From Patescibacteria group bacterium UBA1388 (GTDB lineage Bacteria > Patescibacteriota > Microgenomatia > UBA1400 > PJMF01), in the NCBI GenBank assembly GCA_002305355.1, contig DBQS01000016.1, positions 36,279-100,278 of the forward strand: a DNA stretch of 64,000 nucleotides. Reading direction: 5' to 3'. This document shows, one piece after another, positions 1 to 64,000 of this stretch. The notes under the pieces were generated by a model. The model worked only from the letters and a program-made list of their open reading frames with translations. It searched no databases and was not told where the DNA came from. Both the position numbers and the translations under genes were made by a program. Numbering within the stretch: position 1 is the first letter of the stretch; the number at the start of each line of letters is the position of its first letter.

Positions 1-58
1 CGATCAGTATGCTCCCTTTTTGTTCATCAAATGTGGTTTTTTTACCAATTTTTTTCAT
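1..58 (-). CDS. Partial CDS (5' end only, runs off the window): probable prepilin-type N-terminal domain protein
   Basis: Reverse-strand ATG at 58..56 translates by eye to MKKIGKKTTFDEQKGSILI. That is a basic leader, then Gly, then a hydrophobic stretch, as in the three pseudopilins immediately upstream. It starts 3 nt after the stop of ORF 62..571. Only 19 codons are visible. Confidence 0.3.
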   Translation of the reverse strand, partial: MKKIGKKTTFDEQKGSILI

Positions 59-61
59 TAT

Positions 62-571
62 TTATCTCATGCCGATTGTAGTTTGGAACTCTCTACTTTC
101 AAAACCTGTATTTTGGACAATCGGACTCGTGACGGTGTACGAAATTTTCAATGCATGTTTACCGCCAGGATTTCCGAGTCTTTGAATTGAAAAATTGCTA
201 ATTTGGGTATCGAAATTTAATGGCTGATGTTGATCCTCAACAATCAACACTAACTGGCCATCATCAACTACATAAGTATAATTAACGCCCTCAATGATTA
301 ACTTTGCGGTAGGGGAATTCTCTCCCAATAATAATGGCTGTACGATATTTGCAGATCTTTTGATGTCATAGGCTAAACGAGCAAGTATAAACTGACCGTC
401 ACGTTCAACTGCTGATAAAGCTTGACTTTGGCTTTTCGCTTCCAAGATTGATAGGAAAAGGGAGCTGAGTTGCACGAACATCAGTGACACCAACGCAAAA
501 TATAGCAAGAGCTCGATTAATGTATAACCTTGATTGAATCTCTTAATGATCTTTTGATTTGTTTTTATCAT
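62..571 (-). CDS. Pseudopilin / type IV pilin-like protein (prepilin N-terminal cleavage-methylation motif)
   Basis: The N-terminus KRFNQG|YTLIELLLYFALVSLMF has the class III signal layout: basic leader, Gly, Glu at +5, hydrophobic helix. It lies co-directionally in a pseudopilin run. Confidence 0.75.
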   Translation of the reverse strand: MIKTNQKIIKRFNQGYTLIELLLYFALVSLMFVQLSSLFLSILEAKSQSQALSAVERDGQFILARLAYDIKRSANIVQPLLLGENSPTAKLIIEGVNYTYVVDDGQLVLIVEDQHQPLNFDTQISNFSIQRLGNPGGKHALKISYTVTSPIVQNTGFESREFQTTIGMR

Positions 572-624
572 GACTTAGCTGCTTACTATTCATTTTTTGT
601 TCATTCTCATTATCCGCTCAATTG

Positions 625-2607
625 CTATGGAGAGTAATTGACAGTGACTGAATCAATCACTGGGGTACTGGAGCTATCCGCCGTTTCTAAAAAAACTTTA
701 TACTTAAAACATCTGCCAGGGTTTTCATAACCAGAATCATCATCATTGATAGGAATTGGCCCTTCATCTGTAAAAAATGTGGAGCTGGTTCCATCGGGAC
801 CAACAAAGATATATGATGGCTCAACGCAATTTCCGTTGACCGCATCTGCTACGGCCACTTGAAATTTTGCGCTGGTTTGATTGGGTACCATCTTATTCAT
901 CATCACATAATTAAAGGCGGTGGCATAACCAGCATCAAGATATTGAGATTCATAAGTGCCGGTAGTTGCAAATGAATCTCCGGCCCCACCTTCAATAATC
1001 TTGAACTCTGAAGTACTATCTTTGCTAACAATGTAAGAGTATGCTTCGCCATCTTGCTCTAACACACCATCAACCCCATAAACACCGGTATCTAAGTTGA
1101 GGCTGCCACACATTGTTGGATGTGATTCGTCAGTGATATCTACCACTTGATACTCTTCACCTCCAGTGCCAACAATAATTAGTTTGTTCTCGGTCACGAG
1201 TGCCAAGTCCCTGGGATTCATACCATGAGTGTCATATGTCCCAATGAGCGGAAGTGATCCGGATTTGCTAGTGGTGTCAATGATAAATAATTCCCTCATA
1301 TCCCCTGCCTCATCAGTGATGAGATATGCTCTGGTGCCAGTTTCATTTACTTCCACATCCTTACCACGTCTACTATTGACATTTGCGTATCCAACTCTTG
1401 ACAAACTTCTCGGATTAGAAACATCAATTATTTGCATTTCCCTCAAGCCAAAATCAAGCGCCACATAAGCATAATTTCCCTTCACATCAATTCTATAACC
1501 AGTTGCTGGCCACAACAAATAAGGACTCAAGTTGATTGAGTCAAGTTCGGGCAAATTGCCAGACTTATTAGTCAAGTCTACAGTGTGCAACTTGGGACCA
1601 ATCACCATATATGCCACGTTCCCAGACACATGCACTCCTTGCGCAGATCCCCACCAGTAAGTGTCATTAAAAACTGCTACCTCTTGCCCTGTTTCAAGAT
1701 CAACAACCAATAAATCTTTCGAAACGTCACCAGTCGCAATGTAAGCATAATTTTCATCAATGAAAATGTCATTGGTGTCATATCCTGCGATTTGATTGGC
1801 AATACTCACGCCAGGAGGATCATTTTGATCAATATCCATTTCTACAAATACTCCACCAGTACCATCGGTACCGCTAAAAGCCTTACCCTCAATCGCCCTC
1901 ACCACTTTAGCACGCCCTGTGCCAGGTAGGTCTAACTCGGTTCTAATGTAGTCGCTTGGTTTACACCAATTCCCTTTTCCACCAGAACCCAAAATGATTT
2001 CTCCGCCTTGATTATTTACCACCGCTGTGCCACTAGTGAATCCCTCTAAAAAATCTGCTTCACTCGTTTCGATTAAAGACAGATTGTCCAAATATCTAGT
2101 CATATAAATTACAGATGAGATCTGTGATGAGCTGGGTTGTTCCCAACTAATTTGAATGTCAATTTTTTTGATAGATGGATCAATAGTCCCACCTTCAGCA
2201 ATAATGTTTTCTGTTTCATCACGCATCACATCTGAAATAGTAAGTGCTCTTGTGAAGAGACCAGTTGTTTCTTCACCAGCCATAAGCGTCCAAGTCGATT
2301 CAGTCACTACCGGATGATAAACACCATTCGTGGCAATTGACTCCCAACTAGATTCTCTAATCACACGTAAAGCCTCCACGGTTTCAATGAGCAAACCATG
2401 CGCCTGAATTCTGTTCTGTCTTTGAGCGGAGCCTTGTTGAGAAGTAATAATTGCTCCAATTAAAGCAGGCGTAATAATTGCCATCAGGGCCATCACAACC
2501 AAAATTTCAATCAACAGTTGTCCCGAACTAGCGTTCCAGCTCTTCACAAATATTTGCCTCTGACCAGATAATTTTTGCAGAAACTTTAGATTAATTTTTT
2601 TGCGCAT
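625..2607 (-). CDS. Large pilin-like protein: prepilin-type N-terminus fused to an LVIVD-repeat beta-propeller-like domain
   Basis: The N-terminus NASSG|QLLIEILVVMALMAII has Glu at +5. The body holds at least five LVIVD-type repeats: NYAYIATGDVSKDLLVVDLETG, GNVAYMVIGPKLHTVDLTN, GNYAYVALDFGLREMQIIDVSNP, TRAYLITDEAGDMRELFIIDTT and KLIIVGTGGEEYQVVDITDESHP. Confidence 0.7.
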   Translation of the reverse strand: MRKKINLKFLQKLSGQRQIFVKSWNASSGQLLIEILVVMALMAIITPALIGAIITSQQGSAQRQNRIQAHGLLIETVEALRVIRESSWESIATNGVYHPVVTESTWTLMAGEETTGLFTRALTISDVMRDETENIIAEGGTIDPSIKKIDIQISWEQPSSSQISSVIYMTRYLDNLSLIETSEADFLEGFTSGTAVVNNQGGEIILGSGGKGNWCKPSDYIRTELDLPGTGRAKVVRAIEGKAFSGTDGTGGVFVEMDIDQNDPPGVSIANQIAGYDTNDIFIDENYAYIATGDVSKDLLVVDLETGQEVAVFNDTYWWGSAQGVHVSGNVAYMVIGPKLHTVDLTNKSGNLPELDSINLSPYLLWPATGYRIDVKGNYAYVALDFGLREMQIIDVSNPRSLSRVGYANVNSRRGKDVEVNETGTRAYLITDEAGDMRELFIIDTTSKSGSLPLIGTYDTHGMNPRDLALVTENKLIIVGTGGEEYQVVDITDESHPTMCGSLNLDTGVYGVDGVLEQDGEAYSYIVSKDSTSEFKIIEGGAGDSFATTGTYESQYLDAGYATAFNYVMMNKMVPNQTSAKFQVAVADAVNGNCVEPSYIFVGPDGTSSTFFTDEGPIPINDDDSGYENPGRCFKYKVFLETADSSSTPVIDSVTVNYSP

Positions 2608-3118
2608 GCATCGCTCCTAATTGGTTAATTTCGAAATCAACTCGATCCCCAGTTGTTGAATTTTCCAAACTAAATGTATCTAAATCAGATTGATAGTTCA
2701 TGACTTCACCGCTTAACGGTAAAAATATAATTTGTCTATCAGGTATCGTCACTTCCCTAAATCTGACATCCTGAGGCAATGTCGCCACCACATTGGCGGA
2801 GTCGCTAGCTTGGAAAGTATCACCTTGAAACAAAACATATTGATCATCTCCTAAATAAACACCCTGAGGTAGTGCCTCATCGAGATTTGAATAATTGCCT
2901 TGCATGGCCTGCATTTGTTGTCTTTTCAAGTCGGAAACAAACATTTGTTGATACTCGCTGAGATTTGTTTTCGGGATTAATCCTGACAAAGAAATGCTAG
3001 AAATTGCAAACACTACTGTAAATAAGGCAAGCACAACTAATATTTCAACGAGCGTCATGCCTTTATCTTCATAAAGAATCGATCTGTGCAACCAATCCTT
3101 ACTTTTCCTGTTCATCAT
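2591..3118 (-). CDS. Pseudopilin (prepilin N-terminal motif); start moved to an internal ATG
   Basis: Motif YEDKG|MTLVEILVVLALFTVVF. The ORF-track start (3268) would overlap the kinase gene by 170 nt. The ATG at 3118 (MMNRKSKDW...) gives a normal leader and only a 20 nt overlap with the kinase stop at 3099. Confidence 0.7.
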   Translation of the reverse strand: MMNRKSKDWLHRSILYEDKGMTLVEILVVLALFTVVFAISSISLSGLIPKTNLSEYQQMFVSDLKRQQMQAMQGNYSNLDEALPQGVYLGDDQYVLFQGDTFQASDSANVVATLPQDVRFREVTIPDRQIIFLPLSGEVMNYQSDLDTFSLENSTTGDRVDFEINQLGAMHAQKN

Positions 3119-5339
3119 TTGGGTCTTTCTTAACACTTTTTTCTTCGTGACGTTTGCGTAATTTTTTGAGTCCTTCCTCAGAATACACCGGCACTGTAAA
3201 ACTGAAAGTGGAACCTTTGCCATGACCGTCCGATTCAACCCAAATTTTCCCTCCGTGCAACTCAACAATTGATTTGCTGATGTACAAACCTAATCCAGTG
3301 CCTTGAGCTGAATCTTTGTTCGAAATGTAAGATTCTTTGAGCATACCAAATTTTTTAAACAACTTTGAAATTTGATCCCTCGCCAAACCTACTCCGGTAT
3401 CAATGACGCTGATCGTCACAAATTGTTTGGAAGCAGTTAGACATACTCTGACCTTACCTTGAGGGGGTGTGAATTTGAGTGCATTACCTATTAAATTAGT
3501 CAATACTTCAGCAATTTTATCTCGGTCTGCCATCACATCTGGTAAATCAGACATTTTCTGATGTTTAGCGGTCGGACACTCAATAGTGACCTGCACGTGA
3601 TGCGCTTCAGATCGAGGTTGAAATTCACCGACAATTTGTGACACTAATTCACCAATTTTTAGTTGGGTAATATTCAAAATAATTCTTCCTGATTCAATTC
3701 GCGAAATGTTCAACAAATCATTGATCAATTGTGACATTCTGTTGGCAGAGGCATATGCCCTATCTAAATAAAACTTTTGCTTGCGTTGCAACCTACCACC
3801 CTTGCCCGCCAAAGTCATCCAAATATAATTTTTGATTGAAACCATGGGAGTCCGCAACTCGTGAGAAGCAATTGATACAAATTCATCTTTAAGCTTGTCT
3901 AACTCCTGCAATTTTTTATTGGCAGCCAGTAATTGACTAGTAGCTCGTTCAATTTCATCCTCAAGTGTTATATTGAACCTGCGAATTTCTTCATAAGCTT
4001 TAGCATTTTCAATAGCAACTGCTGCTTGAGAGGCAATGATGTTAACTAACTTGGAGTCTCGGCTTGAAAAAGGATCGCCAGACAATTTCCCTCCCAAAGT
4101 AATTAGGCCTATTGTTTGACCCTCCTTAATCATCTCGATCACTAATTCAAACTCATATTTTTTAAAAATGTTCTGTAATTTGTTGTTGCTCAATGATTCG
4201 TAAATCATTAATTCATTGGGATGTAAAAGTTCTCCAATCTCTTTTTCATCAAGAACAGGTGTTTCGTCATACCCTTCACTAACAACCTGATATATCCCAT
4301 TTTCTTCAATTAAAATAATCATCCCTCTGTGAATTTTCATATTTTGTAACATACGTTGCAACAACTTCCGACATAAATCTTCCAGCAAGAGAGTGGATGC
4401 CATAATTAAAGTTAACTGGTGAAGCAATTCTTCGAAATCATAATAATCCTGATAAAAAATTTGATCCGTTGTTTTCGTAAGGAATTTTTTGAGTGGTTGC
4501 AGCGTAAATCCCACAGCAATAGACAAAAACACGAATATACTTGCTAAACGCAAATCTAACAAACTACCGAAAATCAAATTTGAAAACAAAAATAGAAAAA
4601 TACTTTGGAAAGTTGCAAAAATAATCAAGACTAAAAAATAGGAGACAGTTCTCGCTAGGACTGGCCTGATGTCTAAAAGTTGGTAACGACCAATGGCTGC
4701 GGCAACGGCCCCTCCTCCCAACAATAAAAATAATGGTGACCAATCAACAAACCAGGTAATATGAAAAATGAGCGGCAAAATTACCGTTGATACCAGCATT
4801 AAAATAAAGCTAATTGAAATACCGACTGCAATTAATTGCAGTTGTTGTCGCAAATAACCTTTGCTTAAACGGTATTTCCTGAACAGACTTGCTACTCCTC
4901 CCAAGATTGCACCTATCTGCAGCATCATAAATGACAACACTGCGGAACCAGCTTCGATTTGTAAAGTACCTGCTTCAATCGTAACTCTAGAAAAAATTAA
5001 TCCCGAATAAGCAAGAACAAAATTGAGCAAAACCCACAAAAAAAGAACGATTTGGATTTTCAAATTAAAAAATATTTTTTGTGTGGGAAATACTTTCACA
5101 AAACAAAAAAAGAAGGGACCAGCTGGAATGGCTGAAAATAGTATCATTTTAGAAAAGAAATCAAGGCCCATTTGAGAATTGGTATGTAAAGCTAAATAAT
5201 TAAAAATTGGGTAAAGACTAATGCAAAATAAAAGAAAAGCAAAATAGATATGAGTACCACTTTTCCTATTTTTGAGAATAATAAACAAGCCCAGTACAAA
5301 ACTGATTAAAGCAGTCAAGATGGCGATAAATAATTCCAT
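3099..5339 (-). CDS. Sensor histidine kinase: polytopic N-terminal membrane domain, GAF-like domain, HisKA, HATPase_c
   Basis: About 290 aa of repeated hydrophobic helices are followed by a GAF-like segment ending AAVAIENAKAYEE. The H-box is IASHELRTPM. The ATP-lid is GTGLGLYISKSIVELHGG. Confidence 0.85.
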   Translation of the reverse strand: MELFIAILTALISFVLGLFIILKNRKSGTHIYFAFLLFCISLYPIFNYLALHTNSQMGLDFFSKMILFSAIPAGPFFFCFVKVFPTQKIFFNLKIQIVLFLWVLLNFVLAYSGLIFSRVTIEAGTLQIEAGSAVLSFMMLQIGAILGGVASLFRKYRLSKGYLRQQLQLIAVGISISFILMLVSTVILPLIFHITWFVDWSPLFLLLGGGAVAAAIGRYQLLDIRPVLARTVSYFLVLIIFATFQSIFLFLFSNLIFGSLLDLRLASIFVFLSIAVGFTLQPLKKFLTKTTDQIFYQDYYDFEELLHQLTLIMASTLLLEDLCRKLLQRMLQNMKIHRGMIILIEENGIYQVVSEGYDETPVLDEKEIGELLHPNELMIYESLSNNKLQNIFKKYEFELVIEMIKEGQTIGLITLGGKLSGDPFSSRDSKLVNIIASQAAVAIENAKAYEEIRRFNITLEDEIERATSQLLAANKKLQELDKLKDEFVSIASHELRTPMVSIKNYIWMTLAGKGGRLQRKQKFYLDRAYASANRMSQLINDLLNISRIESGRIILNITQLKIGELVSQIVGEFQPRSEAHHVQVTIECPTAKHQKMSDLPDVMADRDKIAEVLTNLIGNALKFTPPQGKVRVCLTASKQFVTISVIDTGVGLARDQISKLFKKFGMLKESYISNKDSAQGTGLGLYISKSIVELHGGKIWVESDGHGKGSTFSFTVPVYSEEGLKKLRKRHEEKSVKKDPNDEQEK

Positions 5340-5345
5340 GCAGTG

Positions 5346-6482
5346 CTAGGGCAAATTAATCGCCTCCAAAACACTTCTGCGTGGCGTGTGAATTTCCCTA
5401 TTTACACTATACCCTAATCGAAAAAACATGTGAGGAGTAAGTTTGGGAATCCTGAAAAACGATTGCAAAAACGCTGGGTAGTTTTTGTTTTCAACCAAAG
5501 CTGCCATCGGCGTAGTGCTGATTCCAAAGTTTCGACAAACCAAAGCAACTAATTGATAAGCAATACCAGCTTGAATCCATGCCAAAATATTATTCTCAGA
5601 GCTAGCTATTAATCCTAACGCTGGTGCTGACTGTAAATTTTTAGCATCTTTGATCGACTGTATTTTCAATGGAAAAGCAAAAAACCTAATCACTATTGGT
5701 CCTAACCAAGACATCAAAAGTGGTAAACCTGAAACAAAACCGGGCATACCATCCGCTTGCTGAGTGTTGTTCGCTCGCAACCACTGGCTTAATTCTCTTC
5801 TGAAATTCTGATTCGCAGACATTTCATATGCTGCCTTCTTGTAAAGCTGAGCCAGTGTTTTAATTGTATCCCCATTTGATATAATTTTTAACTGAGATTT
5901 CGTAAATAATCTTACATAGTTGTTGATTAAATTTACAACTTGATTGGGAACAGTTTGAGAAAGATATTTCCCCTTATCTGAAAAACGTTTATCAATATTC
6001 TCAAACAGCCTACCGAGTATCATTAGTTTGGATATTTGATGATCATCTGTTGGTTTTTGAAATGAAACTTGAATTAATAATTCAAATCTTTTAACCCATA
6101 GGTCATTAACATTTGAAAAACAATTTTTAGTCTTAGTGATTCCTTGAAAATAGTTATCTTGATTAATATTTGATCTTTTCCGGTGAATTTCATAGTCAAT
6201 TTGATAACCATATGCTGCAGCAGCAACTTGTAAGTTTGTGATCATACAGCCGAGACTTATAAAAACACCCCTGTCAATGGGATCCGCGGCTGGCAGACGC
6301 AACTGATAATTTGGAGAAATTGTTAACCCGCCATCATTGACCTTTAACTTCCAAGGCTGCGTATTATGAGTTGATGGGGCAAGGATGCCCGCTTTCAAAC
6401 TTTCAGACACTACAACTGCTAATGATTTGTTGGATTGCGGTTGACGTAAATGATGCCAAGCTGCGTAATTGTGCTTATGCAT
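5346..6482 (-). CDS. Acg-type (two-lobed) nitroreductase-family FMN oxidoreductase
   Basis: The N-terminal signature GILAPSTHNTQPWKL is followed by AADPIDRGVFISLGCMITNL. The 378 aa length fits a duplicated nitroreductase fold of the Acg/Rv2032 type. The start codon abuts the upstream stop (6482/6483). Confidence 0.6.
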   Translation of the reverse strand: MHKHNYAAWHHLRQPQSNKSLAVVVSESLKAGILAPSTHNTQPWKLKVNDGGLTISPNYQLRLPAADPIDRGVFISLGCMITNLQVAAAAYGYQIDYEIHRKRSNINQDNYFQGITKTKNCFSNVNDLWVKRFELLIQVSFQKPTDDHQISKLMILGRLFENIDKRFSDKGKYLSQTVPNQVVNLINNYVRLFTKSQLKIISNGDTIKTLAQLYKKAAYEMSANQNFRRELSQWLRANNTQQADGMPGFVSGLPLLMSWLGPIVIRFFAFPLKIQSIKDAKNLQSAPALGLIASSENNILAWIQAGIAYQLVALVCRNFGISTTPMAALVENKNYPAFLQSFFRIPKLTPHMFFRLGYSVNREIHTPRRSVLEAINLP

Positions 6483-7586
6483 TTAATTTACCTCCATCAT
6501 ATCTTCAAGATCAAATATACTTGGAAAATGAATTTTCGTTTGCTGACTAACAACCTTTTTGCGCAGGGCAATTTGTCTAACTAAAAAGGCAGTGATACCT
6601 GCGCCAACTGTCACCGAACTATACAGTTGTGGTCTACCAACCAAAGTTATTCCCAACTGGGTAACTGAGCGCTTTGCTCTAAGCGGCACATTATTTTTAC
6701 CAACTAAAGTTACCGCCAACATTTTCCGTTCATCATCGCTTAATTTTTGATTGACTATTTTATTTAATAAGGCTGCTTTCACCCTGCCATGAAAAGGTTG
6801 CAAACTTTCTAAGTCGTAACGTTCAACATCGAACAATACCGAATCACCCAAATTAGTGCACATCAAGAGAGGCAAACGGTACTTTTTCGCCATTTGTCTT
6901 AACAGGACTTTCATCGGAAAGTCATCTATTGCATCAATAAGCAATTGCGGCCGATTCTTTTCCCTCATTAATTTTTCTATTAATGTTTGAGTGGCTCTTT
7001 TCCGAATCACATTTAACTTTAAAAAAGGATCAAGCTGATATAAATCTTGAGCAACCCGCTCTGCTTTTGACTGACCAATAGCAAAGATATCGACCGGTAC
7101 ACGATTTAAATTTGATATCGAAAAATAATCATCATCACAAATTGTCATCCTCTGTGAAAAACCGCACTGGATGATAGTTTTCGCAATCACCCCGCCAATA
7201 GACATCCCAAAAATTGCAATCGGAAAGTCACGGAGTTGCAGCTGTTCTTTTGCTGAAATGAGTTTTTGATTACGGTTGGTGCGCAAAGCAAAAAAATTAT
7301 GCTCTGTAAGTAAGTGTACGATGGCATTTCTCCATGGATAATAGACCCACACGCCAATAATTTGATCTTGTTCTTTATTATCAGCTAAAAATTCTTGCAA
7401 CTTGGCTTGATTGCTTGCCACAGATGGATTAGTTATTTCAAATAATTCCCGTAGTTGGTCTTGGTAGTGATCAATTTTATTAACTTGAGGATGATGAGCT
7501 AACCATCTTGATAAGTCTTTAGGAGAGTGCGAATCAGCAGAAATTATGAAAGGTGAATATTCTGACTTCATTTGCTCATTCATCAA
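6483..7586 (-). CDS. Divergent E1/ThiF/MoeB-like adenylyltransferase-fold protein with a unique ~110 aa N-terminal extension
   Basis: A Rossmann loop IAIFGMSIGGVIA is followed by the E1-family hallmark CDDDYFSISNLNRV (D-x-D..SNL.R). I saw no C-terminal rhodanese domain and no obvious CxxC pairs. Confidence 0.6.
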   Translation of the reverse strand: MMNEQMKSEYSPFIISADSHSPKDLSRWLAHHPQVNKIDHYQDQLRELFEITNPSVASNQAKLQEFLADNKEQDQIIGVWVYYPWRNAIVHLLTEHNFFALRTNRNQKLISAKEQLQLRDFPIAIFGMSIGGVIAKTIIQCGFSQRMTICDDDYFSISNLNRVPVDIFAIGQSKAERVAQDLYQLDPFLKLNVIRKRATQTLIEKLMREKNRPQLLIDAIDDFPMKVLLRQMAKKYRLPLLMCTNLGDSVLFDVERYDLESLQPFHGRVKAALLNKIVNQKLSDDERKMLAVTLVGKNNVPLRAKRSVTQLGITLVGRPQLYSSVTVGAGITAFLVRQIALRKKVVSQQTKIHFPSIFDLEDMMEVN

Positions 7587-7589
7587 ACC

Positions 7590-9116
7590 TTACTTCTTAA
7601 TCCATCGTTGCTTAATAATGGGGTTAAAATATTTGGGATGATGGTGTTCCCAAAAAATCACATTTGGTTCGGCCCTGCCATTAATAGTTTCATAGGTTTT
7701 TCTGTATGGTGAATTTTCAACTTTTAAAATCTCAACCAGTGTTTTCGTTACAGATTTTTTCAGTGATTTTGAACTTTTAATACCACTCTTTAACTCGACG
7801 TTAATATCTAATCTTTGATTCTGATCCCGATCATATCTGACTTCCATAGTAAATCTGCCAGTAACTGCTACCTCTAATTCGGAACGAAGTAATGCCCTTC
7901 TAATTGTTTCCGGATAAATCGTGAAACCATAAAAACTAACCGAAAAATCTCGCCTTTCGTAAACATAAACAAATGGTAGCTGCCAAACGGTATGATCTAT
8001 TTTTTCTTGTTTCGCAAGCTTCAGCAAATCTGTGCCATGTTCTTCAAAATTTTTAATCATCCTTTCAAAGGAAATTACTCTACCCCTATCTTTCAAATCA
8101 TAGCGTGCAAGTGGCAAACCACTATAGGCAGAACAAATTAAATCACCATCATCATCTTCAAAATAAAACATGTCTGGGAAAAATTGGGTTAAGGTAGGAA
8201 CACGATAGATTTTGTTAAAAACTTGATCAAAAATTACTTTGTTCAGATAAGCCTTTCTTCTTGCCAAAATTGAAAGTGGTGTTTCATAAGACATCGTACC
8301 CATATCCACCGTACCATATTGATTTAAAGTGTGCGTGAAAATATTTTCTAAGCCAGTTGCTTTCGCCACATAATCTCGAAAAGACTCACTAAATACTTCC
8401 GCCGCAAAAATAAAACCAAGGTCATATTGTTTCCACTTCAAACCCTCTCGTTTTGCTTCATCTAAAGTATCTTTGAGAAATGGTCCATAACTCCCAATAA
8501 TGATTTGATCAAAATATGGACCCAAGCGTTTGACAGCCTTAATGATTTCTGTCGCACTCACACCGGGTGTAATCACACTTAATGGATACTGTCTACTATC
8601 AGCAATGTATTTAATGGCTTGATAAGTAAACAAGCCTCCAATCCACTGCCCCATCGGAAAACCAACGATGTAGAGCGTAGTTTTCTGATCAATTTGAAAG
8701 TTTGTGAGCAAATATAATTCTGCCATTGCTGCATACTGCCAATCTTGATCCCTTTCCCTCGGAAAATAAAACGGTTCACCAGTTGATCCAGTAGTTGATG
8801 CAATTACAACTGGCTTTGAAGATAACTTACCATCCCACGATAAGGCATCAAGAGGATATTGTCTTAAATATGAGTTCTTACTAACTGGGGGTACCTTTTT
8901 AAAATCGGCAATTGTATTAATTGTGTGCGGCCTAATCTTGTGTTTACGTAAAAAATCTCGATAAGCAGGCACACGTAATGCCATCTGCTGAAATAATTGT
9001 AAAACGCGTTTGTCGCCTCTTTTTTGCCAATAATATTCTGGATTGTGTTGTAATTTGTAAAGTAATTTATTTGGTTGTAAATAGCCAGACGCTATTAATG
9101 TCCTGTTATTCTTCAT
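7590..9116 (-). CDS. Adenylate-forming enzyme of the phenylacetate-CoA ligase / coenzyme F390 synthetase (PaaK/CapK-like) family
   Basis: AMP-binding motif ASTTGSTGEPFYFP, plus FAAEVF and QYGTVDMG motifs. The start is set at ATG 9116 (MKNNRTLIAS), which overlaps the upstream stop as ATGAAGAATAA. The ORF-track start at 9221 would overlap 116 nt. Confidence 0.6.
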   Translation of the reverse strand: MKNNRTLIASGYLQPNKLLYKLQHNPEYYWQKRGDKRVLQLFQQMALRVPAYRDFLRKHKIRPHTINTIADFKKVPPVSKNSYLRQYPLDALSWDGKLSSKPVVIASTTGSTGEPFYFPRERDQDWQYAAMAELYLLTNFQIDQKTTLYIVGFPMGQWIGGLFTYQAIKYIADSRQYPLSVITPGVSATEIIKAVKRLGPYFDQIIIGSYGPFLKDTLDEAKREGLKWKQYDLGFIFAAEVFSESFRDYVAKATGLENIFTHTLNQYGTVDMGTMSYETPLSILARRKAYLNKVIFDQVFNKIYRVPTLTQFFPDMFYFEDDDGDLICSAYSGLPLARYDLKDRGRVISFERMIKNFEEHGTDLLKLAKQEKIDHTVWQLPFVYVYERRDFSVSFYGFTIYPETIRRALLRSELEVAVTGRFTMEVRYDRDQNQRLDINVELKSGIKSSKSLKKSVTKTLVEILKVENSPYRKTYETINGRAEPNVIFWEHHHPKYFNPIIKQRWIKK

Positions 9117-10161
9117 AAGATTCAATCTTTTGCAGATTAATTTCATCGGCAATAATGTGTGGCGAGCGCCTGGTTTTGGCACTAAGCTTAAAAATCTGGT
9201 CAAGCTCAGTGGCAATTGCATCCAGCTTTTTCATCATTCTGCGATGACTACGACGTGGGAACTCATACTCATCAACAACACTCATTAAACCACCGGCATT
9301 GATAATGTAGTCTGGGGTATAAAGAATATGACGCTCAAAAAGTAGATCTCCCATTTCTGAGGATGACAACTGATTGTTGGCGCCACCCGCTACTAATTGA
9401 CACTGCAGTTGCTTAACTGTTTTTTGATTAATACTACCGTACATAGCACATGGCACAAATACATCTACTGGCAAAGTAGCAATCGCTTCAGGTTTTACCA
9501 ATTCCACACGAGGATAAATTTTTTTAATGTTGGAAGTCACACTTTCTAAAACATCAGTCGCATAAATTTTTTCTGCCTCTGAGTAAAGTTGGCTGAGAAC
9601 TCCTGATCCAATTTTTCCCAAACCCTGAATGGCAAAACTCCTCTGATGCATTTCGTCATCACCAAAAACATGTTTCAAGCCCACTTTTAAGCCTTTAATA
9701 ATACCTGCCACAGTGTACTTCACAGGGTCAATTTCTCCGCCCACAACGTGTGAACTCAATTTCTTCAATTGCCGTACTTGCTGCCGACTCATGCCAATAT
9801 CTGCCCCGGTAATGAACATCCCAGCCAATAAATTAATCTGCTCCGCGTATGCTGCGGCCATGCGTGCTGTAAATTCTTCTGGGTGAGCAATAATCACAGC
9901 TTTTGCGCCACCATAAGATAAATTTCCAGCAGCTGATTTAAAAGACATTGTTTTCGATAAACGTAATACATCCCTCAGGGCTTCGACACGACTTGCATAG
10001 GGATAAATTCTAGTTGCCCCAAAAGACTTAAGTTTTTTTGAGCCACGATGAATGGCAATAAATCCTTCTAATTGTTGAGACGGTTGATTAAAGTAATGCA
10101 CGACTCGGTGTTGGTCATATTCCTCAAGATCGAGATTTGCTGTCAAACTGTTTTTTTTCAT
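9106..10161 (-). CDS. Glu/Leu/Phe/Val dehydrogenase family protein (leucine/phenylalanine dehydrogenase-like)
   Basis: FGATRIYPY, a catalytic-lysine box SYGGAKAVI, an NAD-binding loop IQGLGKIGSG, and GGANNQL near the C-terminal lobe. This is the first gene of the long minus-strand operon. Confidence 0.75.
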   Translation of the reverse strand: MKKNSLTANLDLEEYDQHRVVHYFNQPSQQLEGFIAIHRGSKKLKSFGATRIYPYASRVEALRDVLRLSKTMSFKSAAGNLSYGGAKAVIIAHPEEFTARMAAAYAEQINLLAGMFITGADIGMSRQQVRQLKKLSSHVVGGEIDPVKYTVAGIIKGLKVGLKHVFGDDEMHQRSFAIQGLGKIGSGVLSQLYSEAEKIYATDVLESVTSNIKKIYPRVELVKPEAIATLPVDVFVPCAMYGSINQKTVKQLQCQLVAGGANNQLSSSEMGDLLFERHILYTPDYIINAGGLMSVVDEYEFPRRSHRRMMKKLDAIATELDQIFKLSAKTRRSPHIIADEINLQKIESYEE

Positions 10162-10229
10162 AGGTATTGTTAAAAAGTTTGCGACAACGTTTACTTGCTT
10201 TTTCTACCCCTAATCAGTATGCTTGGCTC

Positions 10230-10691
10230 ATGAACACATCTATTGCAACTTCAAACCCAATCGATTCGCCTCAATCTGCCAATAACAGTTATCCTACTAC
10301 AAAAAATGCAAATAGCAAAAATGGGAAGAAAATTTTGATAGCAGATGACGAACAATATATTCGGGAACTTTATGAAGAAGTATTAAGCAGTGAAGGATAC
10401 TCTGTTGAGGGAGTTTCCGATGGTAAAACAGCTCTGGAAAAAATTTCAGAGGGAGGGTGGGATCTAATTACTCTTGATGTAATTATGCCCAAGCTCGATG
10501 GCTTGGGAATCCTTACAAAACTTGAGGAAACTCCACCAAAAAAGAAAAATGGACCAATCATTTTGCTTACTAGTCTTGCCAATGACCCCGCCGTTCTAGA
10601 AGCTCAAAAAAAAGGTGCCACTCAAGTCATCATCAAAACTGATATTACTCCTAAGCAGTTGGTGGATCTGGTTAAAAAACAGATTGGTTAA
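10230..10691 (+). CDS. Single-domain response regulator (receiver only, CheY-like)
   Basis: KKILIADDEQYIRE ... DLITLDVIMPKLDG ... LTSL ... K, with no output domain. The start is set at the first ATG (MNTSIATS); the ORF track begins at a TTG at 10167. It is divergent from the 10161 operon. Confidence 0.8.
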   Translation: MNTSIATSNPIDSPQSANNSYPTTKNANSKNGKKILIADDEQYIRELYEEVLSSEGYSVEGVSDGKTALEKISEGGWDLITLDVIMPKLDGLGILTKLEETPPKKKNGPIILLTSLANDPAVLEAQKKGATQVIIKTDITPKQLVDLVKKQIG

Positions 10692-10771
10692 GTAACACTG
10701 ATTATTTTAAAAATTTTTGCTGGAAATTTGGTACACTCGCTAGCTTGCTATAAATCAAAGACAAACAAATC

Positions 10772-11827
10772 TTATCTCGCGCCTACTGAGCCAATCAAAC
10801 CATAAATTGGAGCGATGATCGCCATCATCATCCCTCCCACCGCCAGTCCCACAAAAACAAGCAAGAGCGGTTCTAGCATAGCTGTCATTTTCTTTACAGA
10901 CTTACTCACCTTATAATCCATATTCTCAGATACATTTTGCATTGCTTCCTCAAGCGTGCCACTCTTCTCACCAACTTCCATTAACTTAATCATAATGCCA
11001 GGAATAATGTTCTGCTTGCTTTGTAAACCATGAGAAAAAGGATGACCAGCAACAGCTTGCTCTCGAGCTTGATCCACCAAATCTCTGACTTCTTTTTTTA
11101 AAATTACCTCCTGAGCAAGTTCTAATGAGGTGGTGATAGGGATACCAGAAGAAAGAAGTAAATGTAAACTCCGACTAAATCTGGTGATATCGATTTCACG
11201 AATTAGCTTAGAAACTCCAGGAAATGAAAATGCTATTTGTAAGATAAACTCACGTTTGGTTTGATACAAAACAAAAATAATCATCACTAACAACGCTACA
11301 ATTCCGAGTACAATTTGCCAATTGCCAGTCAAAGCGTTGGAAGTAAAGATTAATGCTTTCGTCGCCATTGGAAGAGTGACATTCAACCTTGTAAATACAG
11401 TTGAAATACGAGGAATAACAAACAATAACATACCCAACAACACGCCAATAAAAACAATCATCACGACAATCGGATAAAACATGGCTGACTTCACACCGTC
11501 AATGAATTCCATTTCTTTTTTAATATTCCCCTGCAAATCGTACAATGTTTCTTCAAGTGTACCTGCTTCTTCAGCGGCTTTAATCAAACTCACTGTGACT
11601 TTGTCGAAAGTATAAGGATATCTAGAAAAAGAGTCGGAAATTTGTTTGCCTGCAGAAATATCTTCACGCAAGGACAGTAAAATCTTTCTTTGGTTTCCTT
11701 TTGCTTCTGCGAGCAACGAGTCGACTGTTTCTGAAATAGGGATACCAGCCGACAACATCGTTTTTAAATTAGCGATTAAGCTAATTTTTTCCTCTTGCGC
11801 TAATCTAACTCTGCCGAATCCAAACAT
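10772..11827 (-). CDS. pilC: Type IV pilus assembly platform protein PilC / GspF family
   Basis: Two T2SS-F repeats (MLSAGIPISE and LLSSGIPITT) and three TM segments. It starts 3 nt after the pilB stop. Confidence 0.85.
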   Translation of the reverse strand: MFGFGRVRLAQEEKISLIANLKTMLSAGIPISETVDSLLAEAKGNQRKILLSLREDISAGKQISDSFSRYPYTFDKVTVSLIKAAEEAGTLEETLYDLQGNIKKEMEFIDGVKSAMFYPIVVMIVFIGVLLGMLLFVIPRISTVFTRLNVTLPMATKALIFTSNALTGNWQIVLGIVALLVMIIFVLYQTKREFILQIAFSFPGVSKLIREIDITRFSRSLHLLLSSGIPITTSLELAQEVILKKEVRDLVDQAREQAVAGHPFSHGLQSKQNIIPGIMIKLMEVGEKSGTLEEAMQNVSENMDYKVSKSVKKMTAMLEPLLLVFVGLAVGGMMMAIIAPIYGLIGSVGAR

Positions 11828-11830
11828 GCC

Positions 11831-13525
11831 CTACTCCATTTCAGTCTTGGTCACTCTTAATACTTCTTCAATCGTGGTCATGCCCTTAGTAATTTTTTCA
11901 ATTCCATCATCAAACATGCTAGTTAATCCCTCTTTGAGGGCTTGTTCACTTATCGCATCTGCATCTGCTTTTTTGGCAATTAATTCTCGCAAATCCTTGG
12001 AAACTTCCAGAACTTCATAAATTCCAATTCTGCCCTTATAACCAGTGTTATGACACACTCGGCACCCTTGACCTCGATAAACTCTAACTTCTTTTTTATC
12101 ACCTACGGGAATGTAGTGTTTATTAATCGTTTCGAGAGAAAGATATTTTTGCAACTCTGTCACTGGTATTGTTTCTGAAACTCGACAATGTGGGCAGATC
12201 CTTCTCACCAGTCTTTGAGCTACAATCACATGCACCGTACCAGCTACTAAAAATGGCTCAACCTTCATATCAAATAACCGAGGCAACGAGGAAACTGCAT
12301 TGTTCGTGTGCAAGGTTGAGAAAACAAGATGTCCAGTCAAAGCCGCATTGATCGCAATGGCAGCGGTCTCATTGTCCCTAATTTCTCCCACAAATATGTA
12401 ATCAGGATCCTGTCTTAATAGGGACCTCAGACCATTGGCAAAAGTTAAATTTGTTTTTTCATTGACTTGCACCTGATTAGCACCTTTAATCCTATACTCA
12501 ACTGGATCTTCAATACTGGTGAGATTAGTTTCCCGCGTGTTGATCGTTTTTAGAATTGAGTAAATAGTAGTCGTTTTTCCAGATCCAGTTGGGCCGGTCA
12601 CCAAAATCATGCCGTCAGTTCTGGCAGCTGCCTTTTTAATTTTTACCAAATCTGTTTCATTAATACCTAGCTCTTCCAAAGAATAAGACCTAGCTTGAGA
12701 TGTCAACAGTCTCATCACAACTTTTTCGCCTTCTGCAATGGGAATTATTGAAACACGCAAGTCCAGTCGCTCTCCGTTAATATCCATTTTAATTTTACCG
12801 TCTTGTGCCGCTAAGTGCTGATCAGTTCTTAAGCTTGATAAAACTTTAATTCTAGTCACAATTCTACCGAGCAAGTCTTTAGGCAGACTGGCAATGTCAT
12901 GTAAAATCCCGTCAATCCTAAATCTGACCAACACCTCATCTTCATTGGGTTCAATATGAATATCTGATGCATGCTCTAAATAAGCAGCTTTAATCACTTC
13001 ATCGACCAATTTTTTAACGGGTGGATCGTGAGCAACTGTGCGCATCACTCTTCCATCTGCTTCATTCAGTAACTTACTAAATATTTCCTGAAAATCGGTG
13101 TGATAATTTAATAAGGTTTGATTTAAATCTTGTTCAGTAGCAAAAAAGATTTTGACTTGTTTGCCTGTTTTTTGGGCTACTAGTTTGGGTAAAATTTGAT
13201 TCTTAAAATCGGCTGTGGCAATACTGACATACTTTTCATCTTCTGCAAAAGTCACCATTTTATGACGTTTTGCTACCTCCTCAGGCATAATGTTCATCGT
13301 TTCATCAGAAATATTTTGTTTACTCAATTCAACAAATGGCACTTTAATTACTTCGGCAACTAACTTTCCCATAGCCTGATCGGTGGTATATCCTTTTTCA
13401 ACCAAACCATCCCAAAGACTCACATCTGTCTCTTCTGCAAATTTAGCGATTTTTTTGAGATCTGTGCGGCTGATAATTTTTTTAGCCAACAACAAATTGC
13501 TGAGTTGGGCATCAGTGAGTTGCAT
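11831..13525 (-). CDS. pilB: Type IV pilus assembly ATPase PilB / GspE family
   Basis: Walker A is VTGPTGSGKTTT. Asp/His boxes are RQDPDYIFVGEIRD and TGHLVFSTLHTN. The tetracysteine motif is CPHC...CRVC. An N-terminal T2SSE_N-like domain is present. Confidence 0.9.
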   Translation of the reverse strand: MQLTDAQLSNLLLAKKIISRTDLKKIAKFAEETDVSLWDGLVEKGYTTDQAMGKLVAEVIKVPFVELSKQNISDETMNIMPEEVAKRHKMVTFAEDEKYVSIATADFKNQILPKLVAQKTGKQVKIFFATEQDLNQTLLNYHTDFQEIFSKLLNEADGRVMRTVAHDPPVKKLVDEVIKAAYLEHASDIHIEPNEDEVLVRFRIDGILHDIASLPKDLLGRIVTRIKVLSSLRTDQHLAAQDGKIKMDINGERLDLRVSIIPIAEGEKVVMRLLTSQARSYSLEELGINETDLVKIKKAAARTDGMILVTGPTGSGKTTTIYSILKTINTRETNLTSIEDPVEYRIKGANQVQVNEKTNLTFANGLRSLLRQDPDYIFVGEIRDNETAAIAINAALTGHLVFSTLHTNNAVSSLPRLFDMKVEPFLVAGTVHVIVAQRLVRRICPHCRVSETIPVTELQKYLSLETINKHYIPVGDKKEVRVYRGQGCRVCHNTGYKGRIGIYEVLEVSKDLRELIAKKADADAISEQALKEGLTSMFDDGIEKITKGMTTIEEVLRVTKTEME

Positions 13526-13531
13526 ACTTTT

Positions 13532-13537
13532 ATCATA
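13532..13537 (-). promoter_or_regulatory. Candidate -10 box (TATGAT) 6 nt upstream of the pilB ATG
   Basis: The minus strand reads GTATATGATAAAAGTATG. There is no Shine-Dalgarno sequence between the box and the ATG. The -35 position (TTCATT, 13560..13555) abuts the IS boundary. Confidence 0.35.
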
Positions 13538-13559
13538 TACTAAAAATTAACTAAAATGA

Positions 13560-13566
13560 AACTTTT
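13560..13566. repeat. Target-site duplication AACTTTT (left copy) of the IS481-like element
   Basis: An identical 7-mer directly flanks both ends of the element (13560..13566 and 14644..14650). The neighbouring bases differ. Confidence 0.7.
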
Positions 13567-14643
13567 GTTAGTCGCACATACTTTTCGGAAAATTGGTTGT
13601 AATAAATTGCACTGGTGATTGATAATTTAGTGCCATATGTGGTCGCTTGGTGTTGTACCAAGCTAAGTACTTAGTTAGTTTAACTTGGAAAGTGTTTAAG
13701 TCATAGTAGATCTCATCATTTCTGTTAATAAACTCTTCTTGGATGGTTCTGTTAAATCTTTCAACAACACCATTAATTTTGGGTGATCTAGGATAAATAA
13801 ATTGATGTTTAATTTTTTGCTTCTCCAGATACTGGTGAAATGTTTTAAAAAATTCTGACCCGTTGTCTGTTTGGACTGTATAAACTTGATGAGGCAAAAT
13901 ATTTTGGAATTCCTGAAAAGTAATTTTAGCTTGCAAGCTAGAGAGAGTGCTAACTTTCCTGACATGAGCTAGCTTTGTAAAGATATCGATACAACACATG
14001 AAGTTGTGTCGAGTGTTGTCGATATACACCACCACAGAGTCCATTTCGATATATCCTGGTTTAGTAACCTTAGGAGATCTTCTTGATCTATCTTTAGATA
14101 ATTTATTCTTTCTCTTAACTCTTCTTGGTGGATCAAAGAATAAGTTTCTTCTCCTAATCACTTTAGAAATAGTTCGACTGCTAATTGAGGGTATATTAAG
14201 CTCACCAGCATATTCATCTAAAAAGATCTTGAGTTTTCTTTCTCCAATGTTGCCATGCTGCTCTCTAAACTCACGAATAAACTGAACTAATCTCCAATCA
14301 GTCGTCATCTGTCTAACTCTCTTGGGACGAGTCTTCTTAGGTACCAGTGATAACAGAGCTTTTCCAGATTCTTCATACTTTCTTTTCCAGTCATACAAGG
14401 TAGATTTGCCAATCTTGAATGCTTGAATAGCTGATTTGTAGCCATATTTGTAGTAGTGATCTAGCACGTGGAGTCTAAACTTGGCAGGATCTGATTTATC
14501 AAAGTTAAGTGAGTTTTCAAGTGTCTTCATCAACCAATCATACTGATTGTTATATGAAAACAACTCAATATTTCGTCTAATCCCAACTCCTTGTTTAACT
14601 TTCACGACTATCTTTCCATTCCGGAAAGTATCGTGCGACATTC
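13567..14643 (-). mobile_element. IS481-family-like insertion sequence, 1077 bp, single transposase ORF, imperfect ~25 bp terminal inverted repeats, 7 bp TSD
   Basis: The ends read inward as GTTAGTCGCACATACTTTTCGGAA and GAATGTCGCACGATACTTTCCGGAA. It is flanked by AACTTTT direct repeats and encodes one DDE (rve) transposase spanning almost the whole element. Confidence 0.75.
13568..14641 (-). CDS. DDE transposase (integrase core / rve domain), IS481-like
   Basis: An N-terminal HTH (KIGKSTLYDWKRKYEESG), then rve motifs VQTDNGSEF and SPKINGVVERFNRTIQEEF. It is a single unfragmented ORF. The true start may be the internal ATG at 14530 (MKTLENS). Confidence 0.8.
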   Translation of the reverse strand: MSHDTFRNGKIVVKVKQGVGIRRNIELFSYNNQYDWLMKTLENSLNFDKSDPAKFRLHVLDHYYKYGYKSAIQAFKIGKSTLYDWKRKYEESGKALLSLVPKKTRPKRVRQMTTDWRLVQFIREFREQHGNIGERKLKIFLDEYAGELNIPSISSRTISKVIRRRNLFFDPPRRVKRKNKLSKDRSRRSPKVTKPGYIEMDSVVVYIDNTRHNFMCCIDIFTKLAHVRKVSTLSSLQAKITFQEFQNILPHQVYTVQTDNGSEFFKTFHQYLEKQKIKHQFIYPRSPKINGVVERFNRTIQEEFINRNDEIYYDLNTFQVKLTKYLAWYNTKRPHMALNYQSPVQFITTNFPKSMCD

Positions 14644-15881
14644 AACTTTTTATCACCCAAAAATCCAGTTACTTCTGGTCTAATTATTTCTTTTTGAATT
14701 AACAAACCAGACGTCACGGTAAACAATCCATAACGATCATTCAAAGTATCAACTGCCTGAGAGATTTGTTCTTGTTGCCACCAACCCGGAAACCAGCAGT
14801 CTTGAATTTCAGACCATGGTTTGAGCAAAGACACGCCAACGTGCAATCTAATCACTGGAAATTGATTTCGCCAATTGGGGTATAACTGATACTTAATTAA
14901 ATCAAACATTTCGCTGACGTGTCGAACATAATATTTCAGGGTAAGATGATCTGCCCAAAACTGATGATTGCCAGCCAATGAACAAAAAACCAAACGACCC
15001 GCCAACTTCATTTTACGTAATTTATAAATTACTTCCTCTGAAAGATTATAAAGTGTGGACATAATCAAATCTTGGCTGCTGCTCAACCTGTATCCAGTGA
15101 TTGAGCGACTGACACTTTTCATGTAGGGTAAGTCATTTGCCAAGCGTTTTAAAAACAGCGGTTCTTCACCACGACCCATTTTACGCAGTTCATCACTCCA
15201 AAAAGGACCAAACATCGATCTTAAAACTTCAGTGGGAATAAAATTAATTTGATAAGGTACAGTTACTCCAATTCTGCCAAGACGCTTCGCTAAACGTGGA
15301 CCAATTCCGCAAACGTCTTTAAACTGAGTTTGAGCTAATATAAGCGCTTTGTTTGCTGCTGTAACTTGCCGCACGCTACCCTTTGGCGCAGTTTCACCAA
15401 CCATTTTAGCTAAAAATCGATTCTCCGCGATCCCAATATTGCAGGTCACCCACTCTCCTAAAATTGATTTAACTTTATCTTGAATTTTCAAGGCAAAATT
15501 ATATGGTGAATCGTATAATTTTTGAATCTGAGCATAATCAATAAAAACTTCATCTAAAGAAAATACTTCTGTGCTGGGACTAAGCTGATCAAACAACTCC
15601 TTCAAGCGCTTGGTAGCCGAGAAATACATTTCAAAAGCGGCTGGCATCTCAACTAAGTCAGGAGCAAGCTGGTATGCCTCTGCTAAAGAACAACCGGTAC
15701 CAATACCTTTTAATTTTGCCTCTTTGGAAGCAGCAATCACACAACTTCTACCCAATTCTTTTACAACCACCACCGGCTTATTGCGCAAAGCGGGTGTTTC
15801 CTGTTGGAGAAGGGTGGCAAAGTAAGAATTAATATCAATGTGCAGTACAACTTGTTGTTTCAGATGGTTAAGTTCATTCAC
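14595..15881 (-). CDS. dinB: Y-family DNA polymerase IV; C-terminal tail now encoded by IS sequence
   Basis: LHIDINSYFATLLQ, FSLDEVFID, and a little-finger-like C-terminal half. The start is set at GTG 15881, 6 nt after a GGAGG; the ORF-track ATG at 15923 overlaps the upstream ORF by 50 nt. The last 15 sense codons plus the stop (14595..14642, LNVARYFPEWKDSRES, completing the split codon 14645..14643) lie inside the IS. Confidence 0.8.
   Translation of the reverse strand: MNELNHLKQQVVLHIDINSYFATLLQQETPALRNKPVVVVKELGRSCVIAASKEAKLKGIGTGCSLAEAYQLAPDLVEMPAAFEMYFSATKRLKELFDQLSPSTEVFSLDEVFIDYAQIQKLYDSPYNFALKIQDKVKSILGEWVTCNIGIAENRFLAKMVGETAPKGSVRQVTAANKALILAQTQFKDVCGIGPRLAKRLGRIGVTVPYQINFIPTEVLRSMFGPFWSDELRKMGRGEEPLFLKRLANDLPYMKSVSRSITGYRLSSSQDLIMSTLYNLSEEVIYKLRKMKLAGRLVFCSLAGNHQFWADHLTLKYYVRHVSEMFDLIKYQLYPNWRNQFPVIRLHVGVSLLKPWSEIQDCWFPGWWQQEQISQAVDTLNDRYGLFTVTSGLLIQKEIIRPEVTGFLGDKKLNVARYFPEWKDSRES
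14644..14650. repeat. Target-site duplication AACTTTT (right copy)
   Basis: See 13560..13566. Confidence 0.7.
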
Positions 15882-16119
15882 ACCATACCTCCGCCAATTC
15901 CCACACCTCTTCACTCCGGTCAAAAATTAAACGATAATTATTACCCTGTGACATGACCGAGTATTGACGTTTGCTGATTTGGCTATCACGAATTTCCGAA
16001 ATAAAAGTTACCCTATCCACTGCATAAATCCTTCCTTGCCACTCAAATTTTCTAGGAATAAAATGGGCTTTTTTATAGACACCAACCACATTAATCCGCT
16101 CGCCAATAACCTGGTACAT
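15874..16119 (-). CDS. Small hypothetical protein (81 aa) translationally coupled to dinB
   Basis: An intact ORF whose last codons contain the GGAGG preceding the dinB GTG. I recognised no family. Confidence 0.45.
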   Translation of the reverse strand: MYQVIGERINVVGVYKKAHFIPRKFEWQGRIYAVDRVTFISEIRDSQISKRQYSVMSQGNNYRLIFDRSEEVWELAEVWCE

Positions 16120-16386
16120 ATCAATTTTCTTTCTTCAATCTGTTGAACGTATTTGTCAAAAGAGTAGAAAAAAACCCGAATATTAGCAAGAGGTATAAAT
16201 AGATCATTCATAACCAAATGCGTGGGTTTTCTTCGGTAAAAATTAAATAAAATCACGATTCTTTAGCAGATTACTTCCATAGATAGTCGTCCAAAAAATA
16301 ATCCGCTTTTATAAACAATTCCTCTCTTAATATATAAACCTAATCTACAAGTCTAGAGAAGATACCGTAAACAGCGCGTCAATTTC

Positions 16387-16416
16387 TTACAAAACACTTA
16401 CTGAAGCTGATACAAT
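16387..16416 (+). promoter_or_regulatory. Candidate promoter for ccdA: TTACAA-18-TGaTACAAT, with the -10 box 6 nt from the ATG (leaderless type)
   Basis: The sequence reads TTACAAaacacttactgaagcTGATACAATgaagaaATG. There is no Shine-Dalgarno sequence. Confidence 0.45.
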
Positions 16417-16422
16417 GAAGAA

Positions 16423-17175
16423 ATGCTTACTTTCCCACTTGATGGTTCGCACGTTAATTTGAGCATTGCTTTTGTGGCTGGTTTCGTTACTTTTTTCGCA
16501 TCTTGTTTGCTGCCTCTAATACCCACCTATTTAGCTTATTTATCTGGAATTGCAATTAATGACCAATTAGACCAGTCAACTAAACCTAAGCGCTGGCTAA
16601 TAATCAAAGCCGCGGTGTTGTTTGTGTTAGGTTTTGTCACCATTTTCACAATCTTGGGTCTGGCTTTAATCGGCATTCAAACATGTACTAATGGCTATCG
16701 GGCAATAATGCAACGCTTGGCTGGTCTGTTATTCATAATTTTGGGTTTATTTATGTTAGGTATTTTTCGATTACCTTGGTTCAATCAAGATCATCGGTTA
16801 TCAATTCACCAAACTATTACTAAACATAAAAACTTGCATGCGCTAGCAATGGGAGTGGCATTTGGGTTTGGTTGGACACCCTGCATTGGACCAGTATTAG
16901 CAGTAATTTTATTTTGGGCCAGTCAGAGTACTTCACAATGGCAAGGCATCCTTCTTTTGGTTACCTATGGTTTAGGCTTGGGTTTGCCCTTTATTTTGAT
17001 CGCGGCAGCATTTGAAAAAGTATTCCCATTTATTAAAAAATCACGTCAACTGAGCTATTACTTGAACATTGTCGCCGCCATCATCATTGTCCTCGTGGGG
17101 GGATTATTACTCACAAATCAATTTCATGCTTTTTCTGGTTATCTACTAAAAGCCCTCAAATTATCTAGTCTTTAA
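16423..17175 (+). CDS. ccdA: Cytochrome c biogenesis / thiol-disulfide electron transfer membrane protein, CcdA (DsbD-core) family
   Basis: Six TM helices with the two conserved Cys-Pro contexts, FFASCLLPLIP and WTPCIGPVL. Confidence 0.8.
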   Translation: MLTFPLDGSHVNLSIAFVAGFVTFFASCLLPLIPTYLAYLSGIAINDQLDQSTKPKRWLIIKAAVLFVLGFVTIFTILGLALIGIQTCTNGYRAIMQRLAGLLFIILGLFMLGIFRLPWFNQDHRLSIHQTITKHKNLHALAMGVAFGFGWTPCIGPVLAVILFWASQSTSQWQGILLLVTYGLGLGLPFILIAAAFEKVFPFIKKSRQLSYYLNIVAAIIIVLVGGLLLTNQFHAFSGYLLKALKLSSL

Positions 17176-17266
17176 ATCTAAGCAAACAATGTCACTGGGT
17201 AACGAAACAATACGAATCTACCTTTCAAAAGTGTGGTGATAGTAAAAATGTTACATTTAGCACTCG

Positions 17267-17295
17267 TTGACATTATTTGCCAATTTTGCTACTAT
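17267..17295 (+). promoter_or_regulatory. Sigma70-type promoter of hsp20: TTGACA-17-TACTAT
   Basis: TTGACA at 17267-17272, a 17 nt spacer, and TACTAT at 17290-17295. A strong RBS (GGAAAGGAGAGGTC) precedes the ATG at 17344. Confidence 0.55.
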
Positions 17296-17343
17296 TTAGC
17301 CAAGTAGTAAGTTGATCGCTGTCAAAGCGGGAAAGGAGAGGTC

Positions 17344-17766
17344 ATGTCAATCATTCGGTGGAATCCTGCGATTAGCGCGCTCGGTCGTTGGCCCAACATC
17401 TGGGATGAAGAAGATTTTCCAACCTTCAACAGAGCGAATAATCTTGATGTATACGAAACTCAAGACGAAGTTGTAGTGAAAGCAAACGTAGCGGGAGTTC
17501 CAGCAGAGAAAGTAGATGTCACTTATGACAAAGGCGTGCTATGGATTCAAGCCAATGCTGAAGAATCATCTGAAGAAGACAAAAAGCATTACAGTCGTTC
17601 TTCATGGAGCTATTCTTACAAAGTAGCCGTACCAGGTGAAATTGATGAGAATCTTGACCCAGCTGCGGAAGTTGAGGATGGAGTGATTAAAGTCACATTT
17701 AAAAAATCGCCAGCTTCAAAACCCAAAAAGTTGCAGGTCTCACAAAAAGGAAAAAGCAAGTCTTGA
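17344..17766 (+). CDS. Small heat shock protein, Hsp20 / alpha-crystallin family
   Basis: Alpha-crystallin domain: LDVYETQDEVVVKANVAGVPAEKVDVTYDKGVLWIQ ... VEDGVIKVTFKK. Confidence 0.9.
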   Translation: MSIIRWNPAISALGRWPNIWDEEDFPTFNRANNLDVYETQDEVVVKANVAGVPAEKVDVTYDKGVLWIQANAEESSEEDKKHYSRSSWSYSYKVAVPGEIDENLDPAAEVEDGVIKVTFKKSPASKPKKLQVSQKGKSKS

Positions 17767-17785
17767 TATCAAGACTTGCTTTTTT
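17756..17785 (+). terminator. Rho-independent terminator after hsp20
   Basis: A perfect 12+12 palindrome GCAAGTCTTGAT/ATCAAGACTTGC (17756-17779) is followed by TTTTTT. It is preceded by an A-run, so it could also act on the convergent gene. Confidence 0.75.
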
Positions 17786-17831
17786 AAAACCGTTACGCAA
17801 CATGATCAGCTGCTGTAAGTTTGGTTGTGTT

Positions 17832-18341
17832 TTACTCAGTTGCTAAAGTCCCAATTTGATATTTCGGTAAAAATGATCGGGCAATATCGGAATGAGGTTC
17901 ACCGTCCTTTGGTCGTTGATTGAAAATAGAAGTAGCATCTGTGCCACAACCTTCCAGTATTGCTGCTCCACCTGGATGACTTTGTGACTCAATAAAAGGA
18001 GTGACATCATAGACTTGACCCTCTATCACCAACCAACAATCAGTCGCGGTAGCGTGTGCTGCAACTTCTGAATAACTATAAAACTCACCCTCTGTTTCAT
18101 CATTTCCCATCTCCTCACCTGCAATTGTGTTCACATCATCGGTTCGCCCTTCAACTCCCTGACCCAGATCTAAGTTCTCCAGATCAGTCTCACTCTCTTG
18201 TTGATTAAAATTATCAGCAGCTTGTTCCTGAATACTCACATTTTCCGGAGGAGCTAACTGATTAGGTTGACCTTGACAAGCCGTCAACAACAATCCCGCG
18301 CTGAAAAACAGCATGCTTACTCTCAATATCTTGAAATTCAT
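17832..18341 (-). CDS. Lipoprotein with a C-terminal cytochrome b5-like heme/steroid-binding domain
   Basis: A signal peptide with lipobox LLLTAC, an acidic linker, then HATATDCWLVIEGQVYDVTPFIESQSHPGGAAIL (the HPGG motif). Confidence 0.65.
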   Translation of the reverse strand: MNFKILRVSMLFFSAGLLLTACQGQPNQLAPPENVSIQEQAADNFNQQESETDLENLDLGQGVEGRTDDVNTIAGEEMGNDETEGEFYSYSEVAAHATATDCWLVIEGQVYDVTPFIESQSHPGGAAILEGCGTDATSIFNQRPKDGEPHSDIARSFLPKYQIGTLATE

Positions 18342-18485
18342 AACATCTTTCTAAGTGTCTAATTGTTAATAAGACGCACTTTATCAAAAATAAATTTTTT
18401 GACAAGCGGTTTGATGCGATGAAGTATTCTCTTGCATCACCACAAAAATTAGCACTTATAATATGCTTTGACCATTGCTCTGACT

Positions 18486-19616
18486 ATGAACAAAAACCGT
18501 TTTCAAATTTTAATCACCGTCTTAAGCTTGTTCATATTTTTACTGGTTGTCTCAGTATCCGCTTTCTTATGGATCAGTTATCAAAGAACAATTGTCATTG
18601 CCTCTCCCAGCCCGCAACCTTCGCCATTATCGGCAATAAATCTGCCCACCCCTACCCCTGATCCGCTCGCTGCTTTTGGCTTACTGCTACTCGGTTACGG
18701 CGGAAGTGGACACGATGGTGGGAGTCTCACTGACACCATCATGCTCGCTTGGATAAATCCAAAAATTAAAAATGTGCATCTCATCTCAATTCCTAGAGAC
18801 GTGTGGGTCACTTTACCAATCACAGATCAAAGTGGTGAACCACTTTCTGAAAAGATCAATGCCGTCTATGCAATTGGTAATGATCTCAATCAATATCCCT
18901 ACCGTCCACCAGAATACTCAGCAACTGGTGCCGGTGGCCAATTAGTGATGAAGATTGTGCAGGATATTACTGGTCTACCAGTCAAATACTTCATTGCTCT
19001 TGATTTCAAAGGCTTTGAAAAGGCAATTGATCAATTGGGAGGCATCGACGTCGCTTTGCGGACTGGATTTGACGATCCATTTTATCCAATAGCAGGCAAG
19101 GAAAATGATACTTGTGAACACACTGAAGATGATATTGCCGCCCTCACTGCTACTCTAAGTGGGGAAAAATTAGACCAAATGTTTCCATGCCGATACGAAC
19201 ATCTTTACTTTGACGCGGGACAACATCATCTTGATGGTGAAACCGCCTTGAAATTTGTTCGTTCCAGACATTCTAGTCAAGCTGGTAGTGATTTTGCCAG
19301 AGCTGAAAGACAACAACTGGTTTTACAAACTATTAAACAAAAAGTGCTCTCTTTGCGGATAATTCCAAAAATTATTCCCCTCATCAATCAACTCTCATAT
19401 CACCTGCAAACTAATATTGATGCCTCCACCATTTCTCAATATAGTTCAGAGTTAAATGATTTGAATTCTTTTCAGATTCAGACTTTGGTACTTTCTGAAC
19501 AAAATGTATTACAAGCCAGTCGAAATAATCGCGGTCAATACGTACTACTCCCAAAATCTGAAAGCAGCTGGCAAGAAGTCCATACTTTTTTAAAAACCAA
19601 CATTAAAGATAAATAA
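18486..19616 (+). CDS. LytR-CpsA-Psr (LCP) family cell-envelope phosphotransferase
   Basis: An N-terminal TM anchor, then LLLLGYGGSGHDGGSLTDTIMLAWINP ... LISIPRD ... KINAVYA ... LKFVRSRH. The start is set at the first ATG; the ORF track starts at a TTG at 18468. Confidence 0.8.
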   Translation: MNKNRFQILITVLSLFIFLLVVSVSAFLWISYQRTIVIASPSPQPSPLSAINLPTPTPDPLAAFGLLLLGYGGSGHDGGSLTDTIMLAWINPKIKNVHLISIPRDVWVTLPITDQSGEPLSEKINAVYAIGNDLNQYPYRPPEYSATGAGGQLVMKIVQDITGLPVKYFIALDFKGFEKAIDQLGGIDVALRTGFDDPFYPIAGKENDTCEHTEDDIAALTATLSGEKLDQMFPCRYEHLYFDAGQHHLDGETALKFVRSRHSSQAGSDFARAERQQLVLQTIKQKVLSLRIIPKIIPLINQLSYHLQTNIDASTISQYSSELNDLNSFQIQTLVLSEQNVLQASRNNRGQYVLLPKSESSWQEVHTFLKTNIKDK

Positions 19617-19622
19617 CTGAAA

Positions 19623-19641
19623 TCATGAGGATCATCCTCAT
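19623..19641 (+). terminator. Weak hairpin after the LCP gene
   Basis: CATGAGGATCATCCTCATG is a near-perfect palindrome, but only a poor T-tract (CTTATT) follows. Confidence 0.3.
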
Positions 19642-19775
19642 GCTTATTGCTCGTTTGCCCTTGATGAGCGTTAAAAAATTTGCTCATCGTAGTTATCTAT
19701 GATAAACTTCCAACAGCATGATTGATTAATAGCCCCATATATCAAAAAATACACACTAACTTCAGCTATATCTAA

Positions 19776-20486
19776 ATGGCAACATCACGCATTACCCTTT
19801 CACAAAAAAAACGTACTTTAAGATTCATTCACACCATTGGTCACGAGTTGAAACAACCTTTGAGTTTAATTAAGGCATATACTTACTACTTACGCAAATA
19901 CTTACCCAAAGATGAACAAGCTCAGCAGTATCCAATTAAAATCAGTCGTCAAGTGGACTTGCTGACTACAATGCTGAATGACATTGTGGAAACCTCAAAG
20001 CTCTCAATTAAAGAAATGAAGTTGTCTAAACAAAAGATTGAGTTAGGAAAGTTTGTCAAAAACCAAATTGCAGATCTTAGGTCTGCTTACCCCACCCGCA
20101 ATATTCAACTCGTGATAAAACATCATCCCAATTATATTCTGGGAGACAAGATGCGCTTGAGACAAGTAATCATGAATTTATTGACTAATGCACTTTCTTA
20201 TTCGAAGGCAGAGGATTCCATTCTTATTTCAATCAAACCAAGCCGCAAAACGATTCAACTGTCCATTACTGATCACGGCGTGGGAATTCACCAATCACAA
20301 TTAAAACATATTTTCGAACCTTACTACCGAACTGATGAATCTAAAAAAAGAGGAATTAAAGGCTTGGGATTAGGACTCGCAATCGTCAAAGAAATACTAA
20401 GGTTACACCAAGCCAAAATATCTGTCCAAAGTCAATTAAAGCGGGGCACGACATTTACAATCCGTTTTCCAAAAATAAGCATCTAA
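19776..20486 (+). CDS. Cytoplasmic histidine kinase (HisKA + HATPase_c only, no sensor domain)
   Basis: H-box TIGHELKQPLSLI; N-box LTNALSYS; G-boxes DHGVGI and GLGLGLAIVKEIL. Confidence 0.8.
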   Translation: MATSRITLSQKKRTLRFIHTIGHELKQPLSLIKAYTYYLRKYLPKDEQAQQYPIKISRQVDLLTTMLNDIVETSKLSIKEMKLSKQKIELGKFVKNQIADLRSAYPTRNIQLVIKHHPNYILGDKMRLRQVIMNLLTNALSYSKAEDSILISIKPSRKTIQLSITDHGVGIHQSQLKHIFEPYYRTDESKKRGIKGLGLGLAIVKEILRLHQAKISVQSQLKRGTTFTIRFPKISI

Positions 20487-20495
20487 CATCAACGA

Positions 20496-21173
20496 CTAGT
20501 CTGGCGGCGTCTGTATCATGTAACCAAAACCTCTGATTGATTTCAAGTATTTCTTGTGTTCATTTTCAATTTTTTTTCTTAAATATCCAACGTATACATC
20601 AACCACTCTTGTTTCTATATCTGGGTTACTATTCCAGATTCTAGACAAAATCATTTCCCTGCTTAACACCTTGTCGGGATTGGACATAAAATATTCAAGT
20701 AACTTAAATTCTTGAGCGGTCAAACTTATCGCCTTGCCCGCTTGAGTTACCTGATGAGTTGTGAGATTTAAAATTAAATCACCGACACGCAATTGTTGCA
20801 CAATTTTACCCCCTGAACGTAAACGAGCTTTGATGCGAGCGAGCAATACTTCTGGCACAATCGGTTTTGGAATGTAATCGTCTGCGCCCAAGTTTAAACC
20901 TTGGGCAATATCTTGCGGTGAACCCTCCGCAGTAATCATGATAACCTGAATTTGCGGATCATGAGCTTTGATTTTTTGACAAATTGTCCGTCCATCTAAA
21001 TCTGGCAAATTCAAATCTAGTAAGACTATTTCAGGACTGACTTTTTCAACGGAATTTAAGCCACTTAATCCCCGATAATCTACAAAAACCTGAAAACCTT
21101 CATCAACCAAAACATCTTTGATATAGTTGGCCATTTCCTGCTCATCTTCAATCACTTGAATAATACTATTCAT
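20496..21173 (-). CDS. OmpR/PhoB-family response regulator (REC + winged helix)
   Basis: EIVLLDLNLPDLDG, PKP, and a C-terminal LTAQEFKLLEYF ... VDVYVGYLRKKI ... IRGFGYMI. Confidence 0.9.
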   Translation of the reverse strand: MNSIIQVIEDEQEMANYIKDVLVDEGFQVFVDYRGLSGLNSVEKVSPEIVLLDLNLPDLDGRTICQKIKAHDPQIQVIMITAEGSPQDIAQGLNLGADDYIPKPIVPEVLLARIKARLRSGGKIVQQLRVGDLILNLTTHQVTQAGKAISLTAQEFKLLEYFMSNPDKVLSREMILSRIWNSNPDIETRVVDVYVGYLRKKIENEHKKYLKSIRGFGYMIQTPPD

Positions 21174-21205
21174 ACGCCTCTCATCTACCTGCTGCTAGTT
21201 CTGTA

Positions 21206-21240
21206 ATTATGCTTTAGTTCTCTTGATCAAAATTTTGAGG
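21206..21240 (-). promoter_or_regulatory. Candidate regulator box + -10 upstream of the 20496-21173 response regulator
   Basis: The minus strand reads CCTCAAA-ATTT-TGATCAA-N11-CATAAT. It shows 11 bp-phased TCAA-containing heptamers, the same architecture as the boxes at 39924-39957, 41689-41721 and 44194-44227. Confidence 0.3.
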
Positions 21241-21303
21241 ATTAGTATAGCATCTTTCCAGGTACTTATTTCACTAATATAATCAAACTAAATCGCACAC
21301 TAA

Positions 21304-21783
21304 TCATTCGGATCTCACACTAACTCTCTGGACGATCGGTATTGATGCCTCGGTATAACACGCCTTAATTTCAATCAGCTGGGGGTTAATTGCTCGAATC
21401 ACATAACCCGTTCGCTCAATTCCGGGTGCTTCTGTATCAACAGGTAAAGTTATATTTTTATCTAAAATATCAGCCAAGTTTAAACATTGAGTATGACCTA
21501 CCTGACAATGATTAGTATGCAAATTACATCCTTCTTGGCTAGTACCCAGCTGTTGCCACGAATCAGAAATCAGGGTGAGATGATCCTGGTCCAGATAATG
21601 ATTGATCGTGCTCGCTAAACTGGTTACCGCTACTTGCCGAATTTGGTCAGAATTTTGTGCAACTTTCTCGTGAGGATTGACCTTGTCGAGCAATAAAAAA
21701 AATGATCCTCCCACCAAAATGAAGCCTGCCAGCAAAGCTATCACAAGTAATGATAATCCATTAGACACATTAATAACTAACAA
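21304..21783 (-). CDS. Hypothetical membrane-anchored protein
   Basis: An N-terminal hydrophobic helix (LSLLVIALLAGFILVGGSFFLL) with no Glu at +5, so I do not call it a pilin. The body is Cys-containing and presumably extracytoplasmic. The start is a TTG in the ORF track. Confidence 0.4.
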   Translation of the reverse strand: MLVINVSNGLSLLVIALLAGFILVGGSFFLLLDKVNPHEKVAQNSDQIRQVAVTSLASTINHYLDQDHLTLISDSWQQLGTSQEGCNLHTNHCQVGHTQCLNLADILDKNITLPVDTEAPGIERTGYVIRAINPQLIEIKACYTEASIPIVQRVSVRSE

Positions 21784-21841
21784 GTACTACTTCTAGGATA
21801 TCAAGAAATATCAATCAAAACATCTAGAAGATTCGGAAACC

Positions 21842-22159
21842 CTAATCTTCCTGTAGTTTGCCTTGGAAAAAAGAAAACAACTGCTTACCCATATACTCTT
21901 GCCAAGACAAGGCAGGATCGTCAATTGGATACTCTTCGTCGAGATCAAGTAATATTTTTTTTAGTTCGTCTGGTTGGGGTTTAAATCCTAATAACTCTGG
22001 TAAATCAGACACATCGAGTAACCATCTCGTATACCATGTCTGCCAATGGTCACCTTTCCCATCACTGCCCGGATGAATACCTCGATAAGATTCGTAAGTT
22101 TGGGCGAAGAGATGGACAAAATCAGCTTCTGTTGACATTATTCTCCAATCTCCTGACAC
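21842..22159 (-). CDS. Hypothetical cytoplasmic protein (105 aa)
   Basis: Intact ORF; no motif recognised. Confidence 0.4.
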   Translation of the reverse strand: MSGDWRIMSTEADFVHLFAQTYESYRGIHPGSDGKGDHWQTWYTRWLLDVSDLPELLGFKPQPDELKKILLDLDEEYPIDDPALSWQEYMGKQLFSFFQGKLQED

Positions 22160-22433
22160 TTTGAGTCGGATGCTACTGGTAAGTAATTTTACTATAACAT
22201 TAATCTCAAAATTATTTCTATCATCATTTGCTCTATACAGGCATTAAATATTATTAACTAATTTTCTTTGCATCTGAATAATCTTCAACCGGCGTCACTA
22301 CCAGTAAAGTCTGGAACATCAAATTTCCATCGACGTGGTTGCTCTTACAATATTCTTACTCAATCTTACCGCTCCTGTCACTTTTCGGAAGTAGTCTCAA
22401 CCAACAGTAAAAAGTGAACAGTTCAAAAGGAGT

Positions 22434-22616
22434 ATGATGACAAAATCAGCAGGCAGAGATAGTAAAGGCAGATTTGTAACTGGATCAGAAGTGGCCAAAA
22501 TGGCTGGCAGAAAAGGGGGTAAGGCCGCTCAAAAAACCGGCAGAGCTCATCCTTTGACAAATAAAGAAAGAGCAAAAGGTGGTGAAAATTCTCACGTTAT
22601 TCCAAGTATGATGTAG
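22434..22616 (+). CDS. KGG-repeat general stress protein (YciG-like)
   Basis: RKGGKAAQ ... AKGGENSH are KGG stress-induced repeat motifs. A strong RBS AAAGGAGT lies before the ATG. Confidence 0.7.
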   Translation: MMTKSAGRDSKGRFVTGSEVAKMAGRKGGKAAQKTGRAHPLTNKERAKGGENSHVIPSMM

Positions 22617-22635
22617 CGGTTGAAAATCATTCGTT

Positions 22636-23112
22636 CTATGAACTTACAAAAGCTCCCTTTGGGGAGCTTTTTGGTGGAAGATGAGCATAAAGATCTTCAA
22701 TCAGTTGCTCGCTGGTACGAAGAGCATGGTCTAGGTATTTTTGATCTTGGTGATTAATATTAATCGTCACCTTGAAACTACCGATTGGATATTTCCACCA
22801 ATTCCACTCAGTACATCCCTCAAATTCTGCATCATCAGTCTTTGCTTTTAGCTGACATAATTGATCGATGACTAAGTGTTCAAATAAATGACCCATTTCA
22901 GTCTGCTTCACTTCCTCAGAAAATGTAAGGTTTTCATCATTAAAGCAAGTTGTCTCTAACACTGATGGCTGACGAACCTGTAAAAAATGATACATTTCTG
23001 GAAAACATGTCGTCGACCAACATGCTTTGGGAAAATTCATAATCAAGTCTGCATGCTGATGATGTATGAGCGTTTGATATTGAAAATTGGCAGATTGATA
23101 GTTTCTCATCAT
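22636..23112 (-). CDS. Hypothetical protein (158 aa)
   Basis: Intact ORF rich in His, Cys and Trp; no family recognised. Confidence 0.4.
   Translation of the reverse strand: MMRNYQSANFQYQTLIHHQHADLIMNFPKACWSTTCFPEMYHFLQVRQPSVLETTCFNDENLTFSEEVKQTEMGHLFEHLVIDQLCQLKAKTDDAEFEGCTEWNWWKYPIGSFKVTININHQDQKYLDHALRTSEQLIEDLYAHLPPKSSPKGAFVSS
22650..22673 (+). terminator. Rho-independent terminator of the KGG gene, embedded in the 3' end of the convergent ORF
   Basis: AAAGCTCCC-tttg-GGGAGCTTT is followed by TTTTT. It lies inside the last codons (SSPKGAF) of ORF 22636..23112. Confidence 0.55.
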
Positions 23113-23339
23113 ATTTTTACTTAATTTTTACAAATTTCTTACAATGTCTGATACCATGACAGATGCATTTACATACTGCAAGCCGCTAGCATCATTCCTA
23201 ACTGATGCTAGTGAAGCTGTTTGCAACCTTATAGTGCTAGGGAAAACACAAGTCCCATTCGGAATACAATCAGAATGCCATAAGTAATAGTCTGGTAATA
23301 AATGACCTAAATGATGAAAAGCCATATATAATACGGATT

Positions 23340-25376
23340 ATGAGCAGTAATCAATCTTCGTCTGCTCAATTTCGCGGACAACATTTGCTGCCATCTGCCG
23401 TCTCACCAACGACAAAGATGGTATCTTTTTTGAATCTCGTCCATCAGGAATTATCTTCTTCTCTTGATTATGAGAAAACTATTCAAAGACTCGGAAAATT
23501 GGCTGTGCCAGTTTTGGCAGATTTGTTTATGATTGATGCGCTCAACGATGAGGGCCGAATTGAAACGCTTGCCATTTTTAACCAAGATCAAAAATCACTT
23601 CAAATCGCACTTCAGTTGAGGAAAGAGCAACCTATTAGTTTAAAAGCTACTCACGGAATTGGCAAGGTTCTTCGTACTGGTTTGGCAGAATTTTTTCCAA
23701 ACTTAGAACCGGAAGTCATAAAAAAACTTTATCCCAAATCGTCTCATTTTCGGGCAGCCATTGCCACAAAACCACTTTCAATGATCATCACTCCGGTTAA
23801 AACTAGAAATAAGATATTTGGCGCTTTTACGTTTGTCACCAACCAACAATCAAACAGAAAATACTCCCATATCGATTTATCTATTGCTCAGGATTTTGCC
23901 CATAGTGCCGCCCTAGCGCTCCACAACGCATATCTATTTTCCGAAACTCAACAAGTTAGCCTCCGTTATGAGCATTTGTTTCGTGGTATTAATGAAGCAG
24001 TCATAATTTTAAATAACAAAGGCAAGATTATTGATGCGAACCCAACTGCTCAAAAAATGTTGAGTGTCTCCGAACGAGATTTTGGTAATCAGAGCTTAAA
24101 TCAATTTTGTTCACACAAAAATCAACCACATCCCACAATCTTCAGTCAATTGCAAAACCATCGTACTTGGCAAACTGAACTCTATTTAAGATCGAAAAAT
24201 AAACAACTATTTTATGTTGAGCTACGAGCACAAAAAATCTTACTTCCCAAAGAAACAATCTATTCAGTTGTCCTTCATGATTTGACCGAGAGTAAGCGGA
24301 CATTTGAAACCAATGCCCGGTTGGCTGCGATCATTGCTTCGTCAGATGAAGCAATTATTGGTTTGAGCTTGTCTCACACCGTAACAAGCTGGAACAAAGG
24401 CGCTGAAAAAACTTTCGGTTATTTAGCTTCAGAAGTAATCGGGAAACAAATAAATTTTATTTATCCCAAACACCTCCAACATGAACTACTGCATTTTTCA
24501 AAAATCGTTAAAGATGGACAAAGTATCGATCACTTTCAAACGCAAAGACTACATAAGAATGGCAAATTAATTGATATTTCAATTAGTATTTCTCCCATTA
24601 GAGATGCTAATGGCCAAATTATCGGCACATCAACTATTTCTCGCGATATCACCGAAAGACTTAAAATAGAAAAGAGAAAAGATGAATTCTTGAGTGTGGC
24701 AAGCCATGAATTAAAAACACCAATTACTAGTATTAAAGCCTATGCCCAAATTTTGGAAAAATACTTCATCGATCAAGATAAGTCAAAATGTATGGTCATT
24801 AGCAAGAAAATGAACCGCCAAATTGACCGTTTATCCCAGCTAGTCTACGACTTGTTAGACATCTCAAAAATTGAACTTGGTCAAATGCAACTTAATTATG
24901 AAAAAGTATGTTTGTACGATTTACTGAAAGAAGCGGTGGCAGATATGCAAGCCTTTGCAAAACAACGCATCACGTTGGTTGGCCGCAGATATGCTCCTAT
25001 TTGTGCTGACGCTTACCGAGTGGACCAAGTGATGATTAATTTACTCACAAATGCAATCAAGTACTCTCCTTCTTCGAAAGAAATTAAAGTTTCTCAAAAA
25101 AAAATTGGTCGGCAACTCCAAGTTAGCATTCAAGATTTCGGTATTGGCATTGATCCTAAACATTTTGATCAAATATTCAGTAGATTTTATAGGATTGAAG
25201 GTAAAGACTCGGATAGCTACGGTGGTTTGGGATTAGGCTTATATATTTCCCATCAAATTATTCAACGCCATGGCGGTAGTATGTGGGTAGAGAGTAGCCT
25301 GGGCAAAGGTTCAACTTTCTATTTCACACTGCAAATCGATAAAAAATGCGAGGAATTGAAAGACAATCAAAAATGA
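23340..25376 (+). CDS. Cytoplasmic multi-sensor histidine kinase (GAF, two PAS, HisKA, HATPase_c)
   Basis: A GAF-like N-terminus ending AALALHNAYLFSE. Two PAS-like blocks (INEAVIILNNKGKIIDANP and SSDEAIIGLSL...WNKGAEKTFGY). H-box SVASHELKTPITSI and G2 box GGLGLGLYISHQIIQRHGG. Confidence 0.85.
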   Translation: MSSNQSSSAQFRGQHLLPSAVSPTTKMVSFLNLVHQELSSSLDYEKTIQRLGKLAVPVLADLFMIDALNDEGRIETLAIFNQDQKSLQIALQLRKEQPISLKATHGIGKVLRTGLAEFFPNLEPEVIKKLYPKSSHFRAAIATKPLSMIITPVKTRNKIFGAFTFVTNQQSNRKYSHIDLSIAQDFAHSAALALHNAYLFSETQQVSLRYEHLFRGINEAVIILNNKGKIIDANPTAQKMLSVSERDFGNQSLNQFCSHKNQPHPTIFSQLQNHRTWQTELYLRSKNKQLFYVELRAQKILLPKETIYSVVLHDLTESKRTFETNARLAAIIASSDEAIIGLSLSHTVTSWNKGAEKTFGYLASEVIGKQINFIYPKHLQHELLHFSKIVKDGQSIDHFQTQRLHKNGKLIDISISISPIRDANGQIIGTSTISRDITERLKIEKRKDEFLSVASHELKTPITSIKAYAQILEKYFIDQDKSKCMVISKKMNRQIDRLSQLVYDLLDISKIELGQMQLNYEKVCLYDLLKEAVADMQAFAKQRITLVGRRYAPICADAYRVDQVMINLLTNAIKYSPSSKEIKVSQKKIGRQLQVSIQDFGIGIDPKHFDQIFSRFYRIEGKDSDSYGGLGLGLYISHQIIQRHGGSMWVESSLGKGSTFYFTLQIDKKCEELKDNQK

Positions 25377-25792
25377 TCAACAAGAATCGAGAAAATCACC
25401 AGACTGTTTGGGTAGTCGACGATGATCAAGGTATTCTTGACGTGGTGAAAATTATATTTGAACAGGAATGTTTTCCAGGCAAATATTTTAGTGATCCTAA
25501 ACTGATGCAAGCAGAAATATCTCGGGGAAACCGGCCAAGCCTGTTGTTGCTTGATGTGTTTATGCGAGGTGTCAATGGCGTTAATATTGCGCTAAACTTA
25601 AAAAATCAGTGTCAAACGAAGCACATTCCAATTATCTTGCTGACTGCCGATCTCGATGCTGCTGAAAAAGCGAAACAAGCAAAAGTGGAAGGATTCTTAA
25701 CCAAGCCCTTTGACATCGCAGAATTATTAGCTGTCGTAAAAAAGTATGTCGTCATTGATCACCCAGGTCATGATCTACATCCTAACCCATAA
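25373..25792 (+). CDS. Single-domain response regulator (receiver only)
   Basis: VWVVDDDQGIL ... LLLLDVFMRGVNG ... LTAD ... LTKPFD. The ATG at 25373 overlaps the kinase stop as ATGA. Confidence 0.8.
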   Translation: MINKNRENHQTVWVVDDDQGILDVVKIIFEQECFPGKYFSDPKLMQAEISRGNRPSLLLLDVFMRGVNGVNIALNLKNQCQTKHIPIILLTADLDAAEKAKQAKVEGFLTKPFDIAELLAVVKKYVVIDHPGHDLHPNP

Positions 25793-26668
25793 GATAAAAC
25801 TTCTCCACAAAACCAATATCACCATCAATCCCAACATAATTCGCCAATTTGTACAAAAGAAGAGCGCTTCTACCAATAAAGCAGTCCATAAACCACCATA
25901 TTTTTTAAAGTACTCAAACCGACTTTTCCGATAAATTTTATTAAGATCTGATGATACCTGTATGTCTTCTTTTTTTTGATCATGGATCACTATTGCTTCC
26001 GGTAAGATGACCAGCTTTAAACCTGCTCGGCTAATCCTCCTCCCGAAGTCCCACTCCTCAAAATAAAGAAAGAAGCGAGCATCAAAGCGTCCCAGCGTAT
26101 GAAACAATTCCCGGCCAATCATCATGGCACATCCGGGAATAGCTGCCAATTTGGCTGAATCAAACCCGTCAATATTTGCCAGATAATGTCGACGTGCTAC
26201 CGGGTTTTGTGGCCACAAGCGATGTATGCTGGTGTGGCTCATCAAATAAGTCCAGATTGTAAGCGGACCACTACCTTGATAAATATATTCTTGGCCATTT
26301 GTGTGTAAAAGTGTTGGCGCGACTGCTCCCACATGAGAATGCTTGCTTAGATAATTACTCAACTGGCTAACGATGTCCGTTTTTACAATTACGTCTGGGT
26401 TTAAAAATAATAAATACTTGCCTGCTGCATGATCCGCTCCTAAATTATTGCCTCCCCCATAACCCAAATTTTGACCAGCAACCAAATAAGTAATGCTCTT
26501 TCTACCTCTTAATTGATCTGCCAATATCTCGTTGCCTTCATTGTCCACAATGATGATTTCGTAGTTTTCAATTGCGCACTTTTCTCGAATAGAATTCAAA
26601 CAACGATGCAACTGCTGTGCACTGCGATAATTCACGATGATAATTGAAACGAGAGGTAAACCAGACAT
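25775..26668 (-). CDS. Family 2 glycosyltransferase
   Basis: VSIIIVNYRSAQQLHRCLNSI ... IIIVDNEG ... LFLNPDV are the GT-A fold DxD contexts. Confidence 0.8.
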   Translation of the reverse strand: MSGLPLVSIIIVNYRSAQQLHRCLNSIREKCAIENYEIIIVDNEGNEILADQLRGRKSITYLVAGQNLGYGGGNNLGADHAAGKYLLFLNPDVIVKTDIVSQLSNYLSKHSHVGAVAPTLLHTNGQEYIYQGSGPLTIWTYLMSHTSIHRLWPQNPVARRHYLANIDGFDSAKLAAIPGCAMMIGRELFHTLGRFDARFFLYFEEWDFGRRISRAGLKLVILPEAIVIHDQKKEDIQVSSDLNKIYRKSRFEYFKKYGGLWTALLVEALFFCTNWRIMLGLMVILVLWRSFILWVRM

Positions 26669-26739
26669 TTACTTATTCTACTGCAAATCAAAATAGGGTG
26701 CGATCAGCTCATTAAATTGTTATATACTTAACAGCAATC

Positions 26740-28737
26740 ATGTTAAAACAAGGATTGCGAAAATGTTGGATGGTGATGGGGTTTATTTTACTGTCCTCAC
26801 TATCCTTCACATTCTTTACATTCTTTACAACGCAAAGTGTCGCTGCCAAATCATATCAGATCGATCGAGTTGAAATCACGGCACAAATCCGAGCTGATGG
26901 TAGTATGGCAGTTGAAGAAACGCGCACATACTCATTTGACGACAATTTTACTTTTGCCTATATTAAAAAAAATATTGTGCCGGATCAATCGAAATCTCCA
27001 GATAGAACCGAGCCATATCAGTTGAGCAATTTTGAAGTTTGCGATCAAAATACATGTTATCAACAATTAGCAGATGAGCAAATTGCGGCGGCCGATGTCG
27101 ATCGGCCGCCGCAAACCTTTTATGTACAAAACCAAGGCAACCAATACTACATAAAATGGTTTTATCGCTCCAGTCAAACCGAAGAATTTACACTTCGCTA
27201 CATAATCAGCAATGCCGTAACAATCCATCAAGATGTAGCTGAATTGTATTGGCAGTGGATTGGGGACGAGTGGGAAGTACCTCAATCCCATGTCACAGTT
27301 CAAGTTACTCTCCCTCCCAACATTCCCGGAGATGCGATTCAAGCGTGGGCACATGGACCACTAACTGGTATAGTCGCAATTCCTGACAATAATACCGTCA
27401 CCTTTGAAGCTCCGCGAGTAAAGGTGGGTGAGTTTTTTGAAGGCCGCATCATCCTTCCAAAAGATAATTTTACTGCCGGTGTTATTGGTGAGGGTTCCTC
27501 AGATAGCATTAAACAACAAGAAGCAGAATTTATTGCCCAAACTCAGCGAGATTTGGAAAAGAAAAATTTAATTGCAAGTGCGATTTCAATTTTTAGCCTA
27601 GTTGTCTTGGGTGGGATCATATTCAATTTTTATTGGGTAATTAAACGATTTTATCTACTTGGCAAAGATCTGCAGCTGCCGCAAGTTTCACTATCTGGTA
27701 AACTCTGGGAACCACCGAGCGAAATTGATTCTGCCCAGGTAGATCAACTGCTTTCTGGCAGCCAAAGCCTTACTCCCAAAGCATTTACGGCCACGATTTT
27801 ATCACTTATCCACAAACGAGTTTATAAAATGAGGCGGAGTGATCAAAAACAAGGTCTACTATTTAAAAAATTCAATTATTATCTAGAAAAACAAAGTCAT
27901 CAACAACAGAATTTATCGCAAATTGAAAAGGCAGTCTCTTCATTTTTGGAAAAGATAGGCACTAAATCAATCAAGTTTCAGGGACAGGCGGAAGAAGTGT
28001 TGCCACTTGAAGAAATCAGCAAATGGACGAGAACTCACCGTTCAACTGCTTATCATTTCTTTAAAAATTTGGAAAAAATTACTCACCAAAAAAACCTTAA
28101 GGAAGGTTACTTCGATCAAGCTGCAGATAAGTACAGTAAAAATTATTACACGGTGGTGTACTTCTTTTTACTAGGGGCAGCCCAATTTATGATGTTGATG
28201 AAAGTCAGCGATGTAATAGTAAACACCCCACTCTTATCAATCGGTTTGCTGGCAACTCCTATCGGCATAGTGCTTGCTATCATTGGCATCGTAGTCAATA
28301 TGATTTTCTTATCCCAAGGTCAAAAAAGAACAACTTTGGGTGCTAAAGAGGCAGCAAGTTGGAAAGCCTTTAAAAAACATATGGAAGATTACAAAAAAAC
28401 AGCCAACTACCCAATCGATTCAATTATTTTGTGGGAAAAATATTTAGTTTATGGTACTGTGCTGGGAGTTTCAAAAAAAGCACTCTCTCAACTACCAGTG
28501 TCATTTACTCCAGAAGATACACAGGTTGCCACAACTTATTGGGCTGGTAGCACAGATGGAGCTTCAAGCGATTTTTCTAGTTCGATTGCCGACATTTCAA
28601 GTGGGATTTCCGATGCTCTCAGCAGCATATCGTCTGCAGCTAGCTCATCCTATGGTGCCTCTGGCTCTGGCTCATCTGGTGGCGCTTCAGGCGGCGGTGG
28701 AGGCGGCGGTGGAGGCGGAGGCGGTGGAGCAGGCTAA
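26740..28737 (+). CDS. DUF2207-like membrane protein with a Ser/Gly-rich tail ending in a poly-Gly run
   Basis: A signal/anchor helix, a ~250 aa extracytoplasmic domain, a TM cluster and a cytoplasmic segment. The C-terminus is SSYGASGSGSSGGASGGGGGGGGGGGGGAG. The family assignment is from memory of this architecture. Confidence 0.6.
   Translation: MLKQGLRKCWMVMGFILLSSLSFTFFTFFTTQSVAAKSYQIDRVEITAQIRADGSMAVEETRTYSFDDNFTFAYIKKNIVPDQSKSPDRTEPYQLSNFEVCDQNTCYQQLADEQIAAADVDRPPQTFYVQNQGNQYYIKWFYRSSQTEEFTLRYIISNAVTIHQDVAELYWQWIGDEWEVPQSHVTVQVTLPPNIPGDAIQAWAHGPLTGIVAIPDNNTVTFEAPRVKVGEFFEGRIILPKDNFTAGVIGEGSSDSIKQQEAEFIAQTQRDLEKKNLIASAISIFSLVVLGGIIFNFYWVIKRFYLLGKDLQLPQVSLSGKLWEPPSEIDSAQVDQLLSGSQSLTPKAFTATILSLIHKRVYKMRRSDQKQGLLFKKFNYYLEKQSHQQQNLSQIEKAVSSFLEKIGTKSIKFQGQAEEVLPLEEISKWTRTHRSTAYHFFKNLEKITHQKNLKEGYFDQAADKYSKNYYTVVYFFLLGAAQFMMLMKVSDVIVNTPLLSIGLLATPIGIVLAIIGIVVNMIFLSQGQKRTTLGAKEAASWKAFKKHMEDYKKTANYPIDSIILWEKYLVYGTVLGVSKKALSQLPVSFTPEDTQVATTYWAGSTDGASSDFSSSIADISSGISDALSSISSAASSSYGASGSGSSGGASGGGGGGGGGGGGGAG
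27083..27114. repeat. Perfect GC-rich inverted repeat (14 bp arms, 4 nt spacer) inside the DUF2207-like CDS
   Basis: TTGCGGCGGCCGAT-gtcg-ATCGGCCGCCGCAA, read directly. It encodes IAAADVDRPPQ. Confidence 0.9.
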
Positions 28738-28881
28738 AGACTGAAGTGAATTTTCTCCCAATCTTAGGTTGCAAAAATATTTGATATTTATTTCAGTTCT
28801 ATTAGTACATTTATCTATTAGTAAATTTATATTCGCTCTCCAACTCATAACCACTGATTATTGGTTAAAAATAGTCGCGCA

Positions 28882-29598
28882 TCACTCCGACTCACACTTA
28901 AGAATAAAGTCATTATTATTTGGGGTATCTAAATTTGGCATAAGTTGACAAGTTTCAGCAACAACCTGACTTTCCAAAGTTGCTTGAGCTCCATGGGTAT
29001 TGACTGGCTCAGTTTGCTTAGGAATTAGCTGCAAATCCTTTGAAATAAAATCCGCATTAGCATGATTAAACTCTTGCTGAGTTGTTGGCTCCATCGGAAT
29101 TAAATTATCCCCTATCGTCTTTTTATCACTAGTAGAGTTATTAATCTGCAAATTTGAATCTGTAGTATCTGGGAGGCGCTTATTCATTTGGTTTAGAGAA
29201 GGGTTTGAAAAATGAATACGGAGGTCTTGATGAGATGACAATTGACTCCATAGTTCTCGGCTTACATCTCCCAAGTAGTATGCTCCAACTTCGTCATAAT
29301 GGGCGGGATCAAGTACATCAAAAACGCAGTAAGGGCCAAATTTTTGACCATTGCTATCTTCAAGCGTCACCCACTCTCCCACATAATCCATCTTTAACGC
29401 TACATGGGCATGTTGAGCACAATTTTCGTCGATCTGCCCCCATGCCAATCGCTGCTCAATCGTCGCTCTCCGGGGATGTTCATTATAAGGCGTAACATAA
29501 CCATCAAGCGGTTGTGACTCACGCAACTCCGCAGCCGACGCTGGTGTTCCGACAAGCCAAGTCAGTAATGCTACTGCCCAGATGCCACTCTTGATCAT
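28882..29598 (-). CDS. Hypothetical secreted protein
   Basis: The internal ATG at 29598 gives a Sec-type signal, MIKSGIWAVALLTWLVGTPASA|AE. No family recognised. Confidence 0.45.
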   Translation of the reverse strand: MIKSGIWAVALLTWLVGTPASAAELRESQPLDGYVTPYNEHPRRATIEQRLAWGQIDENCAQHAHVALKMDYVGEWVTLEDSNGQKFGPYCVFDVLDPAHYDEVGAYYLGDVSRELWSQLSSHQDLRIHFSNPSLNQMNKRLPDTTDSNLQINNSTSDKKTIGDNLIPMEPTTQQEFNHANADFISKDLQLIPKQTEPVNTHGAQATLESQVVAETCQLMPNLDTPNNNDFILKCESE

Positions 29599-29742
29599 AC
29601 GAATCGCTTTTTCTTGATCAAGTTTGTTCTGATGATTTTCTCTGCCCAGCAGCTCATTAAAAAACATAAAGACAAAGTATACCCAGATAGCAAAAAATGA
29701 CAACCCAAAGGATTATTGTTTCCGTTAAATTATTGCTGTTTT

Positions 29743-31383
29743 CTAATACTCAGAAAGCCGATAAAGACAATCGCTTTCATGACAAGCAACCAGTTGCAAC
29801 TCTGGAGTATTTTTCACAGCTAAGCGAATCAATTCTGGATCATGCGCTCTCACGTCAACATAACTCCATCGATCGTCAAACATTTGTTGATATTCTCCAT
29901 AATGAATCAAGACTAATTCCACTTGATTATTTTTTAATATTTCGACGCTGTGAGCGTTAGGAAAATCTTTGTATAGAGCCTGAATTTCTATGATACGCTG
30001 AGGAGGAACTAAGCCACTAACACCATTAAATAACTTTTTTCCATGCTTTACCTGATAAAGTAATCTTTCATCTGCAACATTGCTATATGGTGTCATATCC
30101 CAAAGATATATCGGCAGTTCAATCAGCACTGCTCCCTCTGCCTCCCTAACGTGGTGATATATATCTGGCACGTCAGTTTGAATCTGAAAAAATGGCATCT
30201 GCTGAGAACTGTAAATCAACATCATCATCGCTCCACCAAACAAACAACACCTCATCCATGCTGTTTTCATACATGAATTATTGACCAATGAACCCAATAT
30301 CAAAGCAGCCCCAAAGTTGAATAGTATACTCCACCTTGTGACCGCCCGAAAAGCATTCGCTCCAGGCAAAATGTAGTACACAATTGCATAAGGCAGTGGG
30401 ATCGGAAAACCTAATGGCTTCCAAGTTTCCTCTCCAATTTTAATGACTGGTCCTAACATAAAAATCAAGCCAAAGACCATCATCCAGATTAAGGATGAGT
30501 GGGAGATCACTAAGCGGTGACGATGATAAGATTCTGTTGCATAAAATGACAATATACCTAGCAAAAAAAATAGCAGTATCAAGTCAAATTTAAACAATCT
30601 TTCCAAACCGTAAGCCGAGTGAGCAGTATCCCTGATGGTTCTGACTAGATTGAGCTCATGTGCGGTAAAAACATATGGCAGATAAAAAATGACTGATACG
30701 AAAATTAGTAGTAGCAGGTGACTCACAAAAATCTTATTCTTCATACACTGCCGCCACCAGCCTTGTCCAATAATTAAAGTTGCAGCAATCGCCACAAGAA
30801 AATATGCCGTCATCGGATCATTCAATGCCTGATAGAGATATGACAAACAAAAACCAATTAAATATCGATATTTATTGTTATTAACATATTTCATCAAAAA
30901 ATATATTCCCAAAGGAATACCAGCTACCAAAAAACTTTGTAAATGAACAGCAAATTCTAGGCGCAGGTACGAAAATGCAAACAAAAAAGCAGTTGCATAT
31001 ACAGCAAGCTTTTTACCATAAAGTTCTCTTGCTAAAATAAACATTGCTAAAAAAGTAAACACAGATCCACTCAACAAATGAATATTAAGATTCAAAATTA
31101 ATTGATCTGACAGTGCCCCTAACGGAAGATCCAGAATTGCTGTCGAGAGGAATGGCACTGAGTAGGTGAGCGTGTTTGCGTATGGGTAAAAAAACGGTAG
31201 ATTATATAAATTTTCATTAGCAACTAAACTTTGACCAACTTGATAAATCAACCAAGCAATTAATGGTCCATCATTGGGGGAGGTGGTGACAGATGAAAAA
31301 TTACCTAGCAGAGGAAAGAAGATCGTTAAAGTGATCATGACGCCAAATAAAGAAGGATAAAATAAACTCTGCCAGAATTTCAT
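29743..31383 (-). CDS. Large polytopic membrane protein with a C-terminal soluble domain (GT-C-like, putative glycosyltransferase)
   Basis: About 12 predicted TM helices over 400 aa, then a ~130 aa hydrophilic tail. The architecture resembles ArnT/PMT/YfhO-type enzymes. No catalytic motif was confirmed. Confidence 0.4.
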   Translation of the reverse strand: MKFWQSLFYPSLFGVMITLTIFFPLLGNFSSVTTSPNDGPLIAWLIYQVGQSLVANENLYNLPFFYPYANTLTYSVPFLSTAILDLPLGALSDQLILNLNIHLLSGSVFTFLAMFILARELYGKKLAVYATAFLFAFSYLRLEFAVHLQSFLVAGIPLGIYFLMKYVNNNKYRYLIGFCLSYLYQALNDPMTAYFLVAIAATLIIGQGWWRQCMKNKIFVSHLLLLIFVSVIFYLPYVFTAHELNLVRTIRDTAHSAYGLERLFKFDLILLFFLLGILSFYATESYHRHRLVISHSSLIWMMVFGLIFMLGPVIKIGEETWKPLGFPIPLPYAIVYYILPGANAFRAVTRWSILFNFGAALILGSLVNNSCMKTAWMRCCLFGGAMMMLIYSSQQMPFFQIQTDVPDIYHHVREAEGAVLIELPIYLWDMTPYSNVADERLLYQVKHGKKLFNGVSGLVPPQRIIEIQALYKDFPNAHSVEILKNNQVELVLIHYGEYQQMFDDRWSYVDVRAHDPELIRLAVKNTPELQLVACHESDCLYRLSEY

Positions 31384-31486
31384 GTCTCCGATTGTAAACT
31401 ACCAATCAAAGCGTCTACCAGAATAGTTGCTTTTCAACCCCACTTCATTTACTATTAGCACATAATATATTGATATATTATTTTTT

Positions 31487-32533
31487 ATGACAAAATGGTT
31501 TAAAGAACACATCCCAACCTTGACAATACTAGGATTGCTCGTTGCAACCGCTCTCACCATGATTATTTTCGGAGATCCTCAACCTCTTGAAAAAGCAGTA
31601 ATTTCAGGATCAATTAACTTAAACGGAATTGATTCAAAAATTGCATTAAACAAAGGTAATCTCGTACTTATGCAAAGGCAGCATGGTCAATCGGATTTTG
31701 TAACAACCAATCTCATAATGCCTTTGGCCGATGAACAAACCTGGAGTTGGACTGAAGCTAAATCTGGCGTGACATATGACCTGCAATCCGACCTCTTTTT
31801 TAATGGGCAGCATGTTGCATCCAGCAATATTCTGACAGTTACCGCCCCGGCAACAGATCAAGTATTTACCTTTAACATTCAGTCGCTCAATTTAGCTGAA
31901 GATGTTATTCCTGAAACAAAGGCAATAATTACAGGCAAAGTTTTCATCGACGGCTTCATACCCGATGCAGCTACGATCTCAATTTTTGCGTCTGGTCAAA
32001 GTTTGCAGGATACTGAACAAGTTATCACCAATCTACCTGCCCAAGCGATCACTGATTTTGCATGGGAAGGTGCTTTGTCCGGTCAAGAATATCAATTGGA
32101 AGCACGGTTAATTGATGCAGATGGCACTCCAATTGGCACTTCACGGAAATATACTTTGGTTGCTCCAGCCAAATCAGAAATCTTACAACTGAGCTCTCAA
32201 GCCACTCCGCTACTGTTAGAAGAGACATCTCAAACAGCCTCAATTTCTGGCGAAGTACACATCTCAGGACCACTCACTGCCAACAGTAGCGTGCTACTGT
32301 TGCAACGAACCATCGGTGATTCCAATTTTACTGCCTTTGACAGATTAAATCCAACGGTTCAGCTTGATTGGACATTGCCAAATTTAACACCTGGACAAAA
32401 GTTGGAAATTACCGCGGTAATGCAAGTTAATGAACAAAATACAGCAACGGGAGAAATTATCACCCCAACAGCTCCCGCCTCAAACCAAATAATTAATCTC
32501 GACACAGGTCTGAACTTGTCTAATCCTCTTTAG
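31487..32533 (+). CDS. Hypothetical membrane-anchored extracytoplasmic protein with repeated beta-rich modules
   Basis: A single N-terminal TM (IPTLTILGLLVATALTMIIF), then Thr/Ser/Gln-rich segments that look internally repetitive. Confidence 0.4.
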   Translation: MTKWFKEHIPTLTILGLLVATALTMIIFGDPQPLEKAVISGSINLNGIDSKIALNKGNLVLMQRQHGQSDFVTTNLIMPLADEQTWSWTEAKSGVTYDLQSDLFFNGQHVASSNILTVTAPATDQVFTFNIQSLNLAEDVIPETKAIITGKVFIDGFIPDAATISIFASGQSLQDTEQVITNLPAQAITDFAWEGALSGQEYQLEARLIDADGTPIGTSRKYTLVAPAKSEILQLSSQATPLLLEETSQTASISGEVHISGPLTANSSVLLLQRTIGDSNFTAFDRLNPTVQLDWTLPNLTPGQKLEITAVMQVNEQNTATGEIITPTAPASNQIINLDTGLNLSNPL

Positions 32534-32805
32534 CAAGCAAAAGACATTTGTGAAAACATGATTCACCATGAGCGTCACTATTTGAAATAGAGATCTCTAA
32601 AAAGCAATCCACGCAATCAACACTGACCGCTCAACAATATCCTGCCTCATCAATGAACCTCCCAAGGGAAACAATCAGCAACTCAATATGAATAACAACC
32701 ACCACTAGTATCTGGCTGTTGACCTTTCACTAATCTAAATCGAAATCCCAATCTTAACCAATGTATGCCTGGCTTTAGGTCATAGCTGTAATATAGTGAG
32801 TTCTC

Positions 32806-33378
32806 TTAACTCAATTTCTTGAGCCGCTTGGGTCGGGGAAAGCTAAAAAGACGTAACAACCGAAAACCTAAGGCAGTTGTAAAAATTCCATGGGTGAGAA
32901 TTATTAATCCCATCATCCCAACAGAAAGTGTAAGTGACAATTGAAAGTGACTGAACAACAAGAATGATAGTAGTAGCAAGACCAGTGCGTGGAATTTTAA
33001 TATTAATTCACCTTCAAATTTTGCGTTACCTGTTTGAAGTGAGATGAAAAGGTTGCAAATTCCCACTGTTAAAATCCAACTCGCCATCACAAAAATTAAT
33101 CCGGCCAATGTAATTTGAGGAAAGAAAACAATTAAGCACCCAGCCATTAAGGCAATCATTCCCTGGCAGAAAAATGTCCACCAAGCATCATCTTTTTGTT
33201 CCTCCACAAGAACCAAAATTGTTAATATTGCCGCTTCCAGTAAAAAGTAAAAACCGAGAATAGTCATTAAAACTCTCATCGCTTTATCAGGGTTTGCCAT
33301 CAAAATCAAACCTGCGAATAGTGTCACCAAGCCTCTCGTCACGATTAGCCATTTTTGATGAACATAGTTGTCCCACAT
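32806..33378 (-). CDS. HdeD / DUF308 family membrane protein
   Basis: Six TM helices. The N-terminus WLIVTRGLVTLFAGLILMANP is typical of DUF308 repeats. Confidence 0.6.
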   Translation of the reverse strand: MWDNYVHQKWLIVTRGLVTLFAGLILMANPDKAMRVLMTILGFYFLLEAAILTILVLVEEQKDDAWWTFFCQGMIALMAGCLIVFFPQITLAGLIFVMASWILTVGICNLFISLQTGNAKFEGELILKFHALVLLLLSFLLFSHFQLSLTLSVGMMGLIILTHGIFTTALGFRLLRLFSFPRPKRLKKLS

Positions 33379-33453
33379 CGTATGAACTCCTCTCTAATTG
33401 TATCTCGCCTTATCACTTGACATGTTTTTCTCTTACCCCATCACTAAATACGA

Positions 33454-34053
33454 TCACACGTGCGGCATTGTTCGCACTCGCAAAGACATAATCACCATTC
33501 CAATACCACCTATCAAGGTTAAAATGGATACTGCAAACACCATCGTGACAAACTTGGCAGCAATGGGCATACCCAATAGCACAATTCCCAAAATTAAATA
33601 CAAAATGCCAGCTAAAAAGTAACTCCAAGACCAATCATAACCAAATTTTTCTGTAGATTGATTGCCAATAAATATCTTTAACACCCCATTTCCCAATAAA
33701 ACCAAAGCAATCAGCCAATTCATGACGGTTGGTGTGAGCATGCCCACAAAAATCGCGTTGTTCATGATTCCCAAACCAGTAATCATACTTAATACTCCAC
33801 CAAATAAACTCATCCCTTTCAACTCTAGAAATAGATTGGAAAAGATGATCACTAAATCAATCAAGCCTACTACCAACCAATAAAATCCTAAGACTGTCAC
33901 CAAGGCAGTCGGAGTTTCCACCGCCCCAAAGATAAGCATTATTCCAGTCAAAACAGTTATGATTCCTTGAATTAATAACAACCACCAACTATTTGAAAGT
34001 GTTTGTAATGCTGCTTGTTTGTTAGTTTTTTTTGACCGAACAGATCTTGGCAT
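33454..34053 (-). CDS. HdeD / DUF308 family membrane protein (paralog)
   Basis: WWLLLIQGIITVLTGIMLIFG ... LGFYWLVVGLIDLV. The start is set at ATG 34053, which is preceded by GGAAAGGA 7 nt upstream; the ORF track starts at 34089. Confidence 0.6.
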   Translation of the reverse strand: MPRSVRSKKTNKQAALQTLSNSWWLLLIQGIITVLTGIMLIFGAVETPTALVTVLGFYWLVVGLIDLVIIFSNLFLELKGMSLFGGVLSMITGLGIMNNAIFVGMLTPTVMNWLIALVLLGNGVLKIFIGNQSTEKFGYDWSWSYFLAGILYLILGIVLLGMPIAAKFVTMVFAVSILTLIGGIGMVIMSLRVRTMPHV

Positions 34054-34245
34054 ATGGAAATCCTTTCCGATTAGTTTTGTGAATATCATGAGTGGTGAGC
34101 GGTTTGATATTAATTGAAGTTAATTATAAACATTAATATCTATTTGTCATTATTATGATATCTTATCAACTGCCTGTCTAAAAACTTGCACAAACTCCAC
34201 ACAATGTCATTAGGAAAAAATAAAAATTTGAGAAAAAAAGAATTA

Positions 34246-35978
34246 TTATTTGCAAAAAATAGCTAACTTATTAGTATCCCTCAAAACCGTTTGCCACTCA
34301 TTCAGATCAATAACTTGAGCCACAACGTGCACCGTAGTCGGATCATAATATTTGATCGCCAACTGGGGTGGGATCTGATCACCAGGACCCGCAATATACA
34401 GCGTTTTTGTATCAGACAGCTGTTGAGTACAAATGATATCCCTTGGTTCTAAATCACCAAATTCATATTTATCAAGCTTGGTCGGATGCTGAAAACCTGC
34501 TTGATCAGGTTCTGGAAATACTACAACTTGTCGATACCATGCGGGATTAAGTTGCCCATACCAGGCAAGAGCAATATGAGCATCAGGAAAATGTTGATGG
34601 AAATAAATTCGTTGATAATTGTCGCTGATTTCCAAGACATCAATGACTGCTTGTTTTGGTAAGGGGTATGATCGCCAACTATACTGTACTGGATAAATTA
34701 CCCAATAACTAACTAAAAATCTGGCAGTTATAATAAGTGTTGCCACGAGAAAGAACGTGGCGACTGATTTATCATGTGTCTTTTTACTGACCCACTTCCA
34801 ACTAGCAAATAATCCCATCCCAATAATAATGGCTGCAAAAGGCATTAAAGCTGCGCCTCTAATCACTTGCGGAGGACCTGCTAAGCTGCTTGGAATTACC
34901 GCTAAAATCCACATAATCATAAACATTAGCCATGTCGGTTGGGCCCTTTTTCGCCATATAAAAACCATGCCTATCACGTAAAACGGGTAGAGAATCCATA
35001 TAAATTCACCCCACCCAGGCATTGAAGTATAAACCAAATCAGATCCTCCTCCATCAAAAAATAAAAATGTGGGTAAAATAAAATGGGCATGATGAGACAC
35101 TATTTTCTCTAGATATGTCAGTGGCTTATTAAATAGCAACTTACACAACAAGCTTAATCGAGGGTCAACAATGAAACAATTAGCTCTTTGTTCATTAACA
35201 GTCATGGTTACTCCCTGGTCTGAGAAGATTGAAACTTGATTAAATCTGGCGGTACCTGCAGGAGATAATACTTGCGTCAAAAGAGGAAGTACAAGTAAAC
35301 AAAAAATAAGAACAGCCAGCAAAAAGCTTTTTCTCGGTAATTTATACTTCCAAATAATTACCCCAACCACTAGTCCAAACAAGGGCACCAACATCCGGAA
35401 CGCTACATAACTGTAAACTGCTCCTGCCAACGACATTCCTAATACCCATACCCAAATTTTTTTAGCATTGGGGTTTTGAATAATTTTGACAGCCGCCAAA
35501 ACCCCAAACAGAAAAAATGCTGTTGCTAAATGAGATTCAATTGCTAATCGAGAAAGATGAATTGGCCATGGAGAAATGGCAACTACTATACTAGCTAATA
35601 AGCTTGCCAATCGTTTGTTAGTTAAAACATACGTCAGCTAATAACTAGCAATGATAATCAATATACCAGCCAAGAGGGAAGGTATTTTGAGTGCCAAATC
35701 ATTCACTCCAAACATAACAAAGCTGATTACTGTCAGATAGATATAAGCCGGCAACTTATAATCACCAAATGCTTTAAATAAACGAGCGGAAATTTTTCTC
35801 CCCATTCATCTTGGCCGGTATTCAAAATCGAAAATGCGTTGTACGCAATGCTCATTTCATCATGCACCAACACCAACTTATCAAGATTAACTATTCTGAA
35901 AAATAAACTAATAGACACAATCAACACTAAAGTTAAAACATGCCAGTTATTCATGATGTATTGATGAAACCGCCGCAT
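34246..35978 (-). pseudogene. GT39 (ArnT/PMT-like) glycosyltransferase gene broken by one frameshift and one in-frame TAG
   Basis: The N-terminal piece (35978..35733) carries the HDEMSIAYNAF...DEWGEKFPL loop. A shifted frame starting at 35778 continues FKAFGDYKLPAYIYLTVISFVMFG...IIIASY and stops at TAG 35640..35638. The same frame then continues into the 454 aa ORF (LTYVLTNKRLASLLASIVV...). Confidence 0.6.
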
Positions 35979-36118
35979 AATATTGCATTCCAAGTAAATT
36001 GAAAAGTATTTCGCTAAAAAAAGTTTACATCGCTTTTCAAAATTTATAATTCGAATAATTATGGTCAGGTGCGATGCTTTGACAGTTGCCACCCTCAAAT
36101 TCGTAGTCTTGATTGTTG

Positions 36119-37924
36119 CTACATCCGCTGCGGCACCTCTATCCCTAATAATTCCAGTCCTAAACGGAGCACCCGTCCAAAAGCAGTCGTCAGAACAAGT
36201 CTGGCAGTGGTTTGAGCCCGATCATCAGTCACGATCTGCACCGAGTGATAAAATCTGGTGAAATTTTTCGCCAAGTCATAGAGATAAATTGCCAATCCTG
36301 AAGGGTTATAATTGGCCGCTGCTTGCTCAATCGATTCCGGAAATTTGGCCAAAGACAGGACCAACTGAAACTCCTCTTCTGTACCTAGCTCCAGGTGATC
36401 AAAATCCGGTTGAAAAATGTGCTCATCAAACTGACCTTTTTGCAGTAGTGATTGAGATCTGGCATAAGCATATTGTAAGTAAGCAGCACTATTTCCTTCT
36501 AAAGAGATAATCTTATCCCAATCAAAAGTAATGGTGCGACCCGGATCACCTGATAAATCTGTCCACTTGATGGCACCAATCGCCACTTGGTGAATTAATC
36601 GCTCTTTATCTTCAACGTTCTCAACCCGAGTTCTTTCTTCAACCAACTTGGTCGCCCGCTTAATGGCTTCATCGATCACCTCATCAAGCATCACCACCCG
36701 TCCTTTTCTAGTAGACATCTTGCCATCGGGCAATCTGATCATGCCAAATGAAACATGTTTCATTTGCGCAGGCTCAGCATAGCCCAACCGATGCATGATC
36801 TCAAAAAGTTGTTTTAAGTATAAGTTTTGGTCATTACCCACTACATAAATTAAATGATCAGCGCGTAATTCGGTGAGACGATATTTAGCAGTCGCGATAT
36901 CCCGCGTCATATAAATTGTGGCACCGTCAGATTTTTGAATAATGCTTGTCCCCAACCCCACATCTTCAAGATTAATCACGACTGCGCCTTCACTTTCCTG
37001 CGCGACACCCTTCTGATATGCCTCGTGAATGATTTCCTGGAGCATAGGTTCGTAAAAACTCTCACCAAGTGCCAAATCAAACTTGACACCAAGCCGGTCA
37101 TAAGTTTTCTGAAAATCAGCTAAAGACCAGTCCACTATCTGTTGCCAGCGTTTGCGAGCTGTTTTATCACCCTCTTCTAATCTTTTAAACCATGCGCGGC
37201 CGGCGGCTTTGATTTTTGCCGCTTGTTTGGTCGCTTCATCTAGGTCTTGATGAACATAATATTCTGACTGCGGATCGCCGGCCGCACTTACTTTGACATA
37301 CAATTTTTGCAACTCTGGAATAGGATCTTTGGCAATCTGCGCCTCATCCCCCCACAGCTCAATCGCCGCTAACAAGTGGCCAAACTGAGTACCCCAATCG
37401 CCAAGATGATTATCCTTGACCACTTCATACCCCAACTTCAAATAAATTTTAGCAAGTGCATCACCAATGATCGTTGATCGCAAATGACCTACACTCATCC
37501 GTTTGGCAATATTGGGCGAAGACATATCGATCACCACTTTGTGAGGCTGCGCTAAACTGTTGGCGCCGTAATCATCAGCCTGTTGCCAAATTTGCTGCAA
37601 AACCCGATTGGTGAACTGGGTTTTTTTTAAACTGACGTTAATATAAGCACCGACTGCAAAATAATGGTCAACCAAACTGCTTGATTCCACCATAAGCTTC
37701 TTCGTTAAACTGTCCGCGATCGCGGCTGGATCAGCGTGCAATTCTTGGCTAAAAATGCCACAATGGAAACCTAAATCTCCCACTTCAGTGGCTGGCACAC
37801 TAATAATCGGCACTTTGTTAGCTAATTCAGGTGAAATCCCACTGCGCTGCAATGCAGCTCGAATCTCGTCTTTAATTTTTGCTAATACTGGCTGATTTGG
37901 TGAATCGTGAGCTATGTTTAACAT
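36119..37924 (-). CDS. argS: Arginine--tRNA ligase
   Basis: SPNIAKRMSVGHLRSTIIGD is the HIGH-type motif. Also HLGDWGTQFG, MSTRKG (KMSK-like), and a DALR anticodon-binding C-terminus ending in Met. Confidence 0.95.
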   Translation of the reverse strand: MLNIAHDSPNQPVLAKIKDEIRAALQRSGISPELANKVPIISVPATEVGDLGFHCGIFSQELHADPAAIADSLTKKLMVESSSLVDHYFAVGAYINVSLKKTQFTNRVLQQIWQQADDYGANSLAQPHKVVIDMSSPNIAKRMSVGHLRSTIIGDALAKIYLKLGYEVVKDNHLGDWGTQFGHLLAAIELWGDEAQIAKDPIPELQKLYVKVSAAGDPQSEYYVHQDLDEATKQAAKIKAAGRAWFKRLEEGDKTARKRWQQIVDWSLADFQKTYDRLGVKFDLALGESFYEPMLQEIIHEAYQKGVAQESEGAVVINLEDVGLGTSIIQKSDGATIYMTRDIATAKYRLTELRADHLIYVVGNDQNLYLKQLFEIMHRLGYAEPAQMKHVSFGMIRLPDGKMSTRKGRVVMLDEVIDEAIKRATKLVEERTRVENVEDKERLIHQVAIGAIKWTDLSGDPGRTITFDWDKIISLEGNSAAYLQYAYARSQSLLQKGQFDEHIFQPDFDHLELGTEEEFQLVLSLAKFPESIEQAAANYNPSGLAIYLYDLAKNFTRFYHSVQIVTDDRAQTTARLVLTTAFGRVLRLGLELLGIEVPQRM

Positions 37925-37931
37925 ACTGGGA

Positions 37932-37937
37932 ATTATA
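37932..37937 (-). promoter_or_regulatory. Candidate -10 box TATAAT 7 nt upstream of the argS ATG (leaderless type)
   Basis: The minus strand reads TTAGTTTATAATTCCCAGTATG. There is no Shine-Dalgarno sequence. Confidence 0.4.
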
Positions 37938-38305
37938 AACTAACAATTATCAGCCTCATTCCTACTGTATAGGTCACCCATATTCCGGAAGATGTTTGAA
38001 CCTAAACACCAGGCAATTGGTTGTCATTAATTATCAGTCCTAACTTGACTAGGTTGTCAACGAATGCTAACCATTGCTGAAAATTTTGACATATACTCAG
38101 TATACCCATGAATCAGTAGAAAAGTGAGTGGGGAGATTGCATGATTAGGATTGCTGTTTTTTTTGATAAATTTTTTATTTCACAATCTAAAAAAGAAGTT
38201 AAATTGTATTGAGAGATGAAATGTTGAAATATGGTGGATGAAATGTAGTAATTAATATGTGTTACACTTCTTCCATAATTTTCATTCTCTAAAGCAAAAC
38301 CAGCT

Positions 38306-38773
38306 ATGACCACAAAAAAAGCATTTACCATTCCGCTCACAAAACAAGCCTTGCGTCAATTTCAAAAGCAACTTTCTAAACTAAAAAATGAAAGAGTTGA
38401 AGTCATGGCACGACTCAAAACTGCCAGAGAAATGGGCGATCTATCAGAAAATGGCGCCTACAAGTATGCCAAGTTTGAGTTGAGTTCGATTGGTAGACAA
38501 ATGAGGGAACTGCAGCACATTCTAGATCAAGCCGTTGTCACCACCAAGCAGATTAATGGTCAGGTTGGTTTTGGCAGCGTGGTTGAGCTGGAACGAAATG
38601 GAGTTAGAACCACCTACCAGATGGTAAGTGGCTATGAATCAGACCTTAGTCAACATAGGTTGTCGATTGAGAGTCCTCTCGGTCAAGCCTTATTAAACAG
38701 ACGAGTTGGTAAAAAGGTGATTGTCAACGCTCCAGTTGGTCAGCTAGAATACACAATTGTTAGTATTGATTGA
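38306..38773 (+). CDS. greA: Transcription elongation factor GreA
   Basis: An N-terminal coiled coil with AREMGDLSENGAYKYAK, and a C-terminal FKBP-like domain (ISIESPLGQALLNRRVGKKV). Confidence 0.9.
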   Translation: MTTKKAFTIPLTKQALRQFQKQLSKLKNERVEVMARLKTAREMGDLSENGAYKYAKFELSSIGRQMRELQHILDQAVVTTKQINGQVGFGSVVELERNGVRTTYQMVSGYESDLSQHRLSIESPLGQALLNRRVGKKVIVNAPVGQLEYTIVSID

Positions 38774-38782
38774 AAATTTATT

Positions 38783-39082
38783 GTGCCAATCCCAAAATAC
38801 CTGCGTTTCCATCAACTGATGATGGAACAAAACGCCACACTTTTCGCCAAATTCAAACCCATTCATGATGGATTTGCAGCTTCACCCGATGAGTGGGCGG
38901 TACAGTTTCATAGTGTGGGAAGAGATGTCACAGACGTGTGCCGAGATTGGGAAAGAAGATTATGCTATGGATCTGAAAAAGGGCAATACGCTAAATTTTC
39001 CTATAAATTATCTGATAAATTTTGGGGAGAAATTAAAAAAGATTTTCCGTTGATTGAACAAGTGGGGTTAATCAAATCTTGA
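38783..39082 (+). CDS. Hypothetical protein (99 aa, GTG start in the ORF track)
   Basis: An intact ORF 9 nt after greA; no family recognised. Confidence 0.4.
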   Translation: MPIPKYLRFHQLMMEQNATLFAKFKPIHDGFAASPDEWAVQFHSVGRDVTDVCRDWERRLCYGSEKGQYAKFSYKLSDKFWGEIKKDFPLIEQVGLIKS

Positions 39083-39240
39083 CCACATCGTGACCAACAG
39101 CAACTCACTAGTAATCAAATAAATACCAAAAAAACTAAACAGAAAGTCAATTCTGAAACTGAACCATTGTAGCTGGCATTGTATAACTTTACCCGATTAT
39201 TCGCGGAAAACAATGGTGCGTATATGACTCGTTTATATAA

Positions 39241-39272
39241 AAAAATAACCCCCCGCTTTCTTGCGGGGGGTT
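39241..39272 (-). terminator. GC-only hairpin terminator downstream of ORF 39334..39897
   Basis: AACCCCCCGC-tttctt-GCGGGGGGTT is a 10 bp stem. On the minus transcript it is followed by ATTTTTTATATA. Confidence 0.6.
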
Positions 39273-39333
39273 TCAAGTTTAGAGCCGAGTCTGTCCTCTC
39301 AGCCCTCTTACTTGATACTCACACCATTATTTC

Positions 39334-39897
39334 TTAATTTGAAAAACCATGCATCCGCAGCATCTCTGCCGGCATTTCACTTCTTAAATCTTCATCATTT
39401 GCACCAGCTATGTCTTTGTGAAAACCACAACCGTACCATTTGCCACCATATTTTCCTGGACCAAAATGCAAAGCTGCTATGTCAATACCATTTTCCTCTG
39501 CCCAGGTCACCATTTCATCATGCTGCGCTTGCATGATAGCAACCCGATCCTCGAAAGACATATCTTTTAATTCTTCCCTCATATCTTGATAAATCTGCTG
39601 ATTTTCCTGATGCTTAGCCAAAATTAATTGTTTTTGATTTTCCGTGATTAGACCAGCGACAACTGCTTCTTGTAATTCATCTTCATAGCGTGCCTGTATT
39701 TGTTGCTGCCTCTCCTCACGCAATTCATCAAATACTACTTGTACCTCTTGTTCGTCTTTGCCAAATTTGTCTGCCAATCTCCTGACTAAAGTATCTTCAT
39801 CAGCTCCAAAACCAAAAGCATCTGCCCGATCAGTTGCTAAAATCATAATTCCAACTAAAAAAATAAATGTAGGAATAAGTAAAATGCGTTTTTTCAT
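39334..39897 (-). CDS. Hypothetical secreted, helix-rich acidic protein
   Basis: Signal peptide MKKRILLIPTFIFLVGIMILATDRADA|FG. The mature part is rich in E/Q/K. It lies directly downstream of the 39975-41679 two-component system, behind its own promoter box. Confidence 0.5.
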   Translation of the reverse strand: MKKRILLIPTFIFLVGIMILATDRADAFGFGADEDTLVRRLADKFGKDEQEVQVVFDELREERQQQIQARYEDELQEAVVAGLITENQKQLILAKHQENQQIYQDMREELKDMSFEDRVAIMQAQHDEMVTWAEENGIDIAALHFGPGKYGGKWYGCGFHKDIAGANDEDLRSEMPAEMLRMHGFSN

Positions 39898-39923
39898 ATA
39901 GAGCAGTAATTGATAATTATTTA

Positions 39924-39957
39924 AATATAACGTACCAAATTGAGAAAATCTTGAAAA
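39924..39957 (-). promoter_or_regulatory. Direct-repeat response-regulator box + -10: TTTTCAA-GATT-TTCTCAA-N10-TATATT
   Basis: The plus strand shows TTGAGAA (39940-39946) and TTGAAAA (39951-39957), 11 bp apart. AATATA (39924-39929) is TATATT on the minus strand. Confidence 0.5.
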
Positions 39958-39974
39958 CTAATTACACTCATCTC

Positions 39975-40997
39975 TCAACCTTTTGATGGTAACCAGACAG
40001 AAAAAGTGCTGCCTTTGCGTACTGCTGACGTGACCATAATTTGACCGCCATGTTGGTCAACGATTTTTTGAGCCACCGATAAACCAAGTCCATACCCATG
40101 GTGTTGATAATTGCCACGAGTTTGATCTGCCCGATAAAACCTTTCAAAAATATGAGGGAGATCTCGGTGGGAGATTCCGCTTCCAAAATCTGTCACTTCT
40201 AACAAAACTTGGTTTTTTCGTTTATTGAGCTTAACTTTGATCACCGACCTTTTCGGGCTATACTTTAATGCATTATCAAGCAAAATTAGCACTAAATCTA
40301 AAAGTGCTCCTTCATCACCCCATACCCAATATTTAGTTTTCCCCTTTTCCAGTTGAATCGTGATCTCTTTTTTTTGGGCAGTGGCTTCCAAATATTCCAT
40401 ACCCCTAGTCACAATCTTTGTTAGGTTAAGCGGTTTTTTAATTAGCTGTTGATCTGTGACTTTTGCCAACCTTAATAAACTCTGACTGAGTGACTCCAGG
40501 CTTGTGACATCCTCTAAATTTTCCTTCAAAATTTTTTTCGTTTTTTTATCAAGTGCCCGATCCATTAAATTGACTTCAAGCGATGTTTTTAAGGCTGTGA
40601 TTGGAGTTTTCAATTCATGAGCTGCGTCGCCAATAAAGCGTTTTTGTTCCTCATGGATTTCTTCAATTGGCTTGAGTGTTTTGCCACTCAGAAAATACCC
40701 CGCTGCAGCAAAAAAAACAATAATAATTAAATTTATAATGATAAGCTGACCAGCAATTTGACTTTGAGCATTTCTTAAATCCTGAGGTGTAATTCTCCTC
40801 CCAAATCCTGGCCTACTTTGCAATCCAACTCCAGGCCATTCTTGCTGCAAGCGTTGTTCTATTCTGATATATTCTTGCTCTAAAACCGATGAAACGCGCA
40901 CATAAATCACGCCACTTAAAGAAGAAGTTATCAAAACGATGATCAGTAAGTACCACAGCGTTAATCTAATGCGAGCTGAAGCGAACATATCCGCCAT
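39975..40997 (-). CDS. Membrane sensor histidine kinase (2 TM, HisKA, HATPase_c)
   Basis: H-box GDAAHELKTPITAL; N-box LDNALKYS; G-boxes DFGSGI and GYGLGLSVAQKIVDQHGG. The gap to the upstream response regulator is 1 nt. Confidence 0.85.
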   Translation of the reverse strand: MADMFASARIRLTLWYLLIIVLITSSLSGVIYVRVSSVLEQEYIRIEQRLQQEWPGVGLQSRPGFGRRITPQDLRNAQSQIAGQLIIINLIIIVFFAAAGYFLSGKTLKPIEEIHEEQKRFIGDAAHELKTPITALKTSLEVNLMDRALDKKTKKILKENLEDVTSLESLSQSLLRLAKVTDQQLIKKPLNLTKIVTRGMEYLEATAQKKEITIQLEKGKTKYWVWGDEGALLDLVLILLDNALKYSPKRSVIKVKLNKRKNQVLLEVTDFGSGISHRDLPHIFERFYRADQTRGNYQHHGYGLGLSVAQKIVDQHGGQIMVTSAVRKGSTFSVWLPSKG

Positions 40998-40998
40998 A

Positions 40999-41679
40999 TT
41001 AATCAGTCACTCCAAACTTGTAACCAAATCCACGAACCGTGTGAATTAAGGGCTTTTCCTTCGGAAAAGCCCGATCTATTTTATTTCTCAAATAACCAAT
41101 GTAAACCTGAGCGGTGTTAGGTAAAACATCACTATCATAACTCCATACCTGCTCTGTGAGCTGATCCTTGGAAAGCACTTGTCCTTCATGCCTCATTAAA
41201 AATTCCAACAGCGCAAATTCTTTACGAGATAAAGAGATCGATTTGCCTGTTCTAGTTACCGCAAAACTTGTAGGATTAAGTTGCAGTGAACCAGACTGTA
41301 AAACTTCATTGACTTGTTTCTGTGGCCTTCTCGAAAGCGCCCGCACTCTGGCTAAGAGCTCGGTAAAAGCAAAAGGTTTGCCCAAATAATCGTCCGCCCC
41401 AGCATCCAAACCTTCTACCCGATCCTCGAGTTGAGTCTTGGCGGTCAACATTAAAATTGGCGTGTGATTACCAGCTGTTCTTAACTGCCGACAGATCTCC
41501 ATACCTGTCATGCTAGGTAACATTCTGTCCAAAATAATCACGTCATACTTTTCACCATCCGCCAAATCAAAACCTGTCGCTCCATCATAGGCCACATCCA
41601 CTATATAAGATTTAACTTCCAAACCTTTTTTGATGTAATTCGCAATTCGGTGTTCATCTTCAATTACCAAAATTTTCAT
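40999..41679 (-). CDS. OmpR/PhoB-family response regulator
   Basis: MKILVIEDE ... DVIILDRMLPSMTG ... LTAK ... KPF, with a winged helix LSRKEFALLEFL ... VYIGYLRNKI ... VRGFGYKF. Confidence 0.9.
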   Translation of the reverse strand: MKILVIEDEHRIANYIKKGLEVKSYIVDVAYDGATGFDLADGEKYDVIILDRMLPSMTGMEICRQLRTAGNHTPILMLTAKTQLEDRVEGLDAGADDYLGKPFAFTELLARVRALSRRPQKQVNEVLQSGSLQLNPTSFAVTRTGKSISLSRKEFALLEFLMRHEGQVLSKDQLTEQVWSYDSDVLPNTAQVYIGYLRNKIDRAFPKEKPLIHTVRGFGYKFGVTD

Positions 41680-41688
41680 TTCTTAGGT

Positions 41689-41721
41689 ATTATAAACTCT
41701 TTCTTGAGAATAAGTTGAAAA
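41689..41721 (-). promoter_or_regulatory. Direct-repeat response-regulator box + -10: TTTTCAA-CTTA-TTCTCAA-N9-TATAAT, with the -10 box 9 nt from the ATG
   Basis: The plus strand shows TTGAGAA (41704-41710) and TTGAAAA (41715-41721), 11 bp apart. ATTATA (41689-41694) is TATAAT on the minus strand. Confidence 0.55.
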
Positions 41722-41907
41722 TTTTCACATATAAATAGTTTTTATTACCGAGGAATATCCTAGTACTATTATTCTACATTTCATCATGAAATCTTTTGAA
41801 AGATATCAAACTAACTTTTTAAATGTGAATTTTTAATTGTTTAAAGCAGTAATTTTTTTCAGCGTGAATCGGAATATAATAATCCAGTAGTTCAGTATTA
41901 TTATATT

Positions 41908-42546
41908 GTGGCCACCACTCAAACAGACCTCCAATTTAAATTTGTTGAGCAATATATCAAACCTGTCACTGATGATACTCGCCTCAGACAAGCATTTCTT
42001 ACAACGCCGCGTACCTTGTTTGTGCCAAAACAATATCGCTCTCAAGCTTACCAGGACCATGCTATCCCACTTGATCACAACCAATCCATCAGTCAACCCA
42101 GTTTAGTTGCGTTGATGATCGACCTTTGTCAGTTAAAATCTGAACACAAAGTGTTGGAAATTGGCACGGGTTCTGGTTATCAAACCGCTCTCCTTTCCAA
42201 GTTAGTGCGAGCAGTTTATTCAATCGAAATTCATCCAAAACTAGCAGCATCCGCCCAAAGAAAATTGCATAGTTTAAAAATTTTGAACGCACATATTATC
42301 GTCGGTAATGGTCAATTTGGGTATTCTGTCCAAGCTCCATACGACGCCATCATTGTGACTGCGAGTGGCAAAAAATTGCCACCTGCATTAGTTGCACAAT
42401 TAGCACCAAACGGCTTGATTGTTTTTCCTCTTAAACATGATGATGGCAAAGAATATTTGTACCGTGGAATTAAGAAAAATGGCTTAGAGTTGCAATTGAT
42501 TGAACCTGTTAGATTCGTGCCGTTAATTAATTCTAAAAGAGACTGA
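41908..42546 (+). CDS. pcm: Protein-L-isoaspartate O-methyltransferase
   Basis: ISQPSLVALMIDL ... KVLEIGTGSGYQTALLS ... YDAIIVTAS. The ORF track uses a GTG start. Confidence 0.85.
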   Translation: MATTQTDLQFKFVEQYIKPVTDDTRLRQAFLTTPRTLFVPKQYRSQAYQDHAIPLDHNQSISQPSLVALMIDLCQLKSEHKVLEIGTGSGYQTALLSKLVRAVYSIEIHPKLAASAQRKLHSLKILNAHIIVGNGQFGYSVQAPYDAIIVTASGKKLPPALVAQLAPNGLIVFPLKHDDGKEYLYRGIKKNGLELQLIEPVRFVPLINSKRD

Positions 42547-42654
42547 CATAGGTTGACGGCGTGATAATTAATCGACAGTTTCTAACCTAAGTAGAACAGG
42601 ATACTCAAAACTTAGCTAAAAAATGGCAAAACAAAGCAAATACTGAGAATTAAC

Positions 42655-43599
42655 TTATATCCTAATCAATTGATATTCCAGCGAACCCAAACCAATTCGA
42701 TTCGCATATGCAAAAATACCGTAATCGTTGAACGGTCTTTTACCTTCTCTTTTTTCCAACAGATCAAAACAGGCTTTGTCAATTGCCACAGGATCTGTTG
42801 AAGCCAACAAACCTAGATCATCATAAATAAGTGGCATTGGTTCACCATCACAATCACAATTAGCAGTAATATTGATCGCAAAATTTAAATAAATATATTT
42901 TTGGCCATGCACTGCTGCTAAAGCATATTCTGCCACTCTCTCAGCAAATGTTTGACCATAATAAACATAATCATCATTCCAAATTTGGGAGCTACCAGTA
43001 GGCACTTGACTCGCTTTTGCCCAGTCAATTCTTTCTGTGACAGGGATTTCTACCTTGGCATGCGCCTCAGTTTTTCCACGACCAGACGCAAAACCAATTC
43101 CCAGTTGTTTGATTGCCCCGCCAAACCCAGTCATGATGTGCCCCTTAAAGTGACTCATCGCCAACACCTGATTTTGATCGGATAAACCTGCGGCAATCTT
43201 GCAGGTCTTGAAATGCTTGCCATTTCTTATCGATACCTCCACGTGGTCAAAACCGTCTTCGCCGTCAGCTATCTTGGCAGGAATATCTGTAAAGCCATGA
43301 TCTTTTAACACTTGCAAGTGTTTGTCTTCGGTTGAACGAATTCCAGCAGCGGTATTAGTTTCAATGTAGTACGGCTTAATTTCTTGATCTAATAAGTGGT
43401 CGATCAGATCTGAGTATGTCTGTGGTCTGGTAAATGTAGTATTTCCTGGTTCTCCTGAATGAATTTTGATGGGTAAATTTTTTTGTAAACTGAGTTGTTC
43501 ACTCTCGACTAGTTTTTTGAAAATTTGCAGCGTACCGGCTGCTAAAGCATCTGGATTAGTGAGCTTCTTGGCTGAAAGAAAGTAAACATTAGTCATCAT
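42655..43599 (-). CDS. DUF362 / COG2768-type uncharacterised protein
   Basis: MMTNVYFLS ... PIKIHSGEPGN ... ETNTA ... IADG ... MSHFKGHIMTGFGGAIKQLGIGFASGRGKTEAH matches my memory of this family. The start is moved to ATG 43599. Confidence 0.6.
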   Translation of the reverse strand: MMTNVYFLSAKKLTNPDALAAGTLQIFKKLVESEQLSLQKNLPIKIHSGEPGNTTFTRPQTYSDLIDHLLDQEIKPYYIETNTAAGIRSTEDKHLQVLKDHGFTDIPAKIADGEDGFDHVEVSIRNGKHFKTCKIAAGLSDQNQVLAMSHFKGHIMTGFGGAIKQLGIGFASGRGKTEAHAKVEIPVTERIDWAKASQVPTGSSQIWNDDYVYYGQTFAERVAEYALAAVHGQKYIYLNFAINITANCDCDGEPMPLIYDDLGLLASTDPVAIDKACFDLLEKREGKRPFNDYGIFAYANRIGLGSLEYQLIRI

Positions 43600-43650
43600 A
43601 GTGGGCAGTCTAACATACTTTATTGACTCAATAAATATAAAATTCAGCAC

Positions 43651-43673
43651 CCCCCCCGCCTTTGGCGGGGGGG
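43651..43673 (-). terminator. GC-only hairpin downstream of ORF 43734..44153 (weak U-tract)
   Basis: CCCCCCCGCC-ttt-GGCGGGGGGG is a 10 bp stem. On the minus transcript the T-rich run starts only about 8 nt later. Confidence 0.35.
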
Positions 43674-43733
43674 TAGGAATCAGTCTTCAGATATGGTCCC
43701 AATAAGGGTTACACTGTTAAGTAAATAGTATTC

Positions 43734-44153
43734 TTATTGTTGCCATCTACCCATACCACTACCCTGATTTTTACCTTGACCAGTGCCATTTTGTCCACTG
43801 TTCTGATCACCAGCTTGACCGGCACCGTTTCTCAAGCCCAAACCGAGCTCAGTGCGAATTTGCTTCGCTCCTTCAACATCACCGGCTGCTGCTAAACGAT
43901 GCGCTTCAGCAAAGCGAGGAAAGTTTTCCTCATTGACCATCTGCGTCACTCGACCCTTACCAGCCATCAATTCTGACCAAGCTTGATAGTCGTTGTTTTC
44001 AAAAGCTGCCAGCATGGCTGCATGTCTTTCTTCAGTATGATTGGGACCCTGTACACTGGGATCTCCCTGATAAGCTGCTGCTGCTCCAGAACCCATAGTC
44101 AAGCCTCCAAGCATTACGGCGGCGGCTATTAAACCGATGTATTGTTTCTTCAT
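43734..44153 (-). CDS. Hypothetical small secreted protein with a Gly/Gln/Asn-rich tail
   Basis: Signal peptide MKKQYIGLIAAAVMLGGLTMGSGAAAA. The RBS is GAAAGGAGGAGCAA. No family recognised. Confidence 0.5.
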   Translation of the reverse strand: MKKQYIGLIAAAVMLGGLTMGSGAAAAYQGDPSVQGPNHTEERHAAMLAAFENNDYQAWSELMAGKGRVTQMVNEENFPRFAEAHRLAAAGDVEGAKQIRTELGLGLRNGAGQAGDQNSGQNGTGQGKNQGSGMGRWQQ

Positions 44154-44193
44154 TTGCTCCTCCTTTCAAAAGGATAAATTGATAACGAGGCAG

Positions 44194-44227
44194 ATCATAA
44201 CGTTAGCTGTTGAAAAGTTAATGAAGA
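44194..44227 (-). promoter_or_regulatory. Related box + -10: TCTTCAT-TAAC-TTTTCAA-N10-TATGAT
   Basis: The plus strand shows TTGAAAA (44210-44216) and ATGAAGA (44221-44227), 11 bp apart. ATCATA is at 44194-44199. It shares the ACGTTAT junction with the box at 39924-39957. Confidence 0.4.
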
Positions 44228-44476
44228 TTTGTTGAGTGAACGATGAGAAATCTGCAATCCTTAACTTAGCTTGATCATTGCTTGACAAAATATTGAACAT
44301 GCATCATCTTTATTCAATCCAACACCGAGCTCAAATATATCTGTCATCGGATGAAAACTATAATTATAGGAAAATTTGACATTATCGTTTAGTGCGCAAT
44401 TTGTGAGCAGGCTAATTGATTCGCTTCCTTGAGATTTTCAGTACAAAATTTATTTTTAACCACCCGCGTTAGATCG

Positions 44477-45274
44477 TCACTCAACCATGCTTTCAAATTT
44501 TTTATTGAAAGTTGTCAATATTTGCGTGAATGTTACTTCAAATTCTTCAGCAGTTAATGAACTTGAAAAATGATGCCCATCTCTTTGTCCATCAGAAAAA
44601 CTCAAATTATCCATCAGATTATTTGGTCCACGGAAAATATCCACGTCAAATGTGATTTCATATCCATGCTCCCAATCTTCACGATCTGTCCTAATTGAAA
44701 CTGAATTATCTGGATTATCTTCTGGAATTAGATCAATTTTCATTCTCGCTTGGGCAGTTTCTGCCACGTTGATTGGCTGTCTATCATTTTTGATTTCAAT
44801 GGGCATTACATATTTTTTAGGTCTAACTAAAATTCTGATCATCCGATATTTACTGCTACCCAAAGTAATATTTTCCGCATAATAAGCACTAATCATATCC
44901 CCAAGTTCTGCGTGTTTCATTTCAAGCTTTTTATTTTTGGTCAAAGGCACTAAATTTTCGGTAAGAGACCTACATACTCCAGCAATCGTCTCAACCCGTC
45001 TTAACACGAATTCGTAGTTCTTAGAATTCAACCGAGCTGGATCTCGTGCAATTTGATAAGAATATTCTGCAATTGAAGACAATGTCAGCATCAATGCATC
45101 CCATACTGTGTTAGCGGCGAGCTTATCTTTTTCAGCAGAATTAAGACCAATGTCTGGAAATAATAAAACTGCATTGTCTTCTTCGCCTGTGTTGCAATAA
45201 CGTTTGATATTTCTCATTACTTTTTCCAATTCTGGAATGTTTTTGGCTATTTCACTGTCGTTTTCTAACATCAC
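44477..45274 (-). CDS. Hypothetical cytoplasmic protein (265 aa)
   Basis: Intact ORF; no family recognised. Confidence 0.4.
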   Translation of the reverse strand: MMLENDSEIAKNIPELEKVMRNIKRYCNTGEEDNAVLLFPDIGLNSAEKDKLAANTVWDALMLTLSSIAEYSYQIARDPARLNSKNYEFVLRRVETIAGVCRSLTENLVPLTKNKKLEMKHAELGDMISAYYAENITLGSSKYRMIRILVRPKKYVMPIEIKNDRQPINVAETAQARMKIDLIPEDNPDNSVSIRTDREDWEHGYEITFDVDIFRGPNNLMDNLSFSDGQRDGHHFSSSLTAEEFEVTFTQILTTFNKKFESMVE

Positions 45275-45404
45275 TTTTATCCGATCTATATATACAACTG
45301 GTGTTAATACTGAAATTAGTTTATCACGACTAATGCAACAACCATCAACAGCAATATGTCATACTGTTAGACACCAGCATCATGAATGAGCGTACTGTAA
45401 AAGA

Positions 45405-45788
45405 CTAATGATGGTGCTCTTCTTCAGCGGCCATAGCTTCATCGCGAGTGGCATGAATCGTGCCAGCGGGATGATTTGGCGGAGAATAAAGCGTGTACAG
45501 CTTCAAGTCATTGCTGCCAGTATTAGTTAGATTGTGCTCACTCCCCGCTGGCACAACTACCGCTGATCCATCTTTGATAGCAAACGTTTCACCATCAATC
45601 AACACTTCTCCCTCACCTTCATCAACTCTAAAAAATTGATCAACATGGTCGTGGACTTCTTTACCAATGTCTTCTCCTGGCTTTAAACTCATCAACACCA
45701 GTTGAGTGTGCTCACCGGTAAAAATCACTTCGCGAAAATTAAAATTTTCTTTAGTCAATTTTTCAATATCATCTACAAAACCTTTCAT
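45405..45788 (-). CDS. Cupin-domain protein with a His-rich C-terminus
   Basis: The two cupin motifs are GEDIGKEVHDHVDQFFRV and VVVPAGSEHNLTNTG. The protein ends EEEHHH. The RBS is GAAAGGAGGATAGG. Confidence 0.8.
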   Translation of the reverse strand: MKGFVDDIEKLTKENFNFREVIFTGEHTQLVLMSLKPGEDIGKEVHDHVDQFFRVDEGEGEVLIDGETFAIKDGSAVVVPAGSEHNLTNTGSNDLKLYTLYSPPNHPAGTIHATRDEAMAAEEEHHH

Positions 45789-45844
45789 CCTATCCTCCTT
45801 TCAAAAGATATTAAATATATATACTGGTTTCATTATATACCCGC

Positions 45845-45888
45845 TTTCACGACTACCTTTCCATTCCGGAATGTATCGTGCCCAATTC
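45845..45888. repeat. Solo copy of the IS481-like element's transposase-proximal end (remnant)
   Basis: TTTCACGACTACCTTTCCATTCCGGAATGTATCGTGC matches 14600..14636 with 2 mismatches by eye. Similarity decays through ...ATTC, where the IS ends. Confidence 0.6.
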
Positions 45889-45935
45889 ATCATCGAAATG
45901 TATTGTGCAATATTTACAACTGCTGAGATCATTTA

Positions 45936-45956
45936 CATTCCGAAAAGTATCGCGCC
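45936..45956. repeat. Second, shorter degenerate copy of the IS terminal repeat
   Basis: CATTCCGAAAAGTATCGCGCC compares with the IS sequence CATTCCGGAAAGTATCGTGCG, in the same orientation as the copy at 45845. A third weaker copy is TCGAAATGTATTGTGC at about 45893. Confidence 0.4.
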
Positions 45957-46060
45957 TCGTACTCAATATGTCCATTCCACCATAACAAAGCATGTCTTTC
46001 CAAGTAAATCTAGTTTCTAATTTTCCCTTTTGCAAAAATTTATTGTAGGATGGATACAAT

Positions 46061-46948
46061 ATGGCAAATCATCATCCCACCCAACCAAATCCTGTCCCAG
46101 ACAATACAACTGTCAATCAGTCAATGCCAACAACTGCTCAGTCAGCTCAAACCAACCCCGTTGCACCACCCAACCAAGCTGCTCAACCCCTACAAACTAC
46201 ACCTAAGCCCAGCCAACCTACCCCCAACCAACCAGCACCCGCCCAATCTCAGACAACAGCAACTCCTACTCTCTCCACAGACAACATCGCACCCGCTGTT
46301 TATGGTCAAAAACCCAGTTCAAAAAATAAACTTGCCATCATGCTAATCATCTTTGTGTTTCTGGCAGCTCTCGCTGCCGGTGTCTATTTTATGTTTGGCG
46401 AACAACTCATCGATCAATTTACCCCAGCCCCTTCTGAACCAGAGCGAGAGGTATTTGTTGATCCTCTGCTCGATATGCCGGGCGCAACTTCTGGTAGTTA
46501 TATGTTAGATAATGATCCTACTGTGATCTATGAAGAGGACCCTGCGATTACCGAACCAACAACTTCTCAAGATGACGGGCAACTTTCCACTACAAAACCT
46601 AGTGCCACTCCAACTTCTCTCTCAGAAGCTAACGAATTGTCATTGCCAAAATACACCAACTCAACATATGGTTTTGAGGTTTCCTACCCAGACTCATATC
46701 AGCTGATGACCGATAGTGAAAATCTTTATGGACACCCGAATGGCGTGGCGCTACTGTATAAAGGCGGCCAAGCCTACGACATTGTCATTGAAGTATGGGA
46801 TACTGAGGCTGAATATCAAGCTGCCTATGTGGGCAGAGCCAACGACCTGAAAGTTATTCAAAATCAAGGCAAATTTATCACCATTCTCAACAACACCCAA
46901 GAACCAGATAATCAGGCAATTATTGATTCATTCAAATTGGTAAATTAA
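46061..46948 (+). CDS. Hypothetical membrane-anchored protein with a Pro/Gln/Thr-rich N-terminal region
   Basis: A low-complexity PTQPNP/QPAPAQ region, one TM (LAIMLIIFVFLAALAAGVYFMF), and a C-terminal globular domain. Confidence 0.45.
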   Translation: MANHHPTQPNPVPDNTTVNQSMPTTAQSAQTNPVAPPNQAAQPLQTTPKPSQPTPNQPAPAQSQTTATPTLSTDNIAPAVYGQKPSSKNKLAIMLIIFVFLAALAAGVYFMFGEQLIDQFTPAPSEPEREVFVDPLLDMPGATSGSYMLDNDPTVIYEEDPAITEPTTSQDDGQLSTTKPSATPTSLSEANELSLPKYTNSTYGFEVSYPDSYQLMTDSENLYGHPNGVALLYKGGQAYDIVIEVWDTEAEYQAAYVGRANDLKVIQNQGKFITILNNTQEPDNQAIIDSFKLVN

Positions 46949-47180
46949 TTTTTTTACTTATTTAACCTTTTGTTGTTTGCCCGATCGATTGGCTCTTAAT
47001 TCAACAACTGCTGATCAACATCATGCTCAATGTTATCATCGTTTAGATAAAATTTTGTTTTCCCCAATTTTGTCAACAAGTTGAATTTTCACACGCCAAA
47101 ACAGCAATGGTTAGGTTTTATCCCTTGCTGGTTTCAGAAACTTAACAACAAGCTCTGGCTCATATGAATAATAACTTGAG

Positions 47181-47849
47181 CTAACTTGAGGTAGTCACGC
47201 TTTTGAAACTGAGTAACTTTGTTTCTTTAATCTTAGTCGATCTCACAAACAATAGACCGGCCATGAAACAATGAATCAAAAATTCTGATACAGGATATAA
47301 AGCTGTCAAAATTGAGTAATTTTCTAAAGAAACAATTATTAAGGCAAACCTCAATATGTTCATCCTAAAAAACAATTGCGTTTCCGTATGTGGCTGCGAC
47401 CAAGATTTTCTTATTGTCGGACCATATGCCAACAAATTAGTCAGTGTGATCAGGATGGCAGACACTATCGGCTGCTTTGCAACTAACCATAATATTAACG
47501 CCAAAATTGTTAATCCAAAAAATAATTTATCCATCAAGGTAGCTGTTTGATTATTCCAATTTTTTAAGCTTAAAAAAAACACTGTGACAATCAACATCGC
47601 CGCTACAAACGTTGCCGTACTTCCAAAACCCGCTCCACCTCGAACCTGGAGTGCAAAAGCAATGAGAGTAATAAAGCCAAATAGAAACCAACTGTAAATG
47701 TGAGGTTTTGTTTTCCCTTTGATAATGTCTAGAATATAGGGAAAATAGCTGACAATTGTTATAAAAACTGCCACAACACCAAGTACTGTCTTGATATTTA
47801 TCACAGATGATATTTTACACCTCGACTGAATGATTTGATACCGCTCCAC
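47181..47849 (-). CDS. Hypothetical polytopic membrane protein
   Basis: Six or seven hydrophobic helices. The motif YFPYILDIIKGKTKPH is reminiscent of PQ-loop-like proteins, but the family is not confirmed. Confidence 0.35.
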   Translation of the reverse strand: MERYQIIQSRCKISSVINIKTVLGVVAVFITIVSYFPYILDIIKGKTKPHIYSWFLFGFITLIAFALQVRGGAGFGSTATFVAAMLIVTVFFLSLKNWNNQTATLMDKLFFGLTILALILWLVAKQPIVSAILITLTNLLAYGPTIRKSWSQPHTETQLFFRMNILRFALIIVSLENYSILTALYPVSEFLIHCFMAGLLFVRSTKIKETKLLSFKSVTTSS

Positions 47850-48070
47850 AGATGACCTGATGGAGAAGTACTCCTAGTACGATATTGACAGTATGTGATA
47901 CTGATCTATCGCAACTTGTTGAATGAATTTGCTTTATCAATGTACTCAATAATTACTATTCCCGCCTGGATTATTATCAAGTTGAGTATGATGATTTTGC
48001 GACATAAAATACCACGCACGTTAAGTATCCACTGATTGTGCAATGTCCCAAATAGTTATATGATCACAAT

Positions 48071-48571
48071 ATGACAGATACATCAGAAACACCTTCTAAA
48101 GAAGATCAAAAAAATTCCCCAAAAGAATCATCAAGGTTTAAAAAAATCAGAGGAAATCACAAATTCCGGATTGGCTTGATCGTTTTCTTGATGGCCATCG
48201 TGGTGATCATGTTTATTTTCTGGCAAAAAGCTAGAATTGCTTTGGTCATCGTTTTCATTACTTTGCTAGCAGCCCTTGGTTTGGAAGTTTCCCAAAATGA
48301 CTGGGATTTGGGTAAGTTGTGGGAAACAGGTTCATTTCAAGAATCAAAAATTGCTCGTGATGAAGCGGGTAATGTCCTTTATGATATGTTTGGTAACATC
48401 ACCACCGATTCCAGCGTAGGCAAAAAAGCTGATGAATACAATTGTAGTGATTTTGAAACGCAACCAGCAGCGCAAGCATTCTTTGAAAAAGTGGGTGGTG
48501 TTGGCAATGATGTCAATCGATTAGACGGTGATAAAGACGGTGAAGCATGCGAATCGCTGCCAAAAAACTAA
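48071..48571 (+). CDS. Membrane protein with a C-terminal Excalibur calcium-binding domain
   Basis: Two TM helices, then [16 protein letters not shown] ... [14 protein letters not shown] (the DxDxDGxxCE motif). Confidence 0.65.
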
Positions 48572-48616
48572 TTTTCAATCAACAATAATTACAGATTGCG
48601 ATGTTTTTAAATTATA

Positions 48617-49021
48617 CTAATTAATGTCGTGCTTCCAAAAAATAGCAGTCAAATTAACTCCACCGTTTGCGGCCTTAATTGCTTTTCTCAGTTCGTATTG
48701 ACTAATGCTACCATCAAGTGGCTCTTGATCTGGAATATTACCAGTATAATAACTTTCTAAAACCGGTAAAGCGCGCTCATCACCCAACTGACTGAGTCCC
48801 CAAATTGCATCATTTCTAGCCTTATATCCCCGTTCCTCGTCCTGTAATTGAGCAATTAAAGCAGTTGTACAATCTCCTTGATATTCCCATTGGGCAGTTT
48901 TGCACAAATTTTTCATGGAATAGCCAATCCAAGTTGCCCCAATCACAAACACGAGCATGATGAGACTTAGACCCACCGCTCCCAACCAGAGCAACAAATT
49001 GATTGATGTCTTAATTTTCAT
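48617..49021 (-). CDS. Membrane-anchored HEAT-repeat-like protein
   Basis: One N-terminal TM, then ARNDAIWGLSQLGDERALPVLESYY (PBS-lyase HEAT-like repeat). It overlaps the upstream stop by 4 nt. Confidence 0.45.
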   Translation of the reverse strand: MKIKTSINLLLWLGAVGLSLIMLVFVIGATWIGYSMKNLCKTAQWEYQGDCTTALIAQLQDEERGYKARNDAIWGLSQLGDERALPVLESYYTGNIPDQEPLDGSISQYELRKAIKAANGGVNLTAIFWKHDIN

Positions 49022-49272
49022 TGATCCCTTTCCTTACTAGTCACAAAAATGTCATCAACTTTTACATCAAAAAAATTTGCCATTTTGAAAGCCAAGCCCA
49101 AAGAAGGCAAATATTTATTGGCTTCAATGGCAATCACTGTCTGGCGAGAAACATCCAGCTTTTCAGCTAGCTGTTCCTGCGTCAGATCATACATGGCGCG
49201 ATAAATTTTTAATTTATTTTTGATCAGATTTTCCTCCAAATTTTTTCTGCAACCAATAATAACTAAGGGCAA
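49018..49272 (-). CDS. XRE-family helix-turn-helix transcriptional regulator (short, YvzC-like)
   Basis: LKIYRAMYDLTQEQLAEKLDVSRQTVIAIEANKYLPSLGLAFKMANFF. The start is uncertain. The ATG at 49272 overlaps the upstream gene by 59 nt. A GGAGG sits before a CTG/ATC at about 49227. Confidence 0.7.
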   Translation of the reverse strand: MPLVIIGCRKNLEENLIKNKLKIYRAMYDLTQEQLAEKLDVSRQTVIAIEANKYLPSLGLAFKMANFFDVKVDDIFVTSKERDQ

Positions 49273-49639
49273 ATATCACAATTAACAAGAGTGTTAGGTA
49301 AGCCAGAATCATACCAATTGATTCAATGTATAAAAATTCTCCTTTGGCAAATACTGGAAAAACGTCTCCGTGAGAAGGAATTAAAAGCAGCAATGCACAG
49401 ATTGCGACAGTTGGGGCAAAGATGGCATAAGTGGTGTGAGCCGCTTTCTCTCTAATACTTTGCTCACGCTCATCAATAGCGAGCTTGGCTTGAGATTGGA
49501 CCGTCATTAAAAAAATGATTGCTGTTAGCACTCCCACAACTGCCAGCAAGTACAATTTTAACCAGAGCGCAACTACTACAATCGTAATAATAAACAAAAG
49601 GGCTGCCGCCCTAAGAAGGTGATAATTTCTTTTATTCAT
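49214..49639 (-). CDS. DUF2178-like small membrane protein (usual partner of short XRE regulators)
   Basis: Four TM helices with a central AIDEREQSIREKAAHTTY segment. The family assignment is from memory. Confidence 0.45.
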   Translation of the reverse strand: MNKRNYHLLRAAALLFIITIVVVALWLKLYLLAVVGVLTAIIFLMTVQSQAKLAIDEREQSIREKAAHTTYAIFAPTVAICALLLLIPSHGDVFPVFAKGEFLYIESIGMILAYLTLLLIVIFALSYYWLQKKFGGKSDQK

Positions 49640-49645
49640 AGCTTC

Positions 49646-49674
49646 ATTGTAAATTATATATTACATAATGTCAA
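49646..49674 (-). promoter_or_regulatory. Sigma70-type promoter TTGACA-17-TACAAT, 6 nt from the ATG, with a palindromic operator candidate in the spacer
   Basis: The minus strand reads TTGACAttatgtaatatataattTACAATgaagctATG. The spacer and -10 region contain TGTAA-N8-TTACA (49648-49665). Confidence 0.55.
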
Positions 49675-49739
49675 GTTTAATTTACATTAGTAGTTTAAAT
49701 CCGCAATACTTGATAGAATGATGAAAGATTAAAACTCAT

Positions 49740-50696
49740 ATGCCTAAAAAAATTCCCGTGACGATATTTACTGGCTTTCTTGGTTCAGGTAAGACCACCA
49801 TCATTCTGAATCTGATTGACTATCTGCAAAGCATTGGCCAACAAGTGGTTTACATCAAGAATGAGATTGGTACGACTGATATTGATGCAGAAATTGTGAG
49901 TGAAAAACAAATCCAGACTAAAAAGCTTCTCAATGGATGCGTTTATCACACTTTGGTTGGTCCGATTACCAATGCTGTGAATGATTTGATCGAGAAATTC
50001 AACCCTGACCGCATAATTATTGAGACCGCAGGTACAGATGAAACCTCCAATCCGATTGTTTTGGGAATTAATATCAGCAGCCATCCCAGGTTGGTCAGAG
50101 ATGGAATCATTACTGTGATTGATGTGGTTAACTTTAATAACTATAAGTACCTGGATGATTATAACCGCGATCAATCAAATTTTATTGATTTAATTGTGTT
50201 TAATAAAGTTGAGTTGGTTGACGAAGATCGAAAAAGGGCAGTTGTTGCATATGTGAGGGAGTTTAACGAACGTTCACCCATTGTAGAAGCACCAGAAGGA
50301 AAACTTAATCCTCATCTTGCATTTGGCATGAATCTTCCAACGGAGGACGATCAAACTCAAGATAAAAACAAAGTAAATCATTTTAAAAAAGATCATATCA
50401 ACACCTTTACTTATACATCCCATCATACTTTTGATGAGAAAAAACTAGAAAATGCATTTCGAAATTTTCCCAAAAATGTAATTCGTTACAAAGGTTATAT
50501 TAAAACCACCCAGGGCATGAAAATAATCAATGGTGTTTATAATAGATTCGATTGGCTGGCGCCGTCCGATCAAACTGAGGTGAACACGACACGACTTGTT
50601 ATTATCGGATATGAAGTTAAAGACAGTCGACTAGATATGATCAATCAATTGGATAGCTGTGCTGTGACAATGCAAGATGAAAGGCAACTGAAATGA
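49740..50696 (+). CDS. COG0523 / CobW-family G3E GTPase (putative metallochaperone) lacking the canonical CxCC motif
   Basis: Walker A is FTGFLGSGKTT; also IIIETAGTDE, FNKVEL, and a CobW_C-like tail with the His-containing segment NHFKKDHINTFTYTSHH. The position of GCxCC reads NGCVYHT. Confidence 0.75.
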   Translation: MPKKIPVTIFTGFLGSGKTTIILNLIDYLQSIGQQVVYIKNEIGTTDIDAEIVSEKQIQTKKLLNGCVYHTLVGPITNAVNDLIEKFNPDRIIIETAGTDETSNPIVLGINISSHPRLVRDGIITVIDVVNFNNYKYLDDYNRDQSNFIDLIVFNKVELVDEDRKRAVVAYVREFNERSPIVEAPEGKLNPHLAFGMNLPTEDDQTQDKNKVNHFKKDHINTFTYTSHHTFDEKKLENAFRNFPKNVIRYKGYIKTTQGMKIINGVYNRFDWLAPSDQTEVNTTRLVIIGYEVKDSRLDMINQLDSCAVTMQDERQLK

Positions 50697-50830
50697 AGTG
50701 GAATCATTAAAAATTTTGTCTAGCCGATTATTTATTTCAGTTGTACCTGAAATTTTAGCTAAGCATGTGAAGTCTGAAAGATCAGGGTTTTCTTGTTATT
50801 TTAAAATTACAAATTATTTGCAAAATAAAT

Positions 50831-51052
50831 ATGGAGATCATTGCTTTAGTCCATCCCCGTTCAAAAAAAGAAAAAGTGGAAAGCCTGGGTAATAATCACT
50901 TTAAAGTCTATGTCACTGCCCCACCTACTGATGGGAAAGCCAACCAGGCAGTGTTGGTTATTTTAGCAAAATATTTAAATATCAAGAAAAGCCAAATTGC
51001 ATTGGTGCGAGGCGAGAAATCCAAGCGAAAAGTTTTTGAGGTTCAACCCTGA
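50831..51052 (+). CDS. DUF167 / YggU family protein
   Basis: VYVTAPPTDGKANQAVLVILAKYLNIKKSQIALVRGEKSKRKVFEV. Confidence 0.7.
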   Translation: MEIIALVHPRSKKEKVESLGNNHFKVYVTAPPTDGKANQAVLVILAKYLNIKKSQIALVRGEKSKRKVFEVQP

Positions 51053-51185
51053 TAATTTTGATTGTGAGTGGTCAATAAAAATTTTGAAGGTGACTTAAAA
51101 ATACTACAAACATATTGCTTAACCAATAGTCAGCAAATGACTCGCAAATATCCATTTCTTGTTTCAGCTGGCTTGAACAAGAAAT

Positions 51186-53660
51186 CTAGATCAAGAGTGT
51201 CCCTCCTGCACCAACTTCAGTACGCAACAACGCATCCGCGACTTTATCAATTACGATTTGATTAATCGCTCTTTCCAGATGCCTCGCGCCAAATTCCTTG
51301 CTATAACCAGCTTGATACACTTGCTGAAATGTCTGATCACTAATCTGTAAAGTGATACCTTTTTCCTGTAACATTTTCTGGGAAAATATTCGGAGTTTAC
51401 GTTTGGCAATTTCTACAACATCTTCATATGAAAGTGGATGATACAACACAACACCATCAAAACGATTGACAAATTCTGGTCGTAAAATATCTTGCTGCAC
51501 CAAATAAGCAATCATCTCCTCAACTGATATCTCATTAGATAAATTTTGATACAGATAGTCACTCCCTGCATTAGAAGTCGCCACTACTACTGTGTGCTTG
51601 AAAGAAATATTTTCTCCTTTGCCATTGGTTAAATACCCTTCATCAAAAATTGTCATCAGTGCTAATTGGACTGAACGATGAGCTTTTTCAATTTCATCAA
51701 GCAACACTACTGAGTAAGGCTGTTTGTGGACTGCTTCTGTCAAAGCGCCTGCTGTGGGGTTGGTAGTTGAGCCAATCAAAGCTTCCAAACTCGCCTCTGT
51801 CACAAACTGCGCGCAATCAATTCTCACCAAGTGGTTGAGGTTGCCAAAAAATACTTTCGCCAGGGTTTTAGCAGTCTCCGTTTTACCCACACCAGTTGCC
51901 CCTAAAAAAAGAAAGGCGCCCATCGTCTTTTCTCTACCAGATAATTCCAAATTTGCCCTTTTGAGTGCACTGGATAATTGTTGAATGGCGTGCTTCTGAC
52001 CAACAATGGTTGCCGCTAAAGTTTCTTCTAACCTCGATAATTTGTCCTTTTGCTCGACCGTCAGCTCACCAATCATGCTATTGGTCTGTTTGGAAAAGAG
52101 AGCGTGCACATCTGCCTCGGTTACCACTTGATTTTGACTATACTTGGCAACCAACTCTAAAGCTCTCACCGAACTAGACGGTTGAGGTAAATTTGGATAT
52201 ACATAACTGGCATATTTTTCAATTTCTTTGATAGCAAAGAAAGTGAAGTATTTTTGCTTTGATTCAAATGAGGTAAGTAGATTGAGCAGCAGTTTGATTG
52301 TCTCTTCTCTACTCGAAGGCAACAGATCAATCGTATGCACCGAGGACAAAAATAAATTATCTTGTCTAATAACGTCCTTAAAATTGGTTTGGGTAGCTGT
52401 CATTAAAATCTTGACTTTATAGCGACCACTGACGCTACTTAAAACTGTGCTCAGGTTAGTTCCTTTTTGAGTGTTTTGTAAATAACGATCAACGTTGGCG
52501 ATCACCAAAATAATATTACCAGCGTGATGAGCTTCCGCTAAAACTTTTTCAAAAATGAAGTTTTTTGATTCTGCACTTTCAGAAGCCGATAAAGCCGCAT
52601 CTACATCCAACAACATCACCCGGTGGTCAGCTAGTTCAGGTGTAGTTTTCCCATCATAAATTCTTTTTGCTAAGAATTGCACCAGAGTCATCTTACCTGT
52701 GCCAGGAGCACCGCTCACCAGCACACTACTCACTGATGAACGTGAAAAAATTTGTTCAACCTGAGTGGTGACCTCTTGATGGATATCAAATTGCAACTGA
52801 TCAATACCCATGCTGGCTACATCGGTTGCGTACCGATCAATGGTTGGTGTATAACCAAATGCCCAATCTTTCCCGATCGATCTGGACTCACTCAATTTAC
52901 GAACCGTCCAAAATTGTTTGTCGTGATATTTTTTGATTTCATCTTCAATCACCCAGTTGCAAAGAAGCTGACAATCATGAATTGATAAACGGTGAGTGAT
53001 CAATAATTGCGAGTGCTCTTCTCGTGCTAACTCCTTAAATAAGATAGCAACCAACAACGATGATTTAGTATAAAACTGTTTGACTTGGGCATCATCCATA
53101 GGCTGCAACAAAGTAGTTGCACCGTTGCCCAACAATGTAAAAATTTTTTCTCGATCAGCAGTCTCAAATCTCAATCTCAAAAAGATTTCTCTGACTCGCG
53201 CATCATTTTGCATCGCGCTCACTAATAATCTTGGAGAACGTTGATATGATTTGTAAAGTTTGGGCAAGTGCGGGTGAGTTGCCGAAAACAAATAATAGTA
53301 CAAAGGAAAGTACACAAAGGTAATCGCCCAGACCGTGACTAACCCTAACCACACCACAATGAACATTGCCATCATCATGAGTCCCCAAAAAATGGTCGCC
53401 GACCGGATAATTGCGCCCATCATCGCGCTAACTGCATTATAAGAAAAGACGTCAAACATATCCTCAAAATCTAGTCCTTTTCTGGTACGCACCCGCATCA
53501 AGCGTTTCCAGGGAGCAAACAAGGTTTTGGCATGACGTGTAATGCCATACAGGTTCCAAAAATAGTAAAGATAATTGCGGAGAATTAACCACAGAAACGC
53601 AAGACCATCAACCAAGTACCACTGGAACGCCCGGGAAATAAACGGCATATCATTCATCAT
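51186..53660 (-). CDS. Membrane-anchored Clp/Hsp100-like double-AAA+ ATPase (D1 Walker B degenerate)
   Basis: The N-terminal ~130 aa carry 3-4 TM helices. D1 has Walker A GAPGTGKMT but ILVIANVD in place of ILFIDE. D2 is canonical (FLFLGATGVGKTE and SVVLLDEIEKAH). There is no long M-domain. Confidence 0.75.
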   Translation of the reverse strand: MMNDMPFISRAFQWYLVDGLAFLWLILRNYLYYFWNLYGITRHAKTLFAPWKRLMRVRTRKGLDFEDMFDVFSYNAVSAMMGAIIRSATIFWGLMMMAMFIVVWLGLVTVWAITFVYFPLYYYLFSATHPHLPKLYKSYQRSPRLLVSAMQNDARVREIFLRLRFETADREKIFTLLGNGATTLLQPMDDAQVKQFYTKSSLLVAILFKELAREEHSQLLITHRLSIHDCQLLCNWVIEDEIKKYHDKQFWTVRKLSESRSIGKDWAFGYTPTIDRYATDVASMGIDQLQFDIHQEVTTQVEQIFSRSSVSSVLVSGAPGTGKMTLVQFLAKRIYDGKTTPELADHRVMLLDVDAALSASESAESKNFIFEKVLAEAHHAGNIILVIANVDRYLQNTQKGTNLSTVLSSVSGRYKVKILMTATQTNFKDVIRQDNLFLSSVHTIDLLPSSREETIKLLLNLLTSFESKQKYFTFFAIKEIEKYASYVYPNLPQPSSSVRALELVAKYSQNQVVTEADVHALFSKQTNSMIGELTVEQKDKLSRLEETLAATIVGQKHAIQQLSSALKRANLELSGREKTMGAFLFLGATGVGKTETAKTLAKVFFGNLNHLVRIDCAQFVTEASLEALIGSTTNPTAGALTEAVHKQPYSVVLLDEIEKAHRSVQLALMTIFDEGYLTNGKGENISFKHTVVVATSNAGSDYLYQNLSNEISVEEMIAYLVQQDILRPEFVNRFDGVVLYHPLSYEDVVEIAKRKLRIFSQKMLQEKGITLQISDQTFQQVYQAGYSKEFGARHLERAINQIVIDKVADALLRTEVGAGGTLLI

Positions 53661-53724
53661 AGCAGATAGGGAACTAGAAATAATCTTCTAAAATTAATCT
53701 CTCAGAGTCCAGTTGCTGTCCAGT

Positions 53725-54210
53725 CTATTGAGGATCAGCTAAATTTTCAAGCAGTGTACTTTTTGGCTGCCCAAGCCGCCGATAAGTCAGGTCGATAGCA
53801 AACTTTCCCGCCAACATCGCCATAATTATGAGTACTAAACCAATAAAACCACTTATTTCTACGTCTTTACCAAAAATAAAGTCCAACACAGCCAGGAAAA
53901 CAAACTTAGAAAAAAACATCACTAGCCAAACGCTCAACACTAGCCACACTTTAGCCGCTTTACCATTTTTACTTTTGAAGTATTTAGCAATTTTTTTCTT
54001 CAACTCTAGGGTTAAGTAAGTCAAGATCTGCATCACCACCGCAACCATAAACGTGGTAGAGTAAGAAGTTGTGTTTAAAATGTCAGTGTAGTCATTAAAA
54101 AATCCCAATACTACTGCATAAACTAGTACTCCTAGCACCATTTGCAGAAATAAATCCTGCTTAGGAGTAGTAACAGATTTTAGAGTGGAAGCAGACTTGG
54201 GTTTGGTCAT
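53725..54210 (-). CDS. Hypothetical four-TM membrane protein
   Basis: An intact ORF between the giant HD protein and the membrane AAA+ gene, on the same strand. Confidence 0.4.
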   Translation of the reverse strand: MTKPKSASTLKSVTTPKQDLFLQMVLGVLVYAVVLGFFNDYTDILNTTSYSTTFMVAVVMQILTYLTLELKKKIAKYFKSKNGKAAKVWLVLSVWLVMFFSKFVFLAVLDFIFGKDVEISGFIGLVLIIMAMLAGKFAIDLTYRRLGQPKSTLLENLADPQ

Positions 54211-54302
54211 AATGAGTGATTATATAGCAAAACTGAAAATTTGGCTGATTTTGTTATCATTGAATCACAATTGTTCAGGCGAGTAGGAGATCTAATTAAT
54301 CA

Positions 54303-57300
54303 TTAAATGCGCTCTATAGCTTCGACCAACTTATCAAATTTTGGCTGGTATTTTTCACTGAAAGTCACCGGCGGCTTTCCTTGTGAGTTGCCAAATTGAA
54401 AAATATAACCCAAATTGTTTTTGTCTTTTCGTCCAGACGCATCGGCGGTATAACTGCCAGCATCACTGCTGTAATAAATCCTAATGAGTTCTAACACTTC
54501 TCTGGGTTGTGTTCGAAGTGTTTTAGCCAAACTTTTAATTTTTCGAACAGCTTTTTCTAGAGAGCCCTCAATTGTGGCAGTCACAAAATACTCACCCAAG
54601 ATATCCTGATCCACTACCGCCATTAATTTTTCCGATTCTTTAGGAGATAAACCGCAGGCCGGAAGAGCAAATTGTAGAATTTTTTTTGAGTACTCGTGTT
54701 GTTCAAATTTTTTGCCATCTTTTGCAGCCAATGATTTACCAATGTCATGGAGTGCCAATAAAATTCGGAAGTTGTCTTTGGTAATTGCACTCAAGTCATA
54801 GTCATTCGCAAAGTACTTTTCAAATTGTGCCATAACCATTAGGGTGTGCTCACGCAATGTGTATTTTTCGCTCACTCCAGAATCAAGCGTATATAGTGCC
54901 TTCATATACGGACAACTTTCAAATGCCTGAATTAATTGGTCTGGCGAAAATTGGCTTACGGTCAAGCAACTGTTAATTAGCTGAGAATCTATTTGGTTGC
55001 TTTGATAATCTTCAATGAAAAATTGCACTCTGCCATTTATGTCACAAACTGGAATATAAAAACCATTGTTGGCAATTTGAAAATAAAGTTGCTGTAGCTG
55101 CAAATCAGTCAAGTTGCCGTTGATCACAATCGCATCGATCTCTGTCGCGGCAATACCTGTCCGCACTCCATAGTGTCTCTGACCCAATAAACGTGACGGA
55201 ATTAATTCGTATCTATCTTTTCTTTTTCTTCTAAAATCTCCTTCTGGTTTAGTGTTATTTTTAAAGGAGAGATAAAACTGTTCCCTATCCCTAATTACAA
55301 AAGATACTCCACCATAATGATTATCTATAATACCCTGCAGATCTACTTCATGCTCATCTCCTTGTAAGTCTGAAGGTAAAATTCTAAAAAAATCTGCGTC
55401 ATAGGGGGTTCTATCTGAGTTAGCGGTATCACCCTCGGAACCAAGAAACTCCCTTGACTTAAAGCCGGTTTGTAATATGGAGTGACAATTATCAATATTG
55501 ACGGCTTTGATCAGATCACCAGCTGCAAAATTTAGTGTCCGATGACGATCGTCTCTGTTTTCAAATTGACTTTCAGCACTTGATCCTTGCTTACTCAACA
55601 GCTGCAAGGAACTAAGATTCCTTTCATGAGCTAATAATTTAACCTCATTCATCCTACTCAGAATCTCCTCAATCGTGCCATATCCGGCAGTAGAAAAGTA
55701 TTTTTCAACCAGATAATCTACTATGTTTGCGTCAGCAGATCCCACTAATTCTATTAATTGACGATATTGATCACTCAAAGGTAAATTTTTTTGAGGTACA
55801 TTATTTTTGGGATTCTTAATATCGTGGGATAGAATTGCTTTGATTTGTTGAAAGAAACTGTCTAATATAGTCGCCTCTTCCTCACTTACACCTTGAAATT
55901 CCGATGCACGAGCGCGATCTAATATGGCTTGATTTTCTCGCATCTCGGTTAGAAAAGACATTAGACTTTGATCCGCTGAATCAATGGCAATGTGTAGTAA
56001 ATCTCTCCAAAAAACCATTTTCACCACGTCAACATTGGATAGACTTTGCTCAGTTACAGTTCCCGATTCAATTAACTGATCAACATTTTCCGCGAGCATT
56101 CTTAAAAATGGGCTTAAATTTGCCTCACTCCCCCTACTCTTCAACTCTTTCCAAAATCTTGTCTCTCTGAAAATTGTGCCAGTCTGGAAATACAATCTCT
56201 CAAACACTAAATATTGCCTCACAAAAAGTGGTACATTATTGGCAATAAATATTTCTCCAATCTCTTTTGCAGCTTGCTTGGCTTGTTCTAAGGACAGCGG
56301 CAATAATTGTGGCAGCAATTCTTTGGAAAATATCTCAAGGTCTGGAATGCCTAATGATGAGATGTAATCATCAATATCCATGGCTTTCATGATATCGTCT
56401 ACACTCTTTAGACCAATACTGCTTAAGGTTAAATAAAGTCCTATTGATCTATTCTTTGATTTGTTAACAAATCTTTCATCAGCTTTGTATATTTTTAGCA
56501 TTTCTATAATCTGAGCAGCATTATTGCCGTCAAATAATTTAACCAATGCCAGTTGGATATAAGCATTAAATTCAAGAAAGTCGCGACTAGTCATCGTGTC
56601 TCTAAGAAAATCAACACACGCAAATGGATCTAGATCATCACACATATGTTCAATCGCGAACTTGACCCTATTAGTGAGTTCTCTATAAGCTGACGAGTTG
56701 ATCAGATTGCACGCAGTTTGTGCAGTTTTGATATCTACACCACGATTTATCAAACTATAAAGTGGTAGTGAATCCTTAAAAAATGATGAATTTCTCAAAA
56801 TAGAATTAATCTGTTTGGCGATAATTACATATTCACCGATTTGACCTGCTTTTTTATCCGGAATGATTGAATTTATCAAGCCTTTCTGGATAATCGTTTC
56901 AAAAGATGCAAATTCCTGGGCGTGTGACAATAGTGCGTCACAGATCTCCTTATTACTTAACAACCCTAAATATTTTTTGTATTCTTCCATGTTAAGCTGA
57001 TCACCCTTAGCAAATAAACTTGGATCAAGAAAATACTGTTCGAAATAATGCTCATCGTTTTCATCCCTGATCAACTCGACATAGAGTGAGAGAATCTCAT
57101 TCAGCTCATCTATTTGAACATGATAAAGAGTAATCAACTTAATCAACGCATCTACACCAAGATAGGAAAGATATTTAAAAGCCTTGTGTTCATAGATTTT
57201 ATCTTCAAACAAAAAGTGGATTAATAAATCCACCTCTTCTTGATAAGGTTTGCTTGTAAAGTAATCCACCAAAAATCTCCGAACATTGGTGCTCAAGCTA

Positions 57301-57533
57301 GCTAGCTGGGGATGAGTTAGTAATCGGACTACAAAATCATAAAGATCAGGATTTTCCAGATTCTTGATTTCCAACATACTCTTAATCTTTGGGTCGAGTT
57401 GTTGCTCCAGCTCTGCCAGTGGTGCATTATTATCTGAGATGGGATCAATAACTTCTTCAAGATCATGCTCTATTGATGTGGGTGGCAACTCAGCAACTGG
57501 TGATGCCAATTTATCTAATTCTGCTTCACTCAT
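54303..57533 (-). CDS. Giant orphan protein (1076 aa) with a C-terminal HD-domain phosphohydrolase-like module
   Basis: The only recognisable motif is LREHTLMVMAQFE ... ILLALHDIGKSLA ... EQHEYSKKIL ... VVDQDILGEY (H..HD..H..D). The first ~850 aa are helical and acidic, with no signal peptide and no family I recognise. Confidence 0.5.
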   Translation of the reverse strand: MSEAELDKLASPVAELPPTSIEHDLEEVIDPISDNNAPLAELEQQLDPKIKSMLEIKNLENPDLYDFVVRLLTHPQLASLSTNVRRFLVDYFTSKPYQEEVDLLIHFLFEDKIYEHKAFKYLSYLGVDALIKLITLYHVQIDELNEILSLYVELIRDENDEHYFEQYFLDPSLFAKGDQLNMEEYKKYLGLLSNKEICDALLSHAQEFASFETIIQKGLINSIIPDKKAGQIGEYVIIAKQINSILRNSSFFKDSLPLYSLINRGVDIKTAQTACNLINSSAYRELTNRVKFAIEHMCDDLDPFACVDFLRDTMTSRDFLEFNAYIQLALVKLFDGNNAAQIIEMLKIYKADERFVNKSKNRSIGLYLTLSSIGLKSVDDIMKAMDIDDYISSLGIPDLEIFSKELLPQLLPLSLEQAKQAAKEIGEIFIANNVPLFVRQYLVFERLYFQTGTIFRETRFWKELKSRGSEANLSPFLRMLAENVDQLIESGTVTEQSLSNVDVVKMVFWRDLLHIAIDSADQSLMSFLTEMRENQAILDRARASEFQGVSEEEATILDSFFQQIKAILSHDIKNPKNNVPQKNLPLSDQYRQLIELVGSADANIVDYLVEKYFSTAGYGTIEEILSRMNEVKLLAHERNLSSLQLLSKQGSSAESQFENRDDRHRTLNFAAGDLIKAVNIDNCHSILQTGFKSREFLGSEGDTANSDRTPYDADFFRILPSDLQGDEHEVDLQGIIDNHYGGVSFVIRDREQFYLSFKNNTKPEGDFRRKRKDRYELIPSRLLGQRHYGVRTGIAATEIDAIVINGNLTDLQLQQLYFQIANNGFYIPVCDINGRVQFFIEDYQSNQIDSQLINSCLTVSQFSPDQLIQAFESCPYMKALYTLDSGVSEKYTLREHTLMVMAQFEKYFANDYDLSAITKDNFRILLALHDIGKSLAAKDGKKFEQHEYSKKILQFALPACGLSPKESEKLMAVVDQDILGEYFVTATIEGSLEKAVRKIKSLAKTLRTQPREVLELIRIYYSSDAGSYTADASGRKDKNNLGYIFQFGNSQGKPPVTFSEKYQPKFDKLVEAIERI

Positions 57534-57801
57534 AGAGTCATCTTAGCAGATACAAGTAGGGGGATTCTAGATCTGCTTGACCAAGATTGGAAGTTTTAAG
57601 TTTTGTCTGGAGTAGTCAATCTAGCACAGAAAAACCTTTGCTCACCAAATTCTCTTAATAAATTATTAACTGCTACTTATTGCTTTTATAATCAATTCTC
57701 AATGATTATCTAGTTGCAGTCATCATAATTTTTTGCAATTGTATTGCAGCCAACTGGTAGTCTATGATTGAAATTGATATTAAGTTAGGTTTTTCATCCA
57801 T

Positions 57802-58785
57802 ATGGCCCAAACAAATGAGACAATACCTTTAGAAATTTTAGCAAGCGAAGAGATTCCATCTATTAATTCTAATGGTCGTCTAAGAAGAGTGGGCATGAGA
57901 ATTTTTCGAAAAGGCGCTGAGATATTAACTAACATGCCCGGTAGTGAAAATTTTGTTCCTTACTTAAGATTGGCTGCTTCTGAAACACTTTGTCGCTTTC
58001 AGTACGGACGGGGAGACATGCCTCTGGTAGTGGGTATAGAAACCACATCCATATGCAATCGAAAATGTTCTTACTGCACGCAAAACAACCCTGAATTTAG
58101 AGATAAACACCCTACTAAATACATGAGTGCAGATTTATATACGAAAATTATTCAAGAATTGGCGGAATTTCAAAGAACATTTGATAAGAAAGGGTTTTGT
58201 GGAACATTGCATTTAAACGGTTTTGGAGAACCTTTGAAAGATCCAAGCATTATCAGCAGAGTTGAGGAGGCAAGAAACGCACTAGCAGAAGCAAGAATTG
58301 GTTTTTATTCAAATGGTGATTTACTCACTGAAGACAAATATCTGCAACTACGCGCCGCTGGCATTGACGAGATTTTAATAACTCCCCATGGTGGTCAACA
58401 TCCAAAAAAATTAGTTTCCCTAGCAACAAAATATAAGCAAGATCGCATCATTACCTTGCTGCCTCCTTTAGTGACATATTCTAACCGTGGGGGCGAGGTT
58501 GAATTAGGCGATAAAACCCAACAATCCCCTGTCCGTCATTGCATTCATCCAACTTATGCATTAGAGATAACCTCGAATGGAGTGGCAATTTATTGTGCAA
58601 ACGACTCAATGTTAAGAAGACCCAGAGGAAATGTGGCAGAGTCTTCAATAATGAGTATTTGGGATGATCCAACTTATGTGAAATTAAGACGCGATTTAAG
58701 ACGCGGCAATATTGACCGGCTGCCGGATGTTTGCCTAGCTTGCAGAACCAATGGTTCTAATCCATCAGCAAACAATAATGCTTAA
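57802..58785 (+). CDS. Radical SAM enzyme with a SPASM/twitch-like C-terminal Cys cluster
   Basis: CxxxCxxC is TSICNRKCSYC (58054-58077). Also LHLNGFGEPLKDP. The C-terminal cysteines are CIHP...YCAND...VCLACR. A ~75 aa N-terminal extension is present. Confidence 0.8.
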   Translation: MAQTNETIPLEILASEEIPSINSNGRLRRVGMRIFRKGAEILTNMPGSENFVPYLRLAASETLCRFQYGRGDMPLVVGIETTSICNRKCSYCTQNNPEFRDKHPTKYMSADLYTKIIQELAEFQRTFDKKGFCGTLHLNGFGEPLKDPSIISRVEEARNALAEARIGFYSNGDLLTEDKYLQLRAAGIDEILITPHGGQHPKKLVSLATKYKQDRIITLLPPLVTYSNRGGEVELGDKTQQSPVRHCIHPTYALEITSNGVAIYCANDSMLRRPRGNVAESSIMSIWDDPTYVKLRRDLRRGNIDRLPDVCLACRTNGSNPSANNNA

Positions 58786-58808
58786 ACCAATTAAAACTTC
58801 TTAGAACG

Positions 58809-59384
58809 TTATCCGCATCTTTTTGAAATGCTGATAAATATATAGAGTAAAGCGAAAAATAAAATCGTCCAACTGAGAATAAACAAAATCAACTTCGGTG
58901 CAAGCAACACAGGAACCAACCAAACCACACTCACGATGGCTAGAGTAAATATTGATAAATAAACTAAGCTAATAAATATTACACTTTGCCTTAATTTAAG
59001 ACGTGATTGATTTTTCCAAATCCTTTTAAATAAAACCTGGGCCAAAAACCCAACCCCGGCCAACACTACCAAGACTATCAGCACCTGGATAAAACTAGTG
59101 TTTGGTACGAGTTGACCAACAATCAACAGCTCTACTGCTTGATATGGTTGTGCCAATAATATTTGTTTTTGATTGATTGTACTAGAAATATTCTCATGAT
59201 TCATACTCAGGGCAATTAGGCCGACCGGCAATGCTGATAAAATCAATAGATTAAAAATCAATAATCCCAGCAAGGTGTGAAGACAGTAATCAAGCAAAAT
59301 TTTGATGATTTGATGTACTATTTTTGGGCAAGAGAGAATTTTTGAATAATTTTTGCTTTTTTTCACTTCTTGATTATAGAACAA
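58809..59384 (-). CDS. Hypothetical membrane protein
   Basis: Five hydrophobic helices; no family recognised. Confidence 0.35.
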   Translation of the reverse strand: MFYNQEVKKSKNYSKILSCPKIVHQIIKILLDYCLHTLLGLLIFNLLILSALPVGLIALSMNHENISSTINQKQILLAQPYQAVELLIVGQLVPNTSFIQVLIVLVVLAGVGFLAQVLFKRIWKNQSRLKLRQSVIFISLVYLSIFTLAIVSVVWLVPVLLAPKLILFILSWTILFFALLYIFISISKRCG

Positions 59385-59493
59385 TTTTTGGGGATTTTTA
59401 AAATGTAAATTTAAATCTCGCTTCTTTATTGCATGCTAAATAATTTGAAATCAAATTTATGATCAGGTTTGAATCCATAAGTTATAATAACAT

Positions 59494-60966
59494 ATGCAAA
59501 AAGAACGACTTTCAAGAAGAGATTTTCTAAAACTGGCAGCAGTCCCAATCGGAGTAGCTATTCTCGGAATTGAAGACTGTCAAAATTTGCATGCAGAAAG
59601 TTCTCCCGATCAACTAATCACCCCCGAATCAACGGATGGCTCCTACTGGCCATCGATGTACGATGTTGGTTATTGGGATGTTGTGAAGAATCAAAGCTAT
59701 TACTACAAAATGGGAGAAGTAATCCAAAAAATTAAGTATAGCCACAACGTCACAGCTGTTGGTTTTGGTTTTGAAACGCATATCCCAATTGGTAAAGACA
59801 AGCGTGTAGGCCCCAACTCAAATACTGTTAGTGAAGACTGGTTTTCATCAACGCCAGAAGGATCATATCAATTTAGATATCAAGATTTTATGACAACTTA
59901 TGGGGAATATATGGAGTATCTATATAATCTCTCTACTAATGAGGGTTTTAATGATTTTAAGATCAATATTGAATATCGAGTAATTCAACATCTTGATCCA
60001 AGTGTCATGATGTGTGTATTAAGCGATTTAACCGACGCAATTACCTGTAATTCAAATAATTATTCACTAACACTCGTTAATATCAATTACCTATTAAATC
60101 CTCTGAACAACTCAAATGAAAATAAGCTGATTGATGGTGAAATACTTCGATTTGCACTTACCCATGAATTTTTGCATTCTACCCGTGACTTGAATGGATA
60201 TGTTAGGTCATATATGGATGAGGCGTTCGCTGATGCATTTGCTATTGATTACTACACCGCCCATCCGCTTACACCACTCTATGACAAACAAAAAGTGATC
60301 TCAATAATCAGGACTAATAGGGCAAAGTTATTCTTTGATCGTCGACAAATCAGCAATAAAGCATCAGAAGGTTACGAACACTCTGCCTTGGTTTCACAAC
60401 TGATGAGAAAATATCAATACAACTGGCAGCAAGTCTTTGCAAATCTTAAAGCCAGCAGATGTCACTTATTTCGATTATCCTATGACGAGATACTGCAAAT
60501 AATTTTCCCCAATATTGATCTTGAAGAAGCCTATGTCCAATATTTGGGGCAAGCCTTGCTAGATCCTGGTGTTGGAGACGCAGATTTGTTTGATCACGTT
60601 AGACAGATGCGGCAAGACAACATTAATTTACTGGAAATAGGTTTCCCAGACCAAACATTCACTCTTCAGCCGGGAGAATTCAAATATATTGCTTTTGATA
60701 CAACAAGTATTAGGGGTGATTTCACACCCCAGTTGAAAGTGACCGATGAATTGCTGGCAGGCATGTTGATAGAAGATGAACAACGCATTGTTAGAGTACA
60801 TAATGGCACACTTTTCCGTGAAAAAGATGAGGGCAGACACGTGGGTTTTGTGATCTATAATCATGGTGAGTCTGACGGCACTGTTGTCATGACGGCATTT
60901 GATTTAAGATCATTAACAGAAAGAACTCATTTGCCAAATATTTTAAATAGCTCCTCTCCATTTTGA
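59494..60966 (+). CDS. Tat-signal exported protein with an HExxH metalloprotease-like motif
   Basis: The N-terminus MQKERLSRRDFLKLAAVPIGVAILG matches the twin-arginine consensus S-R-R-x-F-L-K. HEFLH is at 60163-60177, followed by MDEAFADAF (gluzincin-like third-ligand context). Confidence 0.55.
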   Translation: MQKERLSRRDFLKLAAVPIGVAILGIEDCQNLHAESSPDQLITPESTDGSYWPSMYDVGYWDVVKNQSYYYKMGEVIQKIKYSHNVTAVGFGFETHIPIGKDKRVGPNSNTVSEDWFSSTPEGSYQFRYQDFMTTYGEYMEYLYNLSTNEGFNDFKINIEYRVIQHLDPSVMMCVLSDLTDAITCNSNNYSLTLVNINYLLNPLNNSNENKLIDGEILRFALTHEFLHSTRDLNGYVRSYMDEAFADAFAIDYYTAHPLTPLYDKQKVISIIRTNRAKLFFDRRQISNKASEGYEHSALVSQLMRKYQYNWQQVFANLKASRCHLFRLSYDEILQIIFPNIDLEEAYVQYLGQALLDPGVGDADLFDHVRQMRQDNINLLEIGFPDQTFTLQPGEFKYIAFDTTSIRGDFTPQLKVTDELLAGMLIEDEQRIVRVHNGTLFREKDEGRHVGFVIYNHGESDGTVVMTAFDLRSLTERTHLPNILNSSSPF

Positions 60967-61403
60967 AAATCAATTTGTCGTTTTTCTTGAATTTTTTTTG
61001 CTATCACAGCCGGCAAAATAACCAAAGACAAAAGTACAAAGAACCAAGTATCACCTCGCCAAAAATAGTAAGTTTGCAGCACTTCCGTCAAATTGAGATG
61101 ACGAATAAACACATTCATCCCCGTTTCAAACACTATCGTCATTATCATCCATATCAATCCTACAAAATAAAGATCCCGTGAACGGTAATTTTGATGCACA
61201 TTTTTTAGAAATGCGTATATCGCCAGTGCAAATAATAGTATTGCAGTTAATGAACTAATTTGATGAGCCCAAATGCCAATTATCGGTTCAAGTAGAGGTT
61301 TATAAGTTGTCTCTCTAATAACTGCATTGACCAGTGCCATTGATAGCAATATGAACCAGAAAGCAATTGATTTTAAATAAAAGCGATTCATTTTGATTAT
61401 CAT
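60927..61403 (-). CDS. Hypothetical four- to five-TM membrane protein
   Basis: An intact ORF whose 3' end overlaps the convergent gene by 40 nt. Confidence 0.4.
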   Translation of the reverse strand: MIIKMNRFYLKSIAFWFILLSMALVNAVIRETTYKPLLEPIIGIWAHQISSLTAILLFALAIYAFLKNVHQNYRSRDLYFVGLIWMIMTIVFETGMNVFIRHLNLTEVLQTYYFWRGDTWFFVLLSLVILPAVIAKKIQEKRQIDFQNGEELFKIFGK

Positions 61404-61596
61404 GTCAATGGTATTATCTAGTTTTTAAACAAAAATAAACACTCTCTAATTGTAAGACTGTAAAAATTTAACATACTTTCAATCAGCATAAAATAGTGGT
61501 TGTTATGATTAATGACATAATGCGCCATGTCAGTCACCTTAATGTGACAAAGATCACTTCAACACCTATAATCAGCTTCATCATTCATCTATAGCA

Positions 61597-62259
61597 ATGT
61601 CAAAACAAACTTCTCAACCCGTGATTAAATTTGCAGATGTTTCGCTGCAGTTTAGTCACAAAGAAATTTTTGATCACCTTAATTTGACTATCAATTCAGG
61701 AGAAAAATTGGTGATTTTTGGTAAGTCAGGGATTGGCAAAAGTTCCTTGCTCAAACTAATTTTGGGGTTCGTCAGACCAGACTCTGGCGATGTCTATATC
61801 TTGGATAAGAAAGTTTGTTCCAATCATATTAACTGGGTAAGAACCAAAGTGGCATACGTTGACCAAGATGTGATGATTGGCGAAGGGCAAGTTGAAGATT
61901 TAATCAATGAGTATTTTTCTTTTCAAGCCAATCAGCAGCTAACTGTGAGCCGAAAGAAGGTCCTCTCTCTCATGACTGAGTTTGAATTACCCTCAACCCT
62001 GCTTCAACAAAATATTCAAGAACTGTCTGGAGGAGAAAGACAGCGGCTAGCTTTGGTGATTGCTTTATTGCTAAAAAGACCAATTATTTTACTAGATGAA
62101 GTCACAGCATCACTTGATCCGACTTCCAAAAAAATTGTGATTGCCAATCTATTAAAACAGAAAGACCTGACTGCCATCATCGTCACCCATGATCAAGAAT
62201 GGAAAAAACTGCCCCAAGTAAAATTATTTGATTTTAAGGATCAGAAATGGATACGATAG
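61597..62259 (+). CDS. ABC transporter ATP-binding protein (small, FetA/YbbL-like)
   Basis: Walker A GKSGIGKSSLLK, signature LSGGERQRLAL, and Walker B ILLDEVTASLD. Confidence 0.85.
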   Translation: MSKQTSQPVIKFADVSLQFSHKEIFDHLNLTINSGEKLVIFGKSGIGKSSLLKLILGFVRPDSGDVYILDKKVCSNHINWVRTKVAYVDQDVMIGEGQVEDLINEYFSFQANQQLTVSRKKVLSLMTEFELPSTLLQQNIQELSGGERQRLALVIALLLKRPIILLDEVTASLDPTSKKIVIANLLKQKDLTAIIVTHDQEWKKLPQVKLFDFKDQKWIR

Positions 62260-63029
62260 ATATTTCGGTGCTAGGATTGATTGCTGCCTTTGCACTAATT
62301 ATTCCCACCTTGCTTGCTGATCAATATTTTCAGCTAGGCTTGCGGCGAGACTCGTTGACCTCAATTGCCAAAATGTCACTCCAACTAATGTTGGTTGGCT
62401 TTTTTTTGGAGTATATATTTCAGCAAAACAGCTGGTGGTTAAATTTGACTTGGTTTGCCTTAATGGTAGGTACAGCAGTTTTTTCTACCGTTGATAGAGC
62501 AAAAATTGATTTAAAACCCATCTGGTGGCTAATTTTGATTACATTTGCAATTCCTACTCTGCTAGTCTTGATTTACTTCAATTCTTTCATCATCCGGCTA
62601 GATTACTTATTTGATGCTAGGTATTTAATCGCATTAGGCGGTATGTTGCTTGGCAACGTTTTGAGCACCAACATTGTAGCAATCAATAATTTCTTTCAAA
62701 ATATCAAAGATCAACAGAAATATTATTTATATAGATTGGCGATGGGAGCAACGCGCAAAGAAGCTTTAGCGCCCTTTTTTAAACAGAGCGTGCAACTCGC
62801 CATCTCACCCAGCCTCGCCAAGACCGCCACGATTGGGATTGTGTCGCTTCCTGGCATGATGAGCGGCCAAATAATTGCTGGCTCATCTCCTAGTACTGCG
62901 ATTAAATATCAAATTGCCATCATGATTGCAATTTATGTGGCGAGCATGTTGAGCGTGATTATGACGATTCTATTGACCAGCTGGAAAAGTTTTGACGGCT
63001 GCGGAATGCTAAAACAAAGTCGCACTTAA
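62247..63029 (+). CDS. ABC exporter permease of the UPF0014 / FetB (YbbM) type
   Basis: About seven TM helices over 260 aa, overlapping the ATPase gene by 13 nt. The motif ALGGMLLGNVLS recalls the FetB family. The family assignment is from memory. Confidence 0.6.
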   Translation: MDTIDISVLGLIAAFALIIPTLLADQYFQLGLRRDSLTSIAKMSLQLMLVGFFLEYIFQQNSWWLNLTWFALMVGTAVFSTVDRAKIDLKPIWWLILITFAIPTLLVLIYFNSFIIRLDYLFDARYLIALGGMLLGNVLSTNIVAINNFFQNIKDQQKYYLYRLAMGATRKEALAPFFKQSVQLAISPSLAKTATIGIVSLPGMMSGQIIAGSSPSTAIKYQIAIMIAIYVASMLSVIMTILLTSWKSFDGCGMLKQSRT

Positions 63030-63168
63030 AATTTTAATCCTATTTTTTTCGGGCAGTATTCTTAGATTTTTTTTCTAGTAATATCTCAGGACTCATTTGA
63101 GTAATATGAAGAATGAGGGGTATCAGTACGACCGCTCCCGTTACAATCAAACCAATTATGAGTTGAAA

Positions 63169-63969
63169 TCATAAGCTGATATATTCTTTTGCGGCCGGCA
63201 CACTAAAATCATCTTTCACATCAGTCAATACTGTTGGCCAATTAGGTAAATCTGCTGGTAAATCTCCGTTGGTGTGAGTAATAACATAAACAAATTCATT
63301 ATTACGAGTCAATTCTTCCATCCCCATCATTTCTATTTCGTCAAAATTATCGTAAACATCAGGCGGATATAAATTTATCACCCAAACCATACTTTCTTCA
63401 TCAGCGCAAGCAGCTGGATTCTGTGGCTCAGTCTCAAAGCTGGCACCTTGATCTAAGCTATAACAATAACCATAACTGGGATACTCACCCTCTAGATGCA
63501 ACGGGCGTTGTTTAATTAGTCTAAAAACAGGATCATCCAAATAATAACTAAAACTATTGGCTGTATCCGAAGAATTTGCAACGTAAATTTTTCCTGGTCT
63601 GTCAACGTCATTTGCACCAGCGCTTGGCGCAGTGCTCATCTCTGTATCAGGAGCAGATTTTAATGCTACAGTTTGCAAACCAATAACTTTGTCTTCCCAT
63701 AGAGTAGCGTTGAGCAGATCATCGTAGCTGACAAATAATTGTATATCTTCACTAACATCTTGATCAATTTCTGCTTCAAAAGAAGGTTCTCTACCTAGTA
63801 ATTGATTAAGTTGCTCTAAAGAAGTAGCTGCATAAAAATCCTTAGGTTCCAAATTAAGATAAATCCCATTTTCTAGTTCTACGTCAAAATTAAAGTGTTG
63901 CCGAGCTACAAAGTCACCGTCTTGAAACACAAAAATTTCATCTAAATAGATATATTTCCAATTCTCCAA
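63169..63969 (-). CDS. Hypothetical acidic protein; the reading frame stays open to the window edge
   Basis: The ORF-track start is a TTG. The upstream in-frame codons (FTIAKDNDQI) carry no stop up to 64000, so the gene may continue beyond the window. Confidence 0.4.
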   Translation of the reverse strand: MENWKYIYLDEIFVFQDGDFVARQHFNFDVELENGIYLNLEPKDFYAATSLEQLNQLLGREPSFEAEIDQDVSEDIQLFVSYDDLLNATLWEDKVIGLQTVALKSAPDTEMSTAPSAGANDVDRPGKIYVANSSDTANSFSYYLDDPVFRLIKQRPLHLEGEYPSYGYCYSLDQGASFETEPQNPAACADEESMVWVINLYPPDVYDNFDEIEMMGMEELTRNNEFVYVITHTNGDLPADLPNWPTVLTDVKDDFSVPAAKEYISL

Positions 63970-64000
63970 AATCTGGTCATTATCTTTGGCAATAGTAAAG

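What the first reader, a model, noticed from the sequence alone, without database searches (positions are those of the whole stretch)
1..10161. One ~10 kb transcription unit couples the enzyme cassette to a GAF sensor kinase and four pseudopilins
From the dehydrogenase start (10161) to the window edge, nine genes lie on the minus strand. Their junctions are an 11 nt overlap, a 3 nt gap, no gap, a 6 nt gap, a 20 nt overlap, a 17 nt overlap, a 53 nt gap and a 3 nt gap. I found no terminator-like hairpin between them.

The order is dehydrogenase, ligase, E1-like protein, nitroreductase, polytopic GAF histidine kinase, then pseudopilins at 3118, 2607, 571 and 58.

The only nearby partner for the kinase is the output-less receiver gene transcribed divergently (10230-10691). 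The assembly genes pilB and pilC sit just upstream.

The co-transcription suggests that a product or substrate of the cassette is sensed by the GAF kinase and is tied to pilus or pseudopilus function. There is a loose parallel in mycobacteria, where acg belongs to the regulon of the GAF kinases DosS/DosT. That parallel may be coincidental.
Basis: inference. Interest (0 to 1): 0.6.

Follow-up and report, generated by a model that had tools for sequence, protein, structure and literature searches.

The report
Oxazolone-like cassette wired to sensor kinase
In this ultrasmall (Patescibacteria) bacterium, a four-enzyme pathway related to the one that makes oxazolone lipids is packed tightly against a membrane sensor kinase, a pairing found in every evaluable relative sampled, and in this lineage the pair sits inside a pilus operon, which makes it a testable candidate chemical signalling system.

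Summary
Nine minus-strand genes have exactly the stated junctions, and terminator-like sites are no more frequent than in shuffled sequence.

- **The enzyme pair.** The "E1-like protein + nitroreductase" pair is homologous to oxazolone synthetase (OxzB; M. tuberculosis TyzB/TyzC and TrzS = Rv1355c).
- **The other enzymes.** A PaaK-like ligase stands where the usual N-acyltransferase would be, and a Leu/Phe/Trp-type dehydrogenase feeds the pathway. Natural fusions (DH-LIG-E1, LIG-E1, E1-NR-hydrolase) show these enzymes form one pathway.
- **Cassette-kinase link.** Of 64 Patescibacteria loci, 56 have the kinase directly downstream, one has it split, and 7 are cut by a contig end. None of 7 non-Patescibacteria loci has it.
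- **The sensor.** The conserved sensor is the 7TM region, not the GAF domain, which half the kinases lack.
- **The partner.** A receiver-only regulator accompanies nearly all GAF-class kinases.
- **The pilus link.** It is specific to one clade but old: pilB-pilC-RR-cassette-kinase-six pilin genes is kept down to 57% PilB identity. It is absent from most other lineages.
- **DosS/DosT-Acg parallel.** Not supported.

Most likely the cassette makes a small heterocycle that the kinase senses. That step, and any output to the pilus, are inferred.

The parts
1..58 (-). 5' end of the fourth pilin-like gene (133 aa in the near-identical contig L080). It has a GspK-like N-terminus without Glu5 and is cut by the window edge.
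   Evidence: MKKIGKKTTFDEQKGSILIALL... in L080 17525-17926.
62..571 (-). Minor pilin pp3 (169 aa), with prepilin motif QGYTLIELL.
   Evidence: weak N_methyl, HpsC and ComGF hits. An ortholog sits at the same position in L004, L082, L085, L087 and L088.
625..2607 (-). Large minor pilin pp2 (660 aa) with an LVIVD beta-propeller. It is a candidate tip adhesin.
   Evidence: LVIVD, E = 6e-18. Orthologs score 397-1465 bits in six lineages. The analogy to the beta-propeller minor pilin PilX2, needed for host binding in TM7x, comes from PMC11623550.
2591..3118 (-). Minor pilin pp1 (175 aa, GspH-like). Its start overlaps the kinase stop by 20 nt.
   Evidence: N_methyl E = 4e-05, TIGR02532, weak GspH.
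3099..5339 (-). Sensor histidine kinase (746 aa): HisKA_7TM bundle, two further membrane helices, GAF, HisKA, HATPase_c.
   Evidence: AlphaFold2 model with mean pLDDT 82.8. The phospho-acceptor His493 and the N and G boxes are invariant in 51 homologues.
5346..6482 (-). Flavin-dependent oxidase of the nitroreductase superfamily (378 aa, Acg/Rv3131 family). It also matches the C-terminal half of the Rv1355c (TrzS) model.
   Evidence: NF047509 at 192 bits against a cut-off of 199; PRK07877 positions 370-456. PDB 2ymv (Acg); all 45 homologues match both models.
6483..7586 (-). ThiF-like ATP-dependent cyclase (366-367 aa), homologous to the N-terminal half of TrzS/Rv1355c.
   Evidence: PRK07877 at 240.6 bits over model positions 4-339; the closest solved structures are TcdA/CsdL, and the Gly-rich loop, Asp, N-x-N-R, Lys and I-D-x-I-D motifs are kept; invariant residues.
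7590..9116 (-). PaaK-like adenylate-forming ligase (508 aa). It has no Pfam family.
   Evidence: the family profile matches phenylacetate-CoA ligase 2y4o at E = 7e-16, over N- and C-terminal domains; no Pfam hit for 43 of 47 members.
9106..10161 (-). Leu/Phe/Trp-type amino-acid dehydrogenase (351 aa).
   Evidence: leucine dehydrogenase 6acf at E = 4e-54; tryptophan dehydrogenase 5b37 at E = 7e-54.
10162..10229 (.). Divergent spacer between the receiver gene and the cassette. This is the presumed promoter region (65-300 nt in relatives).
   Evidence: No consensus promoter was found here.
10230..10691 (+). Receiver-only response regulator (153 aa; 174 aa if it starts at TTG 10167).
   Evidence: Response_reg E = 2.5e-23, with no other domain. 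Receiver-only proteins of 120-161 aa flank the module in 27 of 71 loci, mostly those with the long GAF-class kinase.
10772..11827 (-). PilC/GspF platform protein, convergent with the receiver gene.
11831..13525 (-). PilB/GspE-type assembly ATPase.
   Evidence: T2SSE E = 4e-128, plus MshEN.

Best explanation
**What it is.** The region is a conserved Patescibacteria module with three parts:
- a small-molecule pathway
- a polytopic 7TM sensor histidine kinase encoded immediately downstream
- a stand-alone receiver protein

**Proposed pathway.**
1. The dehydrogenase acts on a hydrophobic or aromatic amino acid. In other lineages an aminotransferase or an aromatic amino-acid lyase takes this place.
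2. The PaaK-like ligase activates the resulting acid with ATP and joins it to an amine. This replaces the acyl-CoA-dependent N-acyltransferase of known oxazolone pathways.
3. The ThiF-like enzyme adenylates and cyclises the product.
4. The flavin oxidase desaturates it, giving an oxazolone-type heterocycle or its ring-opened dehydro-amino-acid form.

**Proposed signalling.** I propose that this compound is the cognate ligand of the kinase's membrane 7TM bundle. The kinase would then phosphorylate the receiver-only protein. That protein has no DNA-binding domain, so it would act on other proteins.

**The window's clade.** Here the whole module lies between pilBC and a block of six pilin-block genes, probably in one transcript. 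Expression of the minor pilins, including the beta-propeller candidate adhesin, would then be tied to the module's promoter. The pilus machinery is the most plausible target of the receiver.

**Shown:** the homologies, the single-pathway status of the enzymes, the cassette-kinase linkage, and the clade-level pilus synteny.

**Inferred:** the product, ligand recognition by the kinase, co-transcription, and the pilus output.
For: **(1) Enzyme identity.**
- E1 matches the Rv1355c/TrzS family over its whole N-terminal half: 240.6 bits, with the next-best family at E = 5.5e-14.
- The nitroreductase and all 45 of its homologues match both the Acg and the Rv1355c models.
- TrzS, TyzB/TyzC and OxzB are experimentally shown to cyclise and desaturate N-acyl aromatic amino acids to oxazolones (PMC12856293, PMC10404671, bioRxiv 10.1101/2020.06.11.147165).
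- The closest solved structures, TcdA/CsdL, also form an oxazolone, and the ATP-binding motifs are kept.

**(2) One pathway.**
- Natural fusions exist: DH-LIG-E1 (P0235), LIG-E1 (P0228), E1-NR-alpha/beta-hydrolase (P0242) and E1-NR (P0218).
- The entry enzyme is interchangeable across loci: dehydrogenase, class I/II aminotransferase (18 loci) or aromatic amino-acid lyase/aminomutase (5 loci). All of them act on an amino acid's alpha-amino group.

**(3) Kinase linkage.**
- 56 of 64 Patescibacteria loci have a kinase on the same strand directly after the cassette. Seven are cut by a contig end and one has the kinase split.
- None of 7 non-Patescibacteria loci has it.
- Only 6 other kinases occur in 702 kb of flanks.
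- In the reverse direction, 5 of 5 metagenome loci found through the 7TM region carry the cassette. So do 6 of 7 further kinase homologues with at least 31% identity whose surroundings were looked up. In one of these, L088, the cassette is replaced by a divergent E1-like gene plus an unknown gene.

**(4) Sensor.** HisKA_7TM is present in 46 of 51 linked kinases. The AlphaFold2 model is confident, and its only structural matches are GPCR-type 7TM bundles, though weak.

**(5) Partner.** Receiver-only proteins sit beside the module in 27 loci.

**(6) Pilus embedding.**
- The same order, pilB-pilC-RR(opposite strand)-cassette-kinase-pp1..pp6, is found in L080, L001, L082, L085, L087 and L088. PilB identity runs from 100% to 57% and pp2 from 99% to 36%.
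- The block stays intact in L085 and L087 although their outer flanking genes differ.
- The kinase-pp1 junction is always between -17 and +13 nt.
Against: - No product, transcript or phosphotransfer has been observed; all function is inferred from homology and gene order.
- The known oxazolone pathways need an N-acyl amino acid synthase, which is absent here. That the ligase substitutes for it is a guess.
- The nitroreductase is missing from some cassettes (L084, L085, L066).
- In L088 the dehydrogenase, ligase and nitroreductase are replaced by an unknown 373-aa protein plus a divergent E1-like protein, while the kinase, receiver and pilus genes stay. The kinase therefore does not strictly need this exact enzyme set.
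- One kinase homologue at 34% identity (L089) has no cassette nearby.
- Tight synteny would equally fit the reverse logic, in which the kinase controls the enzymes.
- The pilus link is absent from most lineages. PilB-like genes near the cassette occur at about background density in the species-representative sample (3 in 702 kb).
- Within the window's clade the shared order could be plain vertical inheritance.
- The sample of loci was drawn with two peptide patterns and is not unbiased.
- Several records are titled 'Gammaproteobacteria' or 'Pseudomonadales'. I counted them as Patescibacteria on gene content only.
Confidence: 0.5

Rival explanations
1. The logic runs the other way. The 7TM kinase senses an external cue (host surface, membrane state, a nutrient) and, through the receiver, controls the activity of the enzymes. 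Their product would then be an effector such as an antimicrobial, an envelope lipid or a cofactor, not the kinase's ligand.
For: - The same universal adjacency fits this reading equally well.
- N-acyl dehydrotyrosines of other phyla are reported to have antimicrobial activity, as cited in PMC12856293.
- In L088 the kinase and receiver persist with a different enzyme pair.
- L089 has the kinase with no cassette.
Against: - The receiver has no DNA-binding or enzymatic output, so it cannot regulate transcription on its own.
- The enzymes lie upstream of the kinase in the same tightly packed unit, so they would be made together with the kinase rather than in response to it.
- Synthase genes placed next to a polytopic kinase are the classic layout of autoinducer systems (my own knowledge, not tested here).
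Confidence: 0.25
2. The link to the pilins is historical only. The receiver-cassette-kinase module was inserted once into an ancestral pilB-pilC-minor-pilin operon and has been inherited vertically. It has no functional tie to the pilus.
For: - In L066, pilB-pilC-pp1-pp2-pp3 are contiguous, which shows the undisturbed operon form.
- Most cassette-kinase modules have no pilus genes within 10 kb.
- PilB-like genes near the module occur at about background density in the species-representative sample.
- The pil-embedded loci form one clade by PilB identity.
Against: - The pilB-to-pp6 block stays intact in L085 and L087 although their outer flanking genes differ.
- It persists to 57% PilB identity and 36-41% pp2 identity, and even where the enzyme content has changed (L085, L088).
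- Three other arrangements also place the module next to pilB/pilC: L079, L066 and L014.
- The kinase-pp1 junction is always 13 nt or less, or overlapping.
Confidence: 0.3
3. The E1-like enzyme, ligase and oxidase modify a peptide or protein, for example a pilin or a small precursor, as in microcin C7, pantocin or azole-peptide pathways, rather than a free small molecule.
For: - Most characterised ThiF-like enzymes outside primary metabolism act on peptides (review PMC12596934).
- MccB and PaaA appear among the weaker structural relatives of the E1.
- Pilin genes follow directly in this lineage.
Against: - There is no room for a precursor gene: the junctions are 0-6 nt or overlapping.
- The best family match is TrzS, which acts on a free N-acyl amino acid.
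- The entry enzymes (dehydrogenase, aminotransferase, lyase) act on free amino acids and are even fused to the ligase and E1.
- Most cassettes have no pilin genes nearby.
Confidence: 0.07
4. The module is a hypoxia or redox dormancy circuit like mycobacterial DosS/DosT-DosR with Acg in its regulon.
For: - The nitroreductase is Acg-family, and its only solved relative is Acg, PDB 2ymv.
- The kinase has a GAF domain.
Against: - DosS and DosT are soluble kinases with tandem GAF domains, one of which binds haem, and DosR carries a DNA-binding domain (my own knowledge).
- Here the kinase has about nine membrane helices and one GAF domain.
- Nearly half of the linked kinases have no GAF domain.
- The regulator is receiver-only.
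- The oxidase is paired with, and elsewhere fused to, a ThiF cyclase.
Confidence: 0.03

Closest known systems
Oxazolone and N-acyl-dehydro-amino-acid pathways: OxzA/OxzB (Pseudoalteromonas rubra), TyzA/TyzB/TyzC and TrzA/TrzS (Rv1356c/Rv1355c) of M. tuberculosis, and the NasY-ThiF-nitroreductase clusters for stieleriacines
   Same: - A ThiF-like ATP-dependent cyclase sits next to, or is fused with, a flavin-dependent oxidase of the nitroreductase superfamily.
- E1 matches the TrzS family model over its whole N-terminal half, and the oxidase matches the Acg and TrzS models.
- E1-oxidase fusions exist within this same family.
- The precursors appear to be amino-acid derived.
   Different: - There is no N-acyl amino acid synthase or acyltransferase. 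A PaaK-like adenylate-forming ligase and an amino-acid dehydrogenase, aminotransferase or lyase stand in its place.
- The enzymes are separate genes rather than a fusion.
- The cassette is invariably followed by a 7TM histidine kinase in Patescibacteria, a link I did not find reported for any known oxazolone cluster in the papers I could search.
- The product is unknown.
Autoinducer synthase next to a polytopic sensor kinase: CqsA/CqsS (Vibrio), LqsA-LqsR-LqsS (Legionella), RpfB/RpfF-RpfC-RpfG (Xanthomonas DSF). These are recalled from my own knowledge and were not tested here.
   Same: - Small-molecule biosynthetic genes are adjacent to a multi-pass membrane histidine kinase thought to bind a hydrophobic ligand in its membrane domain.
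- The partner response regulator has no classical DNA-binding output (LqsR, RpfG).
- A ligase sits in the rpf cluster.
   Different: - The enzymes share no sequence relationship.
- The sensor domain here is HisKA_7TM, a different family.
- No evidence yet that the product is exported or sensed.
DosS/DosT-DosR regulon with Acg (M. tuberculosis)
   Same: An Acg-family oxidase and a GAF-containing kinase are both present.
   Different: - The kinase is membrane-embedded, with a 7TM region and a single GAF domain.
- The GAF domain is dispensable across the family.
- The regulator has no DNA-binding domain.
- The oxidase works with a ThiF cyclase.
Photoactive yellow protein locus (pyp with tyrosine ammonia-lyase and p-coumarate ligase genes). 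This is recalled from my own knowledge.
   Same: In five Patescibacteria loci an aromatic amino-acid lyase and an aryl-acid ligase are encoded beside a sensor protein.
   Different: - Here the sensor is a 7TM kinase rather than a PAS protein.
- Extra cyclase and oxidase steps are present.
- Nothing points to a bound chromophore.
Type IV pilus operons of Patescibacteria, such as the T4P-1 and T4P-2 loci of Nanosynbacter lyticus TM7x
   Same: The locus has PilB, PilC, a set of minor pilins that includes one large beta-propeller pilin, and a small major-pilin-like gene.
   Different: A two-component system and an enzyme cassette are inserted between pilC and the minor pilins. The TM7x study mentions no kinase or response regulator.

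Membership tests
Oxazolone synthetase system (OxzB / TyzB+TyzC / TrzS) | ThiF-like cyclase domain homologous to that of TrzS, TyzB or OxzB | tested here: met
   NCBIfam PRK07877 (Rv1355c family) scores 240.6 bits, E = 3e-71, over model positions 4-339. The next-best family has E = 5.5e-14.
Oxazolone synthetase system (OxzB / TyzB+TyzC / TrzS) | Flavin-dependent oxidase of the nitroreductase superfamily, adjacent to or fused with the cyclase | tested here: met
   - There is a 0-nt gap between E1 and NR.
- NR scores 192 bits against the Acg family model and also matches the C-terminal half of PRK07877.
- All 45 homologues match both models.
- E1-NR fusions exist, such as P0218.
Oxazolone synthetase system (OxzB / TyzB+TyzC / TrzS) | Intact ATP-binding and adenylation residues in the cyclase (TrzS D217 is essential) | tested here: inconclusive
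   - The Gly-rich loop, Asp152, N-x-N-R161, Lys173 and the I-D-x-I-D motif (Asp220) are invariant and align with those of TcdA.
- A residue-by-residue match to TrzS D217 could not be made because no TrzS sequence was available.
Oxazolone synthetase system (OxzB / TyzB+TyzC / TrzS) | Adjacent N-acyl amino acid synthase or acyltransferase (OxzA, TyzA, TrzA, NasY) | tested here: not met
   - None of the ten genes at 62-11827 is an acyltransferase.
- None turned up among the recurrent neighbours in 71 loci.
- A PaaK-like ligase occupies the slot.
Oxazolone synthetase system (OxzB / TyzB+TyzC / TrzS) | The product is an oxazolone | not testable with these tools
   Needs heterologous expression and LC-MS.
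Two-component system (histidine kinase plus cognate receiver) | Catalytically competent kinase core and receiver | tested here: met
   - HisKA and HATPase_c are present, with His493 and the N and G boxes invariant.
- The receiver domain scores E = 2.5e-23 and has the DD, D, T/S and K residues.
Two-component system (histidine kinase plus cognate receiver) | This kinase and this receiver are actual partners | tested here: inconclusive
   - Receiver-only genes flank the module in 27 of 71 loci, mainly those with the GAF-class kinase.
- The other kinases in the window each have their own neighbouring regulator.
- Phosphotransfer was not tested.
DosS/DosT-DosR-Acg circuit | Soluble kinase with tandem GAF domains (one haem-binding) and a DNA-binding DosR-type regulator | tested here: not met
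   - The kinase has about nine membrane helices and one GAF domain.
- 22 of 51 linked kinases lack a GAF domain.
- The regulator is receiver-only.
- Haem binding was not tested.
Single operon (one transcription unit) | Continuous transcript across all junctions | not testable with these tools
   The evidence is indirect only: junctions of 53 nt or less, no terminator signal above chance, and tight junctions conserved in six lineages.
Type IV pilus / pseudopilus minor-pilin set | Prepilin-type N-terminus (G|F/Y/M-T-L-I/V-E plus a hydrophobic helix), encoded with PilB and PilC | tested here: met
   - pp1, pp3 and pp6 carry the canonical motif.
- pp2 has SGQLLIEIL.
- pp4 lacks Glu5, like GspK.
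- pp5 has no pilin-type N-terminus.

The most novel reading that the evidence does not exclude
Patescibacteria would carry a phylum-wide chemical signalling system.
- A ligase-dependent oxazolone-type molecule, made from an amino acid, would be the cognate ligand of a GPCR-like 7TM histidine kinase.
- In some lineages the bound molecule might even act as a cofactor or chromophore of the kinase. Arylidene-oxazolones resemble the GFP chromophore, and the lyase-plus-ligase variants recall chromophore supply for photoactive yellow protein. I give this sub-reading about 0.05.
- The kinase would signal through a CheY-like receiver to the type IV pilus that these epibionts use to move and to hold on to their hosts.

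If true, this would give oxazolones their first physiological role and give these bacteria their first described signal-receptor pair.
Probability: 0.25. Interest if true: 0.85.

Novelty: new variant of a known kind. Interest (0 to 1): 0.63.

Why it matters
**Oxazolones.** Their physiological role is explicitly unresolved in the papers that discovered them, where signalling is suspected but untested. A cassette that is followed by a dedicated membrane sensor kinase, in every evaluable genome sampled across a whole bacterial radiation, turns that question into a concrete experiment: make the product, then add it to the kinase.

**Patescibacteria.**
- These bacteria have very small genomes and little biosynthetic capacity. 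Keeping a three-to-five-enzyme pathway plus a two-component system across Saccharimonadia, Microgenomates-type and Parcubacteria-type lineages therefore suggests an important function.
- How they regulate type IV pili is stated to be an open question (PMC11623550). Those pili are needed for twitching and host binding.
- The clade that contains this window offers a natural place to look, because there the module is built into the pilus operon.

**Enzymology.** A PaaK-like ligase standing in for the acyl-CoA-dependent N-acyltransferase would be a CoA-independent route to N-acyl amino acids.

Tried and rejected
- **Exact look-ups.** The window's nitroreductase and E1 (P0001) were not on record. 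A cluster mate (P0121) gave the near-identical contig instead.
- **RNA features.** There are no tRNA genes and no Rfam family anywhere in the window. No riboswitch or leader explains the unit.
- **Promoter and terminator scans.** Counts were at or below shuffled expectation, so they cannot place the unit's boundaries.
- **Metagenome scan with 51 sequences.** The 7TM alignment was too divergent to search with. A 10-sequence alignment worked but returned only 5 loci.
- **Fold search with the full-length kinase model.** The kinase core dominated the matches.
- **Fold search with the 7TM region alone.** It gave only weak GPCR-type matches: best E = 3.5e-3, TM-score 0.4-0.5. This fits a 7TM bundle but does not show homology, and says nothing about the ligand.
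- **GAF pocket as the general ligand site.** I first read this as plausible and then rejected it, because 22 of 51 linked kinases lack the domain.
- **Pilus adjacency as pure chance.** I concluded this from the species-representative loci. I revised it after context look-ups showed the same order in six lineages of the window's clade.
- **Neighbour-joining trees of E1, kinase and ligase.** They are too poorly resolved to say whether the enzymes in L085 were replaced by transfer.
- **The 373-aa protein of L088.** It is not a diverged ligase (hhalign probability 0.3%).
- **Literature searches.** Searches linking oxazolones, ThiF or nitroreductase with Patescibacteria, two-component systems or PaaK/F390-type ligases found nothing.
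- **Substrate of the dehydrogenase.** It could not be assigned: leucine and tryptophan dehydrogenases score equally.

Full report
**1. The observation**

The ORF list and translations reproduce the nine minus-strand genes and every stated junction:

| Junction | Spacing |
|---|---|
| DH (9106-10161) / ligase (7590-9116) | 11-nt overlap |
| ligase / E1 (6483-7586) | 3-nt gap |
| E1 / nitroreductase (5346-6482) | no gap |
| nitroreductase / kinase (3099-5339) | 6-nt gap |
| kinase / pp1 (2591-3118) | 20-nt overlap |
| pp1 / pp2 (625-2607) | 17-nt overlap |
| pp2 / pp3 (62-571) | 53-nt gap |
| pp3 / ninth gene (starts at 58) | 3-nt gap |

- The consensus scan found 9 terminator-like sites in 1-14000, against 9.3 +/- 2.9 in shuffles. 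The minus-strand ones are weak stems, none at a gene junction. It found 36 promoter-like sites against 41.2 +/- 5.9.
- No tRNA or Rfam element is present.
- The description is therefore accurate, but these scans cannot prove co-transcription.
- Other kinase/regulator pairs exist in the window, each adjacent to its own partner. The receiver-only gene at 10230-10691 is thus the one unpaired candidate partner.

**2. The organism**

- Homologues that carry a source name come from Candidatus Saccharimonadales, Woesebacteria and Pacebacteria. The 71 loci recovered from species-representative genomes are almost all Patescibacteria.
- The closest named relative is a Candidatus Pacebacteria genome, GCA_002784585.1, with 73% PilB identity.
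- A JGI contig (L080) is 99% identical over window 1-13566.

**3. What the enzymes are**

- **E1.** It matches the NCBIfam model of the Rv1355c family over model positions 4-339, at 240.6 bits. The next-best family has E = 5.5e-14.
- **Nitroreductase.** It matches the Acg family model end to end, at 192 bits against a cut-off of 199, and also matches the C-terminal half of the Rv1355c model. All 45 homologues match both models. Its only solved relative is Acg, PDB 2ymv.
[quoted passage not shown] It converts N-acyl tryptophan to an oxazolone. TyzB/TyzC and OxzB do the same with N-acyl tyrosine (PMC12856293, PMC10404671, bioRxiv 10.1101/2020.06.11.147165).
- **Structure relatives.** The best solved relatives of the E1 family are TcdA/CsdL, which also form an oxazolone ring, and the nucleotide-binding motifs are conserved.
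- **Ligase.** It has no Pfam family, but its family profile matches phenylacetate-CoA ligase in both domains (2y4o, E = 7e-16).
- **Dehydrogenase.** It is of the Leu/Phe/Trp type; leucine and tryptophan dehydrogenases score equally.
- **What is missing.** No N-acyl amino acid synthase, the hallmark first enzyme of the known pathways, is present here or among the recurrent neighbours.

**4. The enzymes form one pathway**

A search of 1.84 billion cluster representatives found 727 relatives of E1 at E <= 1e-30. Among them are these natural fusions:
- DH-LIG-E1 (P0235)
- LIG-E1 (P0228)
- E1-NR-alpha/beta-hydrolase (P0242)
- E1-NR (P0218)

Across loci the entry enzyme varies:
- dehydrogenase
- class I/II aminotransferase (18 loci)
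- aromatic amino-acid lyase or aminomutase (5 loci)

An alpha/beta hydrolase (11 loci) or an FAD monooxygenase (3 loci) is sometimes added.

My inference is that an amino-acid-derived acid is activated by the ligase and joined to an amine. The product is then cyclised by E1 and desaturated by the oxidase. This chemistry is not shown.

**5. The kinase link**

I annotated the 71 loci with phmmer, using the window's proteins as queries.

| Locus group | Kinase on the same strand directly after the cassette |
|---|---|
| 64 Patescibacteria loci | 56 yes; 7 cut by a contig end; 1 (L057) has the kinase split |
| 7 non-Patescibacteria loci (4 Streptomyces, 2 Margulisbacteria-type, 1 Actinomycetota MAG) | none |

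- Only 6 other kinases occur in 702 kb of flanking DNA.
- In the reverse direction, 5 of 5 metagenome loci found through the kinase's 7TM region have the cassette upstream.
- Among the contexts I looked up for kinase homologues:
  - L082, L084, L085 and L087 carry the cassette.
  - L088 carries a divergent E1-like gene plus an unknown gene.
  - L089 (34% identity) has no cassette.
  - L086 (25% identity) has no cassette and lies next to a ketoacyl synthase.

The linked kinases fall into two clean classes:
- 29 long ones with 7TM plus GAF
- 22 short ones in which the 7TM region joins the kinase core directly

HisKA_7TM is detected in 46 of 51. The 7TM bundle is therefore the shared sensor, not the GAF domain.

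- The AlphaFold2 model is confident: mean pLDDT 82.8 for the whole protein and 83.4 for residues 1-300. It shows a conserved beta-hairpin between helices 4 and 5.
- The 7TM model's only structural matches are GPCR-type bundles, and they are weak.
- Receiver-only proteins of 120-161 aa lie beside the module in 27 loci, nearly all of the long class.

**6. The pilus link**

- In the species-representative sample, only L004, L066 and L014 have pilB/C or pilins within 10 kb. That is about the background density.
- Context look-ups showed that the window's exact order is conserved in L080/L081, L001/L004, L088, L082, L087 and L085. The order is pilB-pilC-receiver (opposite strand)-cassette-kinase-pp1..pp6.
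- Across these lineages, identity to the window runs as follows:

| Protein | Identity to the window |
|---|---|
| PilB | 100, 93, 73, 63, 58 and 57% |
| pp2 | down to 36% |
| E1 | down to 30% |

- In L085 and L087 the genes outside the block differ, yet the block is intact.
- The kinase-pp1 junction is -17, +11, -1, -4, +1 and +13 nt in the six lineages.
- In L066, pilB-pilC-pp1-pp2-pp3 are contiguous, which shows the undisturbed operon form. There the module lies divergently alongside.
- L079 has cassette-kinase-receiver-pilB-pilC. L014 has a small kinase-receiver-pilB upstream of the cassette.

The pilus link is therefore real and old within one clade, recurs in other orders of genes elsewhere, and is absent from most lineages. 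Whether it reflects function or inheritance is open.

On the pilin block itself:
- The pilins are a minor-pilin set. pp4 lacks Glu5, pp5 is not pilin-like, and pp6 looks like a major pilin.
- pp2 is a beta-propeller pilin. This recalls PilX2 of TM7x, which is needed for host binding.

**7. Best explanation and rivals**

- **Best reading (confidence 0.5).** The cassette makes an oxazolone-type small molecule that the 7TM kinase senses. The kinase signals through a receiver-only protein. In this clade the module shares a transcript with the minor pilins and may act on the pilus.
- **Rival: reverse logic (0.25).** The kinase controls the enzymes.
- **Rival: historical pilin link (0.3).** The link to the pilins has no functional meaning. 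This concerns only the pilus part of the story.
- **Rival: protein modification (0.07).** The enzymes modify a peptide or protein.
- **Rival: DosS/DosT-Acg-type circuit (0.03).**

**8. Comparison with what is known, and novelty**

- The enzymes are a new, ligase-dependent variant of the oxazolone pathway.
- The layout resembles autoinducer synthase-kinase loci such as Cqs, Lqs and Rpf. That comparison rests on my own knowledge and was not tested.
- I found no paper that connects oxazolone-type enzymes with Patescibacteria or with a two-component system.
- I rate it a new variant of a known kind. Its interest is moderately high because it makes the unresolved role of oxazolones directly testable, and perhaps pilus regulation in these epibionts as well.

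**Limits**

- There are no expression, product or phosphotransfer data.
- The locus sample was drawn with two peptide patterns.
- Some records carry non-Patescibacteria titles, and I overrode these on gene content alone.
- The trees are rough neighbour-joining trees.

Noticed in passing
window 13567-14643: A 1,077-bp insertion is absent from the 99%-identical contig L080. It is flanked by a 7-bp direct duplication and encodes a 357-aa HTH + rve integrase (IS481-like). It sits in the 22-nt dinB-pilB spacer, directly upstream of pilB. It may cut pilB off from upstream transcription in this strain.
   Followed up: partly
L085 1169-3481: In a relative, an IS1595-family transposase and a Replic_Relax gene are inserted between pilB and pilC of the same conserved block. 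This is a second mobile-element hit on the same operon.
   Followed up: no
window 10692-10771; L082 6732/6733; L087 3724-3770; L085 4814-4842: pilC and the receiver gene converge with almost no spacer: 80 nt in the window, 0 nt in L082, and overlaps of 47 nt and 29 nt in L087 and L085. No terminator-like hairpin is present. pilBC transcription probably reads antisense through the receiver gene and perhaps on into the cassette, so the true unit may start at pilB.
   Followed up: partly
L088 6328-8933: In the Pacebacteria relative (73% PilB identity), the slot between receiver and kinase holds an unknown 373-aa protein with no family hit, plus a divergent 489-aa ThiF-like protein (hhalign probability 96% to the E1 family). 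They replace DH, ligase, E1 and nitroreductase. The enzyme set in this slot is replaceable.
   Followed up: partly
L011 13696-14972; also L023, L030, L064, L068: Downstream of the short, GAF-less kinases there is a recurrent bactofilin gene followed by a DAGK-type lipid kinase gene, instead of a receiver. This hints at a different output for that class.
   Followed up: no
L080 17923-19149 (beyond the window edge); L082 17721-18644; L085 13647-14309: The fifth gene of the pilin block (220-408 aa) has no prepilin N-terminus and no family hit, yet it is conserved in position in all six lineages.
   Followed up: no
L056, L058, L060, L061 (Streptomyces); L036, L045 (Margulisbacteria-type): The ligase-E1-nitroreductase trio also occurs outside Patescibacteria, without the kinase. 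This looks like an undescribed ligase-type subfamily of oxazolone-like clusters in cultivable actinomycetes, which could serve for product discovery.
   Followed up: no
L004 and other TPA_asm records: Several public records that carry this module are titled 'uncultured Gammaproteobacteria' or 'uncultured Pseudomonadales'. Their gene content and similarity place them with Patescibacteria, so the taxonomic labels are probably wrong.
   Followed up: no
window 19776-21173, 23340-25792, 39975-41679: Three further kinase/response-regulator pairs lie in the same 64-kb window. That seems a high density of two-component systems for a genome of this kind.
   Followed up: no

Follow-up and report, generated by a model that had tools for sequence, protein, structure and literature searches.

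A compact set of minus-strand genes in a Patescibacteria group bacterium (UBA1388) combines several enzyme families, raising the question of what the encoded proteins make and what the product is for. We analysed these genes within a window of 64,000 nucleotides, the whole stretch of DNA examined. An earlier note, made from the sequence alone, had described four enzymes (an amino-acid dehydrogenase, a PaaK-type adenylating enzyme, an E1/ThiF-like protein and an Acg-type nitroreductase) without recognizing a characterized pathway of this composition.

A six-gene module

All four tightly packed minus-strand ORFs described earlier are present (4/4; 9106–10161, 7590–9116, 6483–7586 and 5346–6482). 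Packing continues beyond 5346, where the earlier description stopped: a histidine kinase gene (3099–5339) begins 6 nt past the nitroreductase stop codon. The functional unit thus exceeds four genes and is a six-gene module spanning window positions 3099–10691:

10230–10691, plus strand: CheY-like response regulator of the receiver-only type, oriented divergently to the cassette; Pfam Response_reg is its sole domain
9106–10161, minus strand: predicted Leu/Phe/Trp-type amino-acid dehydrogenase of the ELFV family, with both ELFV Pfam domains
7590–9116, minus strand: PaaK-fold adenylate-forming enzyme, by predicted structure; without a Pfam model
6483–7583, minus strand: ThiF/E1-like putative ATP-dependent cyclase, by homology to the N-terminal half of TrzS/Rv1355c
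5346–6482, minus strand: Acg-type flavin-dependent oxidase (FDO) with two lobes, placed in the nitroreductase superfamily by a full-length match to NF047509 just short of the cutoff
3099–5339, minus strand: 7TM sensor histidine kinase, the final cassette gene; Pfam HisKA_7TM, GAF, HisKA and HATPase

The stop of the dehydrogenase gene (351 aa) overlaps the start of the PaaK-like gene (508 aa, counted from the ATG at 9116) as ATGAAGAATAA (9116–9106, read from the sequence), and the TAA of the ThiF-like gene at 6483 abuts the ATG of the FDO gene (378 aa) at 6482 with zero gap, both as described in the earlier note. The 3-nt gap it placed between the PaaK-like and ThiF-like genes depends on the choice of start codon. 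Between the TAA at 7590 and a TTG at 7586 stands ggt, but an alternative ATG at 7583 gives a 366-aa protein with 100% identity to a protein-database entry; the spacing is accordingly either 3 or 6 nt. Cassette junctions range from −11 to +6 nt, leaving no room for a precursor-peptide ORF within the cassette. The genes between 62 and 15923 include no YcaO, which the earlier note had not seen either. The mechanically called regulator ORF starts at TTG 10167; the ATG at 10230 gives a protein of 153 aa.

The motifs quoted previously all occur in the translations (YGGAKAVI and GLGKIGSG in the dehydrogenase; STTGSTGEPFYFP in the adenylating enzyme; FGMSIGG and DDDYFSISNLNRV in the ThiF-like protein; APSTHNTQPW in the FDO). 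The four family calls are borne out as well, by the ELFV and ThiF Pfam domains, by a full-length nitroreductase/Acg match and, for the PaaK fold, by structure prediction.

The ThiF-like protein and FDO resemble oxazolone synthetases

The ThiF-like protein contains the ThiF Pfam domain (PF00899) and scores 240.6 bits on NF005901, the model of the Rv1355c family (E 3e-71, model positions 4–339); the cutoff of 476 bits applies to the whole protein, and a shortfall is expected where the query is half of a fusion. BLASTP aligns its residues 5–351 with residues 1–327 of an annotated Rv1355c-family protein at 31% identity, extension included. The N-terminal extension of ~110 aa, previously described as unique, is instead common to Rv1355c-family proteins. 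Across 31 homologs there is no variation at the Gly-rich loop residues (G126, S128 and G130), at D152, at the NLNR residues N158, N160 and R161, at K173 or at D220. D220 aligns with a conserved Asp of the Rv1355c-family protein and so maps to D217 of TrzS, a mapping made via that family member and not the M. smegmatis sequence; the D217A substitution in TrzS results in loss of cyclase activity. The AlphaFold model (pLDDT 91) has an E1 fold, with PaaA and MccB among its structural matches. At ~31% identity to Rv1355c-type domains, the substrate of the ThiF-like protein could have diverged.

The FDO scores 192.2 bits on NF047509 (Acg family; cutoff 199), its residues 29–373 covering model positions 3–317 of 319, and its N terminus matches positions 370–456 of the Rv1355c model. 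Compared profile against profile (hhalign) with the FDO portions of four fusion proteins of the Rv1355c family, it is homologous with a probability of 99.3% (E 1e-20) over 265 columns in which conserved Arg motifs line up. The window's FDO may belong to subgroup A, as in OxzB/TrzS, or to subgroup B, as in Acg. Known FDO desaturases need O2, whereas many CPR bacteria are anaerobic, which counts against the pathway proposed below.

Precedents for this pair are the oxazolone synthetases OxzB (bioRxiv 10.1101/2020.06.11.147165), TyzB/TyzC (PMC10404671) and TrzS, which is Rv1355c (PMC12856293). In these systems ThiF and FDO have been shown experimentally to act as an ATP-dependent cyclase and an O2-dependent desaturase, yielding N-acyl oxazolones (PMC12856293, PMC10404671, bioRxiv 10.1101/2020.06.11.147165). 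They are much closer to the window's pair than McbB/McbC, which the earlier note had named while finding no precedent for the pathway, and the ThiF–FDO pairing is hence not new.

A PaaK-fold adenylating enzyme and a predicted amino-acid dehydrogenase

The adenylating enzyme has zero Pfam matches. Sequence membership in the phenylacetate-CoA ligase PaaK is rejected by its scores on the curated models, 33 bits on NF041878 (cutoff 700) and 28 bits on TIGR02155 (cutoff 646). The predicted structure nevertheless has the PaaK-type two-domain adenylate-forming fold (AlphaFold pLDDT 87). Its best Foldseek match is PaaK1 (2y27; E 2.4e-22, target TM-score 0.77–0.80), and further matches are BT_0428, 2-HIB-CoA ligase and the amide ligase ClxA (9s45); the nearest structures are CoA ligases rather than amide ligases. 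The family comprises 788 representatives at 50% identity (E<=1e-30), and every named source is a member of the Patescibacteria. Some sources label its homologs phenylacetate-CoA ligase.

We propose that this enzyme acts as a CoA-independent N-acyl-amino-acid (amide) ligase, an activity we infer by analogy with ClxA, a ligase of the PaaK fold whose formation of amide and ester bonds does not need CoA (PMC9400959, PMC12519233). ClxA and NatL2-type ligases of benzoxazole biosynthesis share the PaaK/F390-synthetase-like fold, pass an acyl-adenylate directly to an amine or hydroxyl and feed a heterocycle-forming step, and it is in these respects that we liken the window enzyme to them. Identity is, however, ~16%, and the structure of the window enzyme is closer to those of PaaK1 and BT_0428, which are genuine CoA ligases.

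Both PF02812 and PF00208 exceed their cutoffs in the dehydrogenase. The best curated model is the ScyB Trp dehydrogenase (262 bits; cutoff 600), and the PDB matches are to LeuDH (6acf, 188 bits) and TrpDH (5b37, 187 bits). Both catalytic lysines (FKSA...GGAK) and the Rossmann GxGxxG motif, as GLGKIGSG, are retained, and the pocket residues are similar to those of TrpDH. On these grounds the protein is predicted to be a Leu/Phe/Trp-type dehydrogenase.

The module is conserved across Patescibacteria

Whether the four families occur together elsewhere was the earlier note's own test, and they do so in 43 independent loci; this recurrence is well above chance, and the module is conserved across the ultra-small Patescibacteria (CPR). 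Occurrence of each gene was counted over the 29 complete loci. The FDO gene is present in all of them (29/29), the PaaK-fold gene directly adjoins the ThiF-like gene in 27 and lies within the cassette in the other 2, a 7TM kinase ends the cassette in 28/29 and a response regulator is found in 21/29. Alongside these genes, 15 loci carry an ELFV dehydrogenase and another 12 an aminotransferase (27/29 in all), and no locus has the two together. Saccharimonadales loci have a class I/II aminotransferase in place of the dehydrogenase. Because the two are mutually exclusive in these 27 loci, we regard them as a non-orthologous displacement serving the same reaction. Natural fusions (PaaK–ThiF, ThiF–PaaK, ELFV–PaaK and ELFV–PaaK–ThiF, and, with a hydrolase, NTR–hydrolase and ThiF–hydrolase) place the enzymes in a single pathway.

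What is new relative to the known oxazolone loci is therefore not the cyclase and oxidase. It is the PaaK-fold enzyme without a Pfam family as a constant partner where an acyl-CoA N-acyltransferase is missing, the amino-acid dehydrogenase or aminotransferase alongside, and the same 7TM kinase that closes the cassette in 28 of the complete loci. No acyl-CoA N-acyltransferase of the OxzA/TyzA/TrzA type occurs in the cassette, each ORF being assigned to other families, and candidate acyltransferases of actinobacterial loci, which may or may not be TrzA, match nothing in the window or across the CPR loci (E<=10). A type IV pilus neighbourhood is seen in just 5/43 loci; in the window's lineage, pseudopilin genes come after the kinase.

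A 7TM sensor kinase closes the cassette

The most distinctive feature of the locus, missed by the earlier note, is the 7TM sensor histidine kinase that follows the cassette, usually with a receiver-only regulator nearby. A profile of the 7TM domain matches only cassette-terminal kinases, from the window and 36 loci (37 sources altogether), with one kinase per locus and a tandem pair in locus L018; the other three kinases in the window give no match. Searching in reverse from the 7TM domain recovers cassette genes directly upstream in 5/5 metagenome loci, four with the full set and one ended by its contig end. The window kinase also carries a cytoplasmic GAF domain. Receiver-only regulators of 131–154 aa, divergent or downstream, are found in loci L001, L003 and L005, and a Pfam search of the window's regulator detects Response_reg and no output or DNA-binding domain.

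Since the cassette is followed by a membrane sensor kinase, the conserved linkage suggests that the metabolites act as signals. Adjacency fits equally a kinase that senses the product, one that senses a precursor, or mere co-regulation. The authors of the oxazolone papers remark that the molecules look like signalling molecules, their role not being known.

A proposed pathway

Homology, conservation of the gene set, gene fusions and linkage to the kinase are directly established. Substrates, amide-ligase activity, oxazolone product and signal–receptor relationship are our interpretation of them, and we put at roughly one half the probability that the module is a CPR-wide, acyl-CoA-independent variant of the oxazolone pathway coupled to a dedicated two-component system.

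In the proposed pathway, the Leu/Phe/Trp-type dehydrogenase would convert between a bulky amino acid, probably an aromatic one, and the corresponding 2-oxo acid, supplying a building block, a step that the class I/II aminotransferase would perform in Saccharimonadales. The PaaK-fold enzyme would adenylate a carboxylic acid and couple it straight onto the amine of an amino acid. It would thereby produce an N-acyl amino acid and stand in for the acyl-CoA N-acyltransferase (OxzA/TyzA/TrzA). The ThiF-like enzyme would then adenylate the carboxylate of the N-acyl amino acid, allowing the amide oxygen to close the ring to a 5(4H)-oxazolone, in which the Acg-type flavoenzyme would introduce a Cα–Cβ double bond. 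In some lineages an α/β hydrolase, either a separate protein or part of a fusion with the flavoenzyme or with ThiF, may further process the reactive azlactone. This scheme agrees in outline with the small-molecule route guessed at earlier (conversion between amino acid and 2-oxo acid, adenylation of a carboxylate, activation of the E1 type and flavin redox), a general idea that fits the evidence.

The product would be linked to the co-transcribed 7TM kinase and the receiver-only regulator, most simply as a self-made signal sensed at the membrane, with output in the window's lineage probably directed to the flanking type IV pilus genes. More tentatively, and as a possibility we would not yet bet on, the module may constitute a phylum-wide autoinducer-type system of the CPR, in which two amino-acid-derived blocks are joined without CoA into an oxazolone (azlactone) signal that acts through the 7TM kinase and the CheY-like regulator on surface functions, for instance type IV pili, and through them on attachment to a host. 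If true, this would provide the first receptor and physiological role for oxazolones and the first self-made chemical signal for CPR bacteria.

Alternative explanations

Similar enzymology could serve a product that is not the kinase's ligand, a protective, envelope-associated or antimicrobial metabolite, with the two-component system controlling the operon or merely sharing it, for example while sensing membrane or host cues. Tyrazolones are cellular lipids tied to stress responses and have no known receptor (PMC10404671, PMC12856293). Adjacency alone does not establish a ligand–receptor pair, and the cytoplasmic GAF domain of the window kinase is also compatible with this view. Yet the kinase lies within the enzyme operon and its sensor subfamily is seen only beside the cassette, as is typical of synthase–receptor modules, while a receiver-only regulator cannot itself act as the cassette's transcription factor. 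Moreover, we know of no fatty acyl-CoA pools of their own in CPR bacteria from which lipid-like oxazolones could be built. We consider a metabolite of this kind unlikely, though worth keeping in mind. Catabolism or salvage of aromatic or branched amino acids, in which the dehydrogenase yields a 2-oxo acid, the PaaK-like enzyme is an aryl-acid CoA ligase and the kinase senses the substrate, would suit the classically catabolic ELFV family, the phenylacetate-CoA ligases and BT_0428 as nearest structures of the adenylating enzyme, and the labels given to its homologs. It seems improbable given the very low scores on PaaK models (28–33 bits against cutoffs of 646–700) and the absence from all loci of decarboxylase, ferredoxin oxidoreductase and paa ring-opening genes; ThiF and FDO are invariant partners, and several proteins fuse the PaaK fold to a ThiF-like cyclase, for which a catabolic route has no use.

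Slightly more doubtful still is a reading along the lines of the earlier note's McbB/McbC comparison, in which the ThiF-like protein activates the C terminus of a ribosomal peptide or a protein such as a pilin or regulator, the flavoenzyme then oxidizing a heterocycle. Most characterized ThiF-like enzymes do target peptides or proteins, at their C termini (PMC12596934), PaaA and MccB are among the structural matches and pseudopilin genes lie nearby; against this, there is neither a YcaO nor space for a precursor ORF, the small-molecule oxazolone synthetases are by far the best family match, most loci lack a pilin neighbourhood and the amino-acid/2-oxo-acid enzymes make sense for small molecules only. 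The earlier note had itself singled out an ordinary MoeB/ThiF, activating a sulfur carrier for thiamin or molybdopterin synthesis, as the identity that would overturn its proposal. PF00899 and the name 'molybdopterin/thiamine biosynthesis adenylyltransferase' given to homologs in several sources recall such enzymes, but the protein scores 240 bits on the Rv1355c model and <=52 bits on ThiF/MoeB equivalog models with cutoffs of 159–376 (the best, TIGR02356, 52 bits against 275; the others <=49). Its constant partners are the FDO, the PaaK-fold ligase and the kinase, and none of the 43 loci contains a ThiS/MoaD-like (small ubiquitin-like) gene. Low equivalog scores and the missing partner effectively refute this identity.

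Comparison with known systems

TrzA/TrzS (Rv1356c/Rv1355c) of Mycobacterium tuberculosis, OxzA/OxzB of Pseudoalteromonas rubra and TyzA/TyzB/TyzC (Rv2336–Rv2338c) make N-acyl oxazolones (tryptazolone, tyrazolone). Common to them and the window are a ThiF-like protein, alike in its N-terminal extension and its E1 motifs, and an FDO of the nitroreductase superfamily, encoded in the window by adjacent, unfused genes as in TyzB/TyzC. The substrate amino acid is probably aromatic in both, and both have signalling genes nearby, c-di-GMP enzymes by trzAS and GGDEF by plasmid copies. Whereas those systems use an acyl-CoA N-acyltransferase and belong to Actinomycetota or Proteobacteria, the patescibacterial cassette has the PaaK-fold enzyme with a dehydrogenase or aminotransferase, sometimes an added or fused α/β hydrolase, and the terminal 7TM histidine kinase; identity to the Rv1355c-type ThiF domain is modest, as noted above.

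McbB/McbC(/McbD) of microcin B17 and other TOMM clusters likewise pair an E1-like protein with a nitroreductase-fold FMN dehydrogenase that oxidizes a five-membered heterocycle. The window lacks the YcaO and precursor peptide of TOMM (McbBCD-type) clusters, to which it is therefore not assigned, and its E1-like protein keeps the ATP-binding motifs and falls in the small-molecule oxazolone-synthetase clade.

In their organization, LqsA–LqsS–LqsR of Legionella, CqsA–CqsS of Vibrio and staphylococcal agrBDCA are clusters of an autoinducer synthase, a polytopic sensor kinase and a regulator. As the window's module may do, they place genes that make a small signal beside those for a response regulator and a histidine kinase spanning the membrane several times, and LqsR, like the window's regulator, is without a DNA-binding output domain. 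Enzymes and sensor domains are non-homologous, so that the likeness of the window to these systems is one of a possible mode of action rather than of shared family.

Extent of the cassette

An earlier note had proposed a unit of four closely packed minus-strand genes. All four ORFs are found where it placed them, every motif that it quoted occurs in their translations, and the overlap, short gap and abutment at their junctions are borne out. The unit itself was drawn too short, however: a histidine kinase gene follows directly, and a response regulator gene lies divergent from the first cassette gene.

9106-10161, minus strand, ELFV-type (Glu/Leu/Phe/Val family) dehydrogenase, 351 aa
7590-9116, minus strand, PaaK-like protein, 508 aa
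6483-7583/7586, minus strand, ThiF-like protein, 366 aa from the ATG
5346-6482, minus strand, nitroreductase-fold protein (flavin-dependent oxidase, FDO), 378 aa
3099-5339, histidine kinase, 746 aa, starting 6 nt after the nitroreductase stop
10230-10691, plus strand, receiver-only response regulator

The dehydrogenase and PaaK-like genes overlap by 11 nt (ATGAAGAATAA), the ThiF-like and FDO genes abut directly (6483/6482), and the gap between the PaaK-like and ThiF-like genes is 3 nt to a TTG or 6 nt to an ATG, the ATG start matching database protein P0001. GC content is uniform across the cassette and its surroundings. Promoter and terminator scans returned nothing better than shuffled sequence, and Rfam gave no match in the window.

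A split relative of oxazolone synthetase

Against the N-terminal half of the NCBIfam 'Rv1355c family' model the ThiF-like protein reaches 240 bits; every ThiF/MoeB/TcdA model gives it at most 52 bits. It shares 31% identity with an annotated Rv1355c-family fusion in an alignment spanning residues 5-351 of the window protein and 1-327 of the fusion, so that the N-terminal extension, previously described as unique, is a family trait. The E1 nucleotide-binding motifs and the catalytic aspartate (D220) are invariant in 31 homologs. The predicted model (pLDDT 91) has an E1 fold, and the best match to a solved structure is AclA of Tenacibaculum discolor (9egb).

Over its full length, the nitroreductase-fold protein resembles the Acg-family FMN oxidoreductase model, scoring 192 bits where the cutoff is 199. 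Compared with the flavin-oxidase halves of four Rv1355c-family fusions, a profile of 35 FDO sequences from Patescibacteria (CPR bacteria) gives an alignment of 265 columns (99.3% probability) in which the APSxxNxQPW and arginine motifs, both conserved, are in register. Judged by sequence homology, the E1-like and nitroreductase pair is hence a split relative of a characterised enzyme, since homologous ThiF and FDO components form the known oxazolone synthetase; identity to the characterised enzymes is about 30%.

Rv1355c-family fusion genes also occur on large plasmids of Mycobacterium, Mycolicibacterium and Rhodococcus, where their neighbours are either GGDEF-domain genes and a conserved hypothetical protein of 250-260 aa (loci L044 and L051) or cytochrome P450 and TetR genes (L042 and L050). 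On a plasmid of Streptomyces sp. NBC_01426 (L043, 5836-7610), a ThiF-like gene belonging to this clade (30% identity across 87% of the query) stands alone, followed by a GNAT acetyltransferase gene and with no flavoenzyme annotated nearby; it may represent a different pathway variant.

Conservation across loci

ThiF-like homologs abound, and in the sources that give them a name they are labelled Patescibacteria. We assembled 43 independent loci, typed their ORFs with the window proteins and treated as complete the 29 with at least 3.5 kb on each side of the ThiF-like gene. The closest to the window is L001 (assembly GCA_964555515.1). Co-localisation elsewhere, on which the earlier note had staked its proposal, is strongly borne out by these loci. 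Among complete loci, FDO is present in 29/29 and the 7TM histidine kinase in 28/29; the PaaK-like gene directly adjoins the ThiF-like gene in 27 and lies inside the cassette in the other two. The ELFV dehydrogenase is found in 15/29 and a class I/II aminotransferase (PF00155) in 12/29, never together, and a response regulator accompanies 21 of the 29. The acyltransferase of known oxazolone pathways is absent from these loci. Gene order differs by lineage while the gene set stays constant, a pattern that points to selection acting on the set.

Some loci add an alpha/beta hydrolase akin to meta-cleavage-product and enol-lactone hydrolases. It is absent from the window cassette and occurs in 10/29 complete loci, either free or fused to FDO or ThiF. 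It is joined to the flavoenzyme C terminus in five loci (L015, L024, L029, L034 and L037; about 10.1-12.0 kb) and to the ThiF-like protein in one (L018, 8989-10959); a further eight loci encode it separately.

The sole complete locus outside Patescibacteria comes from a Margulisiibacteriota single-cell genome (L028, 100-4862); it has PaaK-like, FDO, ELFV and ThiF-like genes, with no 7TM kinase within 9 kb downstream. In a complete Saccharibacteria genome (L039, CP064992.1), the aminotransferase and 7TM kinase each appear as a pair of overlapping ORFs (6204-7396 and 11035-13286), and the flavoenzyme match lies on the other strand; pseudogenisation or assembly frameshifts could be responsible. 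Eight MAG records titled 'uncultured Gammaproteobacteria' or 'Pseudomonadales' (L006, L008, L009, L016, L020, L021, L037 and L041) carry a Patescibacteria-type locus; these titles look like taxonomic mislabels or binning contamination.

The adenylating and amino-acid enzymes

The PaaK-like protein has no family in Pfam and only faint PaaK matches. Its AlphaFold model is confident (pLDDT 87) and has the PaaK fold, with PaaK1, BT_0428, 2-hydroxyisobutyryl-CoA ligase and ClxA as top structural matches. The family comprises 788 representatives (50% identity clusters) at E<=1e-30 and includes natural PaaK-ThiF, ThiF-PaaK, ELFV-PaaK and ELFV-PaaK-ThiF fusions. Such fusions tie the enzymes to one another and hint that the PaaK-like, ThiF-like and FDO proteins may form a complex. 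The PaaK-like enzyme is the most conserved component, with a median identity to the window of 49% among distant loci; conservation is lowest for FDO (28%) and the 7TM sensor (27%). One homolog with 57% identity (database protein P0134) is labelled Candidatus Jordarchaeaceae archaeon, apparently through mislabelling or binning contamination.

The dehydrogenase has both ELFV domains and keeps the two catalytic lysines. Among solved structures, leucine and tryptophan dehydrogenases match it equally well (188 and 187 bits), and its pocket positions are like those of the tryptophan enzyme (GATRI, glycine at the position of LeuDH Ala113, and NAGGL). The top curated model is the ScyB tryptophan dehydrogenase, with a score under the model's cutoff.

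Sensor kinase and genomic neighbourhood

The cassette kinase carries the same HisKA_7TM sensor throughout. A profile of this domain matches only cassette-terminal kinases, one per locus except for a tandem pair in L018; the other three kinases encoded in the 64 kb of the window are not among its matches. When a metagenome search was started from the sensor domain with a narrow alignment, five loci were recovered, all close relatives and all with cassette genes immediately upstream; four have the full enzyme set and the fifth (L049) is cut by a contig end. A protein homology search with the 7TM domain returned two matches only, too few for a census, probably because membrane sequence of this kind is of low complexity. 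The tie between cassette and kinase is most simply read as that of a synthase-receptor module.

The window holds three more histidine kinase/response regulator pairs (19776-21194, 23241-25789 and 39978-41682), a high density for a small-genome organism. These kinases lack the HisKA_7TM sensor, and one has a GAF and two PAS domains.

In the window and its closest relatives, the module sits between type IV pilus ATPase/platform genes and pseudopilin genes.

11831-13525, T2SS-E ATPase, upstream of the cassette
10772-11827, T2SS-F platform protein, upstream of the cassette
2591-3268 and 62-571, prepilin-type N-methyl proteins, downstream of the kinase
625-2607, LVIVD-repeat protein, 660 aa, downstream of the kinase

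The same arrangement is found in L001 and L003, and T2SS-E/F genes also lie near the cassette in L011 and L047. A pilus neighbourhood is seen in only 5 of the 43 loci. Type IV pili matter for the episymbiotic lifestyle of CPR bacteria, and this neighbourhood hints at the output of the module. An rve-family integrase/transposase with HTH domains (357 aa, 13568-14641) lies between a DinB-like polymerase gene (IMS, 14595-15923) and the T2SS-E gene; it looks like a recent IS insertion, since T2SS-E directly follows the polymerase gene in the syntenic loci L001 and L003.

Proposed pathway and alternatives

We propose that the dehydrogenase or aminotransferase would convert between a bulky amino acid and the corresponding 2-oxo acid, thereby providing a building block. 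CPR bacteria are generally thought to lack fatty-acid and acyl-CoA pools, and a CoA-free route would suit them. The PaaK-fold enzyme may form the N-acyl amino acid directly from an acyl-adenylate, an amide ligation for which ClxA-type ligases offer precedent (PMC9400959, PMC12519233). The ThiF-like enzyme would then close the oxazolone ring, FDO would desaturate it and the hydrolase, where present, would process the reactive azlactone. A caveat attaches to the FDO step: the FDOs known so far depend on O2, and many CPR bacteria are anaerobic. Speculatively, if the acyl donor were also a 2-oxo acid derived from an amino acid, two amino acids could supply the whole product.

Two observations make catabolism of aromatic or branched amino acids through a genuine CoA ligase unlikely: the PaaK-like enzyme occurs fused to ThiF, and downstream catabolic genes are lacking; we reject the reading as phenylacetate catabolism. 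Modification of a peptide or protein C terminus is similarly improbable, and a RiPP/TOMM system is rejected: neither a precursor ORF nor a YcaO is present, and the small-molecule oxazolone clade gives the best family match. Ordinary MoeB/ThiF sulfur transfer is ruled out by the scores of at most 52 bits and the absence of a sulfur carrier. As to signalling, it is plausible that the product is not the kinase's ligand and that the genes are merely co-regulated.

Significance and comparison with known systems

Literature searches linking oxazolones, ThiF, nitroreductase or PaaK-like proteins to Patescibacteria or Saccharibacteria returned nothing relevant, and no description of the whole cassette turned up in the literature that could be searched. 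We know of no receptor for oxazolones. In dozens of lineages an oxazolone-synthetase-type pair is here linked to a single, specific sensor kinase, which turns the question of whether oxazolones are signals into a direct experiment, in which the product is made and then tried on the kinase. The cassette also points to acyl-CoA-independent making of N-acyl amino acids, and defines a large adenylating-enzyme family without a Pfam model. For CPR biology, it reveals a conserved, putative signalling-metabolite module, one of few specialised-metabolite or signalling modules conserved in these organisms of minimal metabolism, set in some lineages amid type IV pilus genes.

The ThiF and FDO pair first came to light in Pseudoalteromonas rubra, where one fused protein, OxzB, holds both (bioRxiv 10.1101/2020.06.11.147165). 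Later work showed it as two proteins, TyzB and TyzC, in M. tuberculosis (PMC10404671), and again as a fusion in TrzS, the Rv1355c protein itself (PMC12856293). In these pathways an N-acyl aromatic amino acid is supplied by an N-acyltransferase that depends on acyl-CoA (OxzA/TyzA/TrzA), then cyclised by the ThiF domain with ATP and desaturated by FDO with O2 (bioRxiv 10.1101/2020.06.11.147165, PMC10404671, PMC12856293). Of the FDO subgroups, A includes OxzB, TrzS and TyzC, and B includes Acg. Oxazolone synthetase is the sole ThiF-like enzyme known with a small-molecule substrate, according to a 2025 review (PMC12596934), and the physiological role of bacterial oxazolones is stated as unknown in the discussion of the TrzS study (PMC12856293).

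The window cassette shares the ThiF-like and FDO components with these systems, here as split proteins. What is new is that it lacks the N-acyltransferase, has instead a PaaK-fold ligase and an amino-acid/2-oxo-acid enzyme, and ends in a 7TM kinase, an arrangement conserved across Patescibacteria. McbB/McbC, the comparison drawn in the earlier note, is a more distant analogy than oxazolone synthetase, which already explains the pairing of an E1-like protein with a nitroreductase. The module resembles LqsA/LqsS/LqsR and agr in logic, not in homology.

Follow-up and report, generated by a model that had tools for sequence, protein, structure and literature searches.

The window analysed here, a 64,000-nt stretch of contig DBQS01000016.1 from Patescibacteria group bacterium UBA1388, carries a transposase gene between dinB and the type IV pilus genes pilB and pilC. 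This arrangement raises the question of what kind of element the transposase belongs to, how it came to lie at the end of dinB and what its arrival means for the genes on either side. The coordinates of all features are collected in Table 1. The transposase gene is read in the same direction as dinB and pilB.

Table 1. Features of the dinB-pilB junction and related sequences in the window.
Feature	Position	Strand	Basis or remark
Complete insertion sequence, 1079 bp, TG...CA termini	13566..14644	-	17 further copies compared to set the ends
Left inverted repeat (transposase 5' end), TGAATGTCGCACGATACTTTCCGGAA	14619..14644	-	Family-copy comparison
Right inverted repeat (transposase 3' end), TGTTAGTCGCACATACTTTTCGGAA inward on + strand	13566..13590	-	
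Transposase CDS, 345 aa, from family-conserved GTG at 14605	13568..14605	-	Pfam, NCBIfam, start-codon comparison
Target-site duplication, pilB-side copy, ACTTT on + (AAAGT on gene strand)	13561..13565	.	
Target-site duplication, dinB-side copy, ACTTT on +	14645..14649	.	
Chimeric dinB (Y-family DNA polymerase IV), 428 aa, from GTG at 15881	14595..15881	-	Same 428-aa call in L166
Orphaned native dinB end (codons ...FHFS and TAA), cut off from the gene	13547..13560	-	
Putative pilB promoter, retained intact	13532..13560	-	Comparative and positional evidence
pilB, type IV pilus assembly ATPase	11831..13525	-	
pilC, next after pilB	10772-11827		
Solo 51-bp remnant, 5' end of the same IS family	45839..45889	-	blastn 95% over 38 bp; nhmmer E = 4e-11
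Second 5'-end remnant, more degenerate, same orientation	45900..45958	-	nhmmer E = 0.006

The extent of the element was defined by comparison with other copies of the family. All 18 copies (the window copy and 17 others) start with TGAAT and end with AACA, which sets the boundaries at 13566 and 14644, and an nhmmer profile hit spanned element positions 1-1079. The initial annotation had described a 1077-bp element at 13567-14643; the imperfect inverted repeats that it reported are present, but the size has to be corrected to 1079 bp on the evidence of the 18 copies. The repeats, GTTAGTCGCACATACTTTTCGGAA at 13567-13590 and its partner GAATGTCGCACGATACTTTCCGGAA (the reverse complement of 14619-14643), are ~25 bp long and differ by one indel. 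Read inward, the right end is TGTTAG and the left end TGAATG. No match to the end motif is expected in shuffles of the window, indicating that the motif is not due to chance. The left repeat opens with TGA, which closes the transposase frame to translation reading in from outside, and the transposase stop codon (13568-13570) lies inside the right repeat.

A perfect 7-bp target-site duplication, AACTTTT, had also been proposed. This sequence does flank the element, at 13560-13566 and 14644-14650, but the duplication itself is the 5-bp ACTTT: the outer bases of AACTTTT match because they are the terminal T and A of the element, common to 18 of 18 copies. A model with a 7-bp duplication and G...C ends failed in all 16 other copies. 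Perfect 5-bp duplications flank the window copy and the copies in L001, L002, L017 and L018 (expected by chance at about 0.001 per copy), and 6 bp are duplicated in L016. Approximately 11 of 16 related metagenomic copies have no clean duplication, which is probably explained by chimeric repeat assembly. The flanking heptamers are not part of longer repeats.

A single continuous ORF fills the element, and no second ORF or frameshift site was detected in the copies compared. The longest version of this ORF encodes 357 residues (13568..14641, minus strand), beginning with an ATG at 14641. Note that this ATG is not the conserved start: every other lineage has ATA or ATT in its place, and in L019 and L045 the frame upstream of the GTG is broken by a 2-nt indel that leaves the GTG frame intact. 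The protein combines an HTH with an rve/rve_3 integrase core (Pfam rve_3 at 1.9e-19, also rve and rve_2). Its catalytic triad D201/D259/E294 (numbering of the 357-residue form) is at least 97% conserved across 120 homologues, and the D-to-E spacing is 35 residues (DD35E), in agreement with the earlier description of the ORF as intact. A homology search returned 1599 transposase relatives at E <= 1e-10; among those of full length, a single protein of 320-357 residues is the usual gene call. Exact-sequence look-ups of the window PilB and transposase gave no matches, and related loci were reached through homology searches and through look-ups of the small proteins encoded nearby.

The best-matching NCBIfam transposase model was that of IS481 (NF033577; 158.8 bits, E = 2e-46), with a score below the curated cut-off of 224. 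The nearest annotated proteins were ISKpn28-type transposases of the IS481 family, and the window protein is only about 32% identical to named members of that family. Given the score below the cut-off and this low identity, membership in the family is distant. The element thus appears to be an autonomous IS481-type insertion sequence, a distant member or a sister group of the IS481 family, consistent with the label IS481-like that it had been given. It shares with IS481 of Bordetella pertussis and ISKpn28 one DD35E transposase with an N-terminal HTH and an rve core, a length of about 1 kb, terminal inverted repeats, and TG...CA ends with a right end of TGT. Its short target duplication falls inside the family range of 2-15 bp, which is mostly 6 bp according to ISfinder (PMC10045372). 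It differs in duplicating 5 bp where most members duplicate 6 bp, in having a left end of TGA instead of TGT, and in residing in a Patescibacteria (CPR) bacterium.

Assignment to the IS3 family, as a single-ORF derivative, is improbable. The IS3 NCBIfam model also matches the transposase (111 bits, residues 54-346), and a left end of TGA is found in many IS3 members. In addition, the related rve-type DDE core, the TG...CA ends and the 5-bp duplication resemble those of the IS2 subgroup, for which 5 bp is typical (PMC10045372). However, the IS3 score is lower than that of the IS481 model and stays below its own cut-off of 160, and the closest annotated proteins belong to the IS481 family. Moreover, all copies contain one continuous ORF, with no orfA/orfB pair, no two overlapping ORFs fused by -1 programmed frameshifting and no frameshift site. 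At 1.08 kb the element is also shorter than typical IS3 members (ISfinder ranges).

Removal in silico of the IS481-type element together with one repeat yields a DinB ending in GDKKFHFS; its TAA occupies 13549-13547 and is separated from the pilB ATG at 13525 by 21 nt. The same junction had been obtained by eye in the initial annotation, and we found it base for base as an empty site in four independent metagenome assemblies whose flanks are 98.3-99.8% identical to those of the window (L003, L169, L170 and L172). The ACTTT target is present once in these empty sites. The site is also empty in a more distant species, with a DinB that is 86% identical (L004, L005 and L086). The occupied site was recovered in L166, the Logan assembly of SRR5321221, with 100% identity over 6.9 kb. 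Note that the window and this assembly may go back to one data set. The identity values are consistent with an occupied strain nested among empty-site strains, without proving it.

Other copies, for which a BLAST search had been suggested along with the search for empty sites, were found as well. The copy in L001 lies at an unrelated locus and has 2 differences in 1079 nt (99.8% identity). Its contig and the empty-site contig L169 stem from one sample and match in tetranucleotide composition (r = 0.979). At a third site, in L026, a 782-bp stretch is 100% identical to the element. The insertion is derived and strain-polymorphic, it is recent, as the initial annotation had surmised from the sequence, and near-identical copies of the element exist at other loci. 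In view of these copies the element is probably still active, which the initial annotation had put forward as a possibility.

Two other accounts of the junctions were weighed against recent insertion. The insertion could be ancestral in the species, the empty sites having arisen by precise excision of the element and one copy of the duplication. Replication slippage between the flanking direct repeats is a conceivable mechanism, and only one species-level lineage has been sampled in depth. However, a 5-bp repeat seldom mediates precise excision, and it would need to have done so several times independently for the site to be empty in four independent assemblies as well as in a more distant species. 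The restored tail, GDKKF[HQ]F[SG], is a motif conserved across the family, and the difference of only 0-2 nt between the element and its copies elsewhere indicates recent movement. An ancestral insertion is therefore very unlikely. The second account, misjoining of a multi-copy repeat between dinB and pilB during assembly, draws on the fact that many relatives of the element sit on contigs of about 1.08 kb and that many metagenomic copies lack matching duplications, which suggests that copies of this IS family are often collapsed or chimerically joined during assembly. Yet the junctions in the window are clean, the duplicated 5 bp occur as a single copy in real empty sites, which a chimera would not create, and the occupied site recurs identically in the SRR5321221 assembly, subject to the shared origin that its data may have. 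Such an artefact is still less probable than an ancestral insertion.

The best explanation overall, which we hold with high confidence, is a recent transposition of an IS481-type element into the end of dinB with duplication of ACTTT. In this reading the element entered the chromosome of a single strain of an uncultured, Microgenomates-like species of Patescibacteria. It landed behind the GDKK codons of dinB, at a point four codons short of the stop and 5 bp ahead of the putative pilB -35.

The insertion changes the end of DinB. As had been read directly in the sequence, the native FHFS has given way to 16 element-encoded residues, LNVARYFPEWKDSRES, with the dinB stop now at 14595. The polymerase domains were recognized (IMS, PF00817, 1.4e-33; little-finger IMS_C, PF11799, 2.5e-5), and hits to several NCBIfam Pol IV models stayed below the respective cut-offs. 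The native tail belongs to a conserved C-terminal motif of CPR DinB proteins, PEVTG[FY]LGDKx[FY][QHY][FL], which is shared by 120 homologues and by nearly all of the 80 species representatives. Where the element is absent, relatives have GDKKFHFS or GDKKFHFG at this point, and none of them shares the present tail. DinB would thus lose the end of a strongly conserved motif and gain a 16-residue element-encoded tail, and its function may be impaired by the loss of these residues. If the motif is a clamp-binding or other partner-binding peptide, function should weaken or vanish. The new tail keeps a hydrophobic-x-hydrophobic pattern, with KKLNV in place of KKFHF, and for this reason function might be partly retained.

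A short conserved peptide at the extreme C-terminus of a Y-family polymerase is also a feature of E. coli Pol IV (DinB), where the C-terminal clamp-binding motif is indispensable for translesion synthesis (PMC11892629). In contrast, the CPR motif (GDKx[FY][QH][FL]) fits neither the canonical clamp-binding consensus QL[SD]LF nor QLVLGL, and a clamp role in CPR is putative. It is conceivable, though we regard it as a tentative reading, that the locus is a case in which a CPR DinB has, in nature and in some strains only, been parted from its conserved C-terminal peptide (GDKK|FHFS). Were the peptide a clamp or partner motif, the occupied strain would be a translesion-synthesis hypomorph existing beside wild-type strains, with the transposase co-transcribed and possibly translationally coupled. 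Co-transcription with the orf81-dinB operon is possible since the transposase gene follows dinB on the same strand and no terminator is predicted between the two, and coupling to the truncated dinB is possible since the dinB stop falls 8 nt after the transposase GTG. Note that the TAA of this stop is lineage-specific, which speaks against a family design that ends host translation close behind the transposase start; all family copies do share the TGA at element positions 1-3. No SOS (Cheo-box) operator was found near dinB, the sole GAAC-N4-GTTC in the window being at position 2525 and at chance level. The adjacency of dinB and pilB was seen in only 3 of 80 species representatives, pointing to a local arrangement and not a conserved operon.

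On the pilB side, the initial annotation had the pilus promoter displaced. Contrary to this heading, but as its own text implied, the putative -35 and -10 lie wholly downstream of the insertion and are retained. A -35-like TTCATT (13555-13560) abuts the duplication and is followed by a 17-nt spacer and the -10 hexamer TATGAT (13532-13537). The putative -10 ends six nt before the pilB ATG, a leaderless-type layout. The arrangement TAT(G/C)AT-N6-ATG is kept in four species despite spacers of 21, 59 and 88 nt. Within the window, 12 of 49 starts are preceded by a TATAAT-like hexamer (at least 5 of 6 positions) whose end lies 5-7 nt away, compared to ~1 per other offset, and the layout is enriched genome-wide. 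A leaderless pilB promoter is thus suggested by comparative and positional evidence only. A generic sigma-70 scan of 13300-16300 returned no pilB promoter above chance, and a search of the available literature on leaderless mRNAs in Patescibacteria yielded nothing substantive. With their own core promoter, pilB and pilC would probably stay expressed, which would explain why the insertion is tolerated.

It had further been proposed that the element either insulates pilBC or supplies outward transcription. Neither effect received positive support. In the scan of 13300-16300 for sigma-70 and terminator sites, counts equalled those in shuffles, with nothing at the pilB junction or the outward end of the element, and the transposase strand of the element contained no terminator-like site. 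A hybrid promoter formed with the terminal CTAACA was rejected by eye, as this hexamer is 28 nt from the native -10 and too far away. An Rfam scan of the whole window gave no matches.

An adaptive insertion, in which an outward promoter or read-through from the transposase gene rewires pilBC expression, is accordingly unlikely. Changes of expression of this kind have precedent in Bordetella pertussis, where effects of IS481 elements on the transcription of neighbouring genes have been measured (PMC6161684, PMC3053399). As in the case upstream of bteA and that of IS481-derived transcripts, the element is of the same family, in the same orientation and directly upstream of a surface- or virulence-type gene. 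Transcription could run on into pilB, with the transposase stop 2 nt from the element end and no predicted terminator. However, the native core promoter of pilB appears intact. In addition to lacking an outward promoter-like site at its 3' end or a suitably spaced hybrid promoter, the insertion occurs in one strain background only. Moreover, pilB has no Shine-Dalgarno sequence, and an internal AUG on a read-through transcript would be poorly translated.

Biologically, this is an ordinary insertion of a well-known element type, though a well documented one. CPR genomes are small and often assumed to be poor in mobile elements. The locus provides a clean case of recent IS activity in such a genome, with alleles, exact ends, duplication length and further copies established. 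Exact boundaries for this abundant CPR IS lineage help annotation and explain contig breaks in such MAGs. Any wider interest would lie in the natural truncation of the dinB C-terminus and in the pointer to leaderless-type promoters in this organism. Traces of the same IS family are also present elsewhere in the window, as two partial 5' ends (Table 1).

We read positions 12300-15000 of the window directly, with coordinates checked by script. The genes lie in the order orf81, dinB, element (with the transposase gene co-directional), pilB and pilC, all on the minus strand. The features described in the initial annotation were all present: inverted repeats around 13567-14643 (GTTAGTCGCACATACTTTTCGGAA and, as the reverse complement of the other end, GAATGTCGCACGATACTTTCCGGAA), AACTTTT on both sides (13560-66 and 14644-50) and a transposase ORF. 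The motif at the element ends had no match in shuffled sequences, so chance occurrence is not expected. The GC content of the element (35.5%) is similar to that of the window (38.5%).

The ends of the window copy were compared with those of 17 other full-length copies (L001 and L002 on other contigs, and loci from a metagenome scan). Every copy starts with TGAAT and ends with AACA. Thus, the element spans 13566-14644 (1079 bp) and its termini are TG...CA, as is typical for elements of the IS481/IS3 type (PMC10045372). These corrected ends leave a target duplication of 5 bp in the window (AAAGT), L001 (CTTAG), L002 (ATGCC), L017 (AAAAA) and L018 (GAAAA), and of 6 bp in L016. The 7-bp duplication proposed initially holds in 0 of 16 other copies: in the window, the two surplus matching bases belong to the element itself (its terminal T and A) and coincidentally equal the adjoining target bases. 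The reconstructed empty site is identical under both models. Where a copy has no duplication, chimeric assembly of a repeat is the probable cause.

Comparison of the copies also bears on the transposase start. The ATG at 14641, which opens the longest ORF, was rejected as the start, since all other lineages have ATA or ATT at this position. A GTG at codon 13 (14605-14603; ATG in L018) is found universally, with an AAAGG-type ribosome-binding site upstream. In copies L019 and L045, a 2-nt indel disrupts the frame upstream of the GTG while only the GTG frame is kept, and synonymous variation among copies begins after this codon. These observations suggest that the transposase most likely comprises 345 residues, starting at the GTG. 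In all copies the first three bases of the element, TGA, shut the transposase frame to read-in translation.

The transposase contains HTH_28/HTH_23 domains and an rve/rve_3/rve_2 integrase core. Its catalytic residues D201, D259 and E294 (DD35E) are at least 97% conserved in an alignment of 120 homologues and are intact in the window copy. Among the NCBI transposase models IS481 scored best (158.8 bits, E = 2e-46), followed by IS3 (111 bits), both under their own curated cut-offs. In plasmid records, the nearest annotated matches are ISKpn28-type transposases of the IS481 family (~32% identity over ~86% of the length). The element resembles the IS481 family in its single DDE ORF, its size of ~1 kb and its inverted repeats with TG...CA ends, and its short duplication fits the family range of 2-15 bp (PMC10045372). 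Assignment to the IS3 family would account for the related core and for the 5-bp duplication, which the IS2 subgroup also makes, but the single ORF and the lower model score speak against it. The designation IS481-like is therefore apt. Given the sub-threshold score and the ~32% identity to named members, by which the element differs from curated IS481, its sequence indicates a distant member or a sister lineage of this family. Relatives of the transposase number 1599 at E <= 1e-10, with source names pointing to Microgenomates/Patescibacteria; many lie on contigs of ~1.08 kb, the usual sign of a multi-copy repeat breaking assemblies.

Removal of the element and one repeat in silico restores, as initially described, a DinB ending in GDKKFHFS, with its TAA (13549-13547) 21 nt upstream of the pilB ATG (13525). 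This product is found base for base in L003 (SRR8925735), a locus without the element that is 99.1% identical to the window flanks, with the same gene order (hsp20, dsbD, orf81, dinB, pilB, pilC) and pilB 21 nt past dinB. The two DinB proteins nearest to that of the window (416 residues; 98% and 86% identical) likewise end in GDKKFHFS, rather than carrying the present dinB C-terminus without an IS. Further empty sites occur in the same species in L169 (JGI 3300026159; 98.3-99.8% identical), L170 (SRR8925817; 99.5-99.6%) and L172 (SRR29050539; 99.4-99.6%), and in a more distant species with 86% DinB identity (L004, L005, L086). The same occupied site is present in L166 (SRR5321221), 100% identical to the window across 6.9 kb. 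An assembly artefact is not supported, as it would not yield a duplication of exactly the 5 bp found once in the empty site.

Further copies, for which a search had been proposed, were found at other loci. The L001 copy, which lies between rplJ/rplL and thrS in an unrelated locus, differs at 2 of 1079 positions; its contig and the empty-site contig L169 share a JGI sample of origin, and both match the window in tetranucleotide composition (r = 0.979 for L001 and 0.986 for L169). At a third site, L026 1498-2279 (activated-sludge contig UOWO01004132) carries the first 782 bp of the element with 100% identity, then switches abruptly to unrelated sequence, being truncated or chimeric. Together, the empty sites and the near-identical copies elsewhere show a recent gain, as first proposed: on these comparisons the insertion is derived, recent and polymorphic, and the element has moved within the recent history of the species. 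A scenario in which the element was ancestral and was then precisely excised several times is much less parsimonious. The finding is a well-supported but ordinary IS insertion polymorphism.

Note that the upstream flank of L026 (TTGATAAAAGCATG) is similar to the pilB start region. L072 1483-1877 is an internally deleted derivative of ~395 bp that keeps both ends (segments 1-47, 235-369 and 868-1079), a candidate non-autonomous element. Between a cupin gene (45405..45788, minus strand) and a gene for a proline/glutamine-rich membrane protein (46061..46948, plus strand), the window also contains two short solo remnants of 5' ends of this IS family; the first resembles the family consensus more than it resembles the intact window copy.

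The insertion lies directly after GDKK of DinB and, as initially noted, replaces the tail: FHFS is exchanged for 16 element-encoded codons (LNVARYFPEWKDSRES), with the stop at 14595. The motif PEVTG[FY]LGDKx[FY][QHY][FL] stands at or near the C-terminus in all 120 homologues listed (P0121-P0240), which reach down to ~50% identity; among 80 species-representative genomes (L086-L165), nearly all have it. In E. coli, translesion synthesis by Pol IV (DinB) depends on a C-terminal clamp-binding motif (PMC11892629). By position the patescibacterial motif could be its equivalent; its sequence departs from the canonical beta-clamp-binding consensus, QL[SD]LF. The chimeric tail, KKLNV, retains a hydrophobic-x-hydrophobic pattern, and partial DinB function is therefore possible. 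The dinB start (GTG, 15881), served by a GGAGG ribosome-binding site, overlaps the orf81 stop by 8 nt, which indicates a translationally coupled pair. The orf81 product, with a weak, below-cut-off DUF6504 match (E = 1.2e-4), could act as an accessory to the Y-family polymerase. A search for an SOS-type operator near orf81/dinB found none. The chimeric dinB TAA lies 8 nt past the transposase GTG (14595-14605), making termination-reinitiation coupling conceivable in the window copy; this TAA is lineage-specific, and the arrangement was rejected as a family feature.

Directly downstream of dinB, pilB is found in only 3 of 80 species representatives; dinB-pilB is therefore not an old operon. In four species with this arrangement the spacers (21, 59 and 88 nt) are otherwise unrelated, but all have a TAT(G/C)AT hexamer exactly 6 nt upstream of the pilB ATG, and none has a Shine-Dalgarno sequence there. 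Of 49 long-ORF starts in the window, 12 have a hexamer with at least 5 of 6 matches to TATAAT that ends 5-7 nt upstream, versus ~1 at each other offset; only 9 have an SD-like site. Leaderless-type promoters thus appear widespread in this genome, which supports a leaderless mRNA from the putative pilB-proximal promoter. The literature searched contained no treatment of leaderless mRNAs in Patescibacteria.

The putative -10 and -35 lie wholly on the pilB side of the insertion. The core promoter would thus be retained, not displaced as initially suggested. The insertion alters the sequence upstream of the -35 and brings possible read-through from the transposase gene, whose stop is 2 nt from the element's end. 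A generic scan found neither a terminator-like site on the transposase strand within the element nor an outward or hybrid promoter, counts equalling shuffled expectation; the suggested insulation or outward transcription thus gained no positive support. In Bordetella pertussis, IS481 elements are known to alter the transcription of adjacent genes (PMC6161684, PMC3053399), whereas no comparable effect is demonstrated for the window element. On the simplest reading, the site tolerates the insertion because pilBC expression remains largely unaffected.

Coordinates of features in the window
Feature	Position	Strand	Remark
Longest transposase ORF, 357 aa	13568..14641	minus	single ORF filling element
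Putative pilB -10	13532-13537	minus	
Putative weak pilB -35, TTCATT	13555-13560	minus	abuts duplication
DinB C-terminal motif region	14645-14700		
orf81, 81 aa	15874-16119	minus	kept beside dinB in L003, L004
Solo 5'-end (left inverted repeat) remnant	45889-45839	minus	same IS family
Second solo 5'-end remnant	45958-45900	minus	same orientation, ~70 bp from first
Starts with leaderless-type layout (examples)	16423, 23340, 48071, 59494		
Starts with leaderless-type layout (examples)	25775-26668, 36119-37924, 53725-54210	minus	

The record titles of L086, L092, L096 and many other species-representative MAGs read "uncultured Pseudomonadales bacterium" despite a clearly Patescibacteria-type dinB (and pilB), and are apparently mislabelled. 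An Rfam search of the window gave no matches. A G/C-run palindrome (CCCCCCCGCCAAAGGCGGGGGGG) at ~43650-43680, upstream of an ORF at 42655..43650 (minus strand), is conspicuous in this AT-rich genome and looks like a hairpin or terminator.
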